Origin: Callorhinchus milii
Lineage: Eukaryota
Direction of reading: 5' to 3'
Length of the DNA: 64,000 nucleotides
Assembly (NCBI RefSeq): GCF_018977255.1
Contig: NW_024704742.1
Coordinates: 74,836,001 to 74,900,000 of the forward strand
Made by a program: the position numbers and the translations under genes. Positions 1 through 64,000 of this stretch are shown piece after piece. Every line of letters starts with the position of its first letter. The first letter of the stretch is position 1. Below the pieces are notes generated by a model. That model was not told where the DNA came from. It ran no database searches and was given only the letters and a program-made list of their open reading frames with translations.

Positions 1-268
1 AGAGTGAGGATGAGGATCTTGAAGTCGTTCCGTTTGGTGATGGGGAGCCAGTGGAGCCTGGCCAGAACTGGTGAGATGTGGGTACAGAGTTTGGTCGGGG
101 TTAGTATGCGGGCGGCAGAGTTCTGAATGAGCTGGATCTTTTGAATAGTGGAGCTGGGGAGACCAGCGAGTAGAGCGTTTGAGTAATCCAGGCGGGAGGT
201 GACAAATGCATGCACGAGTGTTTTGGCTGCATTCAGAGTAACGTACGGTCAGAGGCGGGCAATGTGGC
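1..268 (-). mobile_element. L2 LINE ORF2 C-terminal fragment (runs off the window)
   Basis: Minus strand encodes LVHAFVTSRLDYSNALLAGLP…QNSAARIL…LHWLP, typical of L2-clade ORF2. Confidence 0.9.
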
Positions 269-380
269 AACCAGCGTGATCTCTAAAAGTTACTTCTTTA
301 GTCACGGGTGCTTGGCCTGTTGCCTTAAGATTATCTATCTTTTAAGGTTGTGGATATTTTACCGTATAAAGCTTGTCAAC

Positions 381-705
381 AATAATAATAATAATAATAA
401 TCCTTGCATTTGATATAGCGCTTTTCACGTCGGGAGGACGTCCCAAAGCGCTTCACAGAACACACTGTAAAGTGAATTGACTGTATATTTGTGGGCGAAC
501 GCGGCAGCCAATTGCGCACAGCAATGTCCCACAAACAGTCGTAGATTGAAAATGACCAATTTATTATTGTTTTGTTTTGGAGGGATTATTATTAGGCTCT
601 GTGTGGAGTAAGGAAACTTGCCCAAGGTTTCGCCCTGCCTGGAATTGAACTCAGGTCTCTCGCTTGCAAAGCGAGTGCTCTAATCACTAAGCTACAGGAC
701 TCCAC
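381..705 (-). mobile_element. Full-length young tRNA-derived SINE (DeuSINE type, L2-like tail)
   Basis: tRNA-like head with A and B boxes, body ctgtttgtgggacattgctgtgcgcaattggctgccgcg, stem-loop tail and (ATT)n end; nearly identical to the copies at 56174 and 58233. Confidence 0.95.
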
Positions 706-1036
706 TTACACATCAGAGGAACGATTCACAGAAGTTCAATGAAATTCATCTTCCCCATCAAGAACAGTGAAACTTTTTGGCTACAAACGACAACCTCCTA
801 AAAATAAAGAATAATCCTGTCTTGAGATTTCCACTGGAATTCCAATGGGTATAGCTAACTCAAAACGGAACATCTTGTTCCCTTTGCACAAGCAGTCACT
901 GCAAATTGTATGAAGCTGTCACACTGTCTGAAAATAGTCAATTCTGCAGCTATTCTGAAGTCAAATAGAATTGTTGAAATTATGCATCAAACCACTAAAC
1001 CTTGGGACTTTCTTGTTCCACAAAATATTTTCAGTG

Positions 1037-1412
1037 AAAGCGCCTTGGGATGTCCTCCTGACATGAAAGGCACTCTATAAATGTAATTTTGTTGTTGTTG
1101 AAAGCAGCTTCTTGTGATAGATCAAAAAGGATACTTGTGAAAAATAAAATACCTTACTTAACCCAGTTCTAAACTCGAGGGAACATTTTAAATACCTTTG
1201 ACAAGGTATCCCTTGCCTCCTTCAAGATCTGTCTCAAGACCCGCATCTTCGACCGTGCCTACAGTCACCCTCATACCCCTACCCTCCCCTTCCCTCCCCG
1301 CCCTTCACCCTTCCTGATTCCAACCACCAGCTCGGGTGCGGATCCCTGACTGGCCAGCGCCTTGGGACATCCTCCTGATATGAAAGGCGCTATACAAATG
1401 TCGTTGTTGTTA
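1037..1412 (+). mobile_element. Two L2 3'-end fragments (about 1037-1100 and 1208-1412)
   Basis: Tail agcgccttgggac…tcctcctga…tgaaaggcgctatacaaatg followed by (GTT)n; ORF2 end LASFK…LKT…FDRA. Confidence 0.85.
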
Positions 1413-2098
1413 TTCTTGTGTTGAGATAATTTACCCCTGAATACATTTCTACAGCCGAAATCTCATCTTAGATTCCCCATTCTATGTGACTTTGCCTTTA
1501 AATTTTCCCCACATCATCCTTGTGTCATATTGTTGTTCAACAGGTGGAGAAATTATTTTCTATGAATACCATTATACAAATGTGTCATATTTAAACAAAA
1601 GGGCAGTATAGTTTTCTTACTATTGAAGGTGAAGGCAAGCAATAAGTGCTGAAAACACCCATTTAAGGCAGGTTTTATGGCAATCACCCGATGCTAAATT
1701 ATTAAACTGTTAACAAACATCACAAAAGTAACTTTGTTCTCTATCCCTGGAGGAGGTTTGATATTCAGTTGCTGGGATGCAGTCTCTTACCCTCCAGTGT
1801 ATGAGTAGGGTCTGACCTAATCTGATTGTACAAGGCATACCAGGGGGCTGAGTGCTTGAACTGTTTATCTCCTGCATTGTTTTCATGTAAATATGAGTCA
1901 TGTCCTCATTTTATCTCGTGAATATCCGGTGGTTTTGGCAGAATCATTCGTTCAAGTCCTGAATGATCCAGACTCACTGACTCCAGCTCCATGTCTGACA
2001 GCAAGCAGATGATGGCAACCATTCTGTTAGGAAGACACAGACAGGAGATTTTACTGCATATTTCCTGCAGCAGGAAAGTGGAAACATCGAGGCAAATA

Positions 2099-2537
2099 CA
2101 ATAACAACAACAAAATTACTTTTGTATAGCACCTTTCACATCGGGAGGACGTCGCAGGGCGCTGGACAACAACTTGCACTTACATAGCGCCCTCCACGCA
2201 GGGTAGCGTCTCAGAGTGCTTAACAGTGGTGGGTCTTGACTCCGAGCTGGGGGTAGGGGGCAGGTGGCCATGAGCATGGTCGAAGAGAAAGGTTTTCAGG
2301 CGGGACTTGAAAGAGGGGAGAGTGGGGGCAAAGCAGAAGGATTGAGGGAGGGTGTTCCAGAGTTTTGGGATGTAGTGACTGAAAGCGTGACTCCTGATGG
2401 TGGGGCGAAGGGTGCGAGGGACGAGCAGGAGGCCGGCACCAGTCGAGTGGAGGTGCCAGGTGGTGGATTGGGGAGTGAGGAGGTCGGAGAGATAGGGAGG
2501 TGCCAGGGAGTGAAGGGATTTAAACATGAGGAGATAG
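2099..2537 (-). mobile_element. L2 3' fragments of two subfamilies, adjacent
   Basis: ORF 2180..2545 FKSLHSLAPPYLSDLL…LWNTLP…FKSRLKTFLF; two different (CAA)n-led tails near 2099 and 2167. Confidence 0.9.
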
Positions 2538-2587
2538 AACACCATTCTGTATAATAACTCAGGACATGCTGCCAGACTTTTTCTACA

Positions 2588-2766
2588 TTACAACAACAAC
2601 AACAACAAGATTCCATTTATAAAGCGCCTTTCACGTCAGGAGGACGTCCCAAGGCGCTGCACAGTTGGGTCATGACCCGAGCAGGGGGGAAATGGTCAGG
2701 GTGAGGGGAGGGAGGGAGCGAGAAGGGGGAAGAGAGTCGAGAGGGGAGCTGAAGGCTCGGTCAAAG
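2588..2766 (-). mobile_element. Young L2 subfamily 3' end
   Basis: (CAA)n gattccatttataaagcgcctttcacgtcaggaggacgtcc…; near identical to 24128, 42213 and 48114 copies. Confidence 0.9.
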
Positions 2767-2839
2767 CTGATACATTAAGCTGATAACTGGACTCACATGA
2801 TCACAAGATTGGATGTTCAACATGCTCATTTGAACACCT

Positions 2840-4300
2840 TAATCTTTACATTTCCACCCTTCTATCCTCCCTCAGCCTCTGCTCTGACCACATCCTCATT
2901 CTGAGCAACTTCAATCTTCTCTTCACCCCTTCTTTCTCCACCTCTGCTGACTTCTGTTCCTTCCTCTCTTCTCTCAACCTTTACCTCCACATTAACTCCG
3001 CCTCCGCCCTCTCCCTTCTCCCAGCTCCACATCCTTTTCCCCCTGTTAACTGACATCCTCAACCTCTTTTTGTCTGCTTCCACAATTCTCATCCCCTACA
3101 AAATAGTTGTCATCACCCCATTCCCCCCAAAACCTTTAACTCCAACCTCCATCCCATTTCCAACCTTCCTTTCCTCACCAAAGTACTGGAAAGAGTCATT
3201 GCTTCCCAGGTTTACTCTTTCCTTTCCCTGCACTCCCTACATGAAACCTGCAATCTGGGTTCTGTACTGCTACAGACTGCCTTGGTCAAAGTCACAAATT
3301 ACATTCTCACCATCTGTAACCAGGGCTGTTTATGCCTCCTTGTCCTCCTTTACCTGTCTGCCACCTTCGACATGGTCAACTATTCTATCTTTCTTCACCG
3401 CCTCTCCTCTCAGCTCCACCTTCCTGTTTCTATCCTTTCCTGTTTTCTTTCTTACCTATCCCAATGCCTCCATTTTGTATCTGTCAACAGCTTCTCCCTG
3501 CCTCGCACCATCACCTGCGGCGTTTCTCAGGGCTCTACCCTTGGTCCTCTCCTCTTTAATATTGATAGGCTCTGGTTCAGCAATATCATCCGCAGACATA
3601 AGGTTAACTTCCAAATGTATGAAGATGACACCCATTCTATCTCTCTGTCTCCACCCTTGATTCCATGACATGACAGATGCTGTCCTAACCAATTACTTGT
3701 TGGACATCAAAGTCCTGGATTAGAGCTAACTTTCTCTCATCTTTCTCCAGGAAAGACAGAGGCTCTCCTGCTTCTCGCCTATGCCGCCATCTCTTCTGAG
3801 GCCGCCGATACCCTGATCCATTTGCTTTTATCATTTCCAGGTTTGACTATGCTAACTCTCTGCTCACTGGATTTCCAATTCTTTCCTACACAAGCTGCAG
3901 ACACAGAGGTACAGAATTATCTAGATCATTTCCTCTCCTGCCCCAGGCTCCACAAGTGTGTCATCCTCATCTTCATTCCCCTGCATTAGATTTCCATCCC
4001 CCAGTTCAAGATCCTTGTTCTTACCTTTAAATCTCTCCATGGTCTCTCTCCATCCTATCTCTGCAACCTCCTTCAACTATACTGACCCAGATTTCCTCTG
4101 TTCAGCCTCAATCATGTCCACAGCCCTGTCTACCCCACCATTGGCAGGCGGGCTTTCAGATGTTCCTCTTCACCTCATTTGACCACAGTTTGGGTCATCT
4201 TTTCCCTCCCCACCCCCCTCAGCTCCTACCCACAATTTGGATGCTCACCCAGCACTGTGAATGCACTTTGGGATGTCCTTCCAATATATAAATGTAAATT
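2840..4300 (+). mobile_element. Degenerate L2 LINE (RT domain to 3' tail)
   Basis: Broken frames with LLYLSATFDMV, CGVSQGSTLGPLLF, QMYEDDT (degenerate YADD) and an L2 tail near 4260-4290. Confidence 0.9.
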
Positions 4301-4554
4301 GTATTTTTCAGTATCAAACAATTCAGAATTGTGTCAGAAAAAATATGCACAATGTAAGTAACCTTTACCGCTGTGAATCACTTTATGGAAATTGGTTCCT
4401 GAAAATGGAGTTGTTGGACAGGTGGAGAGGAGTGGATTTGGAATATGGTCACTCACGGGAAGTGTCAACATTCTATTGAAGACATGTCTGTGCCCTGGCC
4501 CAGTGTGGTTAGAGGATACCTGTAGATACCTGCCAGCAGAAATGTAAGTTAGTA

Positions 4555-5374
4555 AATCATTGAATCATAGAATTATACAGCACAGAAGAAGGGCAATCAG
4601 CCCATTATATCCGTGCGTGCTCTTTGAAAAGAGCTATCCAAGTCAATCCCATTGCCCCACTCTCTCCCATAGCCCTGCAAACTTATCCTCCCTAAATAAT
4701 TATCTACTTCTCTCTTAAACGTTGTTATCGAATCGGCTTCTGCCACCCTTTTAGGATTCCAGATCCAAACAACTCGCTATGTGAAAAAATTTCTCAACTC
4801 CCCGCTGTTTCTCTTAGCAACTATTTTAAATCGGTGCCCTCGGGTTACCGACAAACCCTCCAGTGGAAATAGTTTCTCCTTGTTCACCCTAATGAATCAT
4901 CTGATAATTTTGAAAACTTCTATTAAGTCTCCTCTTAACCTTCTCTGCGCCAAGGAGAATAATCCCAGCTTCTCGAGCCTCTCCTGATAACTGACGTCCC
5001 TCACTCCTGGCACCATCCTGGTAAATCTCCTTTGCACCCTCTCCAATGCCTTGACATCCTTCCTAAAGTGTAGTGCCCAGAACTGAACACAGTACTCCAG
5101 CTGAGGCCTTACAGTGTTTTATAAAGGTTCATCATAACTTCCTGACTTTTGTATTCTATGCCCCTATTTATAAAGCCTGGTATCCCGTACGCTTTTTTAA
5201 CAGCTTTATCTACCTGCCCTGCCACCTTCAAAGATGTACCTATTTGAACCCCCAGGTCTCTCTGTTCCTTCACCCCCTTTATGATTGTACCATCAGCTTA
5301 TATTGCATCTCCTCATTCTTCCTCCCAAAATGCATCACTTTGCATTTCCCCACATTACATTTCATCTCCCACGT
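4555..5374 (-). mobile_element. CR1 LINE 3' fragment
   Basis: WEMKCNVGKCKVMHFGRKN motif; 3' end with (TTCTATGA)-type 8-bp repeats. Confidence 0.9.
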
Positions 5375-5411
5375 ACTTGAGTTAAATACAAAATACATGT
5401 CACCCACAAAA

Positions 5412-5649
5412 TAAATAAATAGGAATCCGGTTGTTAGTCGATTGGCAGATCGCTTTTCCGGGGCTAATATATCCTTAAAAAAAAATTCACTCAATCCACG
5501 ACTGTTTGTAGTACACTGATGTGTGCAATTGGATGTTTCGTCCACAAAATATATAGTGAATTCACTTTACAGTATATTCTGTGAAGCACTTTGAGACGTC
5601 TTGAAGACATGATAAGGCGCTATCAAATGCAAGGATTATTATTATTATA
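5412..5649 (+). mobile_element. 5'-truncated SINE (long subfamily)
   Basis: Body and tail match the 381-705 SINE; carries the extra aataggaatccggttgttagtcgattgg segment. Confidence 0.85.
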
Positions 5650-5650
5650 A

Positions 5651-5757
5651 GATAACTGAGTTGGTAGATCCTGAGTTAGTAGATATATTAGTTAGTAGAT
5701 ACATGACTCAGTAGATACGTAAATAGTAGATCCATGAGTTAGTGAATAACTGAGTCC
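5651..5757. repeat. Degenerate ~16-bp minisatellite
   Basis: About 6-7 units resembling gagttagtagatacat. Confidence 0.7.
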
Positions 5758-6979
5758 TTCCTTGTTTCTCACCTGCAAAGCATTTCTATTAATGGACTTT
5801 AAATCACACAGAGTCCAGTTGAATGTAAGCTGTGACAAGGGCAGGGACCTTAGAAGAATGTCTCTTGTGCTTGCTGAGACCTGCAAAATTGGTGTTGGAG
5901 ACCCAGGAGATGTGCTCAGACATTTCAACCCTGACTCGGTAATCGATGGAAACTCCACACTTCATCTTCTGTGTTCACAAAACAAAGTTCCAATTGTTTC
6001 CAGGAGAGAGTTGCATAGAAAGGGAAAGGACTACCTGAAACTTGTGTTAGCATCAGACATTAGGATTGATAGGTGATGGAAGTGGAACAGAGCACCCAAT
6101 GGCTTATTATGCTTCTCAGACAAAATCCTGCCAAGGTTTGCAGCCTGTAACACCATGACCTTGGAAGGATAGTTGTACTTGGATTTCCTATAGTGTCTTG
6201 TAATGTGGAAAATGCTAAACACAATGAGTTACTTTGAGATACAGTAGCTTTTCTTAACTAGTCAAATACATAATTTGCACCAGCAGCATCACATAAGCAG
6301 CAATGAAGTGAAAAACATTTTTTGGTGGTTCTGTTCTAAAATTGTACAAGAGCAGAGAATTAGAATTAGTCAGTAAGAAACATAGCCTCAATAGGTCTCC
6401 TGTGCTGAGGAGGAAAATGAGCCAGAAATCTGTACTCTTATTTGAAATATTACAAAGAGATATTTTAACCTCCCACAACATTGCCAAAGCAGTTATTCCT
6501 GTGTTCTGAAAGCCCATGTAAATATTTTAAAGCAAGTTTGCATGCTGAAGCATTGAGAACTGGCCTGCCTCTACATGTAGTTTTTAACACTGCACAGCCT
6601 AAATGGAAAGAGAATTGCACAAAACAACTATTGAGCTCAGCATACCAATTCATCCTCCCTGTGTGTCAACCATCATTAAATTCCTCCAGCATGAAAGCAC
6701 TAAGATTTTCAGCTAAAGATTAACTTGACAGGTTATGAACAAGATGTGCTGTCGTTTTGTATACATTAAGAGCTTGTGCAATATTTCTGATTATAAGTGG
6801 TAATCGCTTTGCCGACAGGTTGGGATAAAAAGCATTGTGCACCCAATTATTTTGCTTATTGTGTTTCAAAAAGAAAGTCTAGAATGAAGAAAGTATTCAG
6901 TATATTTCTTCCACACACCAGGTACAATGGGTTTGTACCTTCTTAACTCACCCCCTCTCTCTGAGGGGAGAACTCTGCA

Positions 6980-7040
6980 CAGATACCCCCTGACTCCTGC
7001 CCAGATACCCCCTGACTCCTGCCCAGATACCCCCAGATAT
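6980..7040. repeat. Short tandem repeat (~22-23-bp unit)
   Basis: cagataccccc(c)tgactcctgcc twice plus a partial third unit. Confidence 0.8.
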
Positions 7041-7072
7041 ATCTACACACCTCATATTGTGACACTGACCCT

Positions 7073-7235
7073 ACAACAACAACAACAAGATTACATTTAT
7101 AGAGCGCCTTTCACATCGGGAGGAAGTCCCTAGTCAGTTGTGCAAAGAGTACAGTTGGTTTCCCCAGGCCCAGCAGCACAACAATAACAACTTGCACTTA
7201 TAAAGCACCCTCCACGCAGGGTAGCGTCTCAGAGC
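7073..7235 (-). mobile_element. Two isolated L2 3' tails
   Basis: (CAA)n tails near 7073 and 7178 matching the two L2 tail types seen at 2099 and 2167. Confidence 0.75.
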
Positions 7236-7378
7236 TCACAAGCTGGTTGGCAGACAGATCTACCACCGTGGTAAGAAATCTTGGGGTCATCTTATAATAC
7301 TGGTGGTATTGATAAACTGCAGCAGATCTTAATTCATCAGTTTTCAATTTCAATTCTTTATTTGTCTCCACGAACAAC

Positions 7379-8300
7379 CATAAGAAGATAAGAACATAAG
7401 AACATAAGAATTAGGAGCAGGAGTAGGCTATTCGGCCCTTCGTGCCTGCTCCGCCATTCAATAAGATCATGGCTGATCTTCTCAACTAACTCTGATTACC
7501 TGCCCTATCCCCATATCCCCTAATCCCTCTATTTTTCAAGAATCTATCAGTCTCAGCCTTGAAAATGTTCAAGGACTGAGCATCTACAGCCTTCTGGGGT
7601 AGTGAATTCCATAAGTTCACTACCCTCTGAGTGAAGAAATGTTTCCTCAACTCTGTTCTAAGAGGCTGACCCTTAATTTTAAGACTGTGACCCCTGGTTA
7701 TAGATTCTCCTACCAGGGGAAACAGTCCCTCTGTGTCTACTTTATCAGCCCCTTAAGAATCTTATATGTTTCAATAAGATCCCCCCTAATTCTTCTGTAC
7801 TCTAGAGAATACAGCCCTAGTTTATTCAGCCTATCCTCATAGGTCAGTCCCCTCATCCCAGGAACTAACCGAGTGAATCTACGCTGCACCCCCTCTAGGG
7901 CAAGTATGTCCTTTTTTAAATAAGGACCAAAACTGCACACAATACTCTAGGTGCGGTCTCACCAAGGCCCTATACAGTTGCATCAAAACTTCCCTACTCT
8001 TATATTCTAAACCTTTCGAAATGAACGCTAACATGCCGTTCGCCTTCTTAGTTGCTTGCTGCACCTGCAAACTAACTTTTTGGGACTGGTGTACAAGGAC
8101 ACCCAAATCCCTTTGAATACTAACACTATCTAACTTCTCCCCTTCCAGAAAATAATCTGTTCTTTTATTCTTGCTACCAAGGTGAATAATTTCACACTTG
8201 CTAACATTGAATTCCATCTGCCACCTACTTGCCCACTCCCCAGCCTATCTATATCTTGTTGCAATCTTTTTGCATCATCCTGAGAGGTCACTCTGCTACC
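7379..8300 (-). mobile_element. CR1 LINE 3' fragment
   Basis: ORFs 7879..8217 (MEFNVSKCEIIHLG…RPHLEYCVQFWS) and 7737..7940 (LEGVQRRFTRL…RGDLIETYKIL); (TTCTTATG)n tail. Confidence 0.95.
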
Positions 8301-8393
8301 TACCAAGACAACAACAAATTGCATTTATACAGCAGGAGGAAGTCAAATAGCGCGAATTTTGAAAATTAAAAACGTATCGCTTGGTTCAGATAA

Positions 8394-8605
8394 ACAACAA
8401 CAATAACAAATTGCATTTATATCACGTCTTTCACGATGGGAGGACATCCTAAGGGGCTGGACAGTGAAGGTTTGCAACCGAGCTTGGGTGTGGAATCAAG
8501 AGTGGTGGAGAGCAAGGCAGGTGAGGGTGGGAGAATGACCAAAGGCACGGTCAAAGAGGAAGTGTTGAGACAAACCTTGAAGGAGGCAAGGGAGAGGGCA
8601 AGGTG
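8394..8605 (-). mobile_element. L2 3' end
   Basis: (CAA)n tail plus ORF2 end. Confidence 0.8.
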
Positions 8606-8894
8606 GGGGTTTGGGGTGGGGGGGTGGTGGGAAGGGAAGATCTTTCAGATGCTGCAACCTATCTACCAGAGTTACAGCAATACTCCCAAGACTGCTAATA
8701 ACTCAAATCAAAGTGACAATAGCCATGAGCAGGTGAGTCACTGCCATCAGTTTGTATTCTTGGCCAGCTTCAGGTTGTAGCTTGCATTTAATAAGGTGTG
8801 GAAGTGCTGTTTCTGCAGAACTCTGCCAAGAGTCCTAGGTTATAAATTTCGGAAAGAAGAATAAGGATTTCTTCCAAAGAATAACATGGAAAAA

Positions 8895-9280
8895 TCTTTC
8901 AAGCTGAGAAGGCAGGTGGACAAAGCTATCAAAGAAAGCAAACGGAATCCCAAGTTGTATAAGTAGAGTATAGAACATAAAACCTATACTCTACAAACTC
9001 AAATGCAAGGATTATTAGTATTAGTAGCGTGAACCAAAGAGGTAATGCCAAACTTATATAAATGTAAGTTGGACCTCAGTTAGAATATTGTGTCCAGTTT
9101 TGATCACCCCACTCCAGGAATAATGTTAAGGCAATACATTTACAGAGCACACAATCTGTCAAGAAACAGATGATTTATTGGGATGATGCCAGGGATGAGC
9201 AATTTGAACTTTGAGGGGAGACTGGGGGAACTTGGACTTTTTCCTTTGGAACAAAGAGGGTTGAGGGGTGACCCTAACTG
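8895..9280 (+). mobile_element. Old CR1 fragment
   Basis: Degenerate RPQLEYCVQF and LGLFPLEQRGLRGDL motifs. Confidence 0.75.
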
Positions 9281-9369
9281 ACTCAGCAAAGGCCCTTCAG
9301 AATTCTCATGTTTTTCATCCATCAGGTATTTAGGAGCATTCAATATGGGTCAAATATCCAGCAACTGAG

Positions 9370-9935
9370 ATCATTCATGCTTACATCACTGACTTCCAGC
9401 TTGACCACTCTGCTTACTGGACTCCCCAGATCTTCCCTAAACAAGCTGCAATCTATTCAGAATTCTGCAGCTCATGTCCTCTCCCACCCCAGTCTCCGTG
9501 AGCCTATCATCCCCATCCATGCTTGACTCCACTGGCAACGCATCTCCAGCAGATCAATTCTTCAAATTCAAGATGCTTGTTCTCACATTCAATTGACCCC
9601 CGACCCTCCCCTACCCTATTTCTGTGACCTCTTACAACCCTCTCTCTGCTAGGCAAACATTGGGCTGCTTCAGGCCCCACACCTTATCCATCCCACCATC
9701 AGAGAGCAAGTTTTCAGCCATTTTGCCCTTCCTCTCTGGAACTCCAGAGTCCCTCCAAGTGACTCCTTCCCTCACCTTGTTCAAGGTCCATCACAAAATC
9801 TACTTCTTTGATCGCACTTTCGGTCATCTTATTCCTACCCGTGCCCTCAGCTCCCACCCCCAGCTTAGGTATTGCAGCAGTGTGAGGTGCTATGAGATGT
9901 CCTCCTGACATGAAAGCTGCTTTATAAATATAAAT
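9370..9935 (+). mobile_element. Old L2 3' fragment
   Basis: LLTGLPRSSLNKLQSIQNSAAHVL motif; tail near 9890-9930. Confidence 0.85.
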
Positions 9936-12042
9936 GATATTATATTGAATCCCTCCACATATCTTGAAGGATATTCTTGACTTGTTAGTGAGAAACAATC
10001 ATTCTTTTAGTGATTTTTGCAAGAAGACCACTGGATCTAGAAATAGGATTTGAGAGTTCGCTGTTCAGACATTTTGAAGAGCTACCTTTTATTGAAGCAA
10101 TGCATCTGCTGCTGGTGTTTTTGGAATCAGAGCTGCTGGTTTGTCTCAATCCATTGTGTATGTGGTACATTTGTTTTTGGTCAGCGGGGAATCTGACACA
10201 CCATGAAACCCATTACCAGGCTTAAGAGTTTTCGAATTAGACACATATCCACATATGCACGTCCCTCACATATGGATAGTCATTGGCCATTTGATATCCA
10301 ACATACACAGGTTTGAGTCCTTATGAGGTGTATAGTAGGTACCAAGAACTCCCTGCAAGTGTCCCGACTGAGCAGCACAGCTCAGCATGAAATATTGTAC
10401 ACTTTAAAACAATATAATATATGATAATAATCCTTACATTTGATAAACATCTTATCACAAAATGTCTCAATTTTGCGGGCAGCATTAAATATGTTTTAAA
10501 CATTTTAATATTTTGTTCAGGGAAACAACATTGAAATATTTTTATGTTTTGTTCAGAGAAAGACATCAATAGAAATGTACTGGTATTATTTGCAACTCTT
10601 CCAATGGCAATGGCTTCTGACGTTTGTCTGATAGGATGATCTGTTAAAGAGCTGCACCTCACTGCAGAGAACTGACTTTTGTCTAAAAGAGTATTGTGGA
10701 CGACAGCTACAAAGCTGAAAGTAAAGTTTCACTTAAAGGAACATGTATTCCAATCTACCTGGACAGAAGGGACCTCAGTTTAATATCTCATGCAAAGGAC
10801 AAGAAGTTTCAATGTATTTTAATGTGATACAATATGTGATAAATATAGTAATATATATTCTTACCGTTTGTTATATATTACATTGGAGCAGGACTATTCA
10901 TGCTGGGGAGCTATATATATGCTCTGAAGAAGCTTGTTCCATTCTCCAAGATTTGCCTTTGAAGGTTGTCAGACAGTCCACTCCACGTAAACATTCGAGG
11001 CAAGATTCCCTGTCGTGACCAAGTGAGAGAATTCTAGTAGTGTAACAGTTCAATTACATTCAGGAGAACGAGTTCAAACAGGCGGATGTGGAAAGCTTTT
11101 GTGAATAAATCAAGTGTTATCTTTCTGGGATATCTGAGCTCTAATATAATTATGCAATGATGTAGAACCTATGGATTTATTTTATTCTAACCTGCACTTG
11201 ATCTTGAAACAAAACAGATGAATGTTTCACCATGCAGTGGTGCAATTCCGTTCTGCTGCTCAGATGCCCATTAAGACTGCAACAATAGTGGCACTTCTGG
11301 CCTTGGCACTAGCTCTGATTGAATCTGACTAAATAAATCAAAGTACTATGAATGTCAGGCAGCAAATGCATTTTTCATCAGTAAGTGATTTTTTTTTCAT
11401 GCTTAGGAAGACAGCTATAATATAATGTGACTCATGCGCTTAAACTGCACATTGCTTCCTCTGCTGTCCTTGAATGACAAAGTGACAATGATAGATGTGC
11501 TTGCAATTTTCAATCCAGTTTTGCTAAATTCCATTCAGTGTTAAGATGCATATTTAAAGTAATTTCAATTGATTGGAGAGAAAACTCTCTACTTCTAGTG
11601 TTAGGCAGACATTGGAAAATCTTTTAGTAAAAATATTACAGGCAGGAAGGAACTTAACTCCTCCTGGTCTCCAAAGTGTAATGTCTACATCAGCTGACAA
11701 AGTACTTTTCCCTTTGAGCAATGAGCTAAGACGGGTCTACCACAACCCTATCTATGCCACCGAATTGAAGCAGCCAGTTCTTTTCATGATTGATGAATCT
11801 AACTTGATCTTTGCTAAATTGAGGTAGTATATCCTGAGGGGTGTATTTGTGCAGACCAAGAAATGTACAACAATTGTGAATGATTGTGACCGCTTGTCAT
11901 TAAGGGACAGGTGTTTTCCCATCACACAGCAGCAATGCCTCTTGTCCCCAAAGGAATCATTGACTTCAAACATCCAAACTAATTGAAGAACAGAACACAA
12001 GATCTTGTCCCACATTAACAAAGTTCTTCTGCACAGCCTGAG

Positions 12043-12257
12043 TATAACAATAATCCCTCCAAAAAACAAAAACAATAATAAATTGGTCATTTTCAATCTA
12101 CAACTGTTTGTGGGACATTGCTGTGCGCAATTGGCTGCCGCGTTCGCCCAGAAATATGCAGTCAATTCACTTTACAGTATATTCTGTGAAGCGCTTTGGG
12201 ATGTCCTCCCGACGTGAAAAGCGCTATATCAAATGCAAGGATTATTATTATTATTAT
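12043..12257 (+). mobile_element. 5'-truncated young SINE
   Basis: Matches the 3' two-thirds of the 381-705 SINE; (ATT)n end. Confidence 0.9.
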
Positions 12258-12451
12258 GACCCTTGAAAACAATCTAAACTCAATTAATTTAGCAATGCAG
12301 CCCAGTATCCTCTTTGAATTCTTTTTAATGTCTCACACTGCGTTAACATAGTGAGCCATGAGTCAATTAACATCCATCTCCTTCAGTTTCTCGTGTGACA
12401 ATGTTTATCTCATCCATGGAGTACATATGTCTCCTGTTCTTGCATCCTATA

Positions 12452-13127
12452 TGTGTAGCTTAGTGGTTAGAGCACACACTCTGCAAGTGAGAGGACCTGG
12501 GTTTGATTCCTGGGCAGGGCGAAACATTGGACCAGTTTCCTTACTCCAAACACTTCTGTTTACCTAGCAGTAAATAGGAATCTGGTTGTTAGTTGATTGG
12601 CATATTGCTTTTCCGGTGGTAATATTCCCTTTAAGAAAATTTTGTCACTCAATCCACTATTGTTTGTGGGACACTGCTGTGCACAATTATAATAATAATA
12701 ACAGTCCTTGCATTTGATATAGCACTTTTCATGTCTTCTAAACGTCTCAAAGTGCTTCACAGAATATACTGTAAAGTGAATTGACTGTATATTTGTGGGC
12801 AAAACGCGGCAGCTAATTGCGCATAGTAGTGCCCCGCAAACAGGTGTAGATTGAAAATGACCGACTTATTATTGTTTTGTTTTGGAGGGATTATTATTAG
12901 GCACGTGGAGTAAGGAAACTTGCCCAAGGTTTCGCCTGCCTGGAATTGACCCCGGGTGTCTTGCTTGCAAGGCGAGTGCTTTAACCACTGAGCTACACGA
13001 CTCCCAATTGGCTGCTTCACCCACAAAATATATAGCCAATTCACTTTACAGTATATTCTGTGAAGTGGTTTGAGATGTCTAGAAGACGTGGTAAGCCCCA
13101 CTATATCAAATGCAAGGAATATTATAA
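12452..13127 (+). mobile_element. Long-subfamily SINE split by a nested antisense SINE
   Basis: Head and body at 12452-12688 resume at 13005 (caattggctgc) and run to the tail. Confidence 0.9.
12689..13004 (-). mobile_element. Full-length short-subfamily SINE nested in another SINE
   Basis: Complete head-to-tail copy flanked by a CAATT duplication (12684-12688 and 13005-13009). Confidence 0.92.
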
Positions 13128-13334
13128 TTTGTGTAGTACCTTGATTATATTCGTATTGAACTTCATTTGTCAGTTACCTGCCCTCTGTTTGCAGGACATG
13201 TGCTGCTTCCTCTGATTCTACAGTTCTCCCTTTAATATAAGAGCACATGCCAATGAAATGACATATATACAATATATACAATAAATGTATACAATACTAT
13301 ATATTATTATATTATATTAATATATACAATAAAT

Positions 13335-13870
13335 AGGAAAGGGCCTATACAGACCCTTGAGACACCCCACTTTGTACCTCTCCCCATTTTGACCTCCGTC
13401 ACCTAACAAGGACCCTCTGCTTCCTTCCTTTCAGCTAATTCTGAATCCACATCTTGCCCATGATAATCAATTACCACATTTTGTGAAAGAGTCTTCCTGT
13501 GGTACTTTGTCAAATGCCTTTCGGAAGTCTAGATACATGTCCTATGGCTTCCCACAGTCAATTTGGAATTTCACATGGTCTAATTAAGTTGGTCAACCAA
13601 GAGCTTTCTGAACACATGTTGGCTGTCATTTATTAGATTATTTTATATAAATAATATTTCACATCCTTTCTGATGAGTGACTCCCTCATTTTTCCTATTA
13701 TTGAGGTCAGGCTAATGGGACCATAGGTTTAGTTTGGTGCCCCTCTTCAATTTGGGAACAACATCTGTTTGGTTCCAGTTTGTTTGATCCTCCCCAGTCC
13801 TGATTAACTTCCTTGTGATGTCTGTCAGTGCTACACAAATCTCCTGCCTTGTCTCCCTATGTACCCTGGC
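13335..13870 (-). mobile_element. Old CR1 RT fragment
   Basis: Minus strand reads MYLDFRKAFDKVP and GPISLTSIIGK; may extend toward 14150. Confidence 0.75.
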
Positions 13871-14435
13871 GTACAGTTAACTGTCTGTTAGTTTCTCACC
13901 AACAACTTCCTTCTGTTACAGTTTGTACAGGTGTTTGGCCACCTGCTAGCATACAAATATCAATTATACCTAGTCACAAGCCACATTTATTCTTTCCTCA
14001 GCACCTTATAGTTTTTTTCCTTTCATTAGACCAGTTCAGTGCTTCGGTATTCAAGGCTAGACGGTACTCCATTCCTCCATCACCTCTATTCTGCTACCCC
14101 ACCTTCACTCTCAAGACAGTGCATAAAGAAGAACTTGTGCTCTGAAGGAGAACACAGCATTTTAATTATTTATTTTACCTACTTCTGATCCTTACAGCTT
14201 TGAAAAAATACACATGTCTTATGGTTATTGTTTGGATCTTTGTACTGCAAGTAAATTATTGATACAATCTGCTGTGTGTGTGTGTGGTGGAGGGGATGGG
14301 GGAGAGGGAAATTGATCTGAATTGCATGATTGAGTCATTTCATTGGCATGTGCTCTCAGCAACAATGTTCCAGTATAGGACTTGTGAACCCATCCATGAC
14401 ACTTGAAGAGTTAACAATAATGTTCATCATCACTT

Positions 14436-14598
14436 CAACAACAAGATTGCATTTATAGAACGCCTTTCACGTCGGGAGGACGTCCCAAGGTGCTGGACAG
14501 TTGGGTCGGGACCCGAGCAGGGGGGAAATGGTCAGGGGGAGGGGAGGGGAGGGAGGGAGCGAGGATGGGGTAGAGAGTCAAGAGGGGAGCTAAAGGCA
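14436..14598 (-). mobile_element. Young L2 subfamily 3' end
   Basis: Same tail and G-rich UTR as 2588-2766. Confidence 0.88.
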
Positions 14599-14832
14599 CT
14601 TGTTTCAAGTGCTTTACCTGCTAATGTTCACCACCAGACTACTGTACATTTCAAAAGAAAAATGAATAGCAGAAATCTTGCTGTGAGCTTTACCCGACAT
14701 GCTGAATTTCCACATGTAACAATTGTTTTATTCTGGGAGTCTCAGTATCCATTTAAAAGATGACTCTCTTTGAAGCGAAACTACTGCTATGAAACACTAA
14801 GGAGTGTTCATTGTTATCATGTTATTTTTCCT

Positions 14833-15200
14833 TTAACCCCTGAAGTGCTGCAGACAAGTTCATAGCCCTCAAGTTCCAGTTTGGACACACAGTGAGTCTT
14901 GAAAGAACACCTGGTCTCACCTTGCAAGACCATTTTATCTTAAGATCAAACAGATTTGCCAAATTACTTTGATTCAATCTTGATTTTGAAGCTAGTTTTC
15001 TGAAGTTCTTGAAATAAACAACAAGCTCTAAATCAAGACTGAATTAAAGTTTTTTTTCACTGTTCTGAGTCATCTTACAGATTAAGACAAAATGGTTCCA
15101 CATGTTAGGACAAGATGGAATTTCAGCCTCACTGTGTTGAGGAGTGACTCAGTTGTGGGACTGTCACACTTCCAAGTATCAGCTTGTCGCGGACTGCAAA
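14833..15200. mobile_element. Degenerate palindromic non-autonomous DNA element (piggyBac-like MITE)
   Basis: Nested inverted matches centred near 15010; begins TTAA CCCC; related pieces at 29940-30129 and 32630-32780. Confidence 0.6.
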
Positions 15201-15784
15201 ACCCAACATAAAAAGAGCCCAGTACAAATTACCTTTAAAACACCCACCGAAATGGAGGGTGGAAACTGGAGGGAATAAAAATGAAGGGATGAAAAACGCG
15301 ACATGGGAGAGAAAACTTGCAGCATGTACTGTATTGTGATAAATTATCAGTAGTTAAAATTATCACTCCAGGGCGTAACATTTAAAATAATAATCCTTAC
15401 ATGTGATGGGACAACTCAAAGTGCTTCACAGGATATACAGTATAGTGACTGTGTATTTTGTAGGTGAATGTGGTGGTCAATTTGAACCTCCAACCATGAC
15501 TTCCGTACAATGGATTGCCTCAAAGCCTCCATGGCCATCAATGGAGCTGCCACTTAACGGTGCTGGGTTGAGATAAACTTGTGACATGGCATTCAAACAC
15601 TCCACAGACAGCAGCTCCAATCATTCTGCCATGGAGGCAACAGCCCCTACCATTCAGTCTGAATTGGGAGGAGGGGTGAGGGGATCACATTGATGTTATA
15701 TCACATTTTGTCCAGGTGATCATTATCAACTGGTCATAAATTATCACACCAGATGGCAGATTTTTTTTTCACTCCTAAATTTCT

Positions 15785-16920
15785 ACAACAAAAATTACAT
15801 TTGTATAGCACCTTTCATGTCGGGAGGACGTCCCAAGGTGCTAGACAATCAGTGTTTCGGACCCGAATTGGGGGTTGGGATTGGGGAGGCTGCAGGACAG
15901 GGGCGGAAGGAGGGTGACCAAAGGTACGGTTGAAGTGAACGGTCTTGAAACGAGTCTCGAAGGAGGCAAGAGAGGGGGTGAAGCGAAGGGACTGCAGAAT
16001 GGAGTTCCAGAGAGTGGGTGCAGAGTGGCTGAAGGCCTGCCCACCAATGGTGGGGCGGACAAGGCAGGGGACATGAAGGCAATGGGGGACATAGAGGCAA
16101 GGGTCTTCAACTGTATCCTCTGTGTGATAGGAAGCCAGCGGAATCGAGCGAGGATGGGGGTGATAGGGTCATGGTGCCTGGTGCGGGAGAGGACATGGGT
16201 TGCAGAGTTCTGGATGATCTGCAGCCTATGGAGGGAGGAGTTGGAGATGCCGACAAGCAGGGAGTTTGCGTAGTCAAGCCTGGATGTCATGAAAGCGTGT
16301 ATGAGGGTTTCGGCGGCCTGCAATGTGAGACTGTGGCAGAGCCGGGCGATGTTGCGGACGTGGGGGAAGGCGGAGCAGGTCATGGCATGGATGTGGGGTA
16401 TGTAGGACAGTTGAGGGTTGAACAGTGCATCCATGGAGGGAGATGCTGTCAGCGTCCGAGGTATGGAGGTGCTGACAGGAGCCAAGCAGAAGACCCTCAG
16501 TCTTGTTGACATTCAACTGCAGGAAGTTAGCTCTCATCCAGGACGATGTCTCACAGACATTCTGTTACGAAGCAGTGATCCTGGAGTCAAGGGTGGAGGC
16601 AGAGAGATAGAGTTGGGTGTCATCCACATACATGTGGAAGTTGACCCCATGTCTGTGGATGATGTCACTAAGCATGTAGATATTGAAAAGGAGAGGGTCA
16701 AGGACAGAGCCCTGAGTGCGAGGGCTGGGATAGAAGCTGTTACTGGCGACAAAGAGGAGAAGGTGCAAGAGGGAGGATTTGAACCAAGCAATGACAGGCC
16801 CACGAAGATTGAGCTGAGAGGAGAGGCAGTGTAGGAGGATCGAATTGTCAACAGTGTTGAAGGCAGCAGAGAAGTCAAGGAGGACAAGAAGGCAGAGAGA
16901 GCTCTGGTCGCAGATGTTAA
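15785..16920 (-). mobile_element. L2 LINE fragment (RT to 3' tail, internally deleted)
   Basis: QGSVLDPLLFNIYM, HMYVDDTQLY, LIHAFMTSRLDYANSLL motifs. Confidence 0.95.
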
Positions 16921-17288
16921 GTCACACTTATATATCATTTATATATAATTTGAAGTGGCAAATAGTCAAAGAAAATGGTTGAGGTAGAAAATAATAAAAC
17001 AAAGGATCAAATTAAAAAGAACAGGAATAGGGAAAAAGAGGAAACAAGAAAAAGTGATGTCAGGAATGGGCAAAGATAAAGAAATTGTGGAGTGGTTAGA
17101 GTTTGAAGCAGTTTAAATGATTGTATTCCTTAACATAATCCCCTCTTTAATTAGCACAGGCAACACTTTAAGGAAAACTGCAAATTTCTCTCATATAAAG
17201 TGTTTTATGGATTATCTGCCAGCGGACTGAGGGAAGTGACTGTGGGAAATGGTGTCTGGGGGCAATGTGATGAGTTCAGCAAAGTATT

Positions 17289-17290
17289 TT

Positions 17291-17330
<40 letters not shown>

Positions 17331-17331
17331 T
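17289..17331. repeat. (TTTC)n microsatellite
   Basis: About 10 perfect units. Confidence 0.95.
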
Positions 17332-18688
17332 GTTTGTTTATTAAGTATTTAGTAAAGGTGATACAGGGTAAGTCATGGGGAAACAATTGTGAGTTTTTCA
17401 TAACGTATTCCTTGTGCTAATTAAGACAAGGAACGTATTAAGCAATAAGGCAATGTTTGTCCCAATGATATAGTGATAATGTACCCTAATGGAGGAGTTT
17501 CTTTACCGTTGTAATTATTTATTTCTAATGTCACAGTGTTCAAGGTGAAAAATAGAGAGGCAAGCAGCCCACAGATTGCAGTTGCTGGGTTACAGTTAGA
17601 AACTGTTAGTGAAAAAGTTAGAATAAAAAGCAAATAGTAAAATTAATGTAATCCTCCAGGACAATTTGCTGCTGATTCTTAACCTATTCCTAACTTTATT
17701 ATTATACTTAGCACTTGCACTGGATTATTATCATGCATCTGAACAGGCAGACAGGACTGCATTAGTATAGCACATACAATGTAAACATATCTCCAAGCGC
17801 TTCACATGTAATTTCTGTGAAGTATAATTAGAGTATTTTATAGGCAAACAGCACTCAAATTATACATATCACTGTCCCCCAAACTGCCAGGAAATGAATG
17901 ACCATGTATGTGTTAGTAAAGAATAGAGGGAGGGGGAATGTGATCTTATGATATTGACCACTGCAAATTAGGCTTGAAGCCCTGAGCAAATTTTTGATTG
18001 CATTATTGGTCGATGTGATAATTATCAATGTAGAAATATCACATGGAGCATTGCCCCTGGAGATAAGAGGCACATTGCTGTTACTTGCACAGACAGATGA
18101 CTCACATTGTTTGGACAGCTGCTGGCGTGACTGAGGGCAACACCAGAGCAGAGCAAACTTGTGACCAATGGTGTTTTTAGGTGAATGTTAAGAAAGTGGT
18201 CATTGGCGGTCACTGTGCGGGGACATCTTGAGTGTTATTTGCACCAATATTTCATCATCGGGATTTATGAAAAGATACTAACATTTTGAAACAAATAGTT
18301 AATTATGCATACCATTTGGCAAATTAATTATGAAGAGAGAAAGAAATCCTTCTGGGAAAAGGTTGCACATATAGAAAATTGGTCATCAATTTGCATGTAC
18401 AGTATTTAAAGCTGTGCCCACCTCCATGATGCACACTGGTACTAATGATGTTTGAGGGATCAGTCATTCAGCAGCAAAATAGAAAAATAAAACTGGGTGT
18501 CAGATAAACCAGAAGTTTTCCTGTAAAATGTGCAGCTGGCAACCAAACAAAGCTCATAATTCTAAACACAGTGACCCATTCCACTCTCCTATCCTCAATG
18601 GCCTGACTCTCACCAGTGAGATCAGCATCTGAAACGATACTCAAAAGCAAACCAGTTCCCTTAGATCTGTTTACTCTGTTGTTTTGAC

Positions 18689-19215
18689 TAATAATAATAA
18701 TAATAATAATCCTTGCATTTGATATAGTGCCTTATCACGCTGTTGAGATGTCTCAAAGCGCTTCACAAGATATACTGCAAAGTGTATTAACTGTGTGCTC
18801 CACAGGCGAAACTTGGCAGTGAGTTTGTGCACAGTGACGTCCCTGCAAACAGCCATGATAATAATAGTCAATGCATTTGATATTGTGCCTTATTACATTA
18901 AAATTAAAATACCTCAAAAACTTTGTGTAACTTCCTGTTGTTTGCAGGTGAACACAGCAGCTATTTTGCACACAGCAATGCTCTACAACTGCCCGTAATT
19001 GAATGACTGTTTTATTTGCTCTTTCACACAGGGCATGGGCGCTACCCTAAATAATGCAAGTTGTTGTTTTAAATCTGGGGGATTATTGGCCTGGACAAAT
19101 GGCAATCGTTTTCGAATAGTGGCACTGGATTATTATCATGCATCTGAACACGCAGACAGGACTGCGTTTTAACATCTTCTGACCCAGAGACGAGGGTGAT
19201 ATACCAACTGAATCT
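18689..19215 (-). mobile_element. Cluster of older DeuSINE fragments
   Basis: (AAT)n tail at 18689, body at 18780-18860, and further degraded SINE sequence to about 19215. Confidence 0.7.
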
Positions 19216-19614
19216 TAGTGGGAAGGTCGCAAGTAGAATTCAATACAATTATAGAAAAGCGGTGTTCCAATGGGAAAATAGCGTGAACAGTATCTAACAA
19301 AGCTCAGACTTAACTTCAATAAAGTCTTCTGACTAACGTTTCCTGAGTCATTTGTACTCTCCTAAGTGATAGTACATTGACTCATGCTAACCTCAGCCTA
19401 TTTGTATGTCCTGAGATTACATACACTGTAACTCCCTGACACATAATCCAACCAAAATTGCAGCATTGCTAAAACATTCTGTTCCTTTATTATCACTGGT
19501 GCTCACTAAGAAGCATTACAAATTTGAGAACAAGTCCTAAACATGCTCTTCTAAAGATCTTCTAATGATCACCCCAACTTTGGGAGAATGATTTCTCCAT
19601 GAGTTAATTTCTGG

Positions 19615-20030
19615 AATCAAAAAATCATAGAAATGTACAGCACATCTGTCGATGGGCTGAATAGAAGGTCGATCCCATTGCCCACCCTGTCCTATCCCCA
19701 TACCTCTTCAAGCCTCTATTCTTCTACTTCCCTCTTGAAAGCTACAATGGACTCTGCCTCTACCACCCTACTCTATGTGAGGTCCACATCTCAACAACTC
19801 TTTGGGTGAAAAAATTCCTCCAAAATTCTCCTTTCACTATTTTTGTTGCTATCTTATAATTATGTCCTCCAGTTACTGATTTCCCTCTCAATGGAAATAG
19901 CGTTTCCCTATTTACCCTACAAAACCCCTCATAATTTTGTACACTTTTATTAAGTCCTCTCCAAAATAAACAGACCCAGCTTCTCCAGTCTCTCCTGATA
20001 ACAATAGCCCTTCGTCCTTGGTAATTTGGG
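19615..20030 (-). mobile_element. Old CR1 3' end
   Basis: aatcatagaaatgtacagcac terminus and similarity to 4555-5030. Confidence 0.75.
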
Positions 20031-20164
20031 GCAGTAAATTTTCTTTTTAACTTTTTAACTTTAAAATTTTGCTTCTAAAACATTTTTTAGACCCAGCATC
20101 AGCAAAGAAATGTGAAATCCATGACCTATGCAGTCTGATGAATCTACTTTTCCATTTCTAGACC

Positions 20165-21112
20165 TAATTGATGTACTGTTCACTTACCTGTCAGACAACA
20201 AGGCCTGAATCAGCATCAATTTCTTGCAATTCAATACAGCCACCCTTCTTGGCTCCCGCCACCATCTCCTCACTTTTGACTCTGAAATTCTTAACCTCCC
20301 CAATCTCTCTCTCAAACTCAGCAAATCAGTAAACAACCTTGGGGTGTGATTCAACTTACAACTATCCTTTCTCTCTCAGATCTGCTATCTGACCAAAGTT
20401 GCTCCTATTCACCTCTGCCACATTGCCTGCCCCTTTTGCTCCTGAAACCTTTTCTCGTTGATCTCTCTAGCTCCACCATTCATAAGCTCCAGCTAAATCC
20501 AAAACTGCACTGCCAACATCCTCACCTGCACCAAACTCCATGTGTCATCACGCCAATCCTCGCCAGGCTTCACTGTCTGCCTAGCACTGACTTTTCTCTT
20601 TGATTTCCTACCCCATTCCTTCCCATTCCAATGTGGGCCTTGAATCCACAACCTTCTGACTCAGAAGCGAGAATGCTACCAACTGAGTCAGGCTGACACA
20701 TAGTATTATTCTATGTGAAGAGCATTATGTAGTCCTGTAGAGCATATTGGTTGGATCACTCGCCTTGCAAATGAGAGGACACAGGTTTGATTCCTGGGCA
20801 GGGCGAAGCCTTCAGGAAGATTCCTTACTCCACATGCCCGTTTACTTAGCAGTAAGTAGGAACCCAGTTATTAATCGATTGGTGAACACTTTGTGGGGGT
20901 AATAATCCCTTCAAAACTTTTTTTTAAATTAAAATTTGGTCACCCAATCCACAGCTGTTTGGGGTACACTACTGTGATCAATTGGCTGCCGCATTTTATC
21001 CACAAAATATACAGTCAATTCACTTTTACAGTACATTCTGTGAAGCATTTTGAGACATCTCAATGGTGGATAAGGCGCGATATCAAATGCAAGTATCATT
21101 ATTATTATTATA
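20165..21112. mobile_element. Old L2 fragment (+, ~20165-20582), old DeuSINE head (-, ~20630-20700) and long-subfamily SINE (+, ~20727-21112)
   Basis: L2 motifs; ttgaatccacaaccttctgactcaga head; tRNA-like head and (ATT)n tail. Confidence 0.8.
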
Positions 21113-21799
21113 TATAATTATAATTTGTTGATTTTAACTTTCAAGCACTTTTGCTTGACCAAGCAAGGTCAGTCTGAGCTTCTCTGCCAGATACTGGCCT
21201 AAAATGATTTTAAAAGTAACATTTTAAAGTTAAAAACCTGTTCTAGTGAGTGAGAAGGCATCAAAATCCTAACTCTCATTAAAATATAAAACATGGTATC
21301 CAAATTGATTGTGAGATACCTGAGGGAGAACCCATTCTCTCAAAGTCCAGAGGCTGTTCAGTCTCAAACATTTCCTTAAAGTCATTTTCCAGCCATAAAA
21401 GCCGTATCACCATTATCCCTGATGATGATGATTAGGGAATGGAATGCATTTAAGAATCCCATAATTGTGACCCTAGTATTCCTGTCCTAGGGCTGGCCAG
21501 TCCTGGGCTGGTGCTATCAGTGGAACTTGCTGCTGTTGGGCTATGTTCCTTTGGAAAATCTTAAAATGAAAAGTATTTTAAATTTAAAAAAAAACAGAAT
21601 TGATTGTGAAAGAGGCTGTGACACCATTAAACAATCCCACTCACATGCCCTGAAGAAATGCTGATTATGTTGTTTAACAGGGAAAAGGCTCACAGCTGTC
21701 TATTAACCTTAAAAGAGCGTTTGTTTTCAGTGTGAAGCAACACTAATTAAGGCAAAGAGAATGCTAGTATTTCCAAATCAGCTGAGTGCAGATTCCCCT

Positions 21800-22445
21800 T
21801 GGAGTCCTCGCCCCGGCTTCACTGGCTTCCCATCACTCAGAGGATACGGTTCAAGATTCTGGTCCTCACCTTCAAAACCCTCCATGGCCTTGCGCCTCCC
21901 TACCTCTGGGACCTTCTAACCCCCTACCAATCTATCCGTTCCCTCCGCTCAACGGGCTCTGGCATGCTTCACATCCCCCGCCTCGCCCACCCCACCATAG
22001 CCAGGCAGGCCTTCAGCTTCTCCATCCACACCAACTGGAACTTCATCCCACAGTCCCTCTGCCTTGCCCCCTCCCTTGCCTCCTTGAAGACCCAGCTCAA
22101 GACCCTCCTTTTCGATCGTACCTTTGGTAGCCCTCCTACCCCTACCTTCTGCACCCCCCACCCCTCCTGATCCCCATCACCAGCTCAGGTGCAGATCTCT
22201 GACTGTCTAGCGCCTTGGGTTGTCCTGTCATCCTCCTGACGTGAAAGGCGCTATACAAATGTAATTTTGTTGTTATAATAAAATAATAATCCTTGCATTT
22301 GGTATAGCGCCTTATCATATCTTCTAGACGTCTCAAAGCACTTCACAGAATAGACTGTAAAATGAATTGACTGTGTATTTTGTGGGTGAAACGCGGCAGC
22401 CAATTGCACACAGCAGTGCCCCACATACAGTCGTGGATTGATTGA
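21800..22445. mobile_element. L2 3' fragment (+, to ~22277) tail-to-tail with a SINE 3' fragment (-)
   Basis: ORF 21799..22170 RLHWLPITQRIRFKILVLTFKTLHGLAPPYL; SINE tail from about 22283. Confidence 0.9.
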
Positions 22446-24127
22446 ACATTTTTTTTATATTCCATGCAGATAACTTCTCCCCTACATTATTCATTTTTAA
22501 CAAAGATGATAAGACAGCCAGGTCAGTTTTCTGCCACGCTAATTGAAACTTTGATTCCCACAGATTGCTGGCAAATTCTTGTTATATATTGTGAAGAGGG
22601 AGGCGGGGGGGAACACTGCTAAAACTTGTTTAACCACTGGCTTTTTCAACTTTTTCCAAGGATTTTTTTTTGAAGGTGGGCGGGGGGGCGGGGGAAGAGC
22701 AAGAAAAACACTGTCCGCAATCTCAACGTCCGTCCACTCTGCCAATACTGCCTTTTCAATCCCACTGTGAAATAGTAATTATTCTAATAAAAATATTCAA
22801 CTCTCAGTTGTTATTTGAAATGCAATTGCACAAAAAAAAGGTTAGAGCGACTACTTCCTTCGCAACTTCCACAAGCAAGAAAATGGAAAGACAAGCTGAT
22901 ACTTTCTACTGAGCTCCAGTTAAGATGAACATGAGTATTGCATCCAGGTCTGTTCACAGTAGCATGAGGGGCTGTACGGGCCCCAGGGGAAGTGCATAGG
23001 TGAGCAACAAGGGCGATGCCCAGTGTTGGAAGATAACAAACAGATAAGCTATAGGTTTTCAACTTGAAACACTCTGGAATACTCTCCCTGAATCCTTCCA
23101 CCTTGCTCCCGCTTTCCCTATGAAAATCAAATACAAAAAGTTCAATAAATGTAACTTTTGAGAAACCATAGACAAGATGCCAATGTGTACACTGCCTGAC
23201 AGCAGCTGCTTCCTATTCTGAGGAAACAGCACAAAAACAGTCACTATACTTCTCATGATATAGATTGATACTCCCAAGTGTAGTGCTGTGGAAGCTGCAA
23301 AGTCTGAGGTGCCATCCTTCCGATGAGGCCTACAACATATTCGGACACTTTACAATCAACCCTGAAGTGCTTTGAGACTCGTCCCACTTGAAAGATGCTA
23401 TATTGAATGCAAGAATTATTGTTATTATTTATTGTCCAATGTGCTGTTGAGGTAGATGTTAAAGATCCCATGGCACCATTCGAAAAGAGAAGCCTGCCAC
23501 ATTCACTTACAAATACATGGTTACTACATTCTACAGTAAATCCTATGAAGATCTTTGAAACGTTTCAACAACATGATCAGGCATTATATCAAGTTCAAGT
23601 CTGATTTCTTAGTATTTATTATGTTTTTATTTTGAAAGGGACGGCTAGTTGTTGGTGTTTGTGTAATGTTTTGACTCACTGGATATTTTAATTTAGATCA
23701 CCAGAACAGAGGGCACATTTTCAGCACATTTTGCTGAAGGAAGAATTTGATTTCTTGAATCCCTGCCACTAGAATAGCTGTTTGATTTCAAACCTTTTAC
23801 TTGAATTTTTTCTAAGATCACTACTTGCCAAAGAGGGTTGTATGCCAGCCAATATGAAAACCCTGAATCAGGAGAGAGTGCAGATTTCACATTTCTTGAA
23901 GTAGTTCAAAATATTGCCATTAATGGTTCTCATGGCTGTGATTCAGCCCCTAAAGAACAGCAATTTGAATTCAGATAGTGCCCTTCCCAAGCATCCCGGA
24001 GCACTTAAACACAATGGTTTCCTCAATAATTGTGAACAGGTCAAGGACTGCAAATTCCGTGCTTGTGATTATCATTACGAGTGATAATATCACCTACCAC
24101 AAATGCTCCCCCCATGTAGTATACAGT

Positions 24128-24358
24128 ACAACAACACAACAACAACAAGATTCCATTTATAAAGCGCCTTTCACGTCAGGAGGACGTCCCAAGGCGCTGC
24201 ACAGTTGGGTCATGACCCGAGCAGGGGGGAAATGGTCAGGGTGAGGGGAGGGGAGGGAGCGAGGAGGGGGGAAATGGTCAGGGTGAGGGGAGGGATGGGA
24301 GGGAGCGAGAAGGGGGAAGAGAGTCAAGAGGGGAGCTGAAGGCTCGGTCAAAGAGAAG
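24128..24358 (-). mobile_element. Young L2 subfamily 3' end with duplicated UTR unit
   Basis: Same as the 2588 copy but with two copies of ggggggaaatggtcagggtgaggggaggga…. Confidence 0.92.
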
Positions 24359-25649
24359 TACAACTATAAGAGAGAGCTGTCCATTAAACAGAAGTCAATG
24401 CCTTAAATTGCTTTGCTCGAACTGAATTAATTTGTTTAGTAACTCCAATGCATGCCTTTGGATTAGTCCCTGGAGTGTATATAAGATGATCAGGGCAGTA
24501 CTTAAACTCTGTATCCCAGTAACCTGTTAAATAACTTCTTTCTTCTGGCTGATTGATTGGCACCTTCACAGAGTCAGAAAGGGTGCTGCCTAGTACTGTT
24601 AGTCATGATCATAAGTGAACATTCATGCATTGTTCATGCTGTGGAAACCATTAATCCCGCAGGTTTATTGATATAGGAATATAGCAACAGAGCTGCCTTT
24701 GGTGATAAATCCATTGACACTGTTCACACATGCCAGTCACTTCCCTTTCGCAAGAAGTCTCCAGAGGCACATGCAAGTGATATGGGATTTAGTGTCACAG
24801 TTGCTATGCCAACAGCTTATATTTGTCATTAAGCCTTGACAAGATGTAACGCATTTCTGTGAGTTCCATTGGCACAAGTTTTGCAGTTTATTGCAAGTGA
24901 GTGTATTTGCTCTGTTTACAGAGGCAAACAATAGCTGAGTCGTGTGAGCAGGGCTGGGGAGAACAAGCGATTGAAGTTTGCAATACACCCTTATTATGCT
25001 AGTACATTACTCATATTGTAATATGAAAGATTTTTCTGACACCAGATCCCCTGAGTCCTGACTGAATCTGATTGTATGTTACCTCCTCAAGCACGAGATA
25101 TGACTTGATAGTGAAAAGCTGTTAGTTACAATGCATTGAGCTGGTGTTGTCGTCTGTTTTCAGGCCTCCTGGCCTCCATTACTGTTACTTAGTTAGTAGG
25201 GATAACCTGACCAAATTCTAATGGTGAATTATAGAAATATCTTAAAGTCAACACAATATTTATATGATGACTTTAAGATTCTGCACATACGCAGACGGTC
25301 TCCTTCCAGAGAGCTTCTGAATACATTGCTCCTCTTTAGCACCAAGTAACTGGGCTTGCATCTCTCTTTGACTGATCTAGGCCACGAAATAGCTGTTGGA
25401 CAAACATACCATAAGTTAGATATTGCTTCAACAACATATTTACATTTGGAAAGCTGTTGTTTCAGACATTTGAGCTGATTTACGAGGCGAAGCTGCTCCA
25501 CCTAATGGCAGTTATCACACATCCTTTTTAAAAAACACAAAGAATGCTAGAAAACCTCAAATTCTACCTAGAGCCGTTTTGTCATAGGTTTTTGCTCATT
25601 GATGGATTAATTTAATGCCATATTACATTTAGTTCAAATTTATTAGATG

Positions 25650-26035
25650 TTTTGGGAGTTAGACGGGTGTCTAACATATGCTTAAGAGTATCCAAACCAA
25701 GTTGAGATTTCCATGCATTCCACCTACACATGGAAATTCCAGAGATAGATTGTTGGAATGTGATGTGCACCCTCTCTGCCTGGAGGGATGCATCCTGTTT
25801 ACCTACTTCCAGTAAGTATTAAGCGCAGATTGGCAAGAGCCAAGGATTTGGATCACCAGAGTGTACGTTGGGGTATTGCTGGAGTCTAACCAGCTATAAC
25901 CTCATAGCTTGCCACTGATAGCACTGTCTGGCAAACTTCTTGTTCAGCTAGGACCACCCTACCCATTAAGGCTTTGGCTTGCAGGGTTAACAGGAGCTGA
26001 GTAGAAGGATTCCCTGCCCCCAGTGACTGGTCACT
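25650..26035 (+). repeat. Unclassified interspersed repeat, copy A (partial)
   Basis: agagtatccaaaccaag…agagatagattgttggaatg… matches 46652-46845 directly and 36810-37185 in reverse complement. Confidence 0.85.
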
Positions 26036-27624
26036 TTAGATTCCAACAGTTGAAGGTGGGAATATGGAACAACAACTTGCATTTATATAGCGTCTTCACG
26101 CTAGATGGTGTCTCAGAGTGCTTAAAAATCTTTGTGGTTCTTAATATTTTTATACTTACTCCAACTCATGGAAAGAGTGAGTATAAAGACTTTAAAGACC
26201 ACAAATATTTTGGCTTTACATCCAAGGTCCCAGAGCCCATCTCCAACACTTTTGTGGTTCCAAATTTGTCATTCACCCCAGCCAGAGCTTATACCTTGAG
26301 AAAAATGCAAATTTGAAGATTTATCAGTCAGTTTAAGAAAGGAAAAAGCTCTCTTCAACCTGATTTAGGTGTAAGATGTGAGTGAGAATAATTCCAAACT
26401 AATAGTGAAGGATACTTTGTTACCTCCTGGTCAGATGCAGCAAAACTGCAAAATTAATGAGCTCTTTTCAAAGGAATGTGTAAGTTGTGGCGTGAAACTC
26501 AGACCATGATATCTTGCGTAAAAGTTTCACGTAACACAAAGATCAACATCAGGTCACTCTCACCAATACAGTGTTTATTTATGTGGCACAAGGTTTTGAA
26601 TGATTATTGTGAATGATCGGTTAGCACGCAAGTGAGTTAGGTGTTGGAGTATATCAGCTGTGAGACAGACATTTAGATAAGTAGAGAGCTAATTATCAGC
26701 ACTAGCTAGAACCGGCCCAATTACAGTGCAGATAATCAGACATCACACAAATTACAAACAGGATTCAATGCTAACTAAAGCATTGATCCATCAGGAGTAT
26801 CTATACTTATCCATCAGAAGACATGTACCGTCCCTGAAGTACCAGACTTCCAGCCATTATTCCTCTGTGCCACTTTCTCTGAGACTCTCTCTCTTTTTCT
26901 GTAGTCCTTTTTCTCTGGTGTATTCTGCCTCTTTCTTTCTCTCCAAGTCTCTCTCTCTCTCTCTGCATGTGAGGCTCCTAGGGACATGATTTGCATGTAT
27001 GGACACAAAGCACGTGTATAAACAGGATATTTTTTGTGCATATCTCCCAGACATGCATCCAACCAGAGATGTGAATAATCGTTGTGCAGATAACCTGTGT
27101 TCTACTGGATATGTCATAGAAGAACTGAATGGAATTGCTTAAAGGAAAATAGGTTTGGAGTCAGCAAAATTGGTGCCCAACTGTAATGACTCCACAAAGG
27201 AACGTAGTAAAAACTAAATAAAGGGAATCTCCAAGAGGGTGAAGGACAGGAAGTGATGCAAATGAAACATTAATTAAGTTGGTCACCAAGGCAGATGAGA
27301 CAGCTTATCTGGAAGGTGAAGGGTCAACATAGAGTGATAGGAAGGAAGCATGCTGGAATGTGCATGAGGACTGTGATTGGGACAATGCTGGGACTATGCA
27401 AGAACACTGGATCACTGTTTGAAAGTTTATACCTAATAGAAGCATTAGCAAGGACTCGTTGCTGAGAGTGGGTGAGTGCATTTGGTTTCCCATTTAGCCT
27501 GAGGAAAAGGGGGCAAAGAGGACTGGGTATGGTGAGCGAGCAAATTTAACTTTTAATATCATACAGTGTTCATCAGGAGTCCTGGTCTCCAACTCTGGCC
27601 TTGGTTACCAGCAAATAATATTTA

Positions 27625-29063
27625 TGGCCCCTACCCATCCCTCCCCCCACACCTTCAATCCTATCTGTCCCTCCACTCTCACCACCATAGTGAACAAAAT
27701 GAAACCCACCACCTGCTCTCTCGACCCCATCCCTACCCCTCTCCTTACCTCCAGCTCCACCTCCTTACCCCTCGACTCACAGACATCATCAACCTCTTCC
27801 TATCCATTGGCACCATTCCCACCCCTTAAAAACAGCCGTCATCACCCCCATCATCAAAAAACCTCTTTGACCTCTCTGCTGCCTTCGACACTGTCAACTA
27901 TTCTATCCTCCTCCGCTGCCTCTCCTCTCAGCTCAACCTTCATGGTTCTGTCCTTGACAGGTTCAGATCCTATCCCTCACACTGTCTCCACTTCATCACC
28001 ACAGATGGCTTCTCCTCTAGCCCCCGCATTGTCTCGTGCAGGACTGTGATTGTCCTTGGTCATTTTCTCTTTAATATCTACATGCTCCTTCTTGGTGACA
28101 TCAGCCACACACATGGAGTCAACTTTCACATGTATGTGGATGTACTTTATCTCTCTACCCCCACCCTCGACCCTAGGACCACTGCTATCCTGACAGAATG
28201 TCTATCAGACATCAAGTCCAGGATGAGAGTTAACTTTCTCCAGTTGAACATCAACAAGACCGAGGCTCTCCTGAGTGGCTCCCGTCAGCGCCTCCTCACC
28301 TCAGGTGCTGACAGCATCACCATCCAAGGATACACACTCTACCTTATTGAGCCAGTCCAGAACCTTGGTATCTTGTTTGACACTTAACTGTCCTTTCTAC
28401 CCCACATCTGTGCCAAGATCCACTCTGCCTTCCTCCTCCTCCGCAACATTACCCGGCTCCATCACTGTCTCTCCTCCTCAGGCCGCTGAGACCATTATCC
28501 ATGAATTCATTACCTCCAGGCTTGTCAGCCTCTCAACTCTTCTCTCCACAAGCTGCAGACGATTCAGAACTCTGCAGCTCAGGTCCTCTCCCGCACCAGG
28601 CTCTGTGAACCCATCAACCCCACCATCGCGCAACTCCCCATTCCCAAGAGGATAGAGTTTAAAATAAAGCCCTCCATGGCCTTGCTCCTTCCTACCTCTG
28701 TGAACTGTTAATTCTATATCGACCTGTCCGCTCCTTCTGTTCAGGAGGCTCTGGCCTGCTCCACATCACTCGCCTGGCCTGCCCCACCATCGGTGGTCAG
28801 GTCTTCAGCCTCTCTGCCTCCACCCTTCGGAACTCCATCCCAAGGTTCTTTCGCCTTGCTTCCTCCTTTGCCTCCTTGAAGGCACGTCTCAAGACTCTCC
28901 TGTTCGACCGTGCCTTCTGACACCCTCCTACCTCTACCCTCCCTGCCCTCCACCCTTCCTGATCCCAATCCCTCCTCGGGTCCACATCTCTGACTGCCCA
29001 ACGCCTTGGCATGTCCTCTCAATGTGAAAGAAACTATGCAAATATAATTTGTTGTTGTGGTTG
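27625..29063 (+). mobile_element. L2 LINE fragment (RT to 3' tail)
   Basis: MKPTTCSLDPIPT, FLFNIYMLLLGDI, NFLQLNINKTEALL motifs; tail near 29000-29060. Confidence 0.93.
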
Positions 29064-30539
29064 TGGAGTGTTGACAAACCTCCTCAGCACACAATGAAAA
29101 CTGAAAGCTTGTAATCCTTTGTCTGTTGATCTAAATCTGAATCATTTTTGACCTTGTACAACAATAGGACTGGAATTGTAAAAGTGAGACAATAAAGGCC
29201 CTCCTGGTGAAAGCATCTGAAGGGACTGATCGTGTCCCTGACCTGGACAGGATTTGCAATGATTGTACAGTTAATCAGCCTCTGTCCCGAGTGCCCTGAA
29301 TTGCTAATTTCATTCTTCCTGAACCAAGACAGCTATTAGCCTGAGGCTTGGCTTTATTTATTTACTTTCAATAGCTTGTAAACAAGAAGGTCTTTTCAGC
29401 CATGATAATGAATTTGACGCCAGCTACTCTCAATACTTTTCCTGTCTGATCGACTTTTCATCCTTTCACAAGATCATCTTTGAAAGACTACTTGTGAACT
29501 CAACTGGGCTAGTGATACAGATTAAAATGCTCTTTACATCATTGTGGGTCCATTTATAGTTATTCAGGGTCAACAGGGTTCAGTTCTAGTCATGCATGTC
29601 ATGTGGCTTAGGCTGGCATCATAAATGCTCAGTGTGTGGAAACTTATTGCATTTAAAGGAAATAATAAACAAGGTTTACATTTGAAATCTCAAGCTCACA
29701 ACAGAATCTTGTCAGGTAATTTGTGACCTTTAATTTGAATGTGTAGACTTTGAGTCAAAACCTAATTATCTGTAAAGAAAAAAGACTGCAGAGTAGTTTT
29801 ACATAAAACTCCAGCTGTGGTGCTCACCCTTTAAACAGCTTTCAGATTATTTAGTATTTCTCTCTGTTTACCACAAGATCACAAGAGATTCAAATTAAAA
29901 GGCCTTTAGATGCTGCACGACTTACAGTTAAACATTTCCAAAATAAGAATGAATTGAAGAATTTTCCACAGTTTTGAGCGATCATAACTTGTAAGACAAA
30001 ATTATTTTACAGACTACGATTAAGTGAAATTTCAGGCCAAGTGAGATTAGTTATTGTAAATTATTCCATAATTAATTAATTCATGGCTACTTCAGTGTCA
30101 ATGACACTCAGTTATTGGTAAAGGGTTATTGAGAGAAGACATAAACCAAGAAATTTGCAATCCTAGTTAATAAAGCTAGAATAAACAAAATCGATAAAAT
30201 CAGGAATGTGAAGGAGAGTCTAAGGGAAGAAAACAAAGGTCATCCTCTTGTGTCCATTGGTATTGGAAGTGAGTCAATCGACACTCTTTACCTCTGTAAC
30301 CTGCTGATTCTATTTGAATAAGCGTGCTGATCCATTTAAGATCACAGACACTCCAATTCTCTCTCAAATGCTATCATATATAAATGCAAGTTGGTGTTGT
30401 GGTTGTATATACAAATCTAACAACGTAACAAGAATATTTAATTTAAATATTTTTTATACTAAAACCTTCATAATTTCTCCAGCCAATTCAGGGCATGCAG
30501 CTTAATATATAAGTAAACAAAATATATTAAACAGTGGTG

Positions 30540-31200
30540 TTAGGATCTCTCATCAGGTCATAAATTCTTCTCAATTTCTATCATTGTGGAATGGTCATCG
30601 GATTGAGGCAAGAGTCAAGGTTTGGGAATGCACCATCCCACAAAACCACGGAATAGGAATCGATTGAAAGATTCAAGAAGGAACCTTCTAGAAATATGCA
30701 TGATTTTAACAGAGGTTAAGAAAATGAACCCAAAATAATATTTTCAAGTAAACTAAGGGAGCAGAACAATAAGACTCAGGTTCAGGGTTGCAAAGAGCAA
30801 CTCAGGACACATATCAGGAAGGTTTTTCTTTACCAAGAGAGTAATTCATAATAATCCTTTTAGTAATCATTGCAATTGATATAGTGCCTTATCACGTCAC
30901 CGTCAAGATGCCTCAAAGCATTTCACAGGATATACGGCATGTATTTTACATATCACAGGACTGTGTGTATTTTGTGGGGGAATGTGGCGCCATGTGCACA
31001 CAGGAATAGATTGAGTGACTATTTTTTTATTTGAGAGATTGTTGGCTAGGACACCAAGAGAAACTCCCTTCTCTTTTTGAATAGTGCCATGGGATTTTTA
31101 ACATCCACCTGGATAGGCAGCCGGACGTTGGTTTAAAGTTCAATTGAACAGGTTGCCAAGAAGCGTCGAGACCAGAAGTTTGACTCATTTTTGAAAAAAC
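30540..31200. mobile_element. Old CR1-like fragment (+) interrupted by an old DeuSINE (-, ~30850-31145)
   Basis: tttttcttaccaagagagta-type CR1 3' ORF remnant; SINE body ctttttgaatagtgccatgggattttt. Confidence 0.6.
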
Positions 31201-34200
31201 TTGGTGATGTGATGGCAGGAAGGTCGGGTAGCCATTCTAAAAGATGGATCAGATTACCTGAAGGAGCTTCTTCGTAACGTTCTCATCATGTTCTTCCTGA
31301 AGGATTAATGATTCTCGTCGAATCAGTGCAAAATGATTACATGTATAACCAGTATATATATTATAAATATTATAAAGCTTGACTTTGTGAGTGATTGTTT
31401 CTACCACATTCAATAATAAACTAAAACCCAAATCATTGTTTGAAATGTTTTACTTTAGCACGATTTTTTCAATCATTTAAACTATTTCTAAAGGTGAAAA
31501 GGGATCAACCATTCAGTGAGAAGTAATAAAAAACGAGTTTCAGGGCATCACCTACATGACGATTCTGCCCAAAATCAAACAAAATAATAATTCTTGCATT
31601 TATTATGGCGCCTTTCATGGTCAGGAGGATGTCTCAAAGAGCTTCACAGGATATACTGTAGAGTGACTGTTCTGTGGGCAAAATTACAAATCAGCTTGGT
31701 TCATATCAACAAAACTGACCCACTCTCTGAAATTCCATCCTAGTTTAAAAGTCGCTCTCCCTCCCTCCCTCCCTCCCTTCAAAACTCATCTTAAGATTTA
31801 TCTTTTTGAGCACCCTTATGATTCCACCCCCGCTTTCAGCTCTCCCTACCAAACCCCATGACCCCAGACTTAGACTCCCAGTCAGCTGTGTGAAGCCTTT
31901 TAAGACATCTTTTTGATGTGGAATACAATAGATTATTGAAAATTATAATTGTTTAGAAGCAATGGGGTAAATATGAGAAGTTTTCTTAATTAAAAAGATT
32001 CAAAAGGAAATTCCTCTCATAACTGAAGTGCATGAGATGGATTGGAGGGAACCTCACTCCAATATTGATCGAGATTGAGCAGTAGGGTCGACCCTGCCTC
32101 CTGTACTTCCAAATTCTTCATTAAGAAATCCAATGAAGAAATATTGCAAAATTCACCAAATACAGTCTAGACAGAAAAATCTGATCATGAAAGCAGTTCC
32201 TATTTGTCTCTAAAGTTCTTTATCACACTAAGGAAAAGAAAATTCCTCAGTTTCCTCACTTGAAATTTTAAATAACTAAACAGCTGAAATTATAATTGAG
32301 ACCAAACACAGACTTGAGGAAATCAGATTTTCTGACACATTGCTTTAAGACGTCTTCCTGGTGTGTAAGGGGTACTATGTAAATGTAAACTGTATTGTAT
32401 TGTTTAGAGTTAATTATCATCTGCACACGTCAATCATAGACACAAACAGGCAACTCTTTGTAAATTCCCTAGTAGACAGGTTCTGTCTCAGTCAATAGCT
32501 TCAGAGCCAATGTGGAAAGTAAAGAGACCAGAGGTGCTGACAATCTGGAATCTCCAGGAGATATTCCCTTGCTGCTGAAGAGTATGGAGGAATTATGGCT
32601 CGAGTTTAATGGATTTTACATTCAGAAGGAGAAATCTCACCTGTGTCTATACTCTGTATAGCATTTCAGTGTCCAAATTGTTGGCAAATTTATGAATTCA
32701 GACTTAATTTTCAAGCCAATTTTCTACAGTTCTTAATAGATCTTACAGAAAACTGGCTTCCAAATTAAACTCTTTGAATGCTATACAAATAGAACTTTTT
32801 GCCCCGAGAGAGGTTTGGGGCTGTGGTTTTTTTGAAAAGTTTTGCTTTCAGTAGAAGTCACATAGAATTCCACAAAAGGATATTGAGGAAACATTTCAAT
32901 ATTTAAGGCAGAGTTTATTTCACAGCTATTTCAACTTTTAGTTGGGTGATTGGAAAAGTCTCACAGAGAATAAGCCTTGTCTTGTCTTGAGTTACAGAAC
33001 AAACAAACTGGTGGGCATGGTTCAGGTAGAACACAGCATCAACTGCAAAGAACGGTTATTTCATAGTTACATTTGCTGAATGTTCATAACTACTTTTCAT
33101 CATTCTATCTTTGTTAAATACATTTATTTATGTTTCAATTTTTTTTGCCAGCATGACATAATTGAAGGCTGATGCTTCACTAATTATTGATGGTCAAATT
33201 GCTAAGCCAGGTGACAGTTTATTAATAATAATAAGGTTTGTTTACCCAAGAGAGATGGTTGCTCCAAAACAAGGTAGACACCTCATCTGTTCATGAGACT
33301 TAAGTATTTTCTGAAGTTTTCAAAACCTACTGACTCTCCCTCTCCAGAGCCAATCCTCCTCCTTCCCCAGCATGATCCTAGAGGGAGAAAACAACCTGAG
33401 ACTCCTCTTCTCTTTCCTCCCTCTACCTTATCATGGCCTTTTCAATCTCACCTTCAATGCCAAAAGCAAAGGTGTCATGGACTTTCTCATATCTAAAATT
33501 GAAACACTTATCCTCCATGTCCTCTTCCCTTCCTCTCTCTCCCCCACATTTTCTCTACTGCCTCACTCTTCACAACTTTGCTACCAGTATCTCCCTAATC
33601 TTTTCCATCCTCATTTCTGAAATGAAACCCTTTATATGCTACATTGATTCAATTCTACAACTCCATCCCCTCTGCATCACCATCAGTGGGTGAGCTTTCA
33701 GTCATTTTGGCCCACTCTCCTGAACTCTCTCCTTATATCTTTTTGCAAAACTCCTTCCCTCTCTGATTTCAAACCTTCAAACATAAACATGTATCAAATC
33801 AGGAAAGACTGGAGACAGAGAAGAATCCTTGTCTGCACCTCCTTGGATCCCTATGATTCTCCCCATGATTCGTGAACAAAGTGAATTCATTCCCAGGTTA
33901 AAGCAAAGCATCTTACAGCATGAGGGAAATAGCAGACTGAATTGATTCAGTTGGATCATATATACCCCCTTACTTATTATTTCCATTTGGTAGTTTAGTC
34001 AATATACAAGTACCGCAAAGGTCACAATGCCACCAAAATACAAATTCAATTAAGTAGTGCTATAACATTTAAAATCACTGTGGCTGCTTTATCTTAATTC
34101 CCATTGATTTTTCTTTTTTTGCTTTATTCTCTTCTTATTCATCCAATTTATAAATAATCCATGTCAGTGCCCAATGCCAAGAAATAAGTGCAACTTATTA

Positions 34201-34382
34201 CAGCCCGAATATATCATCACATGTATTTGAGTTATTTTGCTCAGGTTATTAATTCCAAAATGTTTACTGCTTAAATGATTAAACTAAGTATATTCCAGAC
34301 TTTCTCCAGGACTGGAGAAATTGTTTTGATGATTCTCTGGATCATGGCATTGCGTCATTTTCTTTAGGCTGGAATTCTCTTT

Positions 34383-35020
34383 ACAATAACAACAACTTGC
34401 ACTTATATGGCACCCTCCACACAGAGTAGCATCTCAGAGCGTTTAACAATGGTAGAGCCTGACTCCGAGCCAGGTTGGGGGTGGTGGGGGGGGAGGTGGT
34501 CATAAGCACGATCGAAGAGAAAGGTTTTCAGGCGGGACTTGAAAAAGGGGAGAGAGGGGGCAAGGTGGAGGGATTAAGGGAGAATGCTCCAGAGTTTTGG
34601 AGCGCAGTGGCTGAAGGCGCAACCTCCGATGGAGGGGTGGAGGGTGCAAGGGACGAGCAGGAGGCCGGTGCCAGTCGAGAGAAGGTGCTGGGTGGTGAAA
34701 TGGGGAGTGAGGAGATCAAAAAGTTAGGGAGATGCCAGAGAGTGAAGGGATTTGAATACAAGCGTGAGGATCTCAATGTTGATCCATTTAGTGATGGGGA
34801 GCCAGTGGAGCCTGGCCAGAACTGGTGAGACATGGGTATGGAGTTCGGTGCGGGTCAGTATGCTGCAGCAGAGCTCTGAATGAGCTGGATCATTTGAATA
34901 GTGGAGCTGGGGAGACCGGTGAGGAGTGCGTTTGAGTAATCCAGGTGGGAGGTGACAAACACGTGCACAAGGGATTCGGCTGCATTTGGGGTAAGGTGCA
35001 GTCAGAGGCGGGTAATTTGG
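34383..35020 (-). mobile_element. L2 3' fragment
   Basis: SPVLARLHWLPITKWINIEILTLVFKSLHSLA; same subfamily as 1-268 and 2167-2537. Confidence 0.92.
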
Positions 35021-36194
35021 GTAACAAACTAAAGCTCTTCTACCTTTACACACTAAGGTAGAAGAATTCCTCCATTTGTTATGAATGGGGATGAAATTTT
35101 CAGTCCAGACTCTGATGTTAAGTTTTGGAAAGACTTTACATCCTCTTTGTTATAAATTTGCAAATGTAAGTTTCAAAATGCAAAAAGCATTAATAAATCT
35201 ACCAATAACCAACAATTCTCCATATGAATTCATTATTCACCTCATGCCTTCTGACAAAACATATAAATATCTGCTTCTTAATACCGATACAAAATAACTG
35301 TTTGTTACTTAATAATCTGAAAGGTTGTGTGAACAGAGAGTGATTTTAATTCCTTTTTCCAGGCCCTTAAATGTTTGATTTCATCATGGATTTGTTGTAT
35401 AAATACAGTATTTCAATCAATTGTTTCTTTTATTTTCCTACATTAGATTATAATTTAACAACAGTGCTTTCTCAAAATGCACATACAATAAGCAATTTGT
35501 AATTGTGCTTCTACTTCAGAACATAGGATAAAGAACATAAACTGTCCTGTGCCAGTGACTCATATTTTCTATTTTAAGTGGTGAATGACGTCTCCCAGGC
35601 ATTTAAAGGATTAATGGGGGTTTTAGTGTTTATATACCTTTATATTTCATCATGCATGCACTTATTCCTCCCGGCGACTTGTGGCAAATGTGCATCTTAT
35701 AATATCAAAAGCATTGCATTATCATTATCACTGAATGCTTATGGTGCTTGTTACGGATCCCTGGATCTGGTTAGCCATTTGTGTTGATGCATTAAATGAA
35801 ATCTTCACCTTCTCTGAACTGCCATCAGAGGTTTCTCAAGGTCAACATAATAAATAGCACTAAGCGGGGGCTAATTGCTCTGCATCTTGGTTGATTGCAC
35901 TGATTGCTTAGATGGCCCGGCATCAAAGCATCTTTGTTGGAACATCTGGTCTCCTGTTTACATCCTGTCAATTAAAAGAAACACTTCCTGTTTTATTTGC
36001 TGGACGTGTGCCAACCTTATACCTTTCTCAGTTACATTAGAACTGTAAGTATTACAATGAAATGTTAGATAAAGAAATAATAATTATCCTCACAGTTGCA
36101 CTCGAGTTCAACCTTCAACAAGGTCCATCCTTACATTTCCCACTTTTAACTTTCCGCCTCATCTCCTCTATCTATCTTCAAATACAACCGTAAA

Positions 36195-36560
36195 ACGACT
36201 TCTTCATCCGGACCTTTGGTCACTTTGCACTTTCCAAAACACCTCTGCCCGTGTTCTCCTCCACACCAAACTCTGCACAACAATCATACCAATCCTTGCC
36301 AGGCTCAACTGGTTCCCTGTCTCTGACTAGATCAACTTCAAGATCCTCACTCTCACATTTAAATCCCTTCATGCCCCAGGACCTCCCTACATCTCTGATC
36401 TCCTCATACTCCACTCTGTCTTATGCTCCTATGCTCAGCTAGCACAGGCCTACTGTGTATTCTCCCATCCCCTCTGCACCACCACCTGTGGCTGTACCTT
36501 CAATCATTATGTTGCCAATCTCTGGAACTTCCCACTTCTACCCCTCTGCCTCGCCTCCTC
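36195..36560 (+). mobile_element. Old L2 fragment
   Basis: Degenerate LQN…ARV…LARLNWFP…FKILTLTFKSLH motifs. Confidence 0.75.
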
Positions 36561-36610
36561 TCTATCAGTTGTTGTCGATGATGATATAATTTCAGGACAG
36601 ATATCAGGGA

Positions 36611-37185
36611 TTTTTTTTCTGTATGCAGTGGGGTCTCCTTGGAGCTGAACTGGTTCCAAGGTGACACGCTTGGCAATGGTATGTCAGAATCGAGCCAGTC
36701 CTCTGCGGCGGTCTCGGTATTCCAGTTCCTGTGCCAGGCGGGTCTGCAGTATTCCAGGGCATAGTGATAACAGTGCAACCAGCCTGGCTCATCAGCAGAA
36801 GGGCAGACCTGTCACTTAGGGCAGGGTGTCATCCCACTCAGCTCCTGTTAATCCTGCAAGCCAAAGCCCTAATGGCTAGAGTGGTCCAAGCTGGGCAAGC
36901 AAAAGGAAAGCTTGCCAGACAGCAATATCCATGGCAAGTTTTGCAGTTTTAGCTGGTTAGACTCCAGCAGTTACTCCAATGCACACTCTGACATCCTCAA
37001 GCCTTGTTCTTACCAACCTGCACCTAATACTTTCTGGAATTAGGTAAGCAGGATGCATCCTAAGAGTGCGCATTCCATTCCAACAATTTATCTCTGGGAT
37101 TTCCATGTGTAGGTGGGATGCATGGAATTCTCAATTTGGTTTGGATACTCCACATGTGTCAGACAACCGGCTAACCTCAAAAAAA
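36611..37185 (-). repeat. Unclassified interspersed repeat, copy B (most complete, ~580 bp)
   Basis: Reverse complement aligns with copies A and C; bounded by a T run and an A run. Confidence 0.85.
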
Positions 37186-37299
37186 TGTACGCAGAGATTA
37201 ATAACTGAAAGAAGTAGCCAGGAAAGGTAGTAGAAGCCAGGTCACTGAGTCATTTTTGAAAAAAGAATGGGCCAAAGGGTCTTCTTCATCCCAACCAAT

Positions 37300-38155
37300 C
37301 TTGTGAACCTTGGTGTCTTGTTTGACCCTCAATTATCCTATCTATCCCATATCCGTGCCATATCCCACTCTGCCATTCCCCACCTCCACAACATTGCCCG
37401 ACTCTGCCACTGTCTCACACCCAAAGGACGCTGATTATTTATTTCCTTGCATTTGATATAGCACTTTTCACGTCTTCTAGACATCTCAAAGCGCTTCACA
37501 GAATAGACTGTAAAGTGAATTGACTGTATATTTGAGGGAGCTGAGACCCTCATACATGCATTCATAACATCCAGGCTCGACTATGCATACTTCCTTGCCT
37601 TTCGCCCTCCCCAACTCCTCCCTCCATAGGCTGCAGATCATCTAGAACTTTGCAGCCCATATCCTCTCCCGCACCAGGCTCCGTGATCCTTTCACCACCA
37701 TCCTTGCCTGACTCCATTGGCTCCCCATCACACAGAGGATACAGTTCAAGATCCTGGTCCTCACCTTCAAAGCTCTCTATGGCGTTGCTCCCTCCTACGT
37801 CTGTGACCTTCTATCCCCTACCATCCTGCCCACCCCTCCGCTCAACGGGTTCTGGTCTGCTTTACGCCCCCCGCCTCGCCCAACCCACCATTGGCAGGCG
37901 GGACTTCTGCCACTCTGCCCCAACCCTCTGGAACTCCATCCCGCAGTCCCTCCACTTTACCTCCTCCCTTGCCTCCTTCAAGACCCATCTCAAGACCCTC
38001 CTCTTCGACTGCACCTTCGATCACCCTCCTTAACTCCCTGCTCTCCACCCTCCCTGATCCTGACCCCCATCTCGGGTCCGAAACACTGACTAGCCAGCAC
38101 CTTGGGACATCCTTCCAACAAAAAAAGGCTCTTTATAAATGTAATTTTGTTGTTA
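37300..38155 (+). mobile_element. L2 3' fragment containing an antisense SINE tail (~37432-37535)
   Basis: L2 ORF2 C-terminal motifs and tail; SINE 3' end inserted just before AETLIHAF. Confidence 0.9.
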
Positions 38156-39297
38156 TTCCGATCTCATTACTCGTTTATAGGACCAAATATTGGCTCCTCC
38201 AATGCTTTAAATTTGGGTTCCAAAATATACTAAAGTCTGCAAAAATAATACGCCTGATACCTTTTTAATTCTGCAACTGATGATAAAAAAATGTAAAACA
38301 TACAAAAGATAAACATTTATTTAGAATAACATTTATGTGGGAAAGCAATCTTCACTGTCTATCAAAACAGACTTAAATGCAGCTAATGATAAGTTATGAT
38401 TACTGACTGGTCCTTGACATGGAAGCGACATGTGATGCTGTAATTGGAGATCAGTGAAGGTGCAGTTTGTGGGAAATATTTATAGCCTAGACATACGGTT
38501 GCTAGTGACTTATGGACTGATTGACCTGGACTGATTGTGACTAATGGAAAAACTGACACAGACAGGAACGTGGCTCTTAGTGAATAATGGAGTGACTGAC
38601 ATGTACTAGCAGCATGGCTCACACTGACTGATGAATTCAATGATATACTCCTGAAACTGCTACCACTCATTTTGTATTTCGCTCTTCACAGTCCCACCAG
38701 CTACTTTAAAATGCCAATTTTGCCTACTTGTTCTGACATTATGCTTTCGAGCAGTTATTTTCATTGACTGTTGCTAGAGGCCATTGGGTGATCTGACAAT
38801 CTACACTGCAATTCAAGCTCACTGTATCAGTTTCCTGTCAGCCTGTATGTCAGTGCAGATGATTGGTTTTACGGTTGGTTGTGGGGGCGGGGGGGGGGCA
38901 AATCGGCGTTACCCCTACTCCAACAGCTCTCGGTGCTGGGTCCCTGGAGTGATCGTCGGGTTCAACATCCTCTGTATTGAACAAATCCATCTGCACTAGC
39001 CGCCCGCACCCTCCCCTCCCCCACCTCTCTGGGTCTGCCGCCACTGTGTCAGTGTACCATCTATCAACACCAGAGTGGTTGCATGTGAGCTCCTCATATG
39101 AATGTAATGTTCTGTGAGCTCATATTCTCAGCTTGGTTATTGTCATGGATGCTACGTGGAAGCCAATGATCCTTGCTGGTATCGGGTCAACCCTCTGGGG
39201 CGGTCTCTGATAGTCACGATTTGGAGGGAGATATCAATCACTAGGAGAAGGGATTGATCCTAGCAACACCGCAAGCCAAGGCCCTATTGGGTATAAA

Positions 39298-39574
39298 AAT
39301 AATAACAATAATCTTTGCACTTTGATATAGCGTTTTTCATGTCTTCTAGACGTCTCAAAAAGTTTCACAGAATATACTGTCAAGTGAATTGACTGTATAT
39401 TTGTGGGTGAAACGTGACAGCCAATTGAGCAGAGCAGTGTCCCACAGTCGTGGATTGAGTGACCAAATTGTTATTTTATTTATTTTCTTGAAGGATTATT
39501 GTTAGGCGTGTGGAGTAAGGAAACTTGTCTGAGGTTTCGCCTTGCCGGGAATCAAACCCAGGTCTCTCGCTTGC
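39298..39574 (-). mobile_element. SINE (near full-length)
   Basis: Tail through B box and part of the tRNA-like head. Confidence 0.9.
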
Positions 39575-40074
39575 GTATAGTAGTGGGATAGTAGCAGGAA
39601 ATGTACCAGACAGTGCTCTCAATTACATCAGTGTCTTTATGGTTTGTCATTGTCTAATGGGAGAACATGTGTAGGCCAACTTGTGATTATATCCAGTTAT
39701 TAATATTTTTGGTGGTAATGGTCACTGCTGTCTAATGTGCCTCAGTGTTCAGGATATTTTGACGCCATAACAGGAATATCATAAATCATGAATATCAAAA
39801 TATATATTCATTTGTAGATAGAATATATATTTACACTATCTCAAAGAAACAATTCCAGTGTCAGAAAGAAACAAACAATTCATTATTATCCCATTACGGG
39901 ATGCAATAGAGCTGGTCCCTTGTGGCGGGGGTGGGGGGAATGGGGGTTGTCTCTACACACTCCACTTTGGTGGAGGGACCAAGGCTTCCCCTGCTCGGGT
40001 TCTGCTGCCTTTTGCAGGGCACAGTTACAAAGTGGATCTTGTCACCCCCTCCCTGACACCCTCCCCTCTCAATT

Positions 40075-40283
40075 TCTGTGTGTCTCTGTATGTGTCTCCC
40101 TCTCTGTTTGCGTGTGTCTTTGTATCTCTCTCTCTCTCTGCTGTGTGTGTCTCTGTATCTCTCTCTCTCTGTCTGCCTGTGTGTGTCTCTGTATCTCTCT
40201 GTCTGCCTGTGTGTGTCTGTATCTCTCTTTCTGTCTCTCTGCCTGTGTGTGTCTGTATCTCTCTCTCTGTCTGCCTGTGTGTG

Positions 40284-40321
<38 letters not shown>
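40075..40321. repeat. Compound (TC)n/(TG)n microsatellite
   Basis: Alternating TC and TG runs with a higher-order tgtctgcctgtgtgtgtctctgtatctctc pattern. Confidence 0.95.
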
Positions 40322-40326
<5 letters not shown>

Positions 40327-41417
40327 TGCTTTGAAAGTGATTGACAGGTTCTGCTGCTAACTGACACCCTGCGGTGCTGTTTTTCCCATTGAGTCAGACC
40401 AAGCCTGGGGTCCGGACACACAGTGTTGGGACCAGAAGAAATCAATCCGCGGGCTGGATGCAGCCAAGAGCCATCAGTAGGACACCCTGGACTAATGAAC
40501 ATGGACTGGTTGAATGATGAGCAGTAAATGAAGAACATTGTCATTGGATCAATAAATCCTGACCTAGTTGCAAGCATGGATAGCAAGTGAAAAATAAAAT
40601 AAATAAATTGCCAAACCTGAAAATACTGAAGTCATTGTTTACAGTGGACAATGTATGTTACTGGCTTGCCTTCACTTTGTAGTGACATTTCTATAAGCCA
40701 ATGTCCACCCAGCCAAAGTTATGCATTTTCATTAGATTGGCTGCCAGTATCAGGCAGTGTATGGTCTAGTGACTAAATGGTAAAAAAAAACACTTTCTAA
40801 CTTCTCTTTTTGCCAGCTGTGCCCAGGGCTGGTACAAGCACAATAAGCAATCAAACTTGGACTTTACCACCCAGAAATGGACCATCTCGGGTCCTGAAAT
40901 CTTAAAACGTTACAGCACAGAAACAGGGCATTAAGCCTGTCTGTGTTATTTGTGATAGTTGTGGTCAGATGAGAGTGAAACTATAAGGGAGGAGAAATAG
41001 GAAAGAAAACTTGAAAGATGCATTATCTTGGATGCCTCATGTTCACTCGTTGAAGACCAATTATACCTTGAGATCAGCAGAAAGTTGTGAACAAGTTGCC
41101 TTTCTGCTGTCTTTGTTGGACAATGAGATTTTGTGTCTGAGTTGAAAAAGATAACCCTGAGAAAGATAGGAATACATAAAATATTTGAACTTCAAAACCA
41201 CATCTGGTACTGTGACAATTAGGGAGCAACCTGATCTTATAGCTTGGTTATGTATTGATGTGGGGTATTAGAGGGATAAAAGAGACACAAGGCAATATTC
41301 AATATTTCAGAAATGAGAAAGTAACTAGCATGCATAAATTGTGTAGAAAAGCTGGCTGATAAGACAGTAGATAAGCAGTGAGAACTTTCAAAGCTGAGAT
41401 AACCAAGGTACAAGATT

Positions 41418-42880
41418 CAATAACAAAGTACATATGTATAGCATCTTTCATGTCAGGTGGATGTTCCAAGGTGCTAGGCAGTCAAGGATTTGGACTTGAG
41501 CTGGGGGTTGAGATAAGGAGGGGTGGAGGGGTAGAGGTAGGATGGTGGCCAAAGACACGGTCAAAGAGGAGGGTCTTGAGATGGGCAATCAGTGTCTCGG
41601 ACTCGAGCTGTGGGTCAAGATAGGAGAGGGTGTAGGGCAGTGGGGGAAGGAGGGTGATCGAAGGCACTGTCACAGAGGAGGGTCTTGAGATGGGTCTTGA
41701 AGGAGGCGAGGGAAGGGACTGTGGGAAGGAGTTCCAGTGGGTGGGGGCAAATTGGCTGAAGGCCCGCCTGCCAATGGTGGGGATGTGAAGCAGACTGGAG
41801 CCCACGGAGTGGAGGGAGCTGGTAGGTTGATAGGGGGTTAAGAGGTTGCAGAGGGTGAGCAAGGCCATGGAGGGCTTTAAAAGCGAGGACCAAGATCTTA
41901 AACTGTATCTTTTGTGTGATGGGAAGCCAGTGCAGTTGGGTAAGGATGGGGGTGATAGGGTGGCGGGGTTTGGTGTAGGAGAGGACACGGGCTGCAGAGT
42001 TCTGAATGATCTGCAGCCTTTGGAGGGAGGAGTTGGGCAGGCCAACAAGCAGGGAGTTTGCATGGTCGAGCCTGGATGTTATGAATGCACGTATGAGGAT
42101 CTCGGTGGCCTGCTGTGTGAGACAGTGGCGGAGTCGGATGATTTTGCGGAAGTGGGGGAAGGCAGAGAAGGTCATGGTATGGATGTGGGGTATGAAGGAC
42201 AGTTAAGAGTCAAACAACAACAACAACAACAACAACAAGATTCCATTTATAGAGCGCCTTTCACGTCAGGAGGACGTCCCAAGGCGCTGCACAGTTGGGT
42301 CATGACCCGAGCAGAATGCTGAGGTTCCATATTGGCCCTGTGAGATGCAGAGTGCATTCATGGATGGTGATGCTGTCAGTGCTTGAGGTGTGGAAGCGCT
42401 GATGGAAGCCAATCAGGAGAGCCTCGGTCTTGTTGACGTTCAACTGAAGAAAGTTATCTCTCATCCAGGACTTGATGTCTGACAGACATTCTGTTAGGAC
42501 AGCAGTGGTCCTGGAGTCGAGGGTGGAGGCATACAAGTAAAGTTGGCGTCATCTGAATACATGTGGAAGTTGAACCCATGTCTGCAGATGATGTCACCAA
42601 GAGGGAGCATGCAGATATTGAAGAGGAGAGGACCCATGACAGAGCTCTGAGGAACGCTGCACAAGATGGTGCAGGGGCTAGAGGAGAAACCATTTGTTGA
42701 GATGAAGTGGGGATGATGTAAGAAATAGGATCTGAACCATTCAAGGACAGAACCATGAAGGCTGAGGTGAGAAGAGAGGCGGTGGAGGAGGATAGAGTGG
42801 TCAACAGTATCGAGGGGAAGCATGTAGATATTGAAGAGGAGAGGACTAAGACAGAGCCCTGAGGAATGCCACATAATATC
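41418..42880 (-). mobile_element. Compound L2 locus (two stacked 3' ends, RT fragment, nested young L2 tail at ~42213-42313)
   Basis: ORF 41615..42175 AFITSRLDHANSLLVGLP; PQSSVMGPLLFNICM and HMYSDD motifs. Confidence 0.93.
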
Positions 42881-42882
42881 AC

Positions 42883-42998
42883 GTTTGCCCACAAATATAC
42901 AGTCAATTCACTTTATAGTGTGTTCTGTGAAGCGCTTTGGGACGTCCTCCTGACGTGAAAAACGCTATATCAAATGCAAGGATTATTATTATTATTAT
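42883..42998 (+). mobile_element. SINE 3' fragment
   Basis: Young tail with (ATT)n. Confidence 0.88.
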
Positions 42999-43019
42999 AA
43001 GATGGTGTGAGGACAGGAG

Positions 43020-45380
43020 GAGAAGCCTTTCATGGCCACAAAGTGGCATATAAAGTAGGCATATGCCTACATCAATAAAGGGGCTACTGCTAAAACTAGG
43101 GTTCCTTTGATGACTAGAAAAATTAAAATGAAATAAGACTTACAAGAGAGGCATACAATAAATATAAATAATACCAAAGAAAATCAGGCAGTGTATAGGA
43201 AATAAAGAAGGGAAACAAAATAGCTAATGAAAAGGTAGGGCCAATTAAGCATTAAGCAAAGTCTAGGGTAGAAAATTAAGGTATTGCAGAGATACTTAAT
43301 GAGTATCTGGCCTCAGTTTTTACAGAAGAGAGAAATAGTGAGGTTATAGAGTGTACAAGAGGAGAATGTGCAATTGGAAGTGAGAGCTATAGAGAAGGAA
43401 GTGCTGCTAAAGAAACTCAAAGAGGACAGGTCACCAGGGCCTGACGGCAGCACCTGAAAATGTTGAAGGAGTCGGGGAGAAAATAGCCAATGTTTTATAA
43501 TTTTTCGAATATCTTTGGATTTGAAAGTTGTGCCAGGAGACTGGAGGATAGTTAATGTAATGCCTCTGTTTAGGAACGGAGAATGGGAAGAGCCAAGTAA
43601 TTATAGACCAATTGATCTTAATGTTCATAGTTGGCAAACTTTTAAAGGTTATAATAGGGGATAATATTAAACCAAATGTAAGGATTATGTTAATATAAAT
43701 AACCAGTTGGAAATAAATGGGTTGATTAAAGACAATCAGCATGGATTTGTTGAAATCAAGTCTTGCCTGACAAAGCTAAAAGTTTTTTTTGATAAAATAA
43801 CCGAGTAAATAGTGAAGGCAATGCTGTGGATGTAGTATACAATACAAAATTACATCAGTAAAGTGCATTTCACATCGGGAGGACTTCCCAAGGCGCTGAA
43901 CAGTCAGGAATTAGGACTCAAGTGGGGGGTTGGGATCAGGGAGGGTAGAGATGGTGGGGTAGGAGGGTGGCCGAAGGCACAGTCAAAGAGGAGGGTCTTG
44001 AGGTGTACCTTAAAGGAGGCAAGGGAGGGAGCGAGGAGAAGGGAATGTGGGATGGAGTTCCAGAGAGTGAGGGCAGAGAGGCTGAAGGCCATAGTATATA
44101 TGGATTTTCTGAAAGCTTTTGCTAAGGTCCTGCATTGGAGGCATGTTAAAAAAGATTTAGTGCGAATGGTATTAATGGAAAGATAGCGACATGGATAGAA
44201 AGTTGGTTGGTTGAAATAGGCGGTGGGAGCACAGGGTTATTTGCAATGGAGAAATATAAATAGTAATGTCCCCCAGGGGTCAATGTTCAGACCACTGCTG
44301 TTCTTTTATATAAACGATGATCTGGATTCTGTATCAGGGACACAATTTCTAAATTTTCAGATGACACAAAAATAAGGAGTGTAACTAACATTGTAAGTAA
44401 CTTCAGGGGGACAGAGACAGATTAGTTAATTGGGCAGGGAAATGGCAAATGGGATTTAATCCACACGAATGTTGAATTATACATTTTGAGAGGAAGAAAA
44501 AGGAGCACACGCATATGTCGGGTGGTAAATATTAAAAGGGGTGGAAGATCAAAGAGACTTGGGAGTTAATGTACATAAATCCTTGAAGGTGTGAAGCAGG
44601 TATGCAAAGCTGTTGAAAAAGCTAATGAAACTCATCAAGGATAACTTATCAATCTTTCCTTCAATACTCCAGCTATTCAAGTACTTTGTAGTTTTGAGAT
44701 ACTGTACTTTGAATAACTAGTCTACTCTGATAAGTAGGCATTTGAGCCATTACTCTTGGGGTGGCAAGATATCAGAGTTTCTCTGCAGGAGTGTATATTA
44801 TTAAAAGCAAAGAGGTAATGCTAAATTTATATACATCATTAATTAGACCGCAATTAGAATATCGGTTTCTAGTATTGATCACCCCACTCAAGGCAATAGA
44901 GGGAGAACAGAGAAGATTTACTACGATGCTACTAGGGATGAGTGGTTTGGCGGATGAGTGGAGATTGAAGGAACTGGGACTTTTTCCACAGGAAAAAAAG
45001 TTGAGGAATGACCTGGTCTTTAAAATTACAAGGGGCTTTGATAAAGTCAATAGGGAGAAATTATTTCCACTGGTTGGTCAATCAATAACTAGAGGGCATC
45101 AACTTAAGATAATTTGTAAATAAGCAAATGGAGAGGTTAGGAAATTTTTTTTTATAGACAGAGAAATTAGGACATGGAATGCCCTGCTGGGAGCAGAGGT
45201 TGAGATAAAATCCATACTGGCCTTCGAGCAGGCACTCAACAAATACTTTAAAAAGAGTCAGCTACAAGGTTATGGGGAAAGGGCAGATAAGTGGGACTGA
45301 AAGGATTGCTCAAGGGAGCCAGCACAGACACAATGGGTCAAATGGCCTTCTTCTGGACCATAAATTTCTATGGTTCTGTA
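43020..45380 (+). mobile_element. Old CR1 LINE (RT region to 3' end) with insertions
   Basis: NYRPI, QHGF, VYMDFLKAFAKV, VPQGS, KFSDDTK and LIRPQLEY motifs; 3' end aatttctatggttctgt. Confidence 0.9.
43840..44091 (-). mobile_element. L2 3' end inserted in CR1
   Basis: Flanked by a 7-bp duplication TAGTATA (43833-43839 and 44092-44098) inside the CR1 VDVVYMDF codons. Confidence 0.9.
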
Positions 45381-45964
45381 ATAGATAGCAGTGACAGAAG
45401 AACTAACTCAGCCCAGAAACGTACCTGGCATGATAAAAGGAAAAAAATAATACAAGGGCTTGGTTAATAAGATAATCTGGTAATAAAATGGTTTGTTGTC
45501 ACCATGGATAATGTGAGTCATAAATATAACTTGTGTTGCTAACATGGTAAATAGTAACAGAGGGACTAATAAACAGTGCTAGTGATTTGAAAGTCATGTG
45601 ACAGAGGATGACCTTGACTGACAAAATTGAGCAAGACTCACATCGGTTGCTAATATGTATGGTAATGATTGAAACCAGCTTGCCTTGGGCTAAGTTGCAT
45701 ACAAACAGTGATGTATCCACTAAAATGGATCAGAACCATAATTGGTTGGGTGCTAATGAACTGTAATCATACTTCTTGACAGATTAAGCCTGTTCAGTTT
45801 ATCCCTCTTTCATTTGTTGGATTTTACATGTCTTGGAGCACAAGTAGTTGGAATGAAGAAATTTGTTTCAGTTATAGAGCAGCTATTGGCACAATTCTAT
45901 GCATTCCTTTATATTGATCCTGTTGACAGATGAGGTAATCAGGTGATGGTATAGTTGACAGTGA

Positions 45965-45970
45965 TTTATT
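45965..45970 (-). promoter_or_regulatory. Candidate polyadenylation signal of the P450 gene
   Basis: AATAAA on the minus strand about 340 nt downstream of the stop codon; ATTAAA variants also occur near 46103 and 46012. Confidence 0.4.
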
Positions 45971-46312
45971 GATTACAGCAAATCTTAACATTACTCAATG
46001 TGCTACCAATGTTTAATAACTTACTATTGATTCCAAAGTCACACCTTTCACAATCAAATTAATAAATCTATATGTTGTAGTAAAACACCAACAGGACAGA
46101 TCTTTAATTTTTTTCTGTCAAAGATAGTACATGATGGTGGCTGTTGTATATTTGATGATATAAAACTGAGAAAATCAGGTGGTGTTATTGAACTCAATTC
46201 CATCCTATCCTTTGAGACTGGAGTTACATTATGACTTATTGATCACGCAGATCTGTGATTGTTTGAAAATATGTTGAGTTATCCGTGTAGTTCACAACAG
46301 CATGACTTAGTG

Positions 46313-46453
46313 TTAGGTTTGGCAAAAATATGACATAAACTTAATTGTGGGATCTTCAGCAGGTCTAGAGACTGGAAGCCACTTGTAGTCCAGAGTTTGG
46401 GTAGGAGGGTCCAAGCTCCATGTGTAATGGCTCAGCAAATATCTGGCAGCAGC
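46313..46453 (-). CDS. cyp16a1: Cytochrome P450 (CYP16-like), terminal coding exon
   Basis: Minus strand: acceptor ctgattttctctaag, then AAARYLLSHYTWSLDPPTQTLDYKWLPVSRPAEDPTIKFMSYFCQT and TAA (141 nt). Phase 0, in frame with the heme exon; reads as P450 L-helix end plus C-terminal strand. Too short and ATG-less for the ORF track. Confidence 0.88.
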   Translation of the reverse strand, partial: AAARYLLSHYTWSLDPPTQTLDYKWLPVSRPAEDPTIKFMSYFCQT

Positions 46454-46651
46454 CTTAGAGAAAATCAGACATAGATCAGTTTCATCAAAGACTAATTCAT
46501 GGGAAAGAATAATACAGTAACAATGTATACAATGAAGAGAAGTGGGTGGGTTGGAGCAACAGTGCAGAATTGTGTATGCTAATAAACTGTCAAATTTAGG
46601 ATTGTCTCACTAGGCTCTGTATAACGAATTTACAATATTAGCAAAGGAACA

Positions 46652-47030
46652 TTTTTTTGGGGGGGTGGGTGTCAGCTGGGTATCTGACACATGCAGAAAC
46701 CCATCCCTATGCTTCAGAGTATCCAAACCAAGCTGAGATTTCCCTGCACCCCACCTATACATGGAAATCCCAGAGATAGATTGTTGGAATGGAATGTGCA
46801 CTCTCTCCCTGGAGGGACACATCCTGCTTACCTGATTCCGGAAAGTATGCAATGGTGTGGTCTGCCCTTCCAGGTCCTGCCATCAGCAGTGCCCTGGAAT
46901 ACTGTGGACCCACCTGGCTCAGGAACTGGACTACCGAGACACTATAAGGACTGACTCGATTCCAACATTCCGTTGCCAGGCATGTCACCTTGGAGCCAGT
47001 TCAGCTCCAAGGAGACCTCGCTTACCTCCC
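46652..47030 (+). repeat. Unclassified interspersed repeat, copy C (internally deleted)
   Basis: Both ends match copy B; lacks about 220 bp of the middle. Confidence 0.85.
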
Positions 47031-47864
47031 CCCAAGGAGATTAGTCACTAGTTGGTCGTTTGACATCCGACAAGCCAGGTTTGCGAACTCACAAGGTGGT
47101 CAACACAGGAGTGGGATAGTGTCTCAGGACGCTTGAATAGGCAGACATCTGAGGATAACACAGTGCTCTCCTGGGGTGCTGGAGTGTCAGTCGAGATTAT
47201 GAGCTTCTCCTGACATGAAAGGTGCTATACAAATGTAATTTGTTGTTGCTGTTATAAGATTTCATGAATTATGTTAAATAATTAAAAAATTACAGTCACC
47301 TAATAAAAATGCAAACTCATGTATTTCATAAAACTCTAGATGAACACCAATCCTAACTAGAAGATCAGGAAAGTAAATGCAGAAGTGGAAAACAGTTTTA
47401 AAATTTGAATTAGTCACCCCAAGATTTCATTCACAGTACAGTATTTATAGTGTAACTACAACAAGAACACATTAAACCTATGTGTCACTTGCATACAAAT
47501 ATATTAAAGTGCAAAATTGTCCATGTGTTGAATCCTGCTCTGTTGCATACCAAATGCTATAATGTACAAAGTTTTCTTGTGGAGAAAAAGGCTGCCTGCC
47601 AAGGCCATATGATTAAAATAAAAACATATAGCACCTTCAGAACAAACCTCTCAAAATGACTTTCAAAGACAATGGAAACCATCAACCAGGGAGGAGGAAG
47701 GAGTTTGGGGGATGTTGAACAAAGGCAGTGGTCAATGAGAATTTTGTAACAAATATTTGTCATTTTGCAAAGGTTAAGGCAGAAACATTATGTAAAATGT
47801 AACATCAAAATCAGAAGCTTGAATATTACTTGTCCTTAATCTATGAGGGATTCCATACAAGTCC

Positions 47865-48620
47865 TGGAGTCCTATAGGTTAGGGGTTAGAGCACTCGTCT
47901 CGCAAGCGAGAGACCAGGGTTCAATTCCTGACAGGGCGAAAGCTTGGGCAAGTTTCCTTACTCCACATGCCTGATAATAATCCCTCAAGAAAAAAAAACA
48001 CGACTGTTTGTGGGACACTGCTGTGCGCAATTGGCTGCCGCGTTTCATCCACAAATATAGTCAATTCACTTTACAGTATATTCTGTGAAGCGCTTTGAGA
48101 TGTCTAGAAGATGCCATTCACGGCCTTGCTCCCTCCTACCTCTCCAACCTACTATCCCCCTACCTACCTGCCCGTATCCTCCGTTCCTCTGGCTCTGGTC
48201 TGCTCCACGTCCCCCGCCCCAACCGCCCTACCATCGGTGGTCGGGCCTTCAGCCTCTCAGCCCCCAGGCTCTGGAACTCCATCCCCCAGTGCCTTCGCCT
48301 TGCTTCCTCCCTTTCCTCCTTCAAGGCCGGTCTCAAAACCTTTCTCTTTGACCGAGCCTTCAGCTCCCCTCTCGACTCTCTTCCCCCTCCTCGCTCCCTC
48401 CCTTCCCTCCCCTCACCCTGACCATTTCCCCCCTCCTTGCTCCCTCCCTTCCCTCCCTCACCCTGACCATTTCCCCCCTGCTCGGGTCATGACCCAACTG
48501 TGCAGCGCCTTGGGACGTCCTCCTGACGTGAAAGGCGCTTTATAAATGGAATCTTGTTGTTGTTGTTGTTGTTGTTGATGTGATAAGGCTCTATATTAAA
48601 TGCAAGGATTATTATTATAT
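47865..48620 (+). mobile_element. SINE split by a young L2 3' fragment (48114-48577)
   Basis: SINE tail interrupted at tctagaagatg and resuming at tgataagg; the L2 insert has an unbroken frame HGLAPSYLSNLL…LKTFLFDRAF and (GTT)n. Confidence 0.93.
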
Positions 48621-49061
48621 ATAACAAGATACCTTTAAGCATCATAACATTGTTTATACATAATCTGTTATCTATATCAAGCGAACATTTGATACAGCAT
48701 TTTAGCCAAATATGATGTATGAATAATTAAGAAGAAAATTTATTCCATTGCTTGTATAATGAGTCAATTCTTTTGTGCTCCATTTGAAGCCATTACAATT
48801 TAGAAGGAAATATCACAATTTATAAACATATCAAAGAGATAATGCTTTTGTAGCTCTAAACAAAAGTAGCCTACGCCCAATGGATTTATGTATACTGCTG
48901 AAAATAAATGTATTTAATAGTTTAAATATGTAATATTTATTTTAGTATTCTCTGATTTTTAATTTTGATATAAAACGTACTTTAAATATTTATTTATGGT
49001 TGAATTCTTTTAAAAAATAAATAGCTAGTAAATCAAAGAAAACCCCAGTGGAAAAAACACC

Positions 49062-49191
49062 TGGGTTCCTATTTAATGCTAGGTGAACAGAGGCGTGTGA
49101 AGTAAGGAAACGCTTCGCCCTGCCGGGAATCAAACCCAGGTCCCCTCGTTTGTGAAGCGAGTGTTCGAACCACTAAGCTACAGGACTCCAC
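49062..49191 (-). mobile_element. SINE head fragment (long subfamily)
   Basis: gtggagtcctgtagcttagtggttcgaacactcgc… on the minus strand. Confidence 0.85.
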
Positions 49192-49439
49192 AGACTGAGT
49201 CTGATGCCGTGCATGATCCATGAACCACAACAGCATTGAAAACCCCCACTCTCCTCCCCCCGGCAGCATTGAATCAGCTTCTGAGTGCAACCGTATCATT
49301 AAAATATCATATCTTGCAATTTTCACCCCAGGTCTACTGTCTGTATGATATCGGTGGCTTCTGGAAGACCTGTCAGCTATGCAGAGAGCTCCACGTAAGG
49401 TATGATTAAAGTACTAGCTCAGACCCAGCATCTGTAAAA

Positions 49440-49915
49440 ATAACAACTTGCGTTTTATCCAAGGTCTTTGACAAGGGTAATGTCTCGAAACTTGGTACAG
49501 AGAAATCCCCATCAGAGAGAGTGGGAAAGAATAAGATGACCATAGCCATGCTTGAAGAGTTTTTCAGGCGGCTCTGAAAGACAGATAGAGAGGGGGCAAG
49601 TCAGAGGGGTTTAGGAGGGCATTCCAGACAGTAGAGGCATAGTGGCTGCAGGTTGTTGGGGCAGCCGGGATGGGAACATACAACAGATCACAGGTATATG
49701 TAGGGGTGAGAGCAAGTAACAATTTGAAAATCAGAATGAGGATCTTGATGGTAGTCAGGAAGTTCTGGTAATGGGCATGCAAACTTAGTGTGGATAAGAA
49801 TGTGAGCTACAGAATTTTGAATGAGCTGGAGCTTGTGGATGGTACATTTAGAGAGTACATTTGTGAAGGAGGGCATTGAAGAAGTCCAGTCAGGAAGTAA
49901 CAAGGAAATGGACAT
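49440..49915 (-). mobile_element. Old L2 3' fragment
   Basis: TIHKLQLIQNSVAHIL and IKILILIFKLL motifs. Confidence 0.8.
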
Positions 49916-50164
49916 AGATCGTCTACCATATATATGATCATGTTTTATAAAATTCTTCTTATAATGTGCCAATCCACCGATTCAGTAACCTTTCACACAT
50001 CCTTTCTATGTCATACGTCCAAGTCAATGATGGTGCTAACAACAATAATACTTGCATTTGGTACAGTGTTTTTCATGTCAGGAGAACATCTCCAAGCAAT
50101 TCACAGGATATACTGTAAAGTAATTTTAGGTGAATGCAGCTGCAAGTTTGTGCACAGCTGTCCT

Positions 50165-51790
50165 TCCTTCCTCATATCTGATCCCTGACCAGGACCGCTT
50201 TCCTCCACCTTCGCCACATTGCCAACCTCTAAACATACTTTACATCCAACGCAGCTGAAACCCTCATTCATGCTTTCGTCACCTTGAGTCTACTTTCTCC
50301 AATGTCTTCCTTGACTGTCTCACCAGCTTCAACACCACAAAATCCAACTGATCCCAAACTCCACTGCTCGTATTCTCCCATCTGTTCAGGCTCAGCACCA
50401 TCATCAACACAGTCCTTGTCAGGCTCCACTGGCTCCCCATTGCAGAACTGATCAAGTTCAAGATTCCCACACTCACTTACAAATCAATTCATGCCCTAGT
50501 ACTTCCCTACCTCTCCAATCTGCTTGCAACACCTCCACCACTCAGCCTTCTACATGGCCCTCATCCCCTCCACTCCACCATTGATTGCCGTGCTTTCAGG
50601 AACTATGCCTCGAATCTCTGGAATGCTCTGCCTGAATCCCTCTTGGTGACATCATCCACAGACATTGGGTCAATTTCAACATGTGGATGACACCCAACTC
50701 TACCTCTCTGCCTCCACCCTTGACCCTAGAATGTCCGTCAGACATCAAGTCCTGGATGAGAGCCAACTTTCTTCAGTTGAATGTCAACAAGACCGAGGCT
50801 CTCCTAACTGGCTCCCATCAGCGCCTCCACACCTCAGGCGCTGACAGCATCACCATCCATGGATGCACTCTCCAAATTACTAGGCCAGAACCACGGCATC
50901 TTGTTTATAATAATAATCCTTGCATTTGATATAGTTTTATCCTCAACTATCCTTTCTACCCCACATCAGTGCCATGACCCGCTCTGCCTTCCCCCACCTC
51001 TGATACACTGCCCCACTGACTCACACCTCAAGCTGCCGAGACCCTCATACATGCATTCATAAAATCCAGGTTCGACTACGCAAACTATCTGCTTGTTCGC
51101 CTCCCCAACTCCTCCGTCCATAAGCTGCAGATCATCCAGAACTGTACAGCTCATGTCCTTTTCCACACGAGGCCTTGTGACCCTATCACCCCCATCCTCG
51201 CCTGACTCCACTGGCTTCCCAGCACACAGAGGATACAGTTCAAGATCCTGGTCCTCACCTTCAAAACCCTCCATGGCCTTGCTCCCTCCTACCTCTGCCA
51301 CTTCCTAAACTCCCTACCAACTTGCGCGCTCCCTCTGCTTAGTGGACTCTGACCTGCTTCATGTCCCCCACCTCACGCGACCCACCATTGGCGGGAGGGG
51401 TTTCTGCCACTCTGCCTCCACCCTCTGGAATTCCATCCCGCAGTCCCTCCACCTCGCCTCCTCCCTTGTCTCCTTCAAGACCCTTTTCAAAACCCTCCTA
51501 TTCGACCGAGCCTGCGGTCAACCTCTTTTGCTCCCTGCCCGATCCCGACCCCCTGCTCAGGTCCGAAACACTGATTGTCCAGCGCCTTGGGATGTCCTCC
51601 CTACATGAAAGGTGCTATACAAATGTAATTTTGTTGTTGCATGACTTTAGATCTCATCTGAAGTCCTTCCTCTTTGATCATGCCTACAGTCACCTCCCCT
51701 CTCTCACTGGTTCACATCAAGCTGTTCCACTGTTAAGTGCTCTGAAACGCTGCCTGTGAGAAGGGCATTCTATAAAAGCATGTTGCTGTT
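50165..51790 (+). mobile_element. Older L2 split by a younger L2 (~50641-51640)
   Basis: Older copy stops at LWNALPES and resumes at FRSHLKSFLFDHAY; the insert has DIKSWMRANFLQLNVNKTEALL and its own tail. Confidence 0.9.
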
Positions 51791-52687
51791 GAGCTGAATC
51801 TGCCAGCTTGTATAATGCTGAGAGTAGTTCCATTCTCCAGCACTGAGAACCCTCACTATCACCCAAAATTGAAAAATGAAAATTACTTTTGTCTGAGTTT
51901 CCTCCCCAGAAGAGAAGCTGCGGTGGCAATGAAGACAATGGCAGCCTTGGCTGACTGAAGGCACAAAATATAATAGGAATTTTTTTTGGAAAGTTTCATA
52001 TATAAAAACTTTAAAAGGCAGATCATATGCATATCTGATAGAACATTCATACTGTAAATGAGACGCTGTCCGACATGAAGTGTTGTGCTCGTTGTTGTAA
52101 TAGTAAGTACCACCACCGGCCTTGATTGTCTTCTACAGTGGAACAACTAACTCACTCCGTTTCTACCAGAACGGTCGTCACGTAATTAACTGTTATGTAT
52201 TCATTCACTGCATGGCTAAAATTATACATAATGATAATGGCCCATATGGTTCCACCTACTCAGCTCCATCAAATGCTGTTAACTTGACTTGATCAGCATT
52301 TCTAACAAACACTTTCGACAGCTAATCTTCGTCATGCTGCACTTCCTGCTCCCTTCGGCATTACTAATAAAATGAATGACACAAGGAAAAAAAAACTGTT
52401 CCAGTGATTAATGTGAGCAGCATTTATGCTGATGCCTTGTGGCAGCAAACCATTTCTCAAAGCCAGATGAAGATCATTGAAAAATGCAAAATCAATTCTG
52501 CCGCTCACTGAACAGGAAGAATTCTGACGAACTCATGGGCAAGAGTAAAAGAATATAATACTGTGACGTTGGCAGTTGTACATTTACTACCAATGAACTG
52601 GTAACAATGGATTTGCATAGTTAAGTCTGGATGTTATGAATGCGAGTATGAGGATCTTGGCGGCCTGTGGTGGAGCCGGGCAATGAA

Positions 52688-53996
52688 TACACAGGAACAT
52701 AGGAATTTGAAGCAGGAGTAGGCCATTCGGACCCTCGAGCCTGCGCCCCCATTCAATAAGATCATGGCTGATTTTCTAACCTAACTCCATCTGCCTGCCT
52801 TATCCCCATATCCTTTAATCCCTTAGTCTTTTAGAAACCTATCAATCGCAGTCTTGAATATGTTCAAGGACTGATCATCTACTGCCTTCTGGGGTGGAGA
52901 ATTCCATAAATTCACTACCCTCTGAGCGAAGAAGTGTTTCCTCAACTCTATTCGAAAGGGCTGGCCCTTAATCTCAAGACCGTGATCCTTAGTTCTAGAT
53001 TCTCCTAATAGTCTCATACTGTCTACTCTGTCAAGCCCAATAAGAATTTTATATGCTTCTATAAGATCACCCCTAATTCTTCTATATTCTAGAGAATATA
53101 GGCCTAGTTTACTCAACCTATCCTCATAGGTCAACCCCCTCTTATAATAATAATAATAATCCTTGCATTTGATATAACGCTTTTCACTTCGGGAGGACGT
53201 CCCAAAGCACTTCACAGAACAAACTGTAAAGTGTAAAGTGAATTGACTGCATATTTGTGGGCGAACGCGGCAGCCAATTGCGCACAGCAATTCTTCCCAG
53301 GAACTAACCTAGTGAATCTACGCTGCACCCCCTCTAAGGCAAGTATGACCTTTCTTAAATAAGAAGACCAAAACTGCACACAATATTCTAGGTGCCGTCT
53401 TACCAAGGCCCTATACAGTTGCAATAAGACTTTCCTACTCTTGTATTCTAACCCTTTTGCAATAAATGCCAACATGGCATTATCCTAGTTGCTTGCTGTA
53501 CCTGAATACTAACTTTTTGTGACTGGTGTACAAGGACTCCCAAATCCCTCTGAACACTAACTAGTCTCTCCCCCTCTAGAAAATAATCTGCTTTTCTGTT
53601 TTTACTACCTAGGTGAATAATTTCACATTTCCCCATATTATATTCCATCTGCCACCTTCTTGCCCATTCACCTAGCCTATCTACAATCCCTTTGCAATCT
53701 TTTTGTATGATCCTCAGAGCTTACTCTCCCACCCAGCTTTGTATCATCCACAAAATTAGATATCTTAAGTTTTATGTCCTCGTCTAGATTATTGATATAG
53801 ATTGTAAATAGTTGAGGCCCAAGCACTGATCCTTGTGGCACTCCACTAGTCACATCCCAACAATCTGAGAAGGACCAGTTTATCCCTACTCTCTGTTTTC
53901 TTCCCGTTAACCACTATTCAATCCATGCTAATATATTGCCTTTAATTCCATGGGCCCTAATCTTGTGTAGCAGCCTTTTATGTGGCACCTTGTCCA
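52688..53996 (-). mobile_element. CR1 3' fragment containing a SINE tail (53144-53291)
   Basis: GVPQGSVLGPQLF, NFVDDTK, EYCVQFWS motifs; same subfamily as 7379-8300; SINE insert flanked by TCTT. Confidence 0.95.
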
Positions 53997-54167
53997 ATAG
54001 CCCAATCTGGAGACAACAGCTGATCACCACCCACTTGTCTGACTGACAGGTGACCTGGCTGTCCCCCCTCCCTCATTTAATCCTGTTTTGGGGGCTATTT
54101 TATTGGGTCCTAGTTTAAAGCTTCTATTTCCAATGATTAAGTATCATTGGTGTTTATGACTGGAAAG

Positions 54168-54375
54168 AGATACTTATTGGGTACCCAGACACTTAGACCC
54201 TAGCATTGGGAATCACAGATACTTGGTTCCTGGTACTGGGTGAGGGGGCAGAGACAGGTTACAGATACCTAAACCTCTGTATTGGGGACCCAGACACTCA
54301 CATCCCAGCAATGGGGGTTTCAGATACCCTGATCCCACCATTGAGGGACCTCGACACTTAATTCCCAGTATTAGT
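54168..54375. repeat. Degenerate ~30-bp minisatellite
   Basis: About 6-7 units resembling cagacacttanatcccagcattggggacc. Confidence 0.7.
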
Positions 54376-54624
54376 CATTCCAGTAACCCAACCCCTTGCA
54401 CTGGCATTCTGAGAAACCCGCTCCCAATATTGGGGAAAATACTAAATTTAAATACAAAATATAAAGTCTGTCTACTACACTTCTCCCCACTGGTAACATC
54501 AAAGCAAGGAAAACCAGAATCAGATTTAGAATATATTATTGTCTGGAGTTCTGAAATATGGGACTTAATCCTCATTTTGAGTTGCTGGAATTTATCCCGC
54601 AACATAAAGAGTAGAAATAAATAC

Positions 54625-54712
54625 CTTCACGATCATGTTGTTTAGTTCAATGCCAATGCAATTCCTCGGGCCATTCCCAAAACAACATAGAACATTTTCT
54701 TGTCCGGCATTT
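54625..54712 (-). CDS. cyp16a1: Cytochrome P450 (CYP16-like), penultimate coding exon carrying the heme-ligand cysteine
   Basis: Minus strand: acceptor gttttgttttccag, then an 88-nt exon (1 nt + NAGQENVLCCFGNGPRNCIGIELNNMIVK), then donor AAG|gtattt. Contains the P450 signature FxxGxRxCxG. Family assignment is from recalled similarity to fish CYP16 proteins and has not been searched. Confidence 0.9.
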
Positions 54713-54899
54713 CTGGAAAACAAAACCATTTTGATTATTACAGCTTTTTGCAGTATACTTTCACTTTTCACATAAAACCACATATTTTAGATATAAAACT
54801 ATAGACAGAAAACCACATATTAAACAGTCCCATTCGGAGTCCAATGTTGTATTTATTTCTCCGTTGCTAATTTGGTTGAATTTAAAGAGTATTTTTCTT

Positions 54900-55440
54900 G
54901 TTTATAATAATCTTTGCATTTGATATTGAGCCTTTCACATTGGAGGATGTCTCAAAGTGCTTCATAAGATTAACTTCATTATTTATGATTATATTTTGAG
55001 GCGAACACAGCAGCCAATTTGCACACAGCAGTGTCCCACAAACAGCCATGGAATGATTAACCAATTTTATTTGGGGGATTGTTGGCCAGGACCCTGGGAC
55101 AATCCCCCTTCTCTTTTTGAATAGTGCCAAGGAATCTGACAACAACAACAACAGTTTGATTTATATAGCGGTTATATCAGGATAGTGTCTCAGAGCGCTT
55201 AAAAGTGGCAGAGCTTGACGCCAAGTCAGGGAGAGAAGGGAGGTGACCTTAGGCTGCACAGGCAGGAGGGAATTCAGTTTAATGCAGGATCCGAAGGCTG
55301 CTACCTCCGACATTGCAGCACTCCTCCAACACTGCATTAGAGTGTCAGCTGAGACTGTGTTCAAAATCCCAAAGTGTGGCTTGAACCCACAATCTTCTGA
55401 CTCAGAGATGAGGGTGCATCTAACTGAACAAGGCTGACAC
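54900..55440 (-). mobile_element. Old DeuSINE (SacSINE1-like) interrupted by an L2-type tail (~55139-55260)
   Basis: Tail, central ctttttgaatagtgcca segment and head ttgaacccacaatcttctgactcaga…aaggctgacac. Confidence 0.8.
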
Positions 55441-56173
55441 CCGTTAGTCAACAAACGTATCTGCATTAAAAAGAATCATTGTATTAGAATACTTTACATT
55501 ACTTGAATTTAATTTCAAATTTAAATCGCATAGAGGCAACAATCGATAATAATTGATGTACCAAAGGCTTTATGCTATTTTTATATTGTGGTTCTGGAAA
55601 CTTAAGTCTGGAGTGAAAGCAGAGCTTGTATAACACAACCTCTTCAGGCAAACGATATTCCACGTCCACGTGAAAATCTTCATATCATTGTCCAAATGAT
55701 ATCAGACTATTTTTCCAATTCCCCAAAATACACCTATTGGTGGTTTGCATATATGTGAATATCTATACATGACTGCAATGCTCTCACGATAATGTTAAGG
55801 CATCTGCACAAAAACAAATGGTTATTGGGCTCACTTGTCCTGCAACTTGTCACCAGAGTCTCCATCTATAGACGTGTCTTCTGTAGGTAGAGACAATCAT
55901 TATCTCTATTGTCAGATCTGCATTTGAGCAATTCTGAACTCAGGAAAACCAGCCATTCCAAATCCACAAGTATCCTTCAGCATCTCACCCAGGTGATCTT
56001 TCTGAAGTATGACAGGAAGTGCCTGCAGGCTCTATTGCACTTTAGACAGCACCCTGTCATTACCCAACTTCCATCCACACAAAGCGTTTCAATAGAAATC
56101 ACTAAGTAGGATCAGGAGTGGAGTGTACCTTGTACTTGCCCCATCAAGTTTAATCCTTGTAGGATTAATCCTT

Positions 56174-56490
56174 GTGGAGTCCTGTAGCTCAGTGGTTAGA
56201 GCACTCGCTTTGGAAGCGAGAGACCCGAGTTCAATTCCAGACAGGGCGAAACCTTGGGCAAGTTTCCTTACTCCACACGCCTAATAATAATCCCTCCAAA
56301 AAACAAAACAATAATAAATTGGTCATTTTCAATCAACAACTGTTTGTGGGACATTGCTGTGCTACCGCGTTCGCCCACAAATATACAGTCAATTCACTTT
56401 ACAGTGTGTTCTGTGAAGCGCTTTGGGACGTCCTCCCGAAGTGAAAAGCGCTACATCAAATGCAAGGATTATTATTATTATTATTATTAT
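56174..56490 (+). mobile_element. Full-length young SINE
   Basis: A box TAGCTCAGTGG, B box GTTCAATTCC, stem-loop tail and (ATT)n; followed by an L2 fragment to about 56670. Confidence 0.95.
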
Positions 56491-58232
56491 CCAGCCCTGC
56501 ATGTCCCCGCTCTGCCTGCTCCACTATCGGCAGTCGGGCGTTCCACCTTTCTGCCCCCACCCTCAGGAACTCCACCCTTCCGCCTGGCCCCCTCCCTTGC
56601 TCTCTTCAAAGTCCATCTCAAGACCTGCCTTCTTGAACGTGCCTTTGGTCACCTTCCCTCCTCCACCAACCTTCCTGTGGGACCTTCCTGGTGTGTTTGG
56701 TTCAATGTACACGCCGAGTGTGCACACATTGAGCCATCAAGGCTGCATCACTCTGCTTTTAGAAAACATAATTCACAGATCTGTAATTTTAGCATTACAG
56801 AAGTATCATATTTCAGAATAAAACTACATAAAATCAGAGTAAAAGCACATAATGTAATTGTAACATGGAAACAATGCAAGTATAAATGGCAGGAGTGGAG
56901 CTGAGGTAAAAAAAAACTTTTCAGACTAGGAAATCCACCAGTTTGGCTACAAAGATCAAGCTGATTTTATCTGTGAAAAGGAGCAGTGACCCTATTAGAA
57001 TGTGGCCAGTTGTATACCAGCCAGCAGAAAATCGAGGTCATAACAATTACACTAGGACTAAAATCAGCAGAAAATAAACAGCTGAACACAACATATAGAG
57101 AAACCCTACCGTAAAACTATGCCCTCATCTATCAAAATAATTTAATTTATAAATTTCAGTCTAACGTTTTCATATCAATCACATTTGCACAAGTTAAATG
57201 CTGTTTTAAATCCCCTTCTGCCACTGGCAACACAAGGAAGAAGACAGCATGAGGTAATATTGTCTTTGATTCTCTAATGAACCAGACAGGAGCTCTTTAA
57301 AGAGCCTGGCATTACTCTACTGATTGTCTGCTGAGCACATCTGATTCAATCTAAGATCGAGCACATCACAGTCAACAAGAGTAACACACTACACAGTGGA
57401 GAGGAAATTAAGCGACTTGATTTTGTATTTTGAGTAATAGGTGCTAATTGTATCCTGTGGCCTGGTATCTCCCATTAATCAGCAGGAAGGAAGTGAATGA
57501 TTAGCCTCGATCTAGTCTCATAGTGTATGATTGGGCTTTCAGATTGTCCAGTTTAATTCTCAAACAAAGGCTAATGACGGGCAATGTGACTGATACTGTT
57601 CTGTGGATGACATGTGCTGAATGATTTGTTTCATTTGCTACAAATGCCCCTTCCATCCTGTACTCTTCCTGGGATTGCAAGTCATTGAACAAGTCCCCTC
57701 TGTTCTCCGTTCTGAACAAATTGTACATGGTATAAACAGGAATAACGATTAAGATTTATGCTTAAGGATATATTTTCATGGGATGGTTCCAAAAGCATTT
57801 GAGATTGATAAAATTGAGCTACAGCACAAAAATAAACAATCTTTGCAGCTTTCAGAAGCTATCCAGAATCTCAGTTAAATCAGAATAAACAGCACTGTGG
57901 ACAACATAATCTAGTTATAACATTTTTAAAAAACAATAAATGTTAGGAGTGCAGCTGAGGTAAGAGAAACATATTCAGAATAGGAAACAATAATAGCTAA
58001 GATCTAACTCCAAAGGAATATAATCAGAAATTTGGAAAATGTACAAAGTGAGAGCTGTATTTTTATAGTTCCTTTTTATGTTCGCTAAATGTAATGACTG
58101 TTTTTTAAGGCAAATCTGATAGTCTTTTGCAGCAGCAAAATCCCACAAACAGCCACCAAATGAATGACCAATTAATTTGGAAGATTGTTGGACAGGACAC
58201 CAGAAAAAACTCTTTTTGTGAATCGTGCCTTT

Positions 58233-58560
58233 ATAATAAATAATAATAATAATAATCCTTGCATTTGATATAGCGCTTTTCACGTCAGGAGGACGTCCCA
58301 AAGCGCTTCACAGAACACACTGTAAAGTGAATTGACTGTATATTTGTGGGCGAACGCGGCAGCCAATTGCGCACAGCAATGTCCCACAAACAGTCGTAGA
58401 TTGAAAATGACCAATTTAATTATTGTTTTTGGTTTTTGGAGGGATTATTATTAGCGTGTGGAGTAAGGAAACTTGCCCAAGGTTTCGCCCTGCCTGGAAT
58501 TGAACTCAGGTCTCTCACTTGCAAAGCGAGTGCTCTAACCACTGAGCTACAGGACTCCAC
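58233..58560 (-). mobile_element. Full-length young SINE nested in an old DeuSINE (~58100-58740)
   Basis: Near identical to 381-705; flanks continue an older SINE body and head. Confidence 0.95.
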
Positions 58561-58944
58561 GAATGGCACTTTGAATCTTTAACGTCCTCTTGAGCAGATG
58601 GGACCTCCGATTTTTAACTGAGGGAAGGTAGCGAAGGCAATGTAACACTTCCCAGTAATACACTGTAGTGTATTTGGGTTGAAGCCACAAACCTCAGGCC
58701 TAGAGATGAGAATACTACTAAAGGAGTCATGCTGACACATAAGGATCTTAAAGAGATGGGTCAAGATTTCAGGTTTCACTCTTTATAAGAACTGAAATGG
58801 TGGGGAACACCTATATACAACACCAATATGTTTAATATTATGAAGTCTCTATGTATAGACTGTTTCCACTTGTTGATGAGTCCATAACAGAACTATAAAA
58901 GGTTTAGGGGAACGTCTTTACACAAACCAGTGTGGGAATGTGGA

Positions 58945-59225
58945 ACTAAACAAACAAATTATATTTGTATAGTGCCTTTCACTTTGGGAGGGCTTCCGAA
59001 GGTGCTGGACAATCAGGGATTTGGAACTGAGCTGGGGGTTGGGGTCAGGAGGGGTGGAGGGCAGGGAGGGTAGGAAGGAGATCCAAATCGTAGTCGAAGA
59101 GCAAGGTCTTGAGATGGTCCTTGAGGGGGGCAATGGAGGGAGTGGGGCAAAGGGACTGTAGGATGCAGTTCCATAGGGTGGAGACAGAAAGGCTGAAGGG
59201 CAAACCGCTGATGGTGGGGTTGGGC
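58945..59225 (-). mobile_element. L2 3' end
   Basis: Tail and ORF2 end. Confidence 0.8.
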
Positions 59226-59935
59226 TGCAGAATAGCTTTTTCGATTTCTGAGTGTGCAGGAGAAATTGCTTAGAATGATTAAACATGAAAAGGCTCCTTA
59301 AGTTGTCATATTAAGTTGTCTTCTCTCAGCTAAATCAGGAAGAGAGAATGAATGTCATATGTCTCCTTACTGATTTTATCTCTGCACACTAGATTATAGG
59401 AGAATATATTAAAAAAAGCAGATTCCAATAGGAATCTAAGCAGCAGCCAGCTGACATCATTGGCCAACAAGTGGTGTTTATTTGAAGGATTTGAAGCTGT
59501 GCACTGAAAAATAATTCACACAATATAGCTTAACGATAAACAGCAGCAATTTTGATAAAATTAGCTATCCCTAACTCTAATAATAATCCTTGCATTCGAC
59601 ATAACAACTTATCATGTTGTCAGGTTTCAAAATGCTTTACAGGATTTTCTGTACAAAGTAGTGTATTTGAAGGCAAATGTCTGCAAGTTAAATAAAATAC
59701 ATAAGTAAGCTGAATAGCATTATAAAATATTGGGATGGGTAAAATGGTAGTCCAGTACTCATCAAGTTCAATGCTGAGCTGCAACAAACAGACAAAAACA
59801 TTTTACTATATAGTATTGTATTACCTTCCCAATGAGCAGTATTTCAATATTCAATCATTTCATAGCATTGCAGTAAAATTTTATCGTGAAAGGATACTGA
59901 CATTCCAATATGGTTTGCAATACTGTAGTAGTAAT

Positions 59936-61085
59936 ATCTTTCTCTATCTCTCTGCCTCCACCCTCAACTCCAGGACCACTGCTGTCCTGACAGACTGTCT
60001 GTTGAACATCAAGTCCTGGATGAGGGCAAATTTCCTACAGTTGAATGTGAACGAGACTGAGGCCTTCCTGATTGGCACCTCAGGCTCTGGCAGCATCAAC
60101 CTCCATGGTTACACACTTCAGCTCACCAAGCCAGTCAGGAACCCAGGTGTCTTGTTGACTCACTCTGCCTTCCCTCACCTCCGTAAAATCACCTGACACC
60201 GCCACTACCTCAGCCCTCAGGCCGCTGAAACTCTTGTTCACTCCTTCATCACCTCCAGGCTCGACTATGAAAACCCCCTGCTTGTCGGCCTTCCCAACTC
60301 CTCCCTCCACAGGCTGCAGATAATCCAGAACTCTGCAGCCCGTGTCCTCTCCCGCACCAAACTCTGTGACCCCATCTCCCCCATTCTTACCCGACTCCAT
60401 TGGAGGATCCAGTTCAAGATCCTGGTCCTTACTTACAAAGCCCTCCATGGCCTCGCCCCACCCTACCTCTGCGACCTCCTACCAACCCACCTGCTCCTTC
60501 CGCTCAACCGGCTCTGGTCTGCTCCAGGTGTCCTGACCCATCCGCCCCACCATTGGCAGGAGAGCCTTCAGCCACTCTGCCCCCAACCTCTGGAATTCCA
60601 TCCCCCAATCACTCTGCCTCGCCCCCTCCTTAGCCTGCTTTAAGTCCCGCCTCAAAACCTTCCTCTTTGACCATGCCATCAGTCAACCCCCTTCCCCAAC
60701 CTTCTTCCTGACCCCAGCTCGGGTCTGAAATGCTGTACACTATCCAGCTCCTTGGGACGTCCTCTCGACGTGAAAGGCGCTATACAAATGTAATCTTGTT
60801 GTTGTAATAATAATAACGGTAAATATATTTGCAGTCAGCATTTAGTTCAGGGATGAATTAGGGACTGGACATCCAGCACTTCCATATCACTGTGTATTAA
60901 TTGTGACTTCTAGAACACTTTGATATCCACAAGAACAGCAACAACAAAATTACATTTATAGAGCACCTTTCATGTTAGGAGGACGTCCCAAAGCCCTGAA
61001 CAGTCAGGTGTCATGGCCCGAGCATGGAGGAGGAGTGGTGTAGGGGTGAGGGAAGGCAGAGAGGTGGGAGGGTGACCAAAGGCAC
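59936..61085. mobile_element. L2 fragment (+, 59936-60805) and L2 3' end (-, ~60933-61085)
   Basis: NIKSWMRANFLQLNVNETE and AAETLVHSFITSRLDY motifs; two tails. Confidence 0.9.
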
Positions 61086-62199
61086 TCTGGTGATAGTGGG
61101 GTTGAACTTGCAATACTTTGTTTGCAAACCTCAATGCACCAGGCAAATTACAGTTTAGGAATGAAATGCAAAATTCACTATGAAAGAAACGTAGAAAATC
61201 CTGATCCTAAGGTCTGCAAAGTGCTGGTATTTCGGTCTCCAGCTTTCTGTCAAACTTCCAGCCCGGAAACAACCTGAAAGCAAAAGCCAGTTGCCACACA
61301 AACAGTGAGTGCAACCCAGATGGCTAGGATGATTCAGGTAGTAAAATTCTTAACCTGTACAATGCTGTGAGTGAGTTCACTAATCTGCTGCTACCTGTCT
61401 CAAACAGTCTCAATAAGCTGATTTATTTGTGCACTCTATTTTGGTAATTTAGATTTGAAAATCACATCAAGGTGAAGTCAACATTCACATCACATTGATA
61501 TCTTGTTACTTCTATATAGTGAAGCAAAGCCAATGGTCAATCTTTCACCTACATGCTGCCTGCAAAACTAGTCTGATTTCACACAAAAGAAAAACATTTG
61601 GAAAACAATCTTGCCCCTGCCTCCCAAAAATGGATAGTGGAAGCTGAGAGACAAATATAAGATTTGAACATTAAAATCATAAAGGTTCAAATGAGTACAA
61701 AAGAGTAGAAAATAGTAAAATAGTTAATATAAAATGAGAACCGCCAAAACTGAAAAGAAAATAGAAACAAAGTGATAGAAGGACAAAGACAGTTAAAAGT
61801 TTTTAAAATGTTTATTTACCATCATGAAACATTGGTATATGTCTTGGAGGATATACTTCCATCCTCCTCAAGGTGCGACAGGTTTGAAGATGTATGGATA
61901 TCTTCAAGGCTCATTGATAAACCAGATAAGCTAGATGACAATCAGGAATTCAATGAAGGACTGCAGATGTCTGGCTCTTTGAAAACATGTCTCCTCAGAA
62001 CTAGTTTAACCCAGGAAAAACCCACTTACTTCCCCCTGCAAGTGGGATATTTCTGGATGTCACGCTTATTTCATCATCCTTGGGATTTGAACCCTCTGGA
62101 CCCAAGTCTGAGATTTGGACATTTTCTTTTATTTGATTTAGTCAAATATTTTGGAAATGCATCTTAGTGATTGATTAGGTTTGTTAATAAAATGATTTG

Positions 62200-63780
62200 G
62201 GCATTTGACATGGCATCTTATTATGCTAAAACATCTCAAAGTGCTTCAGAGATTTCTGTAAAGTGTTGGGACTGTATTAGTCAGTTAAGGTATCAGGTAC
62301 TTCACACACAGCATTGTCCCACAAACAACCATCAAGCAAATTACTTTGTTTAAACAGACCAGAACACTTTCAGAAACCCCCTTCTCTTTTCGAAAAATAC
62401 CATGGAATCTTTAAAAACTGAATAGGTAAACGGGACCTCGATTTAAAGTCTCACCTGAAGGATGACTCCTCTGACAATGCAATGCTCTCCCCAGCCTAGA
62501 CTGTGAACTCAAAGTTCAGACATGACTGCAACTATTGTACGTTGAAAGGAAGTTAAAGAATCCTGACACTTTACAGCAGAAAGCTGAACATGCTTCTGCC
62601 AGCTCTCGATAAGAACAATCCATTTAACTTTTGTTTACTAATCTTTATGCATTTTTCTTTTCCAAATACTTTTTAATTCCCTTTTAAAAACTATTATGGA
62701 TTCTCCTTAAATCACCATTTTTGGTGAGAAATTCCTACCAATCCTAAAACAACAGCAACAACAAACTGCATCAAATGCAAGGATTATTATTATTATTTAT
62801 ATAGCACCTTTCACATAGGGAGGACTTCCCAATGCCCTGGAATCTTTCTAACCATTCTCTTTGGAGCTTTTTGGGAAGTTATGTCATCTTGTTACCAACT
62901 CACAAATAGTGGAAATAAAGTAGTTGTTCTCTAGTTTAAAACCATCAATAATTTTGAACACGTTTATAAGGTTTTTTTCAACTCTGTAAAACAGTCTCAG
63001 TCTCTCTGGTTCCCTACTCATAAGTCTTTCTTTCTTGGTATCACCCCAATAAATGACTCCCTAGCTTTGACAACTTTCCTAAAGTGGGGCTCCTGGACAC
63101 AGTACTCCACCTGCAGCCTAACCAACGACTTGCACCGATTTAGCATTACTTTTGTTTGTATTCTATGCCTCTATTTCTGAAACTTAGCATCCAATTAGCT
63201 TTTTTTTAAAAAAACAGTTTTGTTAACTTACCCTCCCACTTTTAAAAATTTGTCTATGTTAACCCACGGAGCACTCTATCACTCCTTGTAAGATTTCATC
63301 CTTTTGTATACATTTGCTCTCAATCTTCTTCCCAAAATGTGCTACCTCACAGTTTTCTGCATTAAATGTCATCTGTCTTCCCAATTCACTAATCTCTCTA
63401 TTCTCCTGAAGTCACTTACAGGCCTCATCGCAGTTAGCCACACTCCCATAAAGCCGGAATGATGAATGATCACACTTAACATCTACTGATAATGATAAAC
63501 CTTAATTATTGTGCTCCTGTTTATTGCTTTGTGTTCTAATAAATATTACCTGAAATTGAATTAAATTAAATAATAATAATCCTTGCATTTGAAATAGTGT
63601 CTTATCATGTTGTTAAACATCTCAGAGTGCTTTGCAGGAGTTATTATAAGATGTATTGACTGCGTATTTGTAGGCGATCATGGTAACCAATTTGCACACA
63701 ACAATGTGCTGCAAACATCCATTAAATGAATGACCAATTTTATAAAGGGGATTGTTGCTCAATACAATAATCCTGGCCAA
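62200..63780 (-). mobile_element. Old DeuSINE (~62200-62510), old CR1 3' part (~62640-63450) and SINE fragment (~63570-63780)
   Basis: SINE body motifs; CR1 remnants QVEYCVQEPHFRK and FNAENCEVAHFGKK on the minus strand. Confidence 0.7.
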
Positions 63781-64000
63781 ACCTTGCCCAGTAGTGGATT
63801 TCTTTGGCATTCCTTGCCCACCTGCTTAAGGGGTCCTTATCTGTCAACATGCATCACATTTGGATAATTGATTTTCAATGTTTGAGGAATTTTCTATTGA
63901 AATGACATATGCACTTCACATACAGTGGGGATTTTACTTTCCATACAAAGCACACAGGTACTACACTTCTCATTAAATCAGTATGAGATGTGCTTCTCAT

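Follow-up and report, generated by a model that had tools for sequence, protein, structure and literature searches.

The 3′ end of a CYP16 cytochrome P450 gene in Callorhinchus milii: an anchorless family with an I-helix lysine and a possible peroxide-driven chemistry

The window, i.e. the whole 64,000-nucleotide stretch of Callorhinchus milii DNA analysed here, harbors two minus-strand exons which almost certainly form the end of an intact, spliced gene of cytochrome P450 family CYP16 (clan 16). The locus is already contained in RefSeq and the family already named, so that the locus itself is not new. Its features are arranged as follows.

54713..64000, minus strand: 3′ part of the upstream phase-2 intron, acceptor AG at 54714-54713
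54625..54712, minus strand: second-to-last coding exon of 88 nt, encoding residues 347-375 of the 421-residue protein and the last base of the Arg346 codon
54658..54660, minus strand: codon for Cys364, the heme-thiolate residue of FGNGPRNCIG; all 84 rows of alignment A5 have Cys here
46454..54624, minus strand: last intron of 8171 nt, in phase 0 and with GT-AG sites, containing SINE copies of tRNA origin and a LINE-like repeat
46313..46453, minus strand: last coding exon, 141 nt including the stop, residues 376-421, with the conserved KWLPVSRP
45750..46312, minus strand: probable 3′ UTR, end not fixed, covered by contig pieces 46137-46452, 45956-46122 and 45750-45957

The exon lengths, GT-AG sites and phases given in the preliminary description hold: both exons are preceded by AG acceptors with pyrimidine tracts, the GT donor lies at 54624, and translation up to the TAA stop yields 29 + 46 residues. 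The KWLPVSRP segment is, by its position, presumably substrate-recognition site 6. Downstream, ATTAAA signals start at 46108 and 46017 and an AATAAA at 45970. The heme motif FxxGxRxCxG occurs only once in the six frames of the window, and since a motif of this type arose in one of 100 dinucleotide-block shuffles, it is by itself modest evidence. C. milii database proteins match the last exon with 100% identity, and the spliced 75-residue tail is the exact C-terminus of all seven C. milii models tested. In these models the tail is preceded by PERWSER and the Arg codon is split in phase 2, precisely the upstream PERW exon that had been predicted. As tblastn with four full-length proteins finds no further exon in the window, the upstream intron exceeds 9.2 kb, and the PERW exon, like every exon before it, must be located past position 64000. 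Self-repeats cover 45% of the last intron and 36% of the whole window; the repeat load of the intron, formerly taken as a sign of function, has no bearing on it. Elsewhere in the window the tRNA calls are SINE heads rather than tRNA genes, and a scan of 37 of the 119 long stop-to-stop frames gave two reverse-transcriptase fragments and one match below the cut-off, with no second gene among them.

Four sequencing runs were compared as contigs, none of them recorded as RNA. In run X1, whose RNA nature is the guess of the search tool, a single 1616-nt contig joins both exons: its positions 1-316 fall on 46137-46452 and 317-407 on 54624-54714, followed by 1209 nt off the window, the one-base shift at the junction being due to a G common to donor and exon start. 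The proposed 54625/46453 junction is thus spanned in a probable RNA run, and the working gene suggested earlier is corroborated by the same contig. A pseudogene relic or a pair of chance exons would fit the presence of just two exons in the window and a junction seen in one of four runs (X2, X3 and X5 cover the exons as separate pieces), but full-length 421-residue models exist, they share 70–77% identity with intact shark and ray orthologues, and the joining contig is long enough for the whole coding sequence, which leaves this explanation a negligible chance.

The full protein is a 421-residue P450 that is misnamed in the databases. It matches PF00067 with an E-value of 9.3e-41, and heme loop, ExxR, PERF-type motif and P450 fold are all present, placing it in the P450 superfamily. 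In P450 nomenclature an identity of at least 40% defines the same family and more than 55% the same subfamily. With 176 of 421 residues (42%) identical to the Nematostella model P0305, the C. milii protein lies above the family threshold; P0305 agrees by eye over its first ~345 residues with the committee-named CYP16D1 (supplement of PMC8110760), its heme exon being mis-modelled relative to the curated sequence. P0305 also shares the anchorless start and the Lys-type I-helix described below. A quick maximum-likelihood tree of 42 rows groups the C. milii protein with CYP16D1, apart from CYP120, CYP26, CYP4 and CYP110, with SH-aLRT values of 91 for the animal clade, 84 for the whole Lys-type clade and 100 for the vertebrates; being midpoint-rooted and including a chimeric CYP26 model, it has no bearing on a link to clan 26. 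Within vertebrates, P0005 is 60% identical to the Oryzias latipes protein P0048, a putative rather than a named teleost CYP16A1, and O. latipes is known to possess CYP16 (PMC11184212). The assignment to CYP16 made from the two exons is supported by identity and tree grouping, and the statement that no substrate is known agrees with the literature, where the function of the family is not known (PMC11184212). Its supposed kinship with CYP26 needs correction: CYP16 is now placed in a clan of its own, clan 16, although one phylogeny put it together with clan 26 (PMC8110760). NAGQ is a mark of the vertebrate members and is missing from the named Nematostella CYP16D1. The names CYP3A, CYP90A1, beta-amyrin 11-oxidase and CYP120 are best-hit artefacts, ruled out by identities of 20–25% to solved CYP3A and CYP120A1 and of 17–18% to CYP90B1. 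Nor does the protein belong to CYP120, given 24–25% identity to CYP120A1 and an I-helix that is not of the AGHET type, and by this I-helix it probably lies outside CYP26 as well.

CYP16 is reported to be absent from mammals (PMC5751882) and has been called rare in teleosts (PMC5751882; PMC11184212). The latter contrasts with a hand count of at least ~75 ray-finned species, besides at least 13 cartilaginous ones, among the matches listed (120 of 242), where no tetrapod or otophysan name occurs (nor among the 94 of a second listing). CYP16-type matches were also obtained in Mesostigma, in a red alga and in a choanoflagellate, so that the family no longer appears confined to animals, with the reservation that contamination of these transcriptomes is possible. 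Two fish-derived patterns, a weak test, returned 24 matches in prokaryote genomes and no relative among them, viral contigs gave no match to the divergent member P0205, and the ESM Atlas returned generic P450 clusters only.

The remaining features of the protein are encoded upstream of the window and were read from database protein models. As modelled, C. milii CYP16 starts directly at the Pro-Gly motif without a membrane anchor, while ExxR, PERW and the heme Cys are kept. A hydrophobic 19-mer scoring 1.6 or more within the first 60 residues is present in 2 of 188 Lys-type proteins, whereas 11 of 15 comparators reach 2.0 or more, and at most 10 residues precede Gly6 in 64 of 84 rows; by its N-terminus the protein is therefore not a canonical microsomal P450. 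A peroxisomal PTS1 tail was found in none of 189 proteins tested, and a literature search for anchorless vertebrate P450s gave no match. In addition, the J region is about 17 residues shorter than usual, the spacing from Lys to ExxR being 36–38 in 70 of 96 members measured as opposed to 53–56 in 32 of 39 canonical helices; five members have a canonical-length spacing of 54–59. The J′ helix has a role in reductase binding.

The acid-alcohol pair of the canonical (A/G)Gx(D/E)T I-helix is replaced in C. milii CYP16 by Lys248-Ala249, preceded by Leu-Ile-Pro, a further departure from the canonical microsomal type. Three alignment methods agree in matching Lys248 with the acid, and Ala249 with the Thr, of I-helices of the CYP120 type. 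In alignment A5, whose 84 rows were picked after viewing their I-helix, the Lys shows the same invariance as the heme Cys, Asp or Glu is found in no row at positions 244-250, and the groove Gly is replaced by Ile or Val in 80 rows; Ser or Thr occupies the alcohol position in 10 rows, and Asn is seen in one row at 243 and in four at 244. With the I-helix excluded from the score, matches to both halves of the protein were obtained for 72 of 149 representatives, and 66 of these (57 called by script, 9 retyped by eye) possess the Lys, including all of the top 44, while the remaining six group apart as CYP120-like outgroups. The I-J loop Pro is located at +16 in 26 and at +17 in 8 of 105 members, compared with +17 in 23 of 39 canonical helices, which leaves the register of the Lys uncertain by one residue; in neither register is the pair restored. 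In canonical enzymes the I-helix acid usually points away from the heme.

In the predicted model (pLDDT 93.8) helices I, J and K follow each other directly, with a break at 242-244. The closest solved fold is retinoic-acid-bound CYP120A1 (PDB 2VE3; Z 40.9, rmsd 2.6, 401 aligned residues), also found by profile (E 1.8e-65), with CYP90B1 tying at Z 40.4. CYP152N1 ranks 20th (Z 35.7, 16% identity), and CYP74, CYP8A and CYP5 are not among the 50 matches listed. C. milii has kept the heme-loop Phe, located seven positions ahead of the heme Cys, as have 54 of 62 members from non-vertebrates and 100 of 127 from vertebrates.

Database proteins of cartilaginous fishes contain two alternative 26-residue B′ segments of the substrate pocket, A and B, and RefSeq also includes models with both or with neither. 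In C. milii, XP_007890111 represents isoform A and XP_007890112 isoform B, and the two segments are predicted to be encoded upstream of the window by tandem phase-1 exons of 78 nt each. Sharks and chimaeras thus appear, from the protein models, to swap part of the pocket by alternative splicing. Comparison with the invertebrate CYP16D1-type members indicates that the choice between two segments is a feature of cartilaginous fishes and that the A segment, with its Lys-Asp-Pro, is a vertebrate innovation. The position of the pocket residue Trp80 of CYP120A1, for which a literature search gave no match, is Tyr in the B segment and in invertebrates and Pro in A. In CYP4F3, a P450 of another clan, mutually exclusive exons reportedly alter the B′ region. 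It is the one precedent found in the literature for such a conserved switch, a single splice choice shifting the substrate from LTB4 to arachidonic acid and being called rare (PMC7434440); mutual exclusivity and a substrate switch are putative for CYP16.

Taking these features together, we give a probability of roughly 0.36 to a reductase-free, peroxide-driven enzyme in which the lysine holds the carboxylate of the substrate as Arg does in CYP152. The soluble protein would work without cytochrome P450 reductase, and Lys248 would hold an anionic group of the substrate over the heme, most likely the carboxylate group of an acid of the fatty, retinoid or apocarotenoid type. This carboxylate may then serve as the acid-base catalyst for H2O2, like the Arg-bound carboxylate of the CYP152 peroxygenases, and exchange of the A and B segments would alter the pocket roof and thereby the substrate in cartilaginous fishes. 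CYP152 has the acid-alcohol pair replaced by a carboxylate-binding Arg and a Pro, and lacks the heme-loop Phe (PMC5818669). CYP152 enzymes (BS-beta, SP-alpha, OleT) resemble CYP16 in being soluble, in their length of ~420 residues and in a basic plus a non-hydroxyl residue at the pair. CYP16 is not a member of that family, having Lys-Ala instead of Arg-Pro and mostly keeping the heme-loop Phe, and at 16% identity any likeness is convergent. Several observations count against the peroxygenase reading, namely the retained Phe, the fold ranking with CYP120A1 on top and CYP152N1 at rank 20, the inability of Lys to make the bidentate contact of the CYP152 Arg, the usual direction of the canonical acid away from the heme, the register uncertainty, the Ser/Thr rows, the five canonical-length J spacings and the missing PTS1.

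The same retained Phe speaks for a monooxygenase driven by O2 and NAD(P)H, e.g. a retinoid or terpenoid hydroxylase like the nearest relatives CYP120A1 and CYP26, which is possible though doubtful. Such an enzyme would draw protons from substrate or water and, even though it has no anchor, would be supplied with electrons by reductase, cytochrome b5 or a ferredoxin, Lys248 being structural or substrate-fixing. Hydroxylating P450s without the full acid-alcohol pair exist (CYP39A1, EryF), and CYP120A1, the best match among solved structures in sequence and fold, is likewise soluble and has the same Ser, Leu, Ser-Phe, Leu pattern after the catalytic positions. CYP120A1 differs in its AGHET I-helix and long J region. 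Against the monooxygenase stand the low identity to CYP120A1 and, in CYP16, the loss of both pair residues, groove Gly, anchor and J region; the clustering with clan 26 (PMC8110760) again favors the monooxygenase. Anchor, J region and I-helix would equally suit an enzyme without a redox partner whose reaction is the rearrangement or cleavage of an endoperoxide or fatty-acid hydroperoxide, with Lys248 binding the carboxylate or peroxide, a reading we consider unlikely. CYP74, thromboxane synthase and prostacyclin synthase work without a reductase and do not have the canonical pair, and the occurrence of CYP16 in algae, a choanoflagellate and aquatic animals would fit oxylipin chemistry. However, a catalytic I-helix Asn is typical of these enzymes and a heme-loop insertion of CYP74, whereas Asn is rare at 243-244 and the heme loop of CYP16 has canonical spacing without the insertion, placing it outside the CYP74 clan; a literature search for animal CYP74 gave no match. 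An atypical or non-catalytic heme protein (ligand sensor, carrier or small-molecule reductase) whose Lys would ligate the heme or cap its distal face is quite improbable. The one-residue register shift allowed by the I-J Pro would bring the Lys to the alcohol position beside the iron, and its invariance would suit this role, but three alignments favor the acid position, and a selected substrate is suggested by the conserved residues of the pocket and its alternative segments.

CYP16 is among the few vertebrate P450 families without a known reaction, hidden behind automatic names such as beta-amyrin 11-oxidase, CYP120, 26A1-like and 3A9-like. The missing anchor should ease expression, and Lys248 and the A/B segments provide sharp tests. 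A broader picture, proposed with much reserve, is that CYP16 may be an old lineage of eukaryotic P450s, soluble and independent of reductase, using an invariant Lys for peroxide chemistry on an acid. It would extend from algae and choanoflagellates up to sharks and the majority of ray-finned fishes, and cartilaginous fishes would have retained, since the chimaera-shark split, a choice by splicing between an ancestral pocket and a derived one. If the peroxide-driven reading is true, CYP16 would represent a new chemistry for animals, a natural vertebrate P450 peroxygenase, and possibly a cofactor-free biocatalyst.

Both minus-strand exons of the preliminary description are present at its coordinates. 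Each is preceded by an AG acceptor; the first exon runs into a GT donor and the second closes with a TAA stop codon. They are listed here with the repeats of the window.

46313-46453, minus strand: last coding exon of CYP16, 141 nt, AG acceptor, TAA stop
54625-54712, minus strand: CYP16 exon with the heme motif, 88 nt, AG acceptor, GT donor
381-705, 12685-13004, 56174-56488 and 58239-58560: copies of a tRNA-derived SINE of ~325 bp, 87-96% identical to the first copy
47865-48104, 49095-49191 and 53144-53291: fragments of the same SINE family
3054-3665 and 27830-28384, plus strand: reverse-transcriptase (RVT_1) fragments of LINE copies
about 28086-29057, 50637-51639 and 59942-60805: repeats related to the LINE copies

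The tRNA genes predicted in the window by ARAGORN and Rfam are in fact heads of the tRNA-derived SINE. Downstream of CYP16 (1-45700) the 37 of 119 long frames scanned revealed no other protein-coding gene, a scan that short exons would escape, and no further CYP16 exons were found within the window.

The 88-nt exon gives a weak Pfam p450 match under the cut-off (E 0.0033), and its heme motif is by itself suggestive and not decisive, because one of 100 shuffles of the window also produced one. The last exon matches two clusters of longer C. milii proteins at 100%, the members of which are RefSeq XP_007890111, -112, -115 and -116 together with UniRef entries; the protein is named there beta-amyrin 11-oxidase, CYP90A1-like, 26A1-like or 3A9-like. 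In 7/7 C. milii models tested the spliced 75 residues form the C-terminal end, and the Arg codon preceding them is split by the upstream intron, in agreement with the phase 2 predicted beforehand. The gene at this locus is annotated, albeit under wrong names, and belongs to an orphan family that already has a name.

Four sequencing runs from three studies, presumed to be RNA (a guess), were aligned as contigs to 43000-55200. A single 1616-nt contig of run X1 (depth 39.9) covers 46137-46452 and then 54624-54714, gapless in the coordinates of the record, and extends for another 1209 nt off the stretch, a length that by arithmetic could hold the other 1037 coding bases plus about 170 further ones. 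In the other three runs the exons are covered in separate pieces only, and the exon-exon junction rests on the one contig of this presumed-RNA run and on the annotation. A low-depth piece of run X3 (46445-46608) spans the last intron-exon boundary and further low-depth contigs are intronic (51684-52532, 54107-54417), representing pre-mRNA or DNA carry-over. That the gene is a working one, as had been proposed, is very likely because the junction contig and the annotation are joined by 70-77% identity of the C. milii protein to intact shark and ray proteins.

The assignment to CYP16, as made in the preliminary description, is supported by sequence identity and by grouping in a tree. The supplement of PMC8110760 gives the committee-named Nematostella CYP16D1 (row of ~400 residues). 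On visual comparison the Nematostella database protein P0305 agrees with the first ~345 residues of that row; P0305 differs from the curated sequence in a mis-modelled heme exon, the public model being without the heme-Cys exon. Aligned over 421 columns, P0305 and the C. milii protein share 42% identity. A rapid ML tree was computed from 42 rows; the fuller search is incomplete, several long branches join one another and the CYP26 row is chimeric. In it the vertebrate members form one group (SH-aLRT 100) nested in an animal clade (SH-aLRT 91) with members from sponges, cnidarians, echinoderms, a mollusc and an annelid. Choanoflagellate, Mesostigma, red algal and unnamed proteins lie outside this clade, the algal records being transcriptome- or annotation-derived and possibly contamination. 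CYP120-like, CYP110, CYP4 and CYP26-like rows are set apart, and the whole clade of members carrying the I-helix lysine (Lys-type) is supported at only 84.

Excerpts of PMC5751882 describe CYP16 as lost in mammals, absent from zebrafish and reported only in fugu, and those of PMC11184212 state that most teleosts are without it and that its function is unknown. Among the 120 of 242 matches listed, a hand count gives at least ~75 ray-finned and 13 cartilaginous species, which argues that CYP16 is common in fishes and masked by automatic names. The named members among these matches, and among those listed from a second search, are all aquatic, and no tetrapod or otophysan names occur among them. 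Oryzias melastigma has CYP16 (proteins P0063 and P0115), counter to the passage of PMC11184212 in which, among Oryzias, only O. latipes is said to share it with O. curvinotus.

The I-helix of C. milii CYP16 reads LLLFISALIPKALASLL. Alignments to CYP120-type helices by phmmer, hhalign and hmmsearch all match Lys248 with the acid and Ala249 with the Thr, one or two extra residues standing before them; the I-J loop Pro leaves the register uncertain by one residue, and neither register yields an acid or alcohol in C. milii. In a less circular test, 149 new representatives, ranked initially by a profile that did include the helix, were scored by profiles without it. Both halves matched in 72 (the 77 excluded being fragments or distant multi-domain P450s), and 66 of these have the Lys (57 script-typed, 9 corrected by eye), including all top 44; the remaining six are CYP120-like rows. 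Tyr137, Lys248, Asp328, Cys364 and Gly366 are invariant in an alignment of 84 hand-chosen rows. Two CYP120-like proteins outside the Lys-type clade, P0236 and P0204, each have their own non-canonical I-helix; in the former the acid position holds a Lys of apparently separate origin, with Glu next after it.

This anatomy, the I-helix included, was read from database proteins, the corresponding exons lying outside the window. CYP16 proteins begin at the Pro-Gly motif and have no membrane anchor: a 19-residue hydropathy of at least 1.6 within the first 60 residues occurs in 2/188 Lys-type proteins (380-520 aa, isoforms included), compared with 2.0 or more in 11/15 comparators. A C-terminal PTS1 signal was found in 0/189 proteins. 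Between the Lys and ExxR, 70/96 measured members have a spacing of 36-38 residues, and five have the long one; in 32/39 canonical helices the spacing is 53-56. A deep-alignment model (pLDDT 93.8, pTM 0.93) interrupts the I-helix at 242-244 and places K directly after J; an earlier model built on 38 fish rows is weaker (75.5) and without the break.

According to excerpts of PMC5818669, PMC11842817 and PMC9112060, the acid-alcohol pair supplies protons in O2 activation, and CYP152 peroxygenases have a carboxylate-binding Arg and a Pro instead. The basic residue at the acid position, the missing adjacent hydroxyl, bulky groove residues, the lack of an anchor and the short J region suggest an enzyme that would dispense with a reductase and in which the substrate anion would serve as catalyst. 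We infer every step of this mechanism and give it a probability of about 0.36; one limit on it is the direction of the Lys248 side chain, whose placement over the heme is predicted. Against a CYP152-type mechanism, the heme-loop Phe absent from CYP152, seven residues N-terminal of the heme Cys, is mostly retained in CYP16 (54/62 non-vertebrate and 100/127 vertebrate members; 18 of the latter have Leu and 4 have Gln), CYP152N1 ranks merely 20th by fold, and Ser or Thr occupies the alcohol position in 10/84 rows. Substituted members include the ray-finned proteins P0077 and P0092, and the Gln cases observed are eels.

By fold, CYP120A1 comes closest among solved structures (Z 40.9), followed by CYP90B1 (Z 40.4). 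A monooxygenase resembling CYP120 and CYP26 and assisted by its substrate is only slightly less probable than the reductase-free enzyme. An enzyme rearranging hydroperoxides is less probable again, and a non-catalytic heme protein the least probable of these readings.

Isoforms X1 and X2 of C. milii differ only within residues 64-89, where 5/26 positions are common to the alternative segments A and B. This B' region spans the position aligned to Trp80 of CYP120A1, which we take to be a pocket residue; a literature search found no paper on it. Segment B occurs in records of six cartilaginous species by pattern and in a seventh, Rhincodon, by eye, 17-21 of 26 residues being kept between chimaera and elasmobranchs. 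Among ray-finned representatives, clustered at 90% so that isoforms may be masked, 88/93 have segment A, in which Lys-Asp-Pro is invariant in 38 fish rows, and 0/93 a B-like pattern. Since 57/62 non-vertebrate members are nearer to B (5/62 to A), segment B looks ancestral and A derived before the split of cartilaginous and bony fishes. Judged from the protein isoforms, the segments would be tandem 78-nt exons; their mutually exclusive use is not established, because three cluster representatives carry both and several neither. Alternative splicing of CYP4F3 is a precedent, described as rare in excerpts of PMC7434440.

The excerpts of the literature on CYP16 and clan 16 mention no substrate, I-helix lysine, missing anchor or alternative segments, some of which the family- and clan-defining Nelson 2013 and Dermauw 2020 may note. 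A literature search on anchorless vertebrate P450s showed none of these features either, and a degenerate I-helix is noted in parts of PMC8110760 for CYP20, not CYP16. With a Lys-type catalytic centre throughout the family, no anchor and a conserved putative switch of pocket segments, the orphan CYP16 is directly testable.
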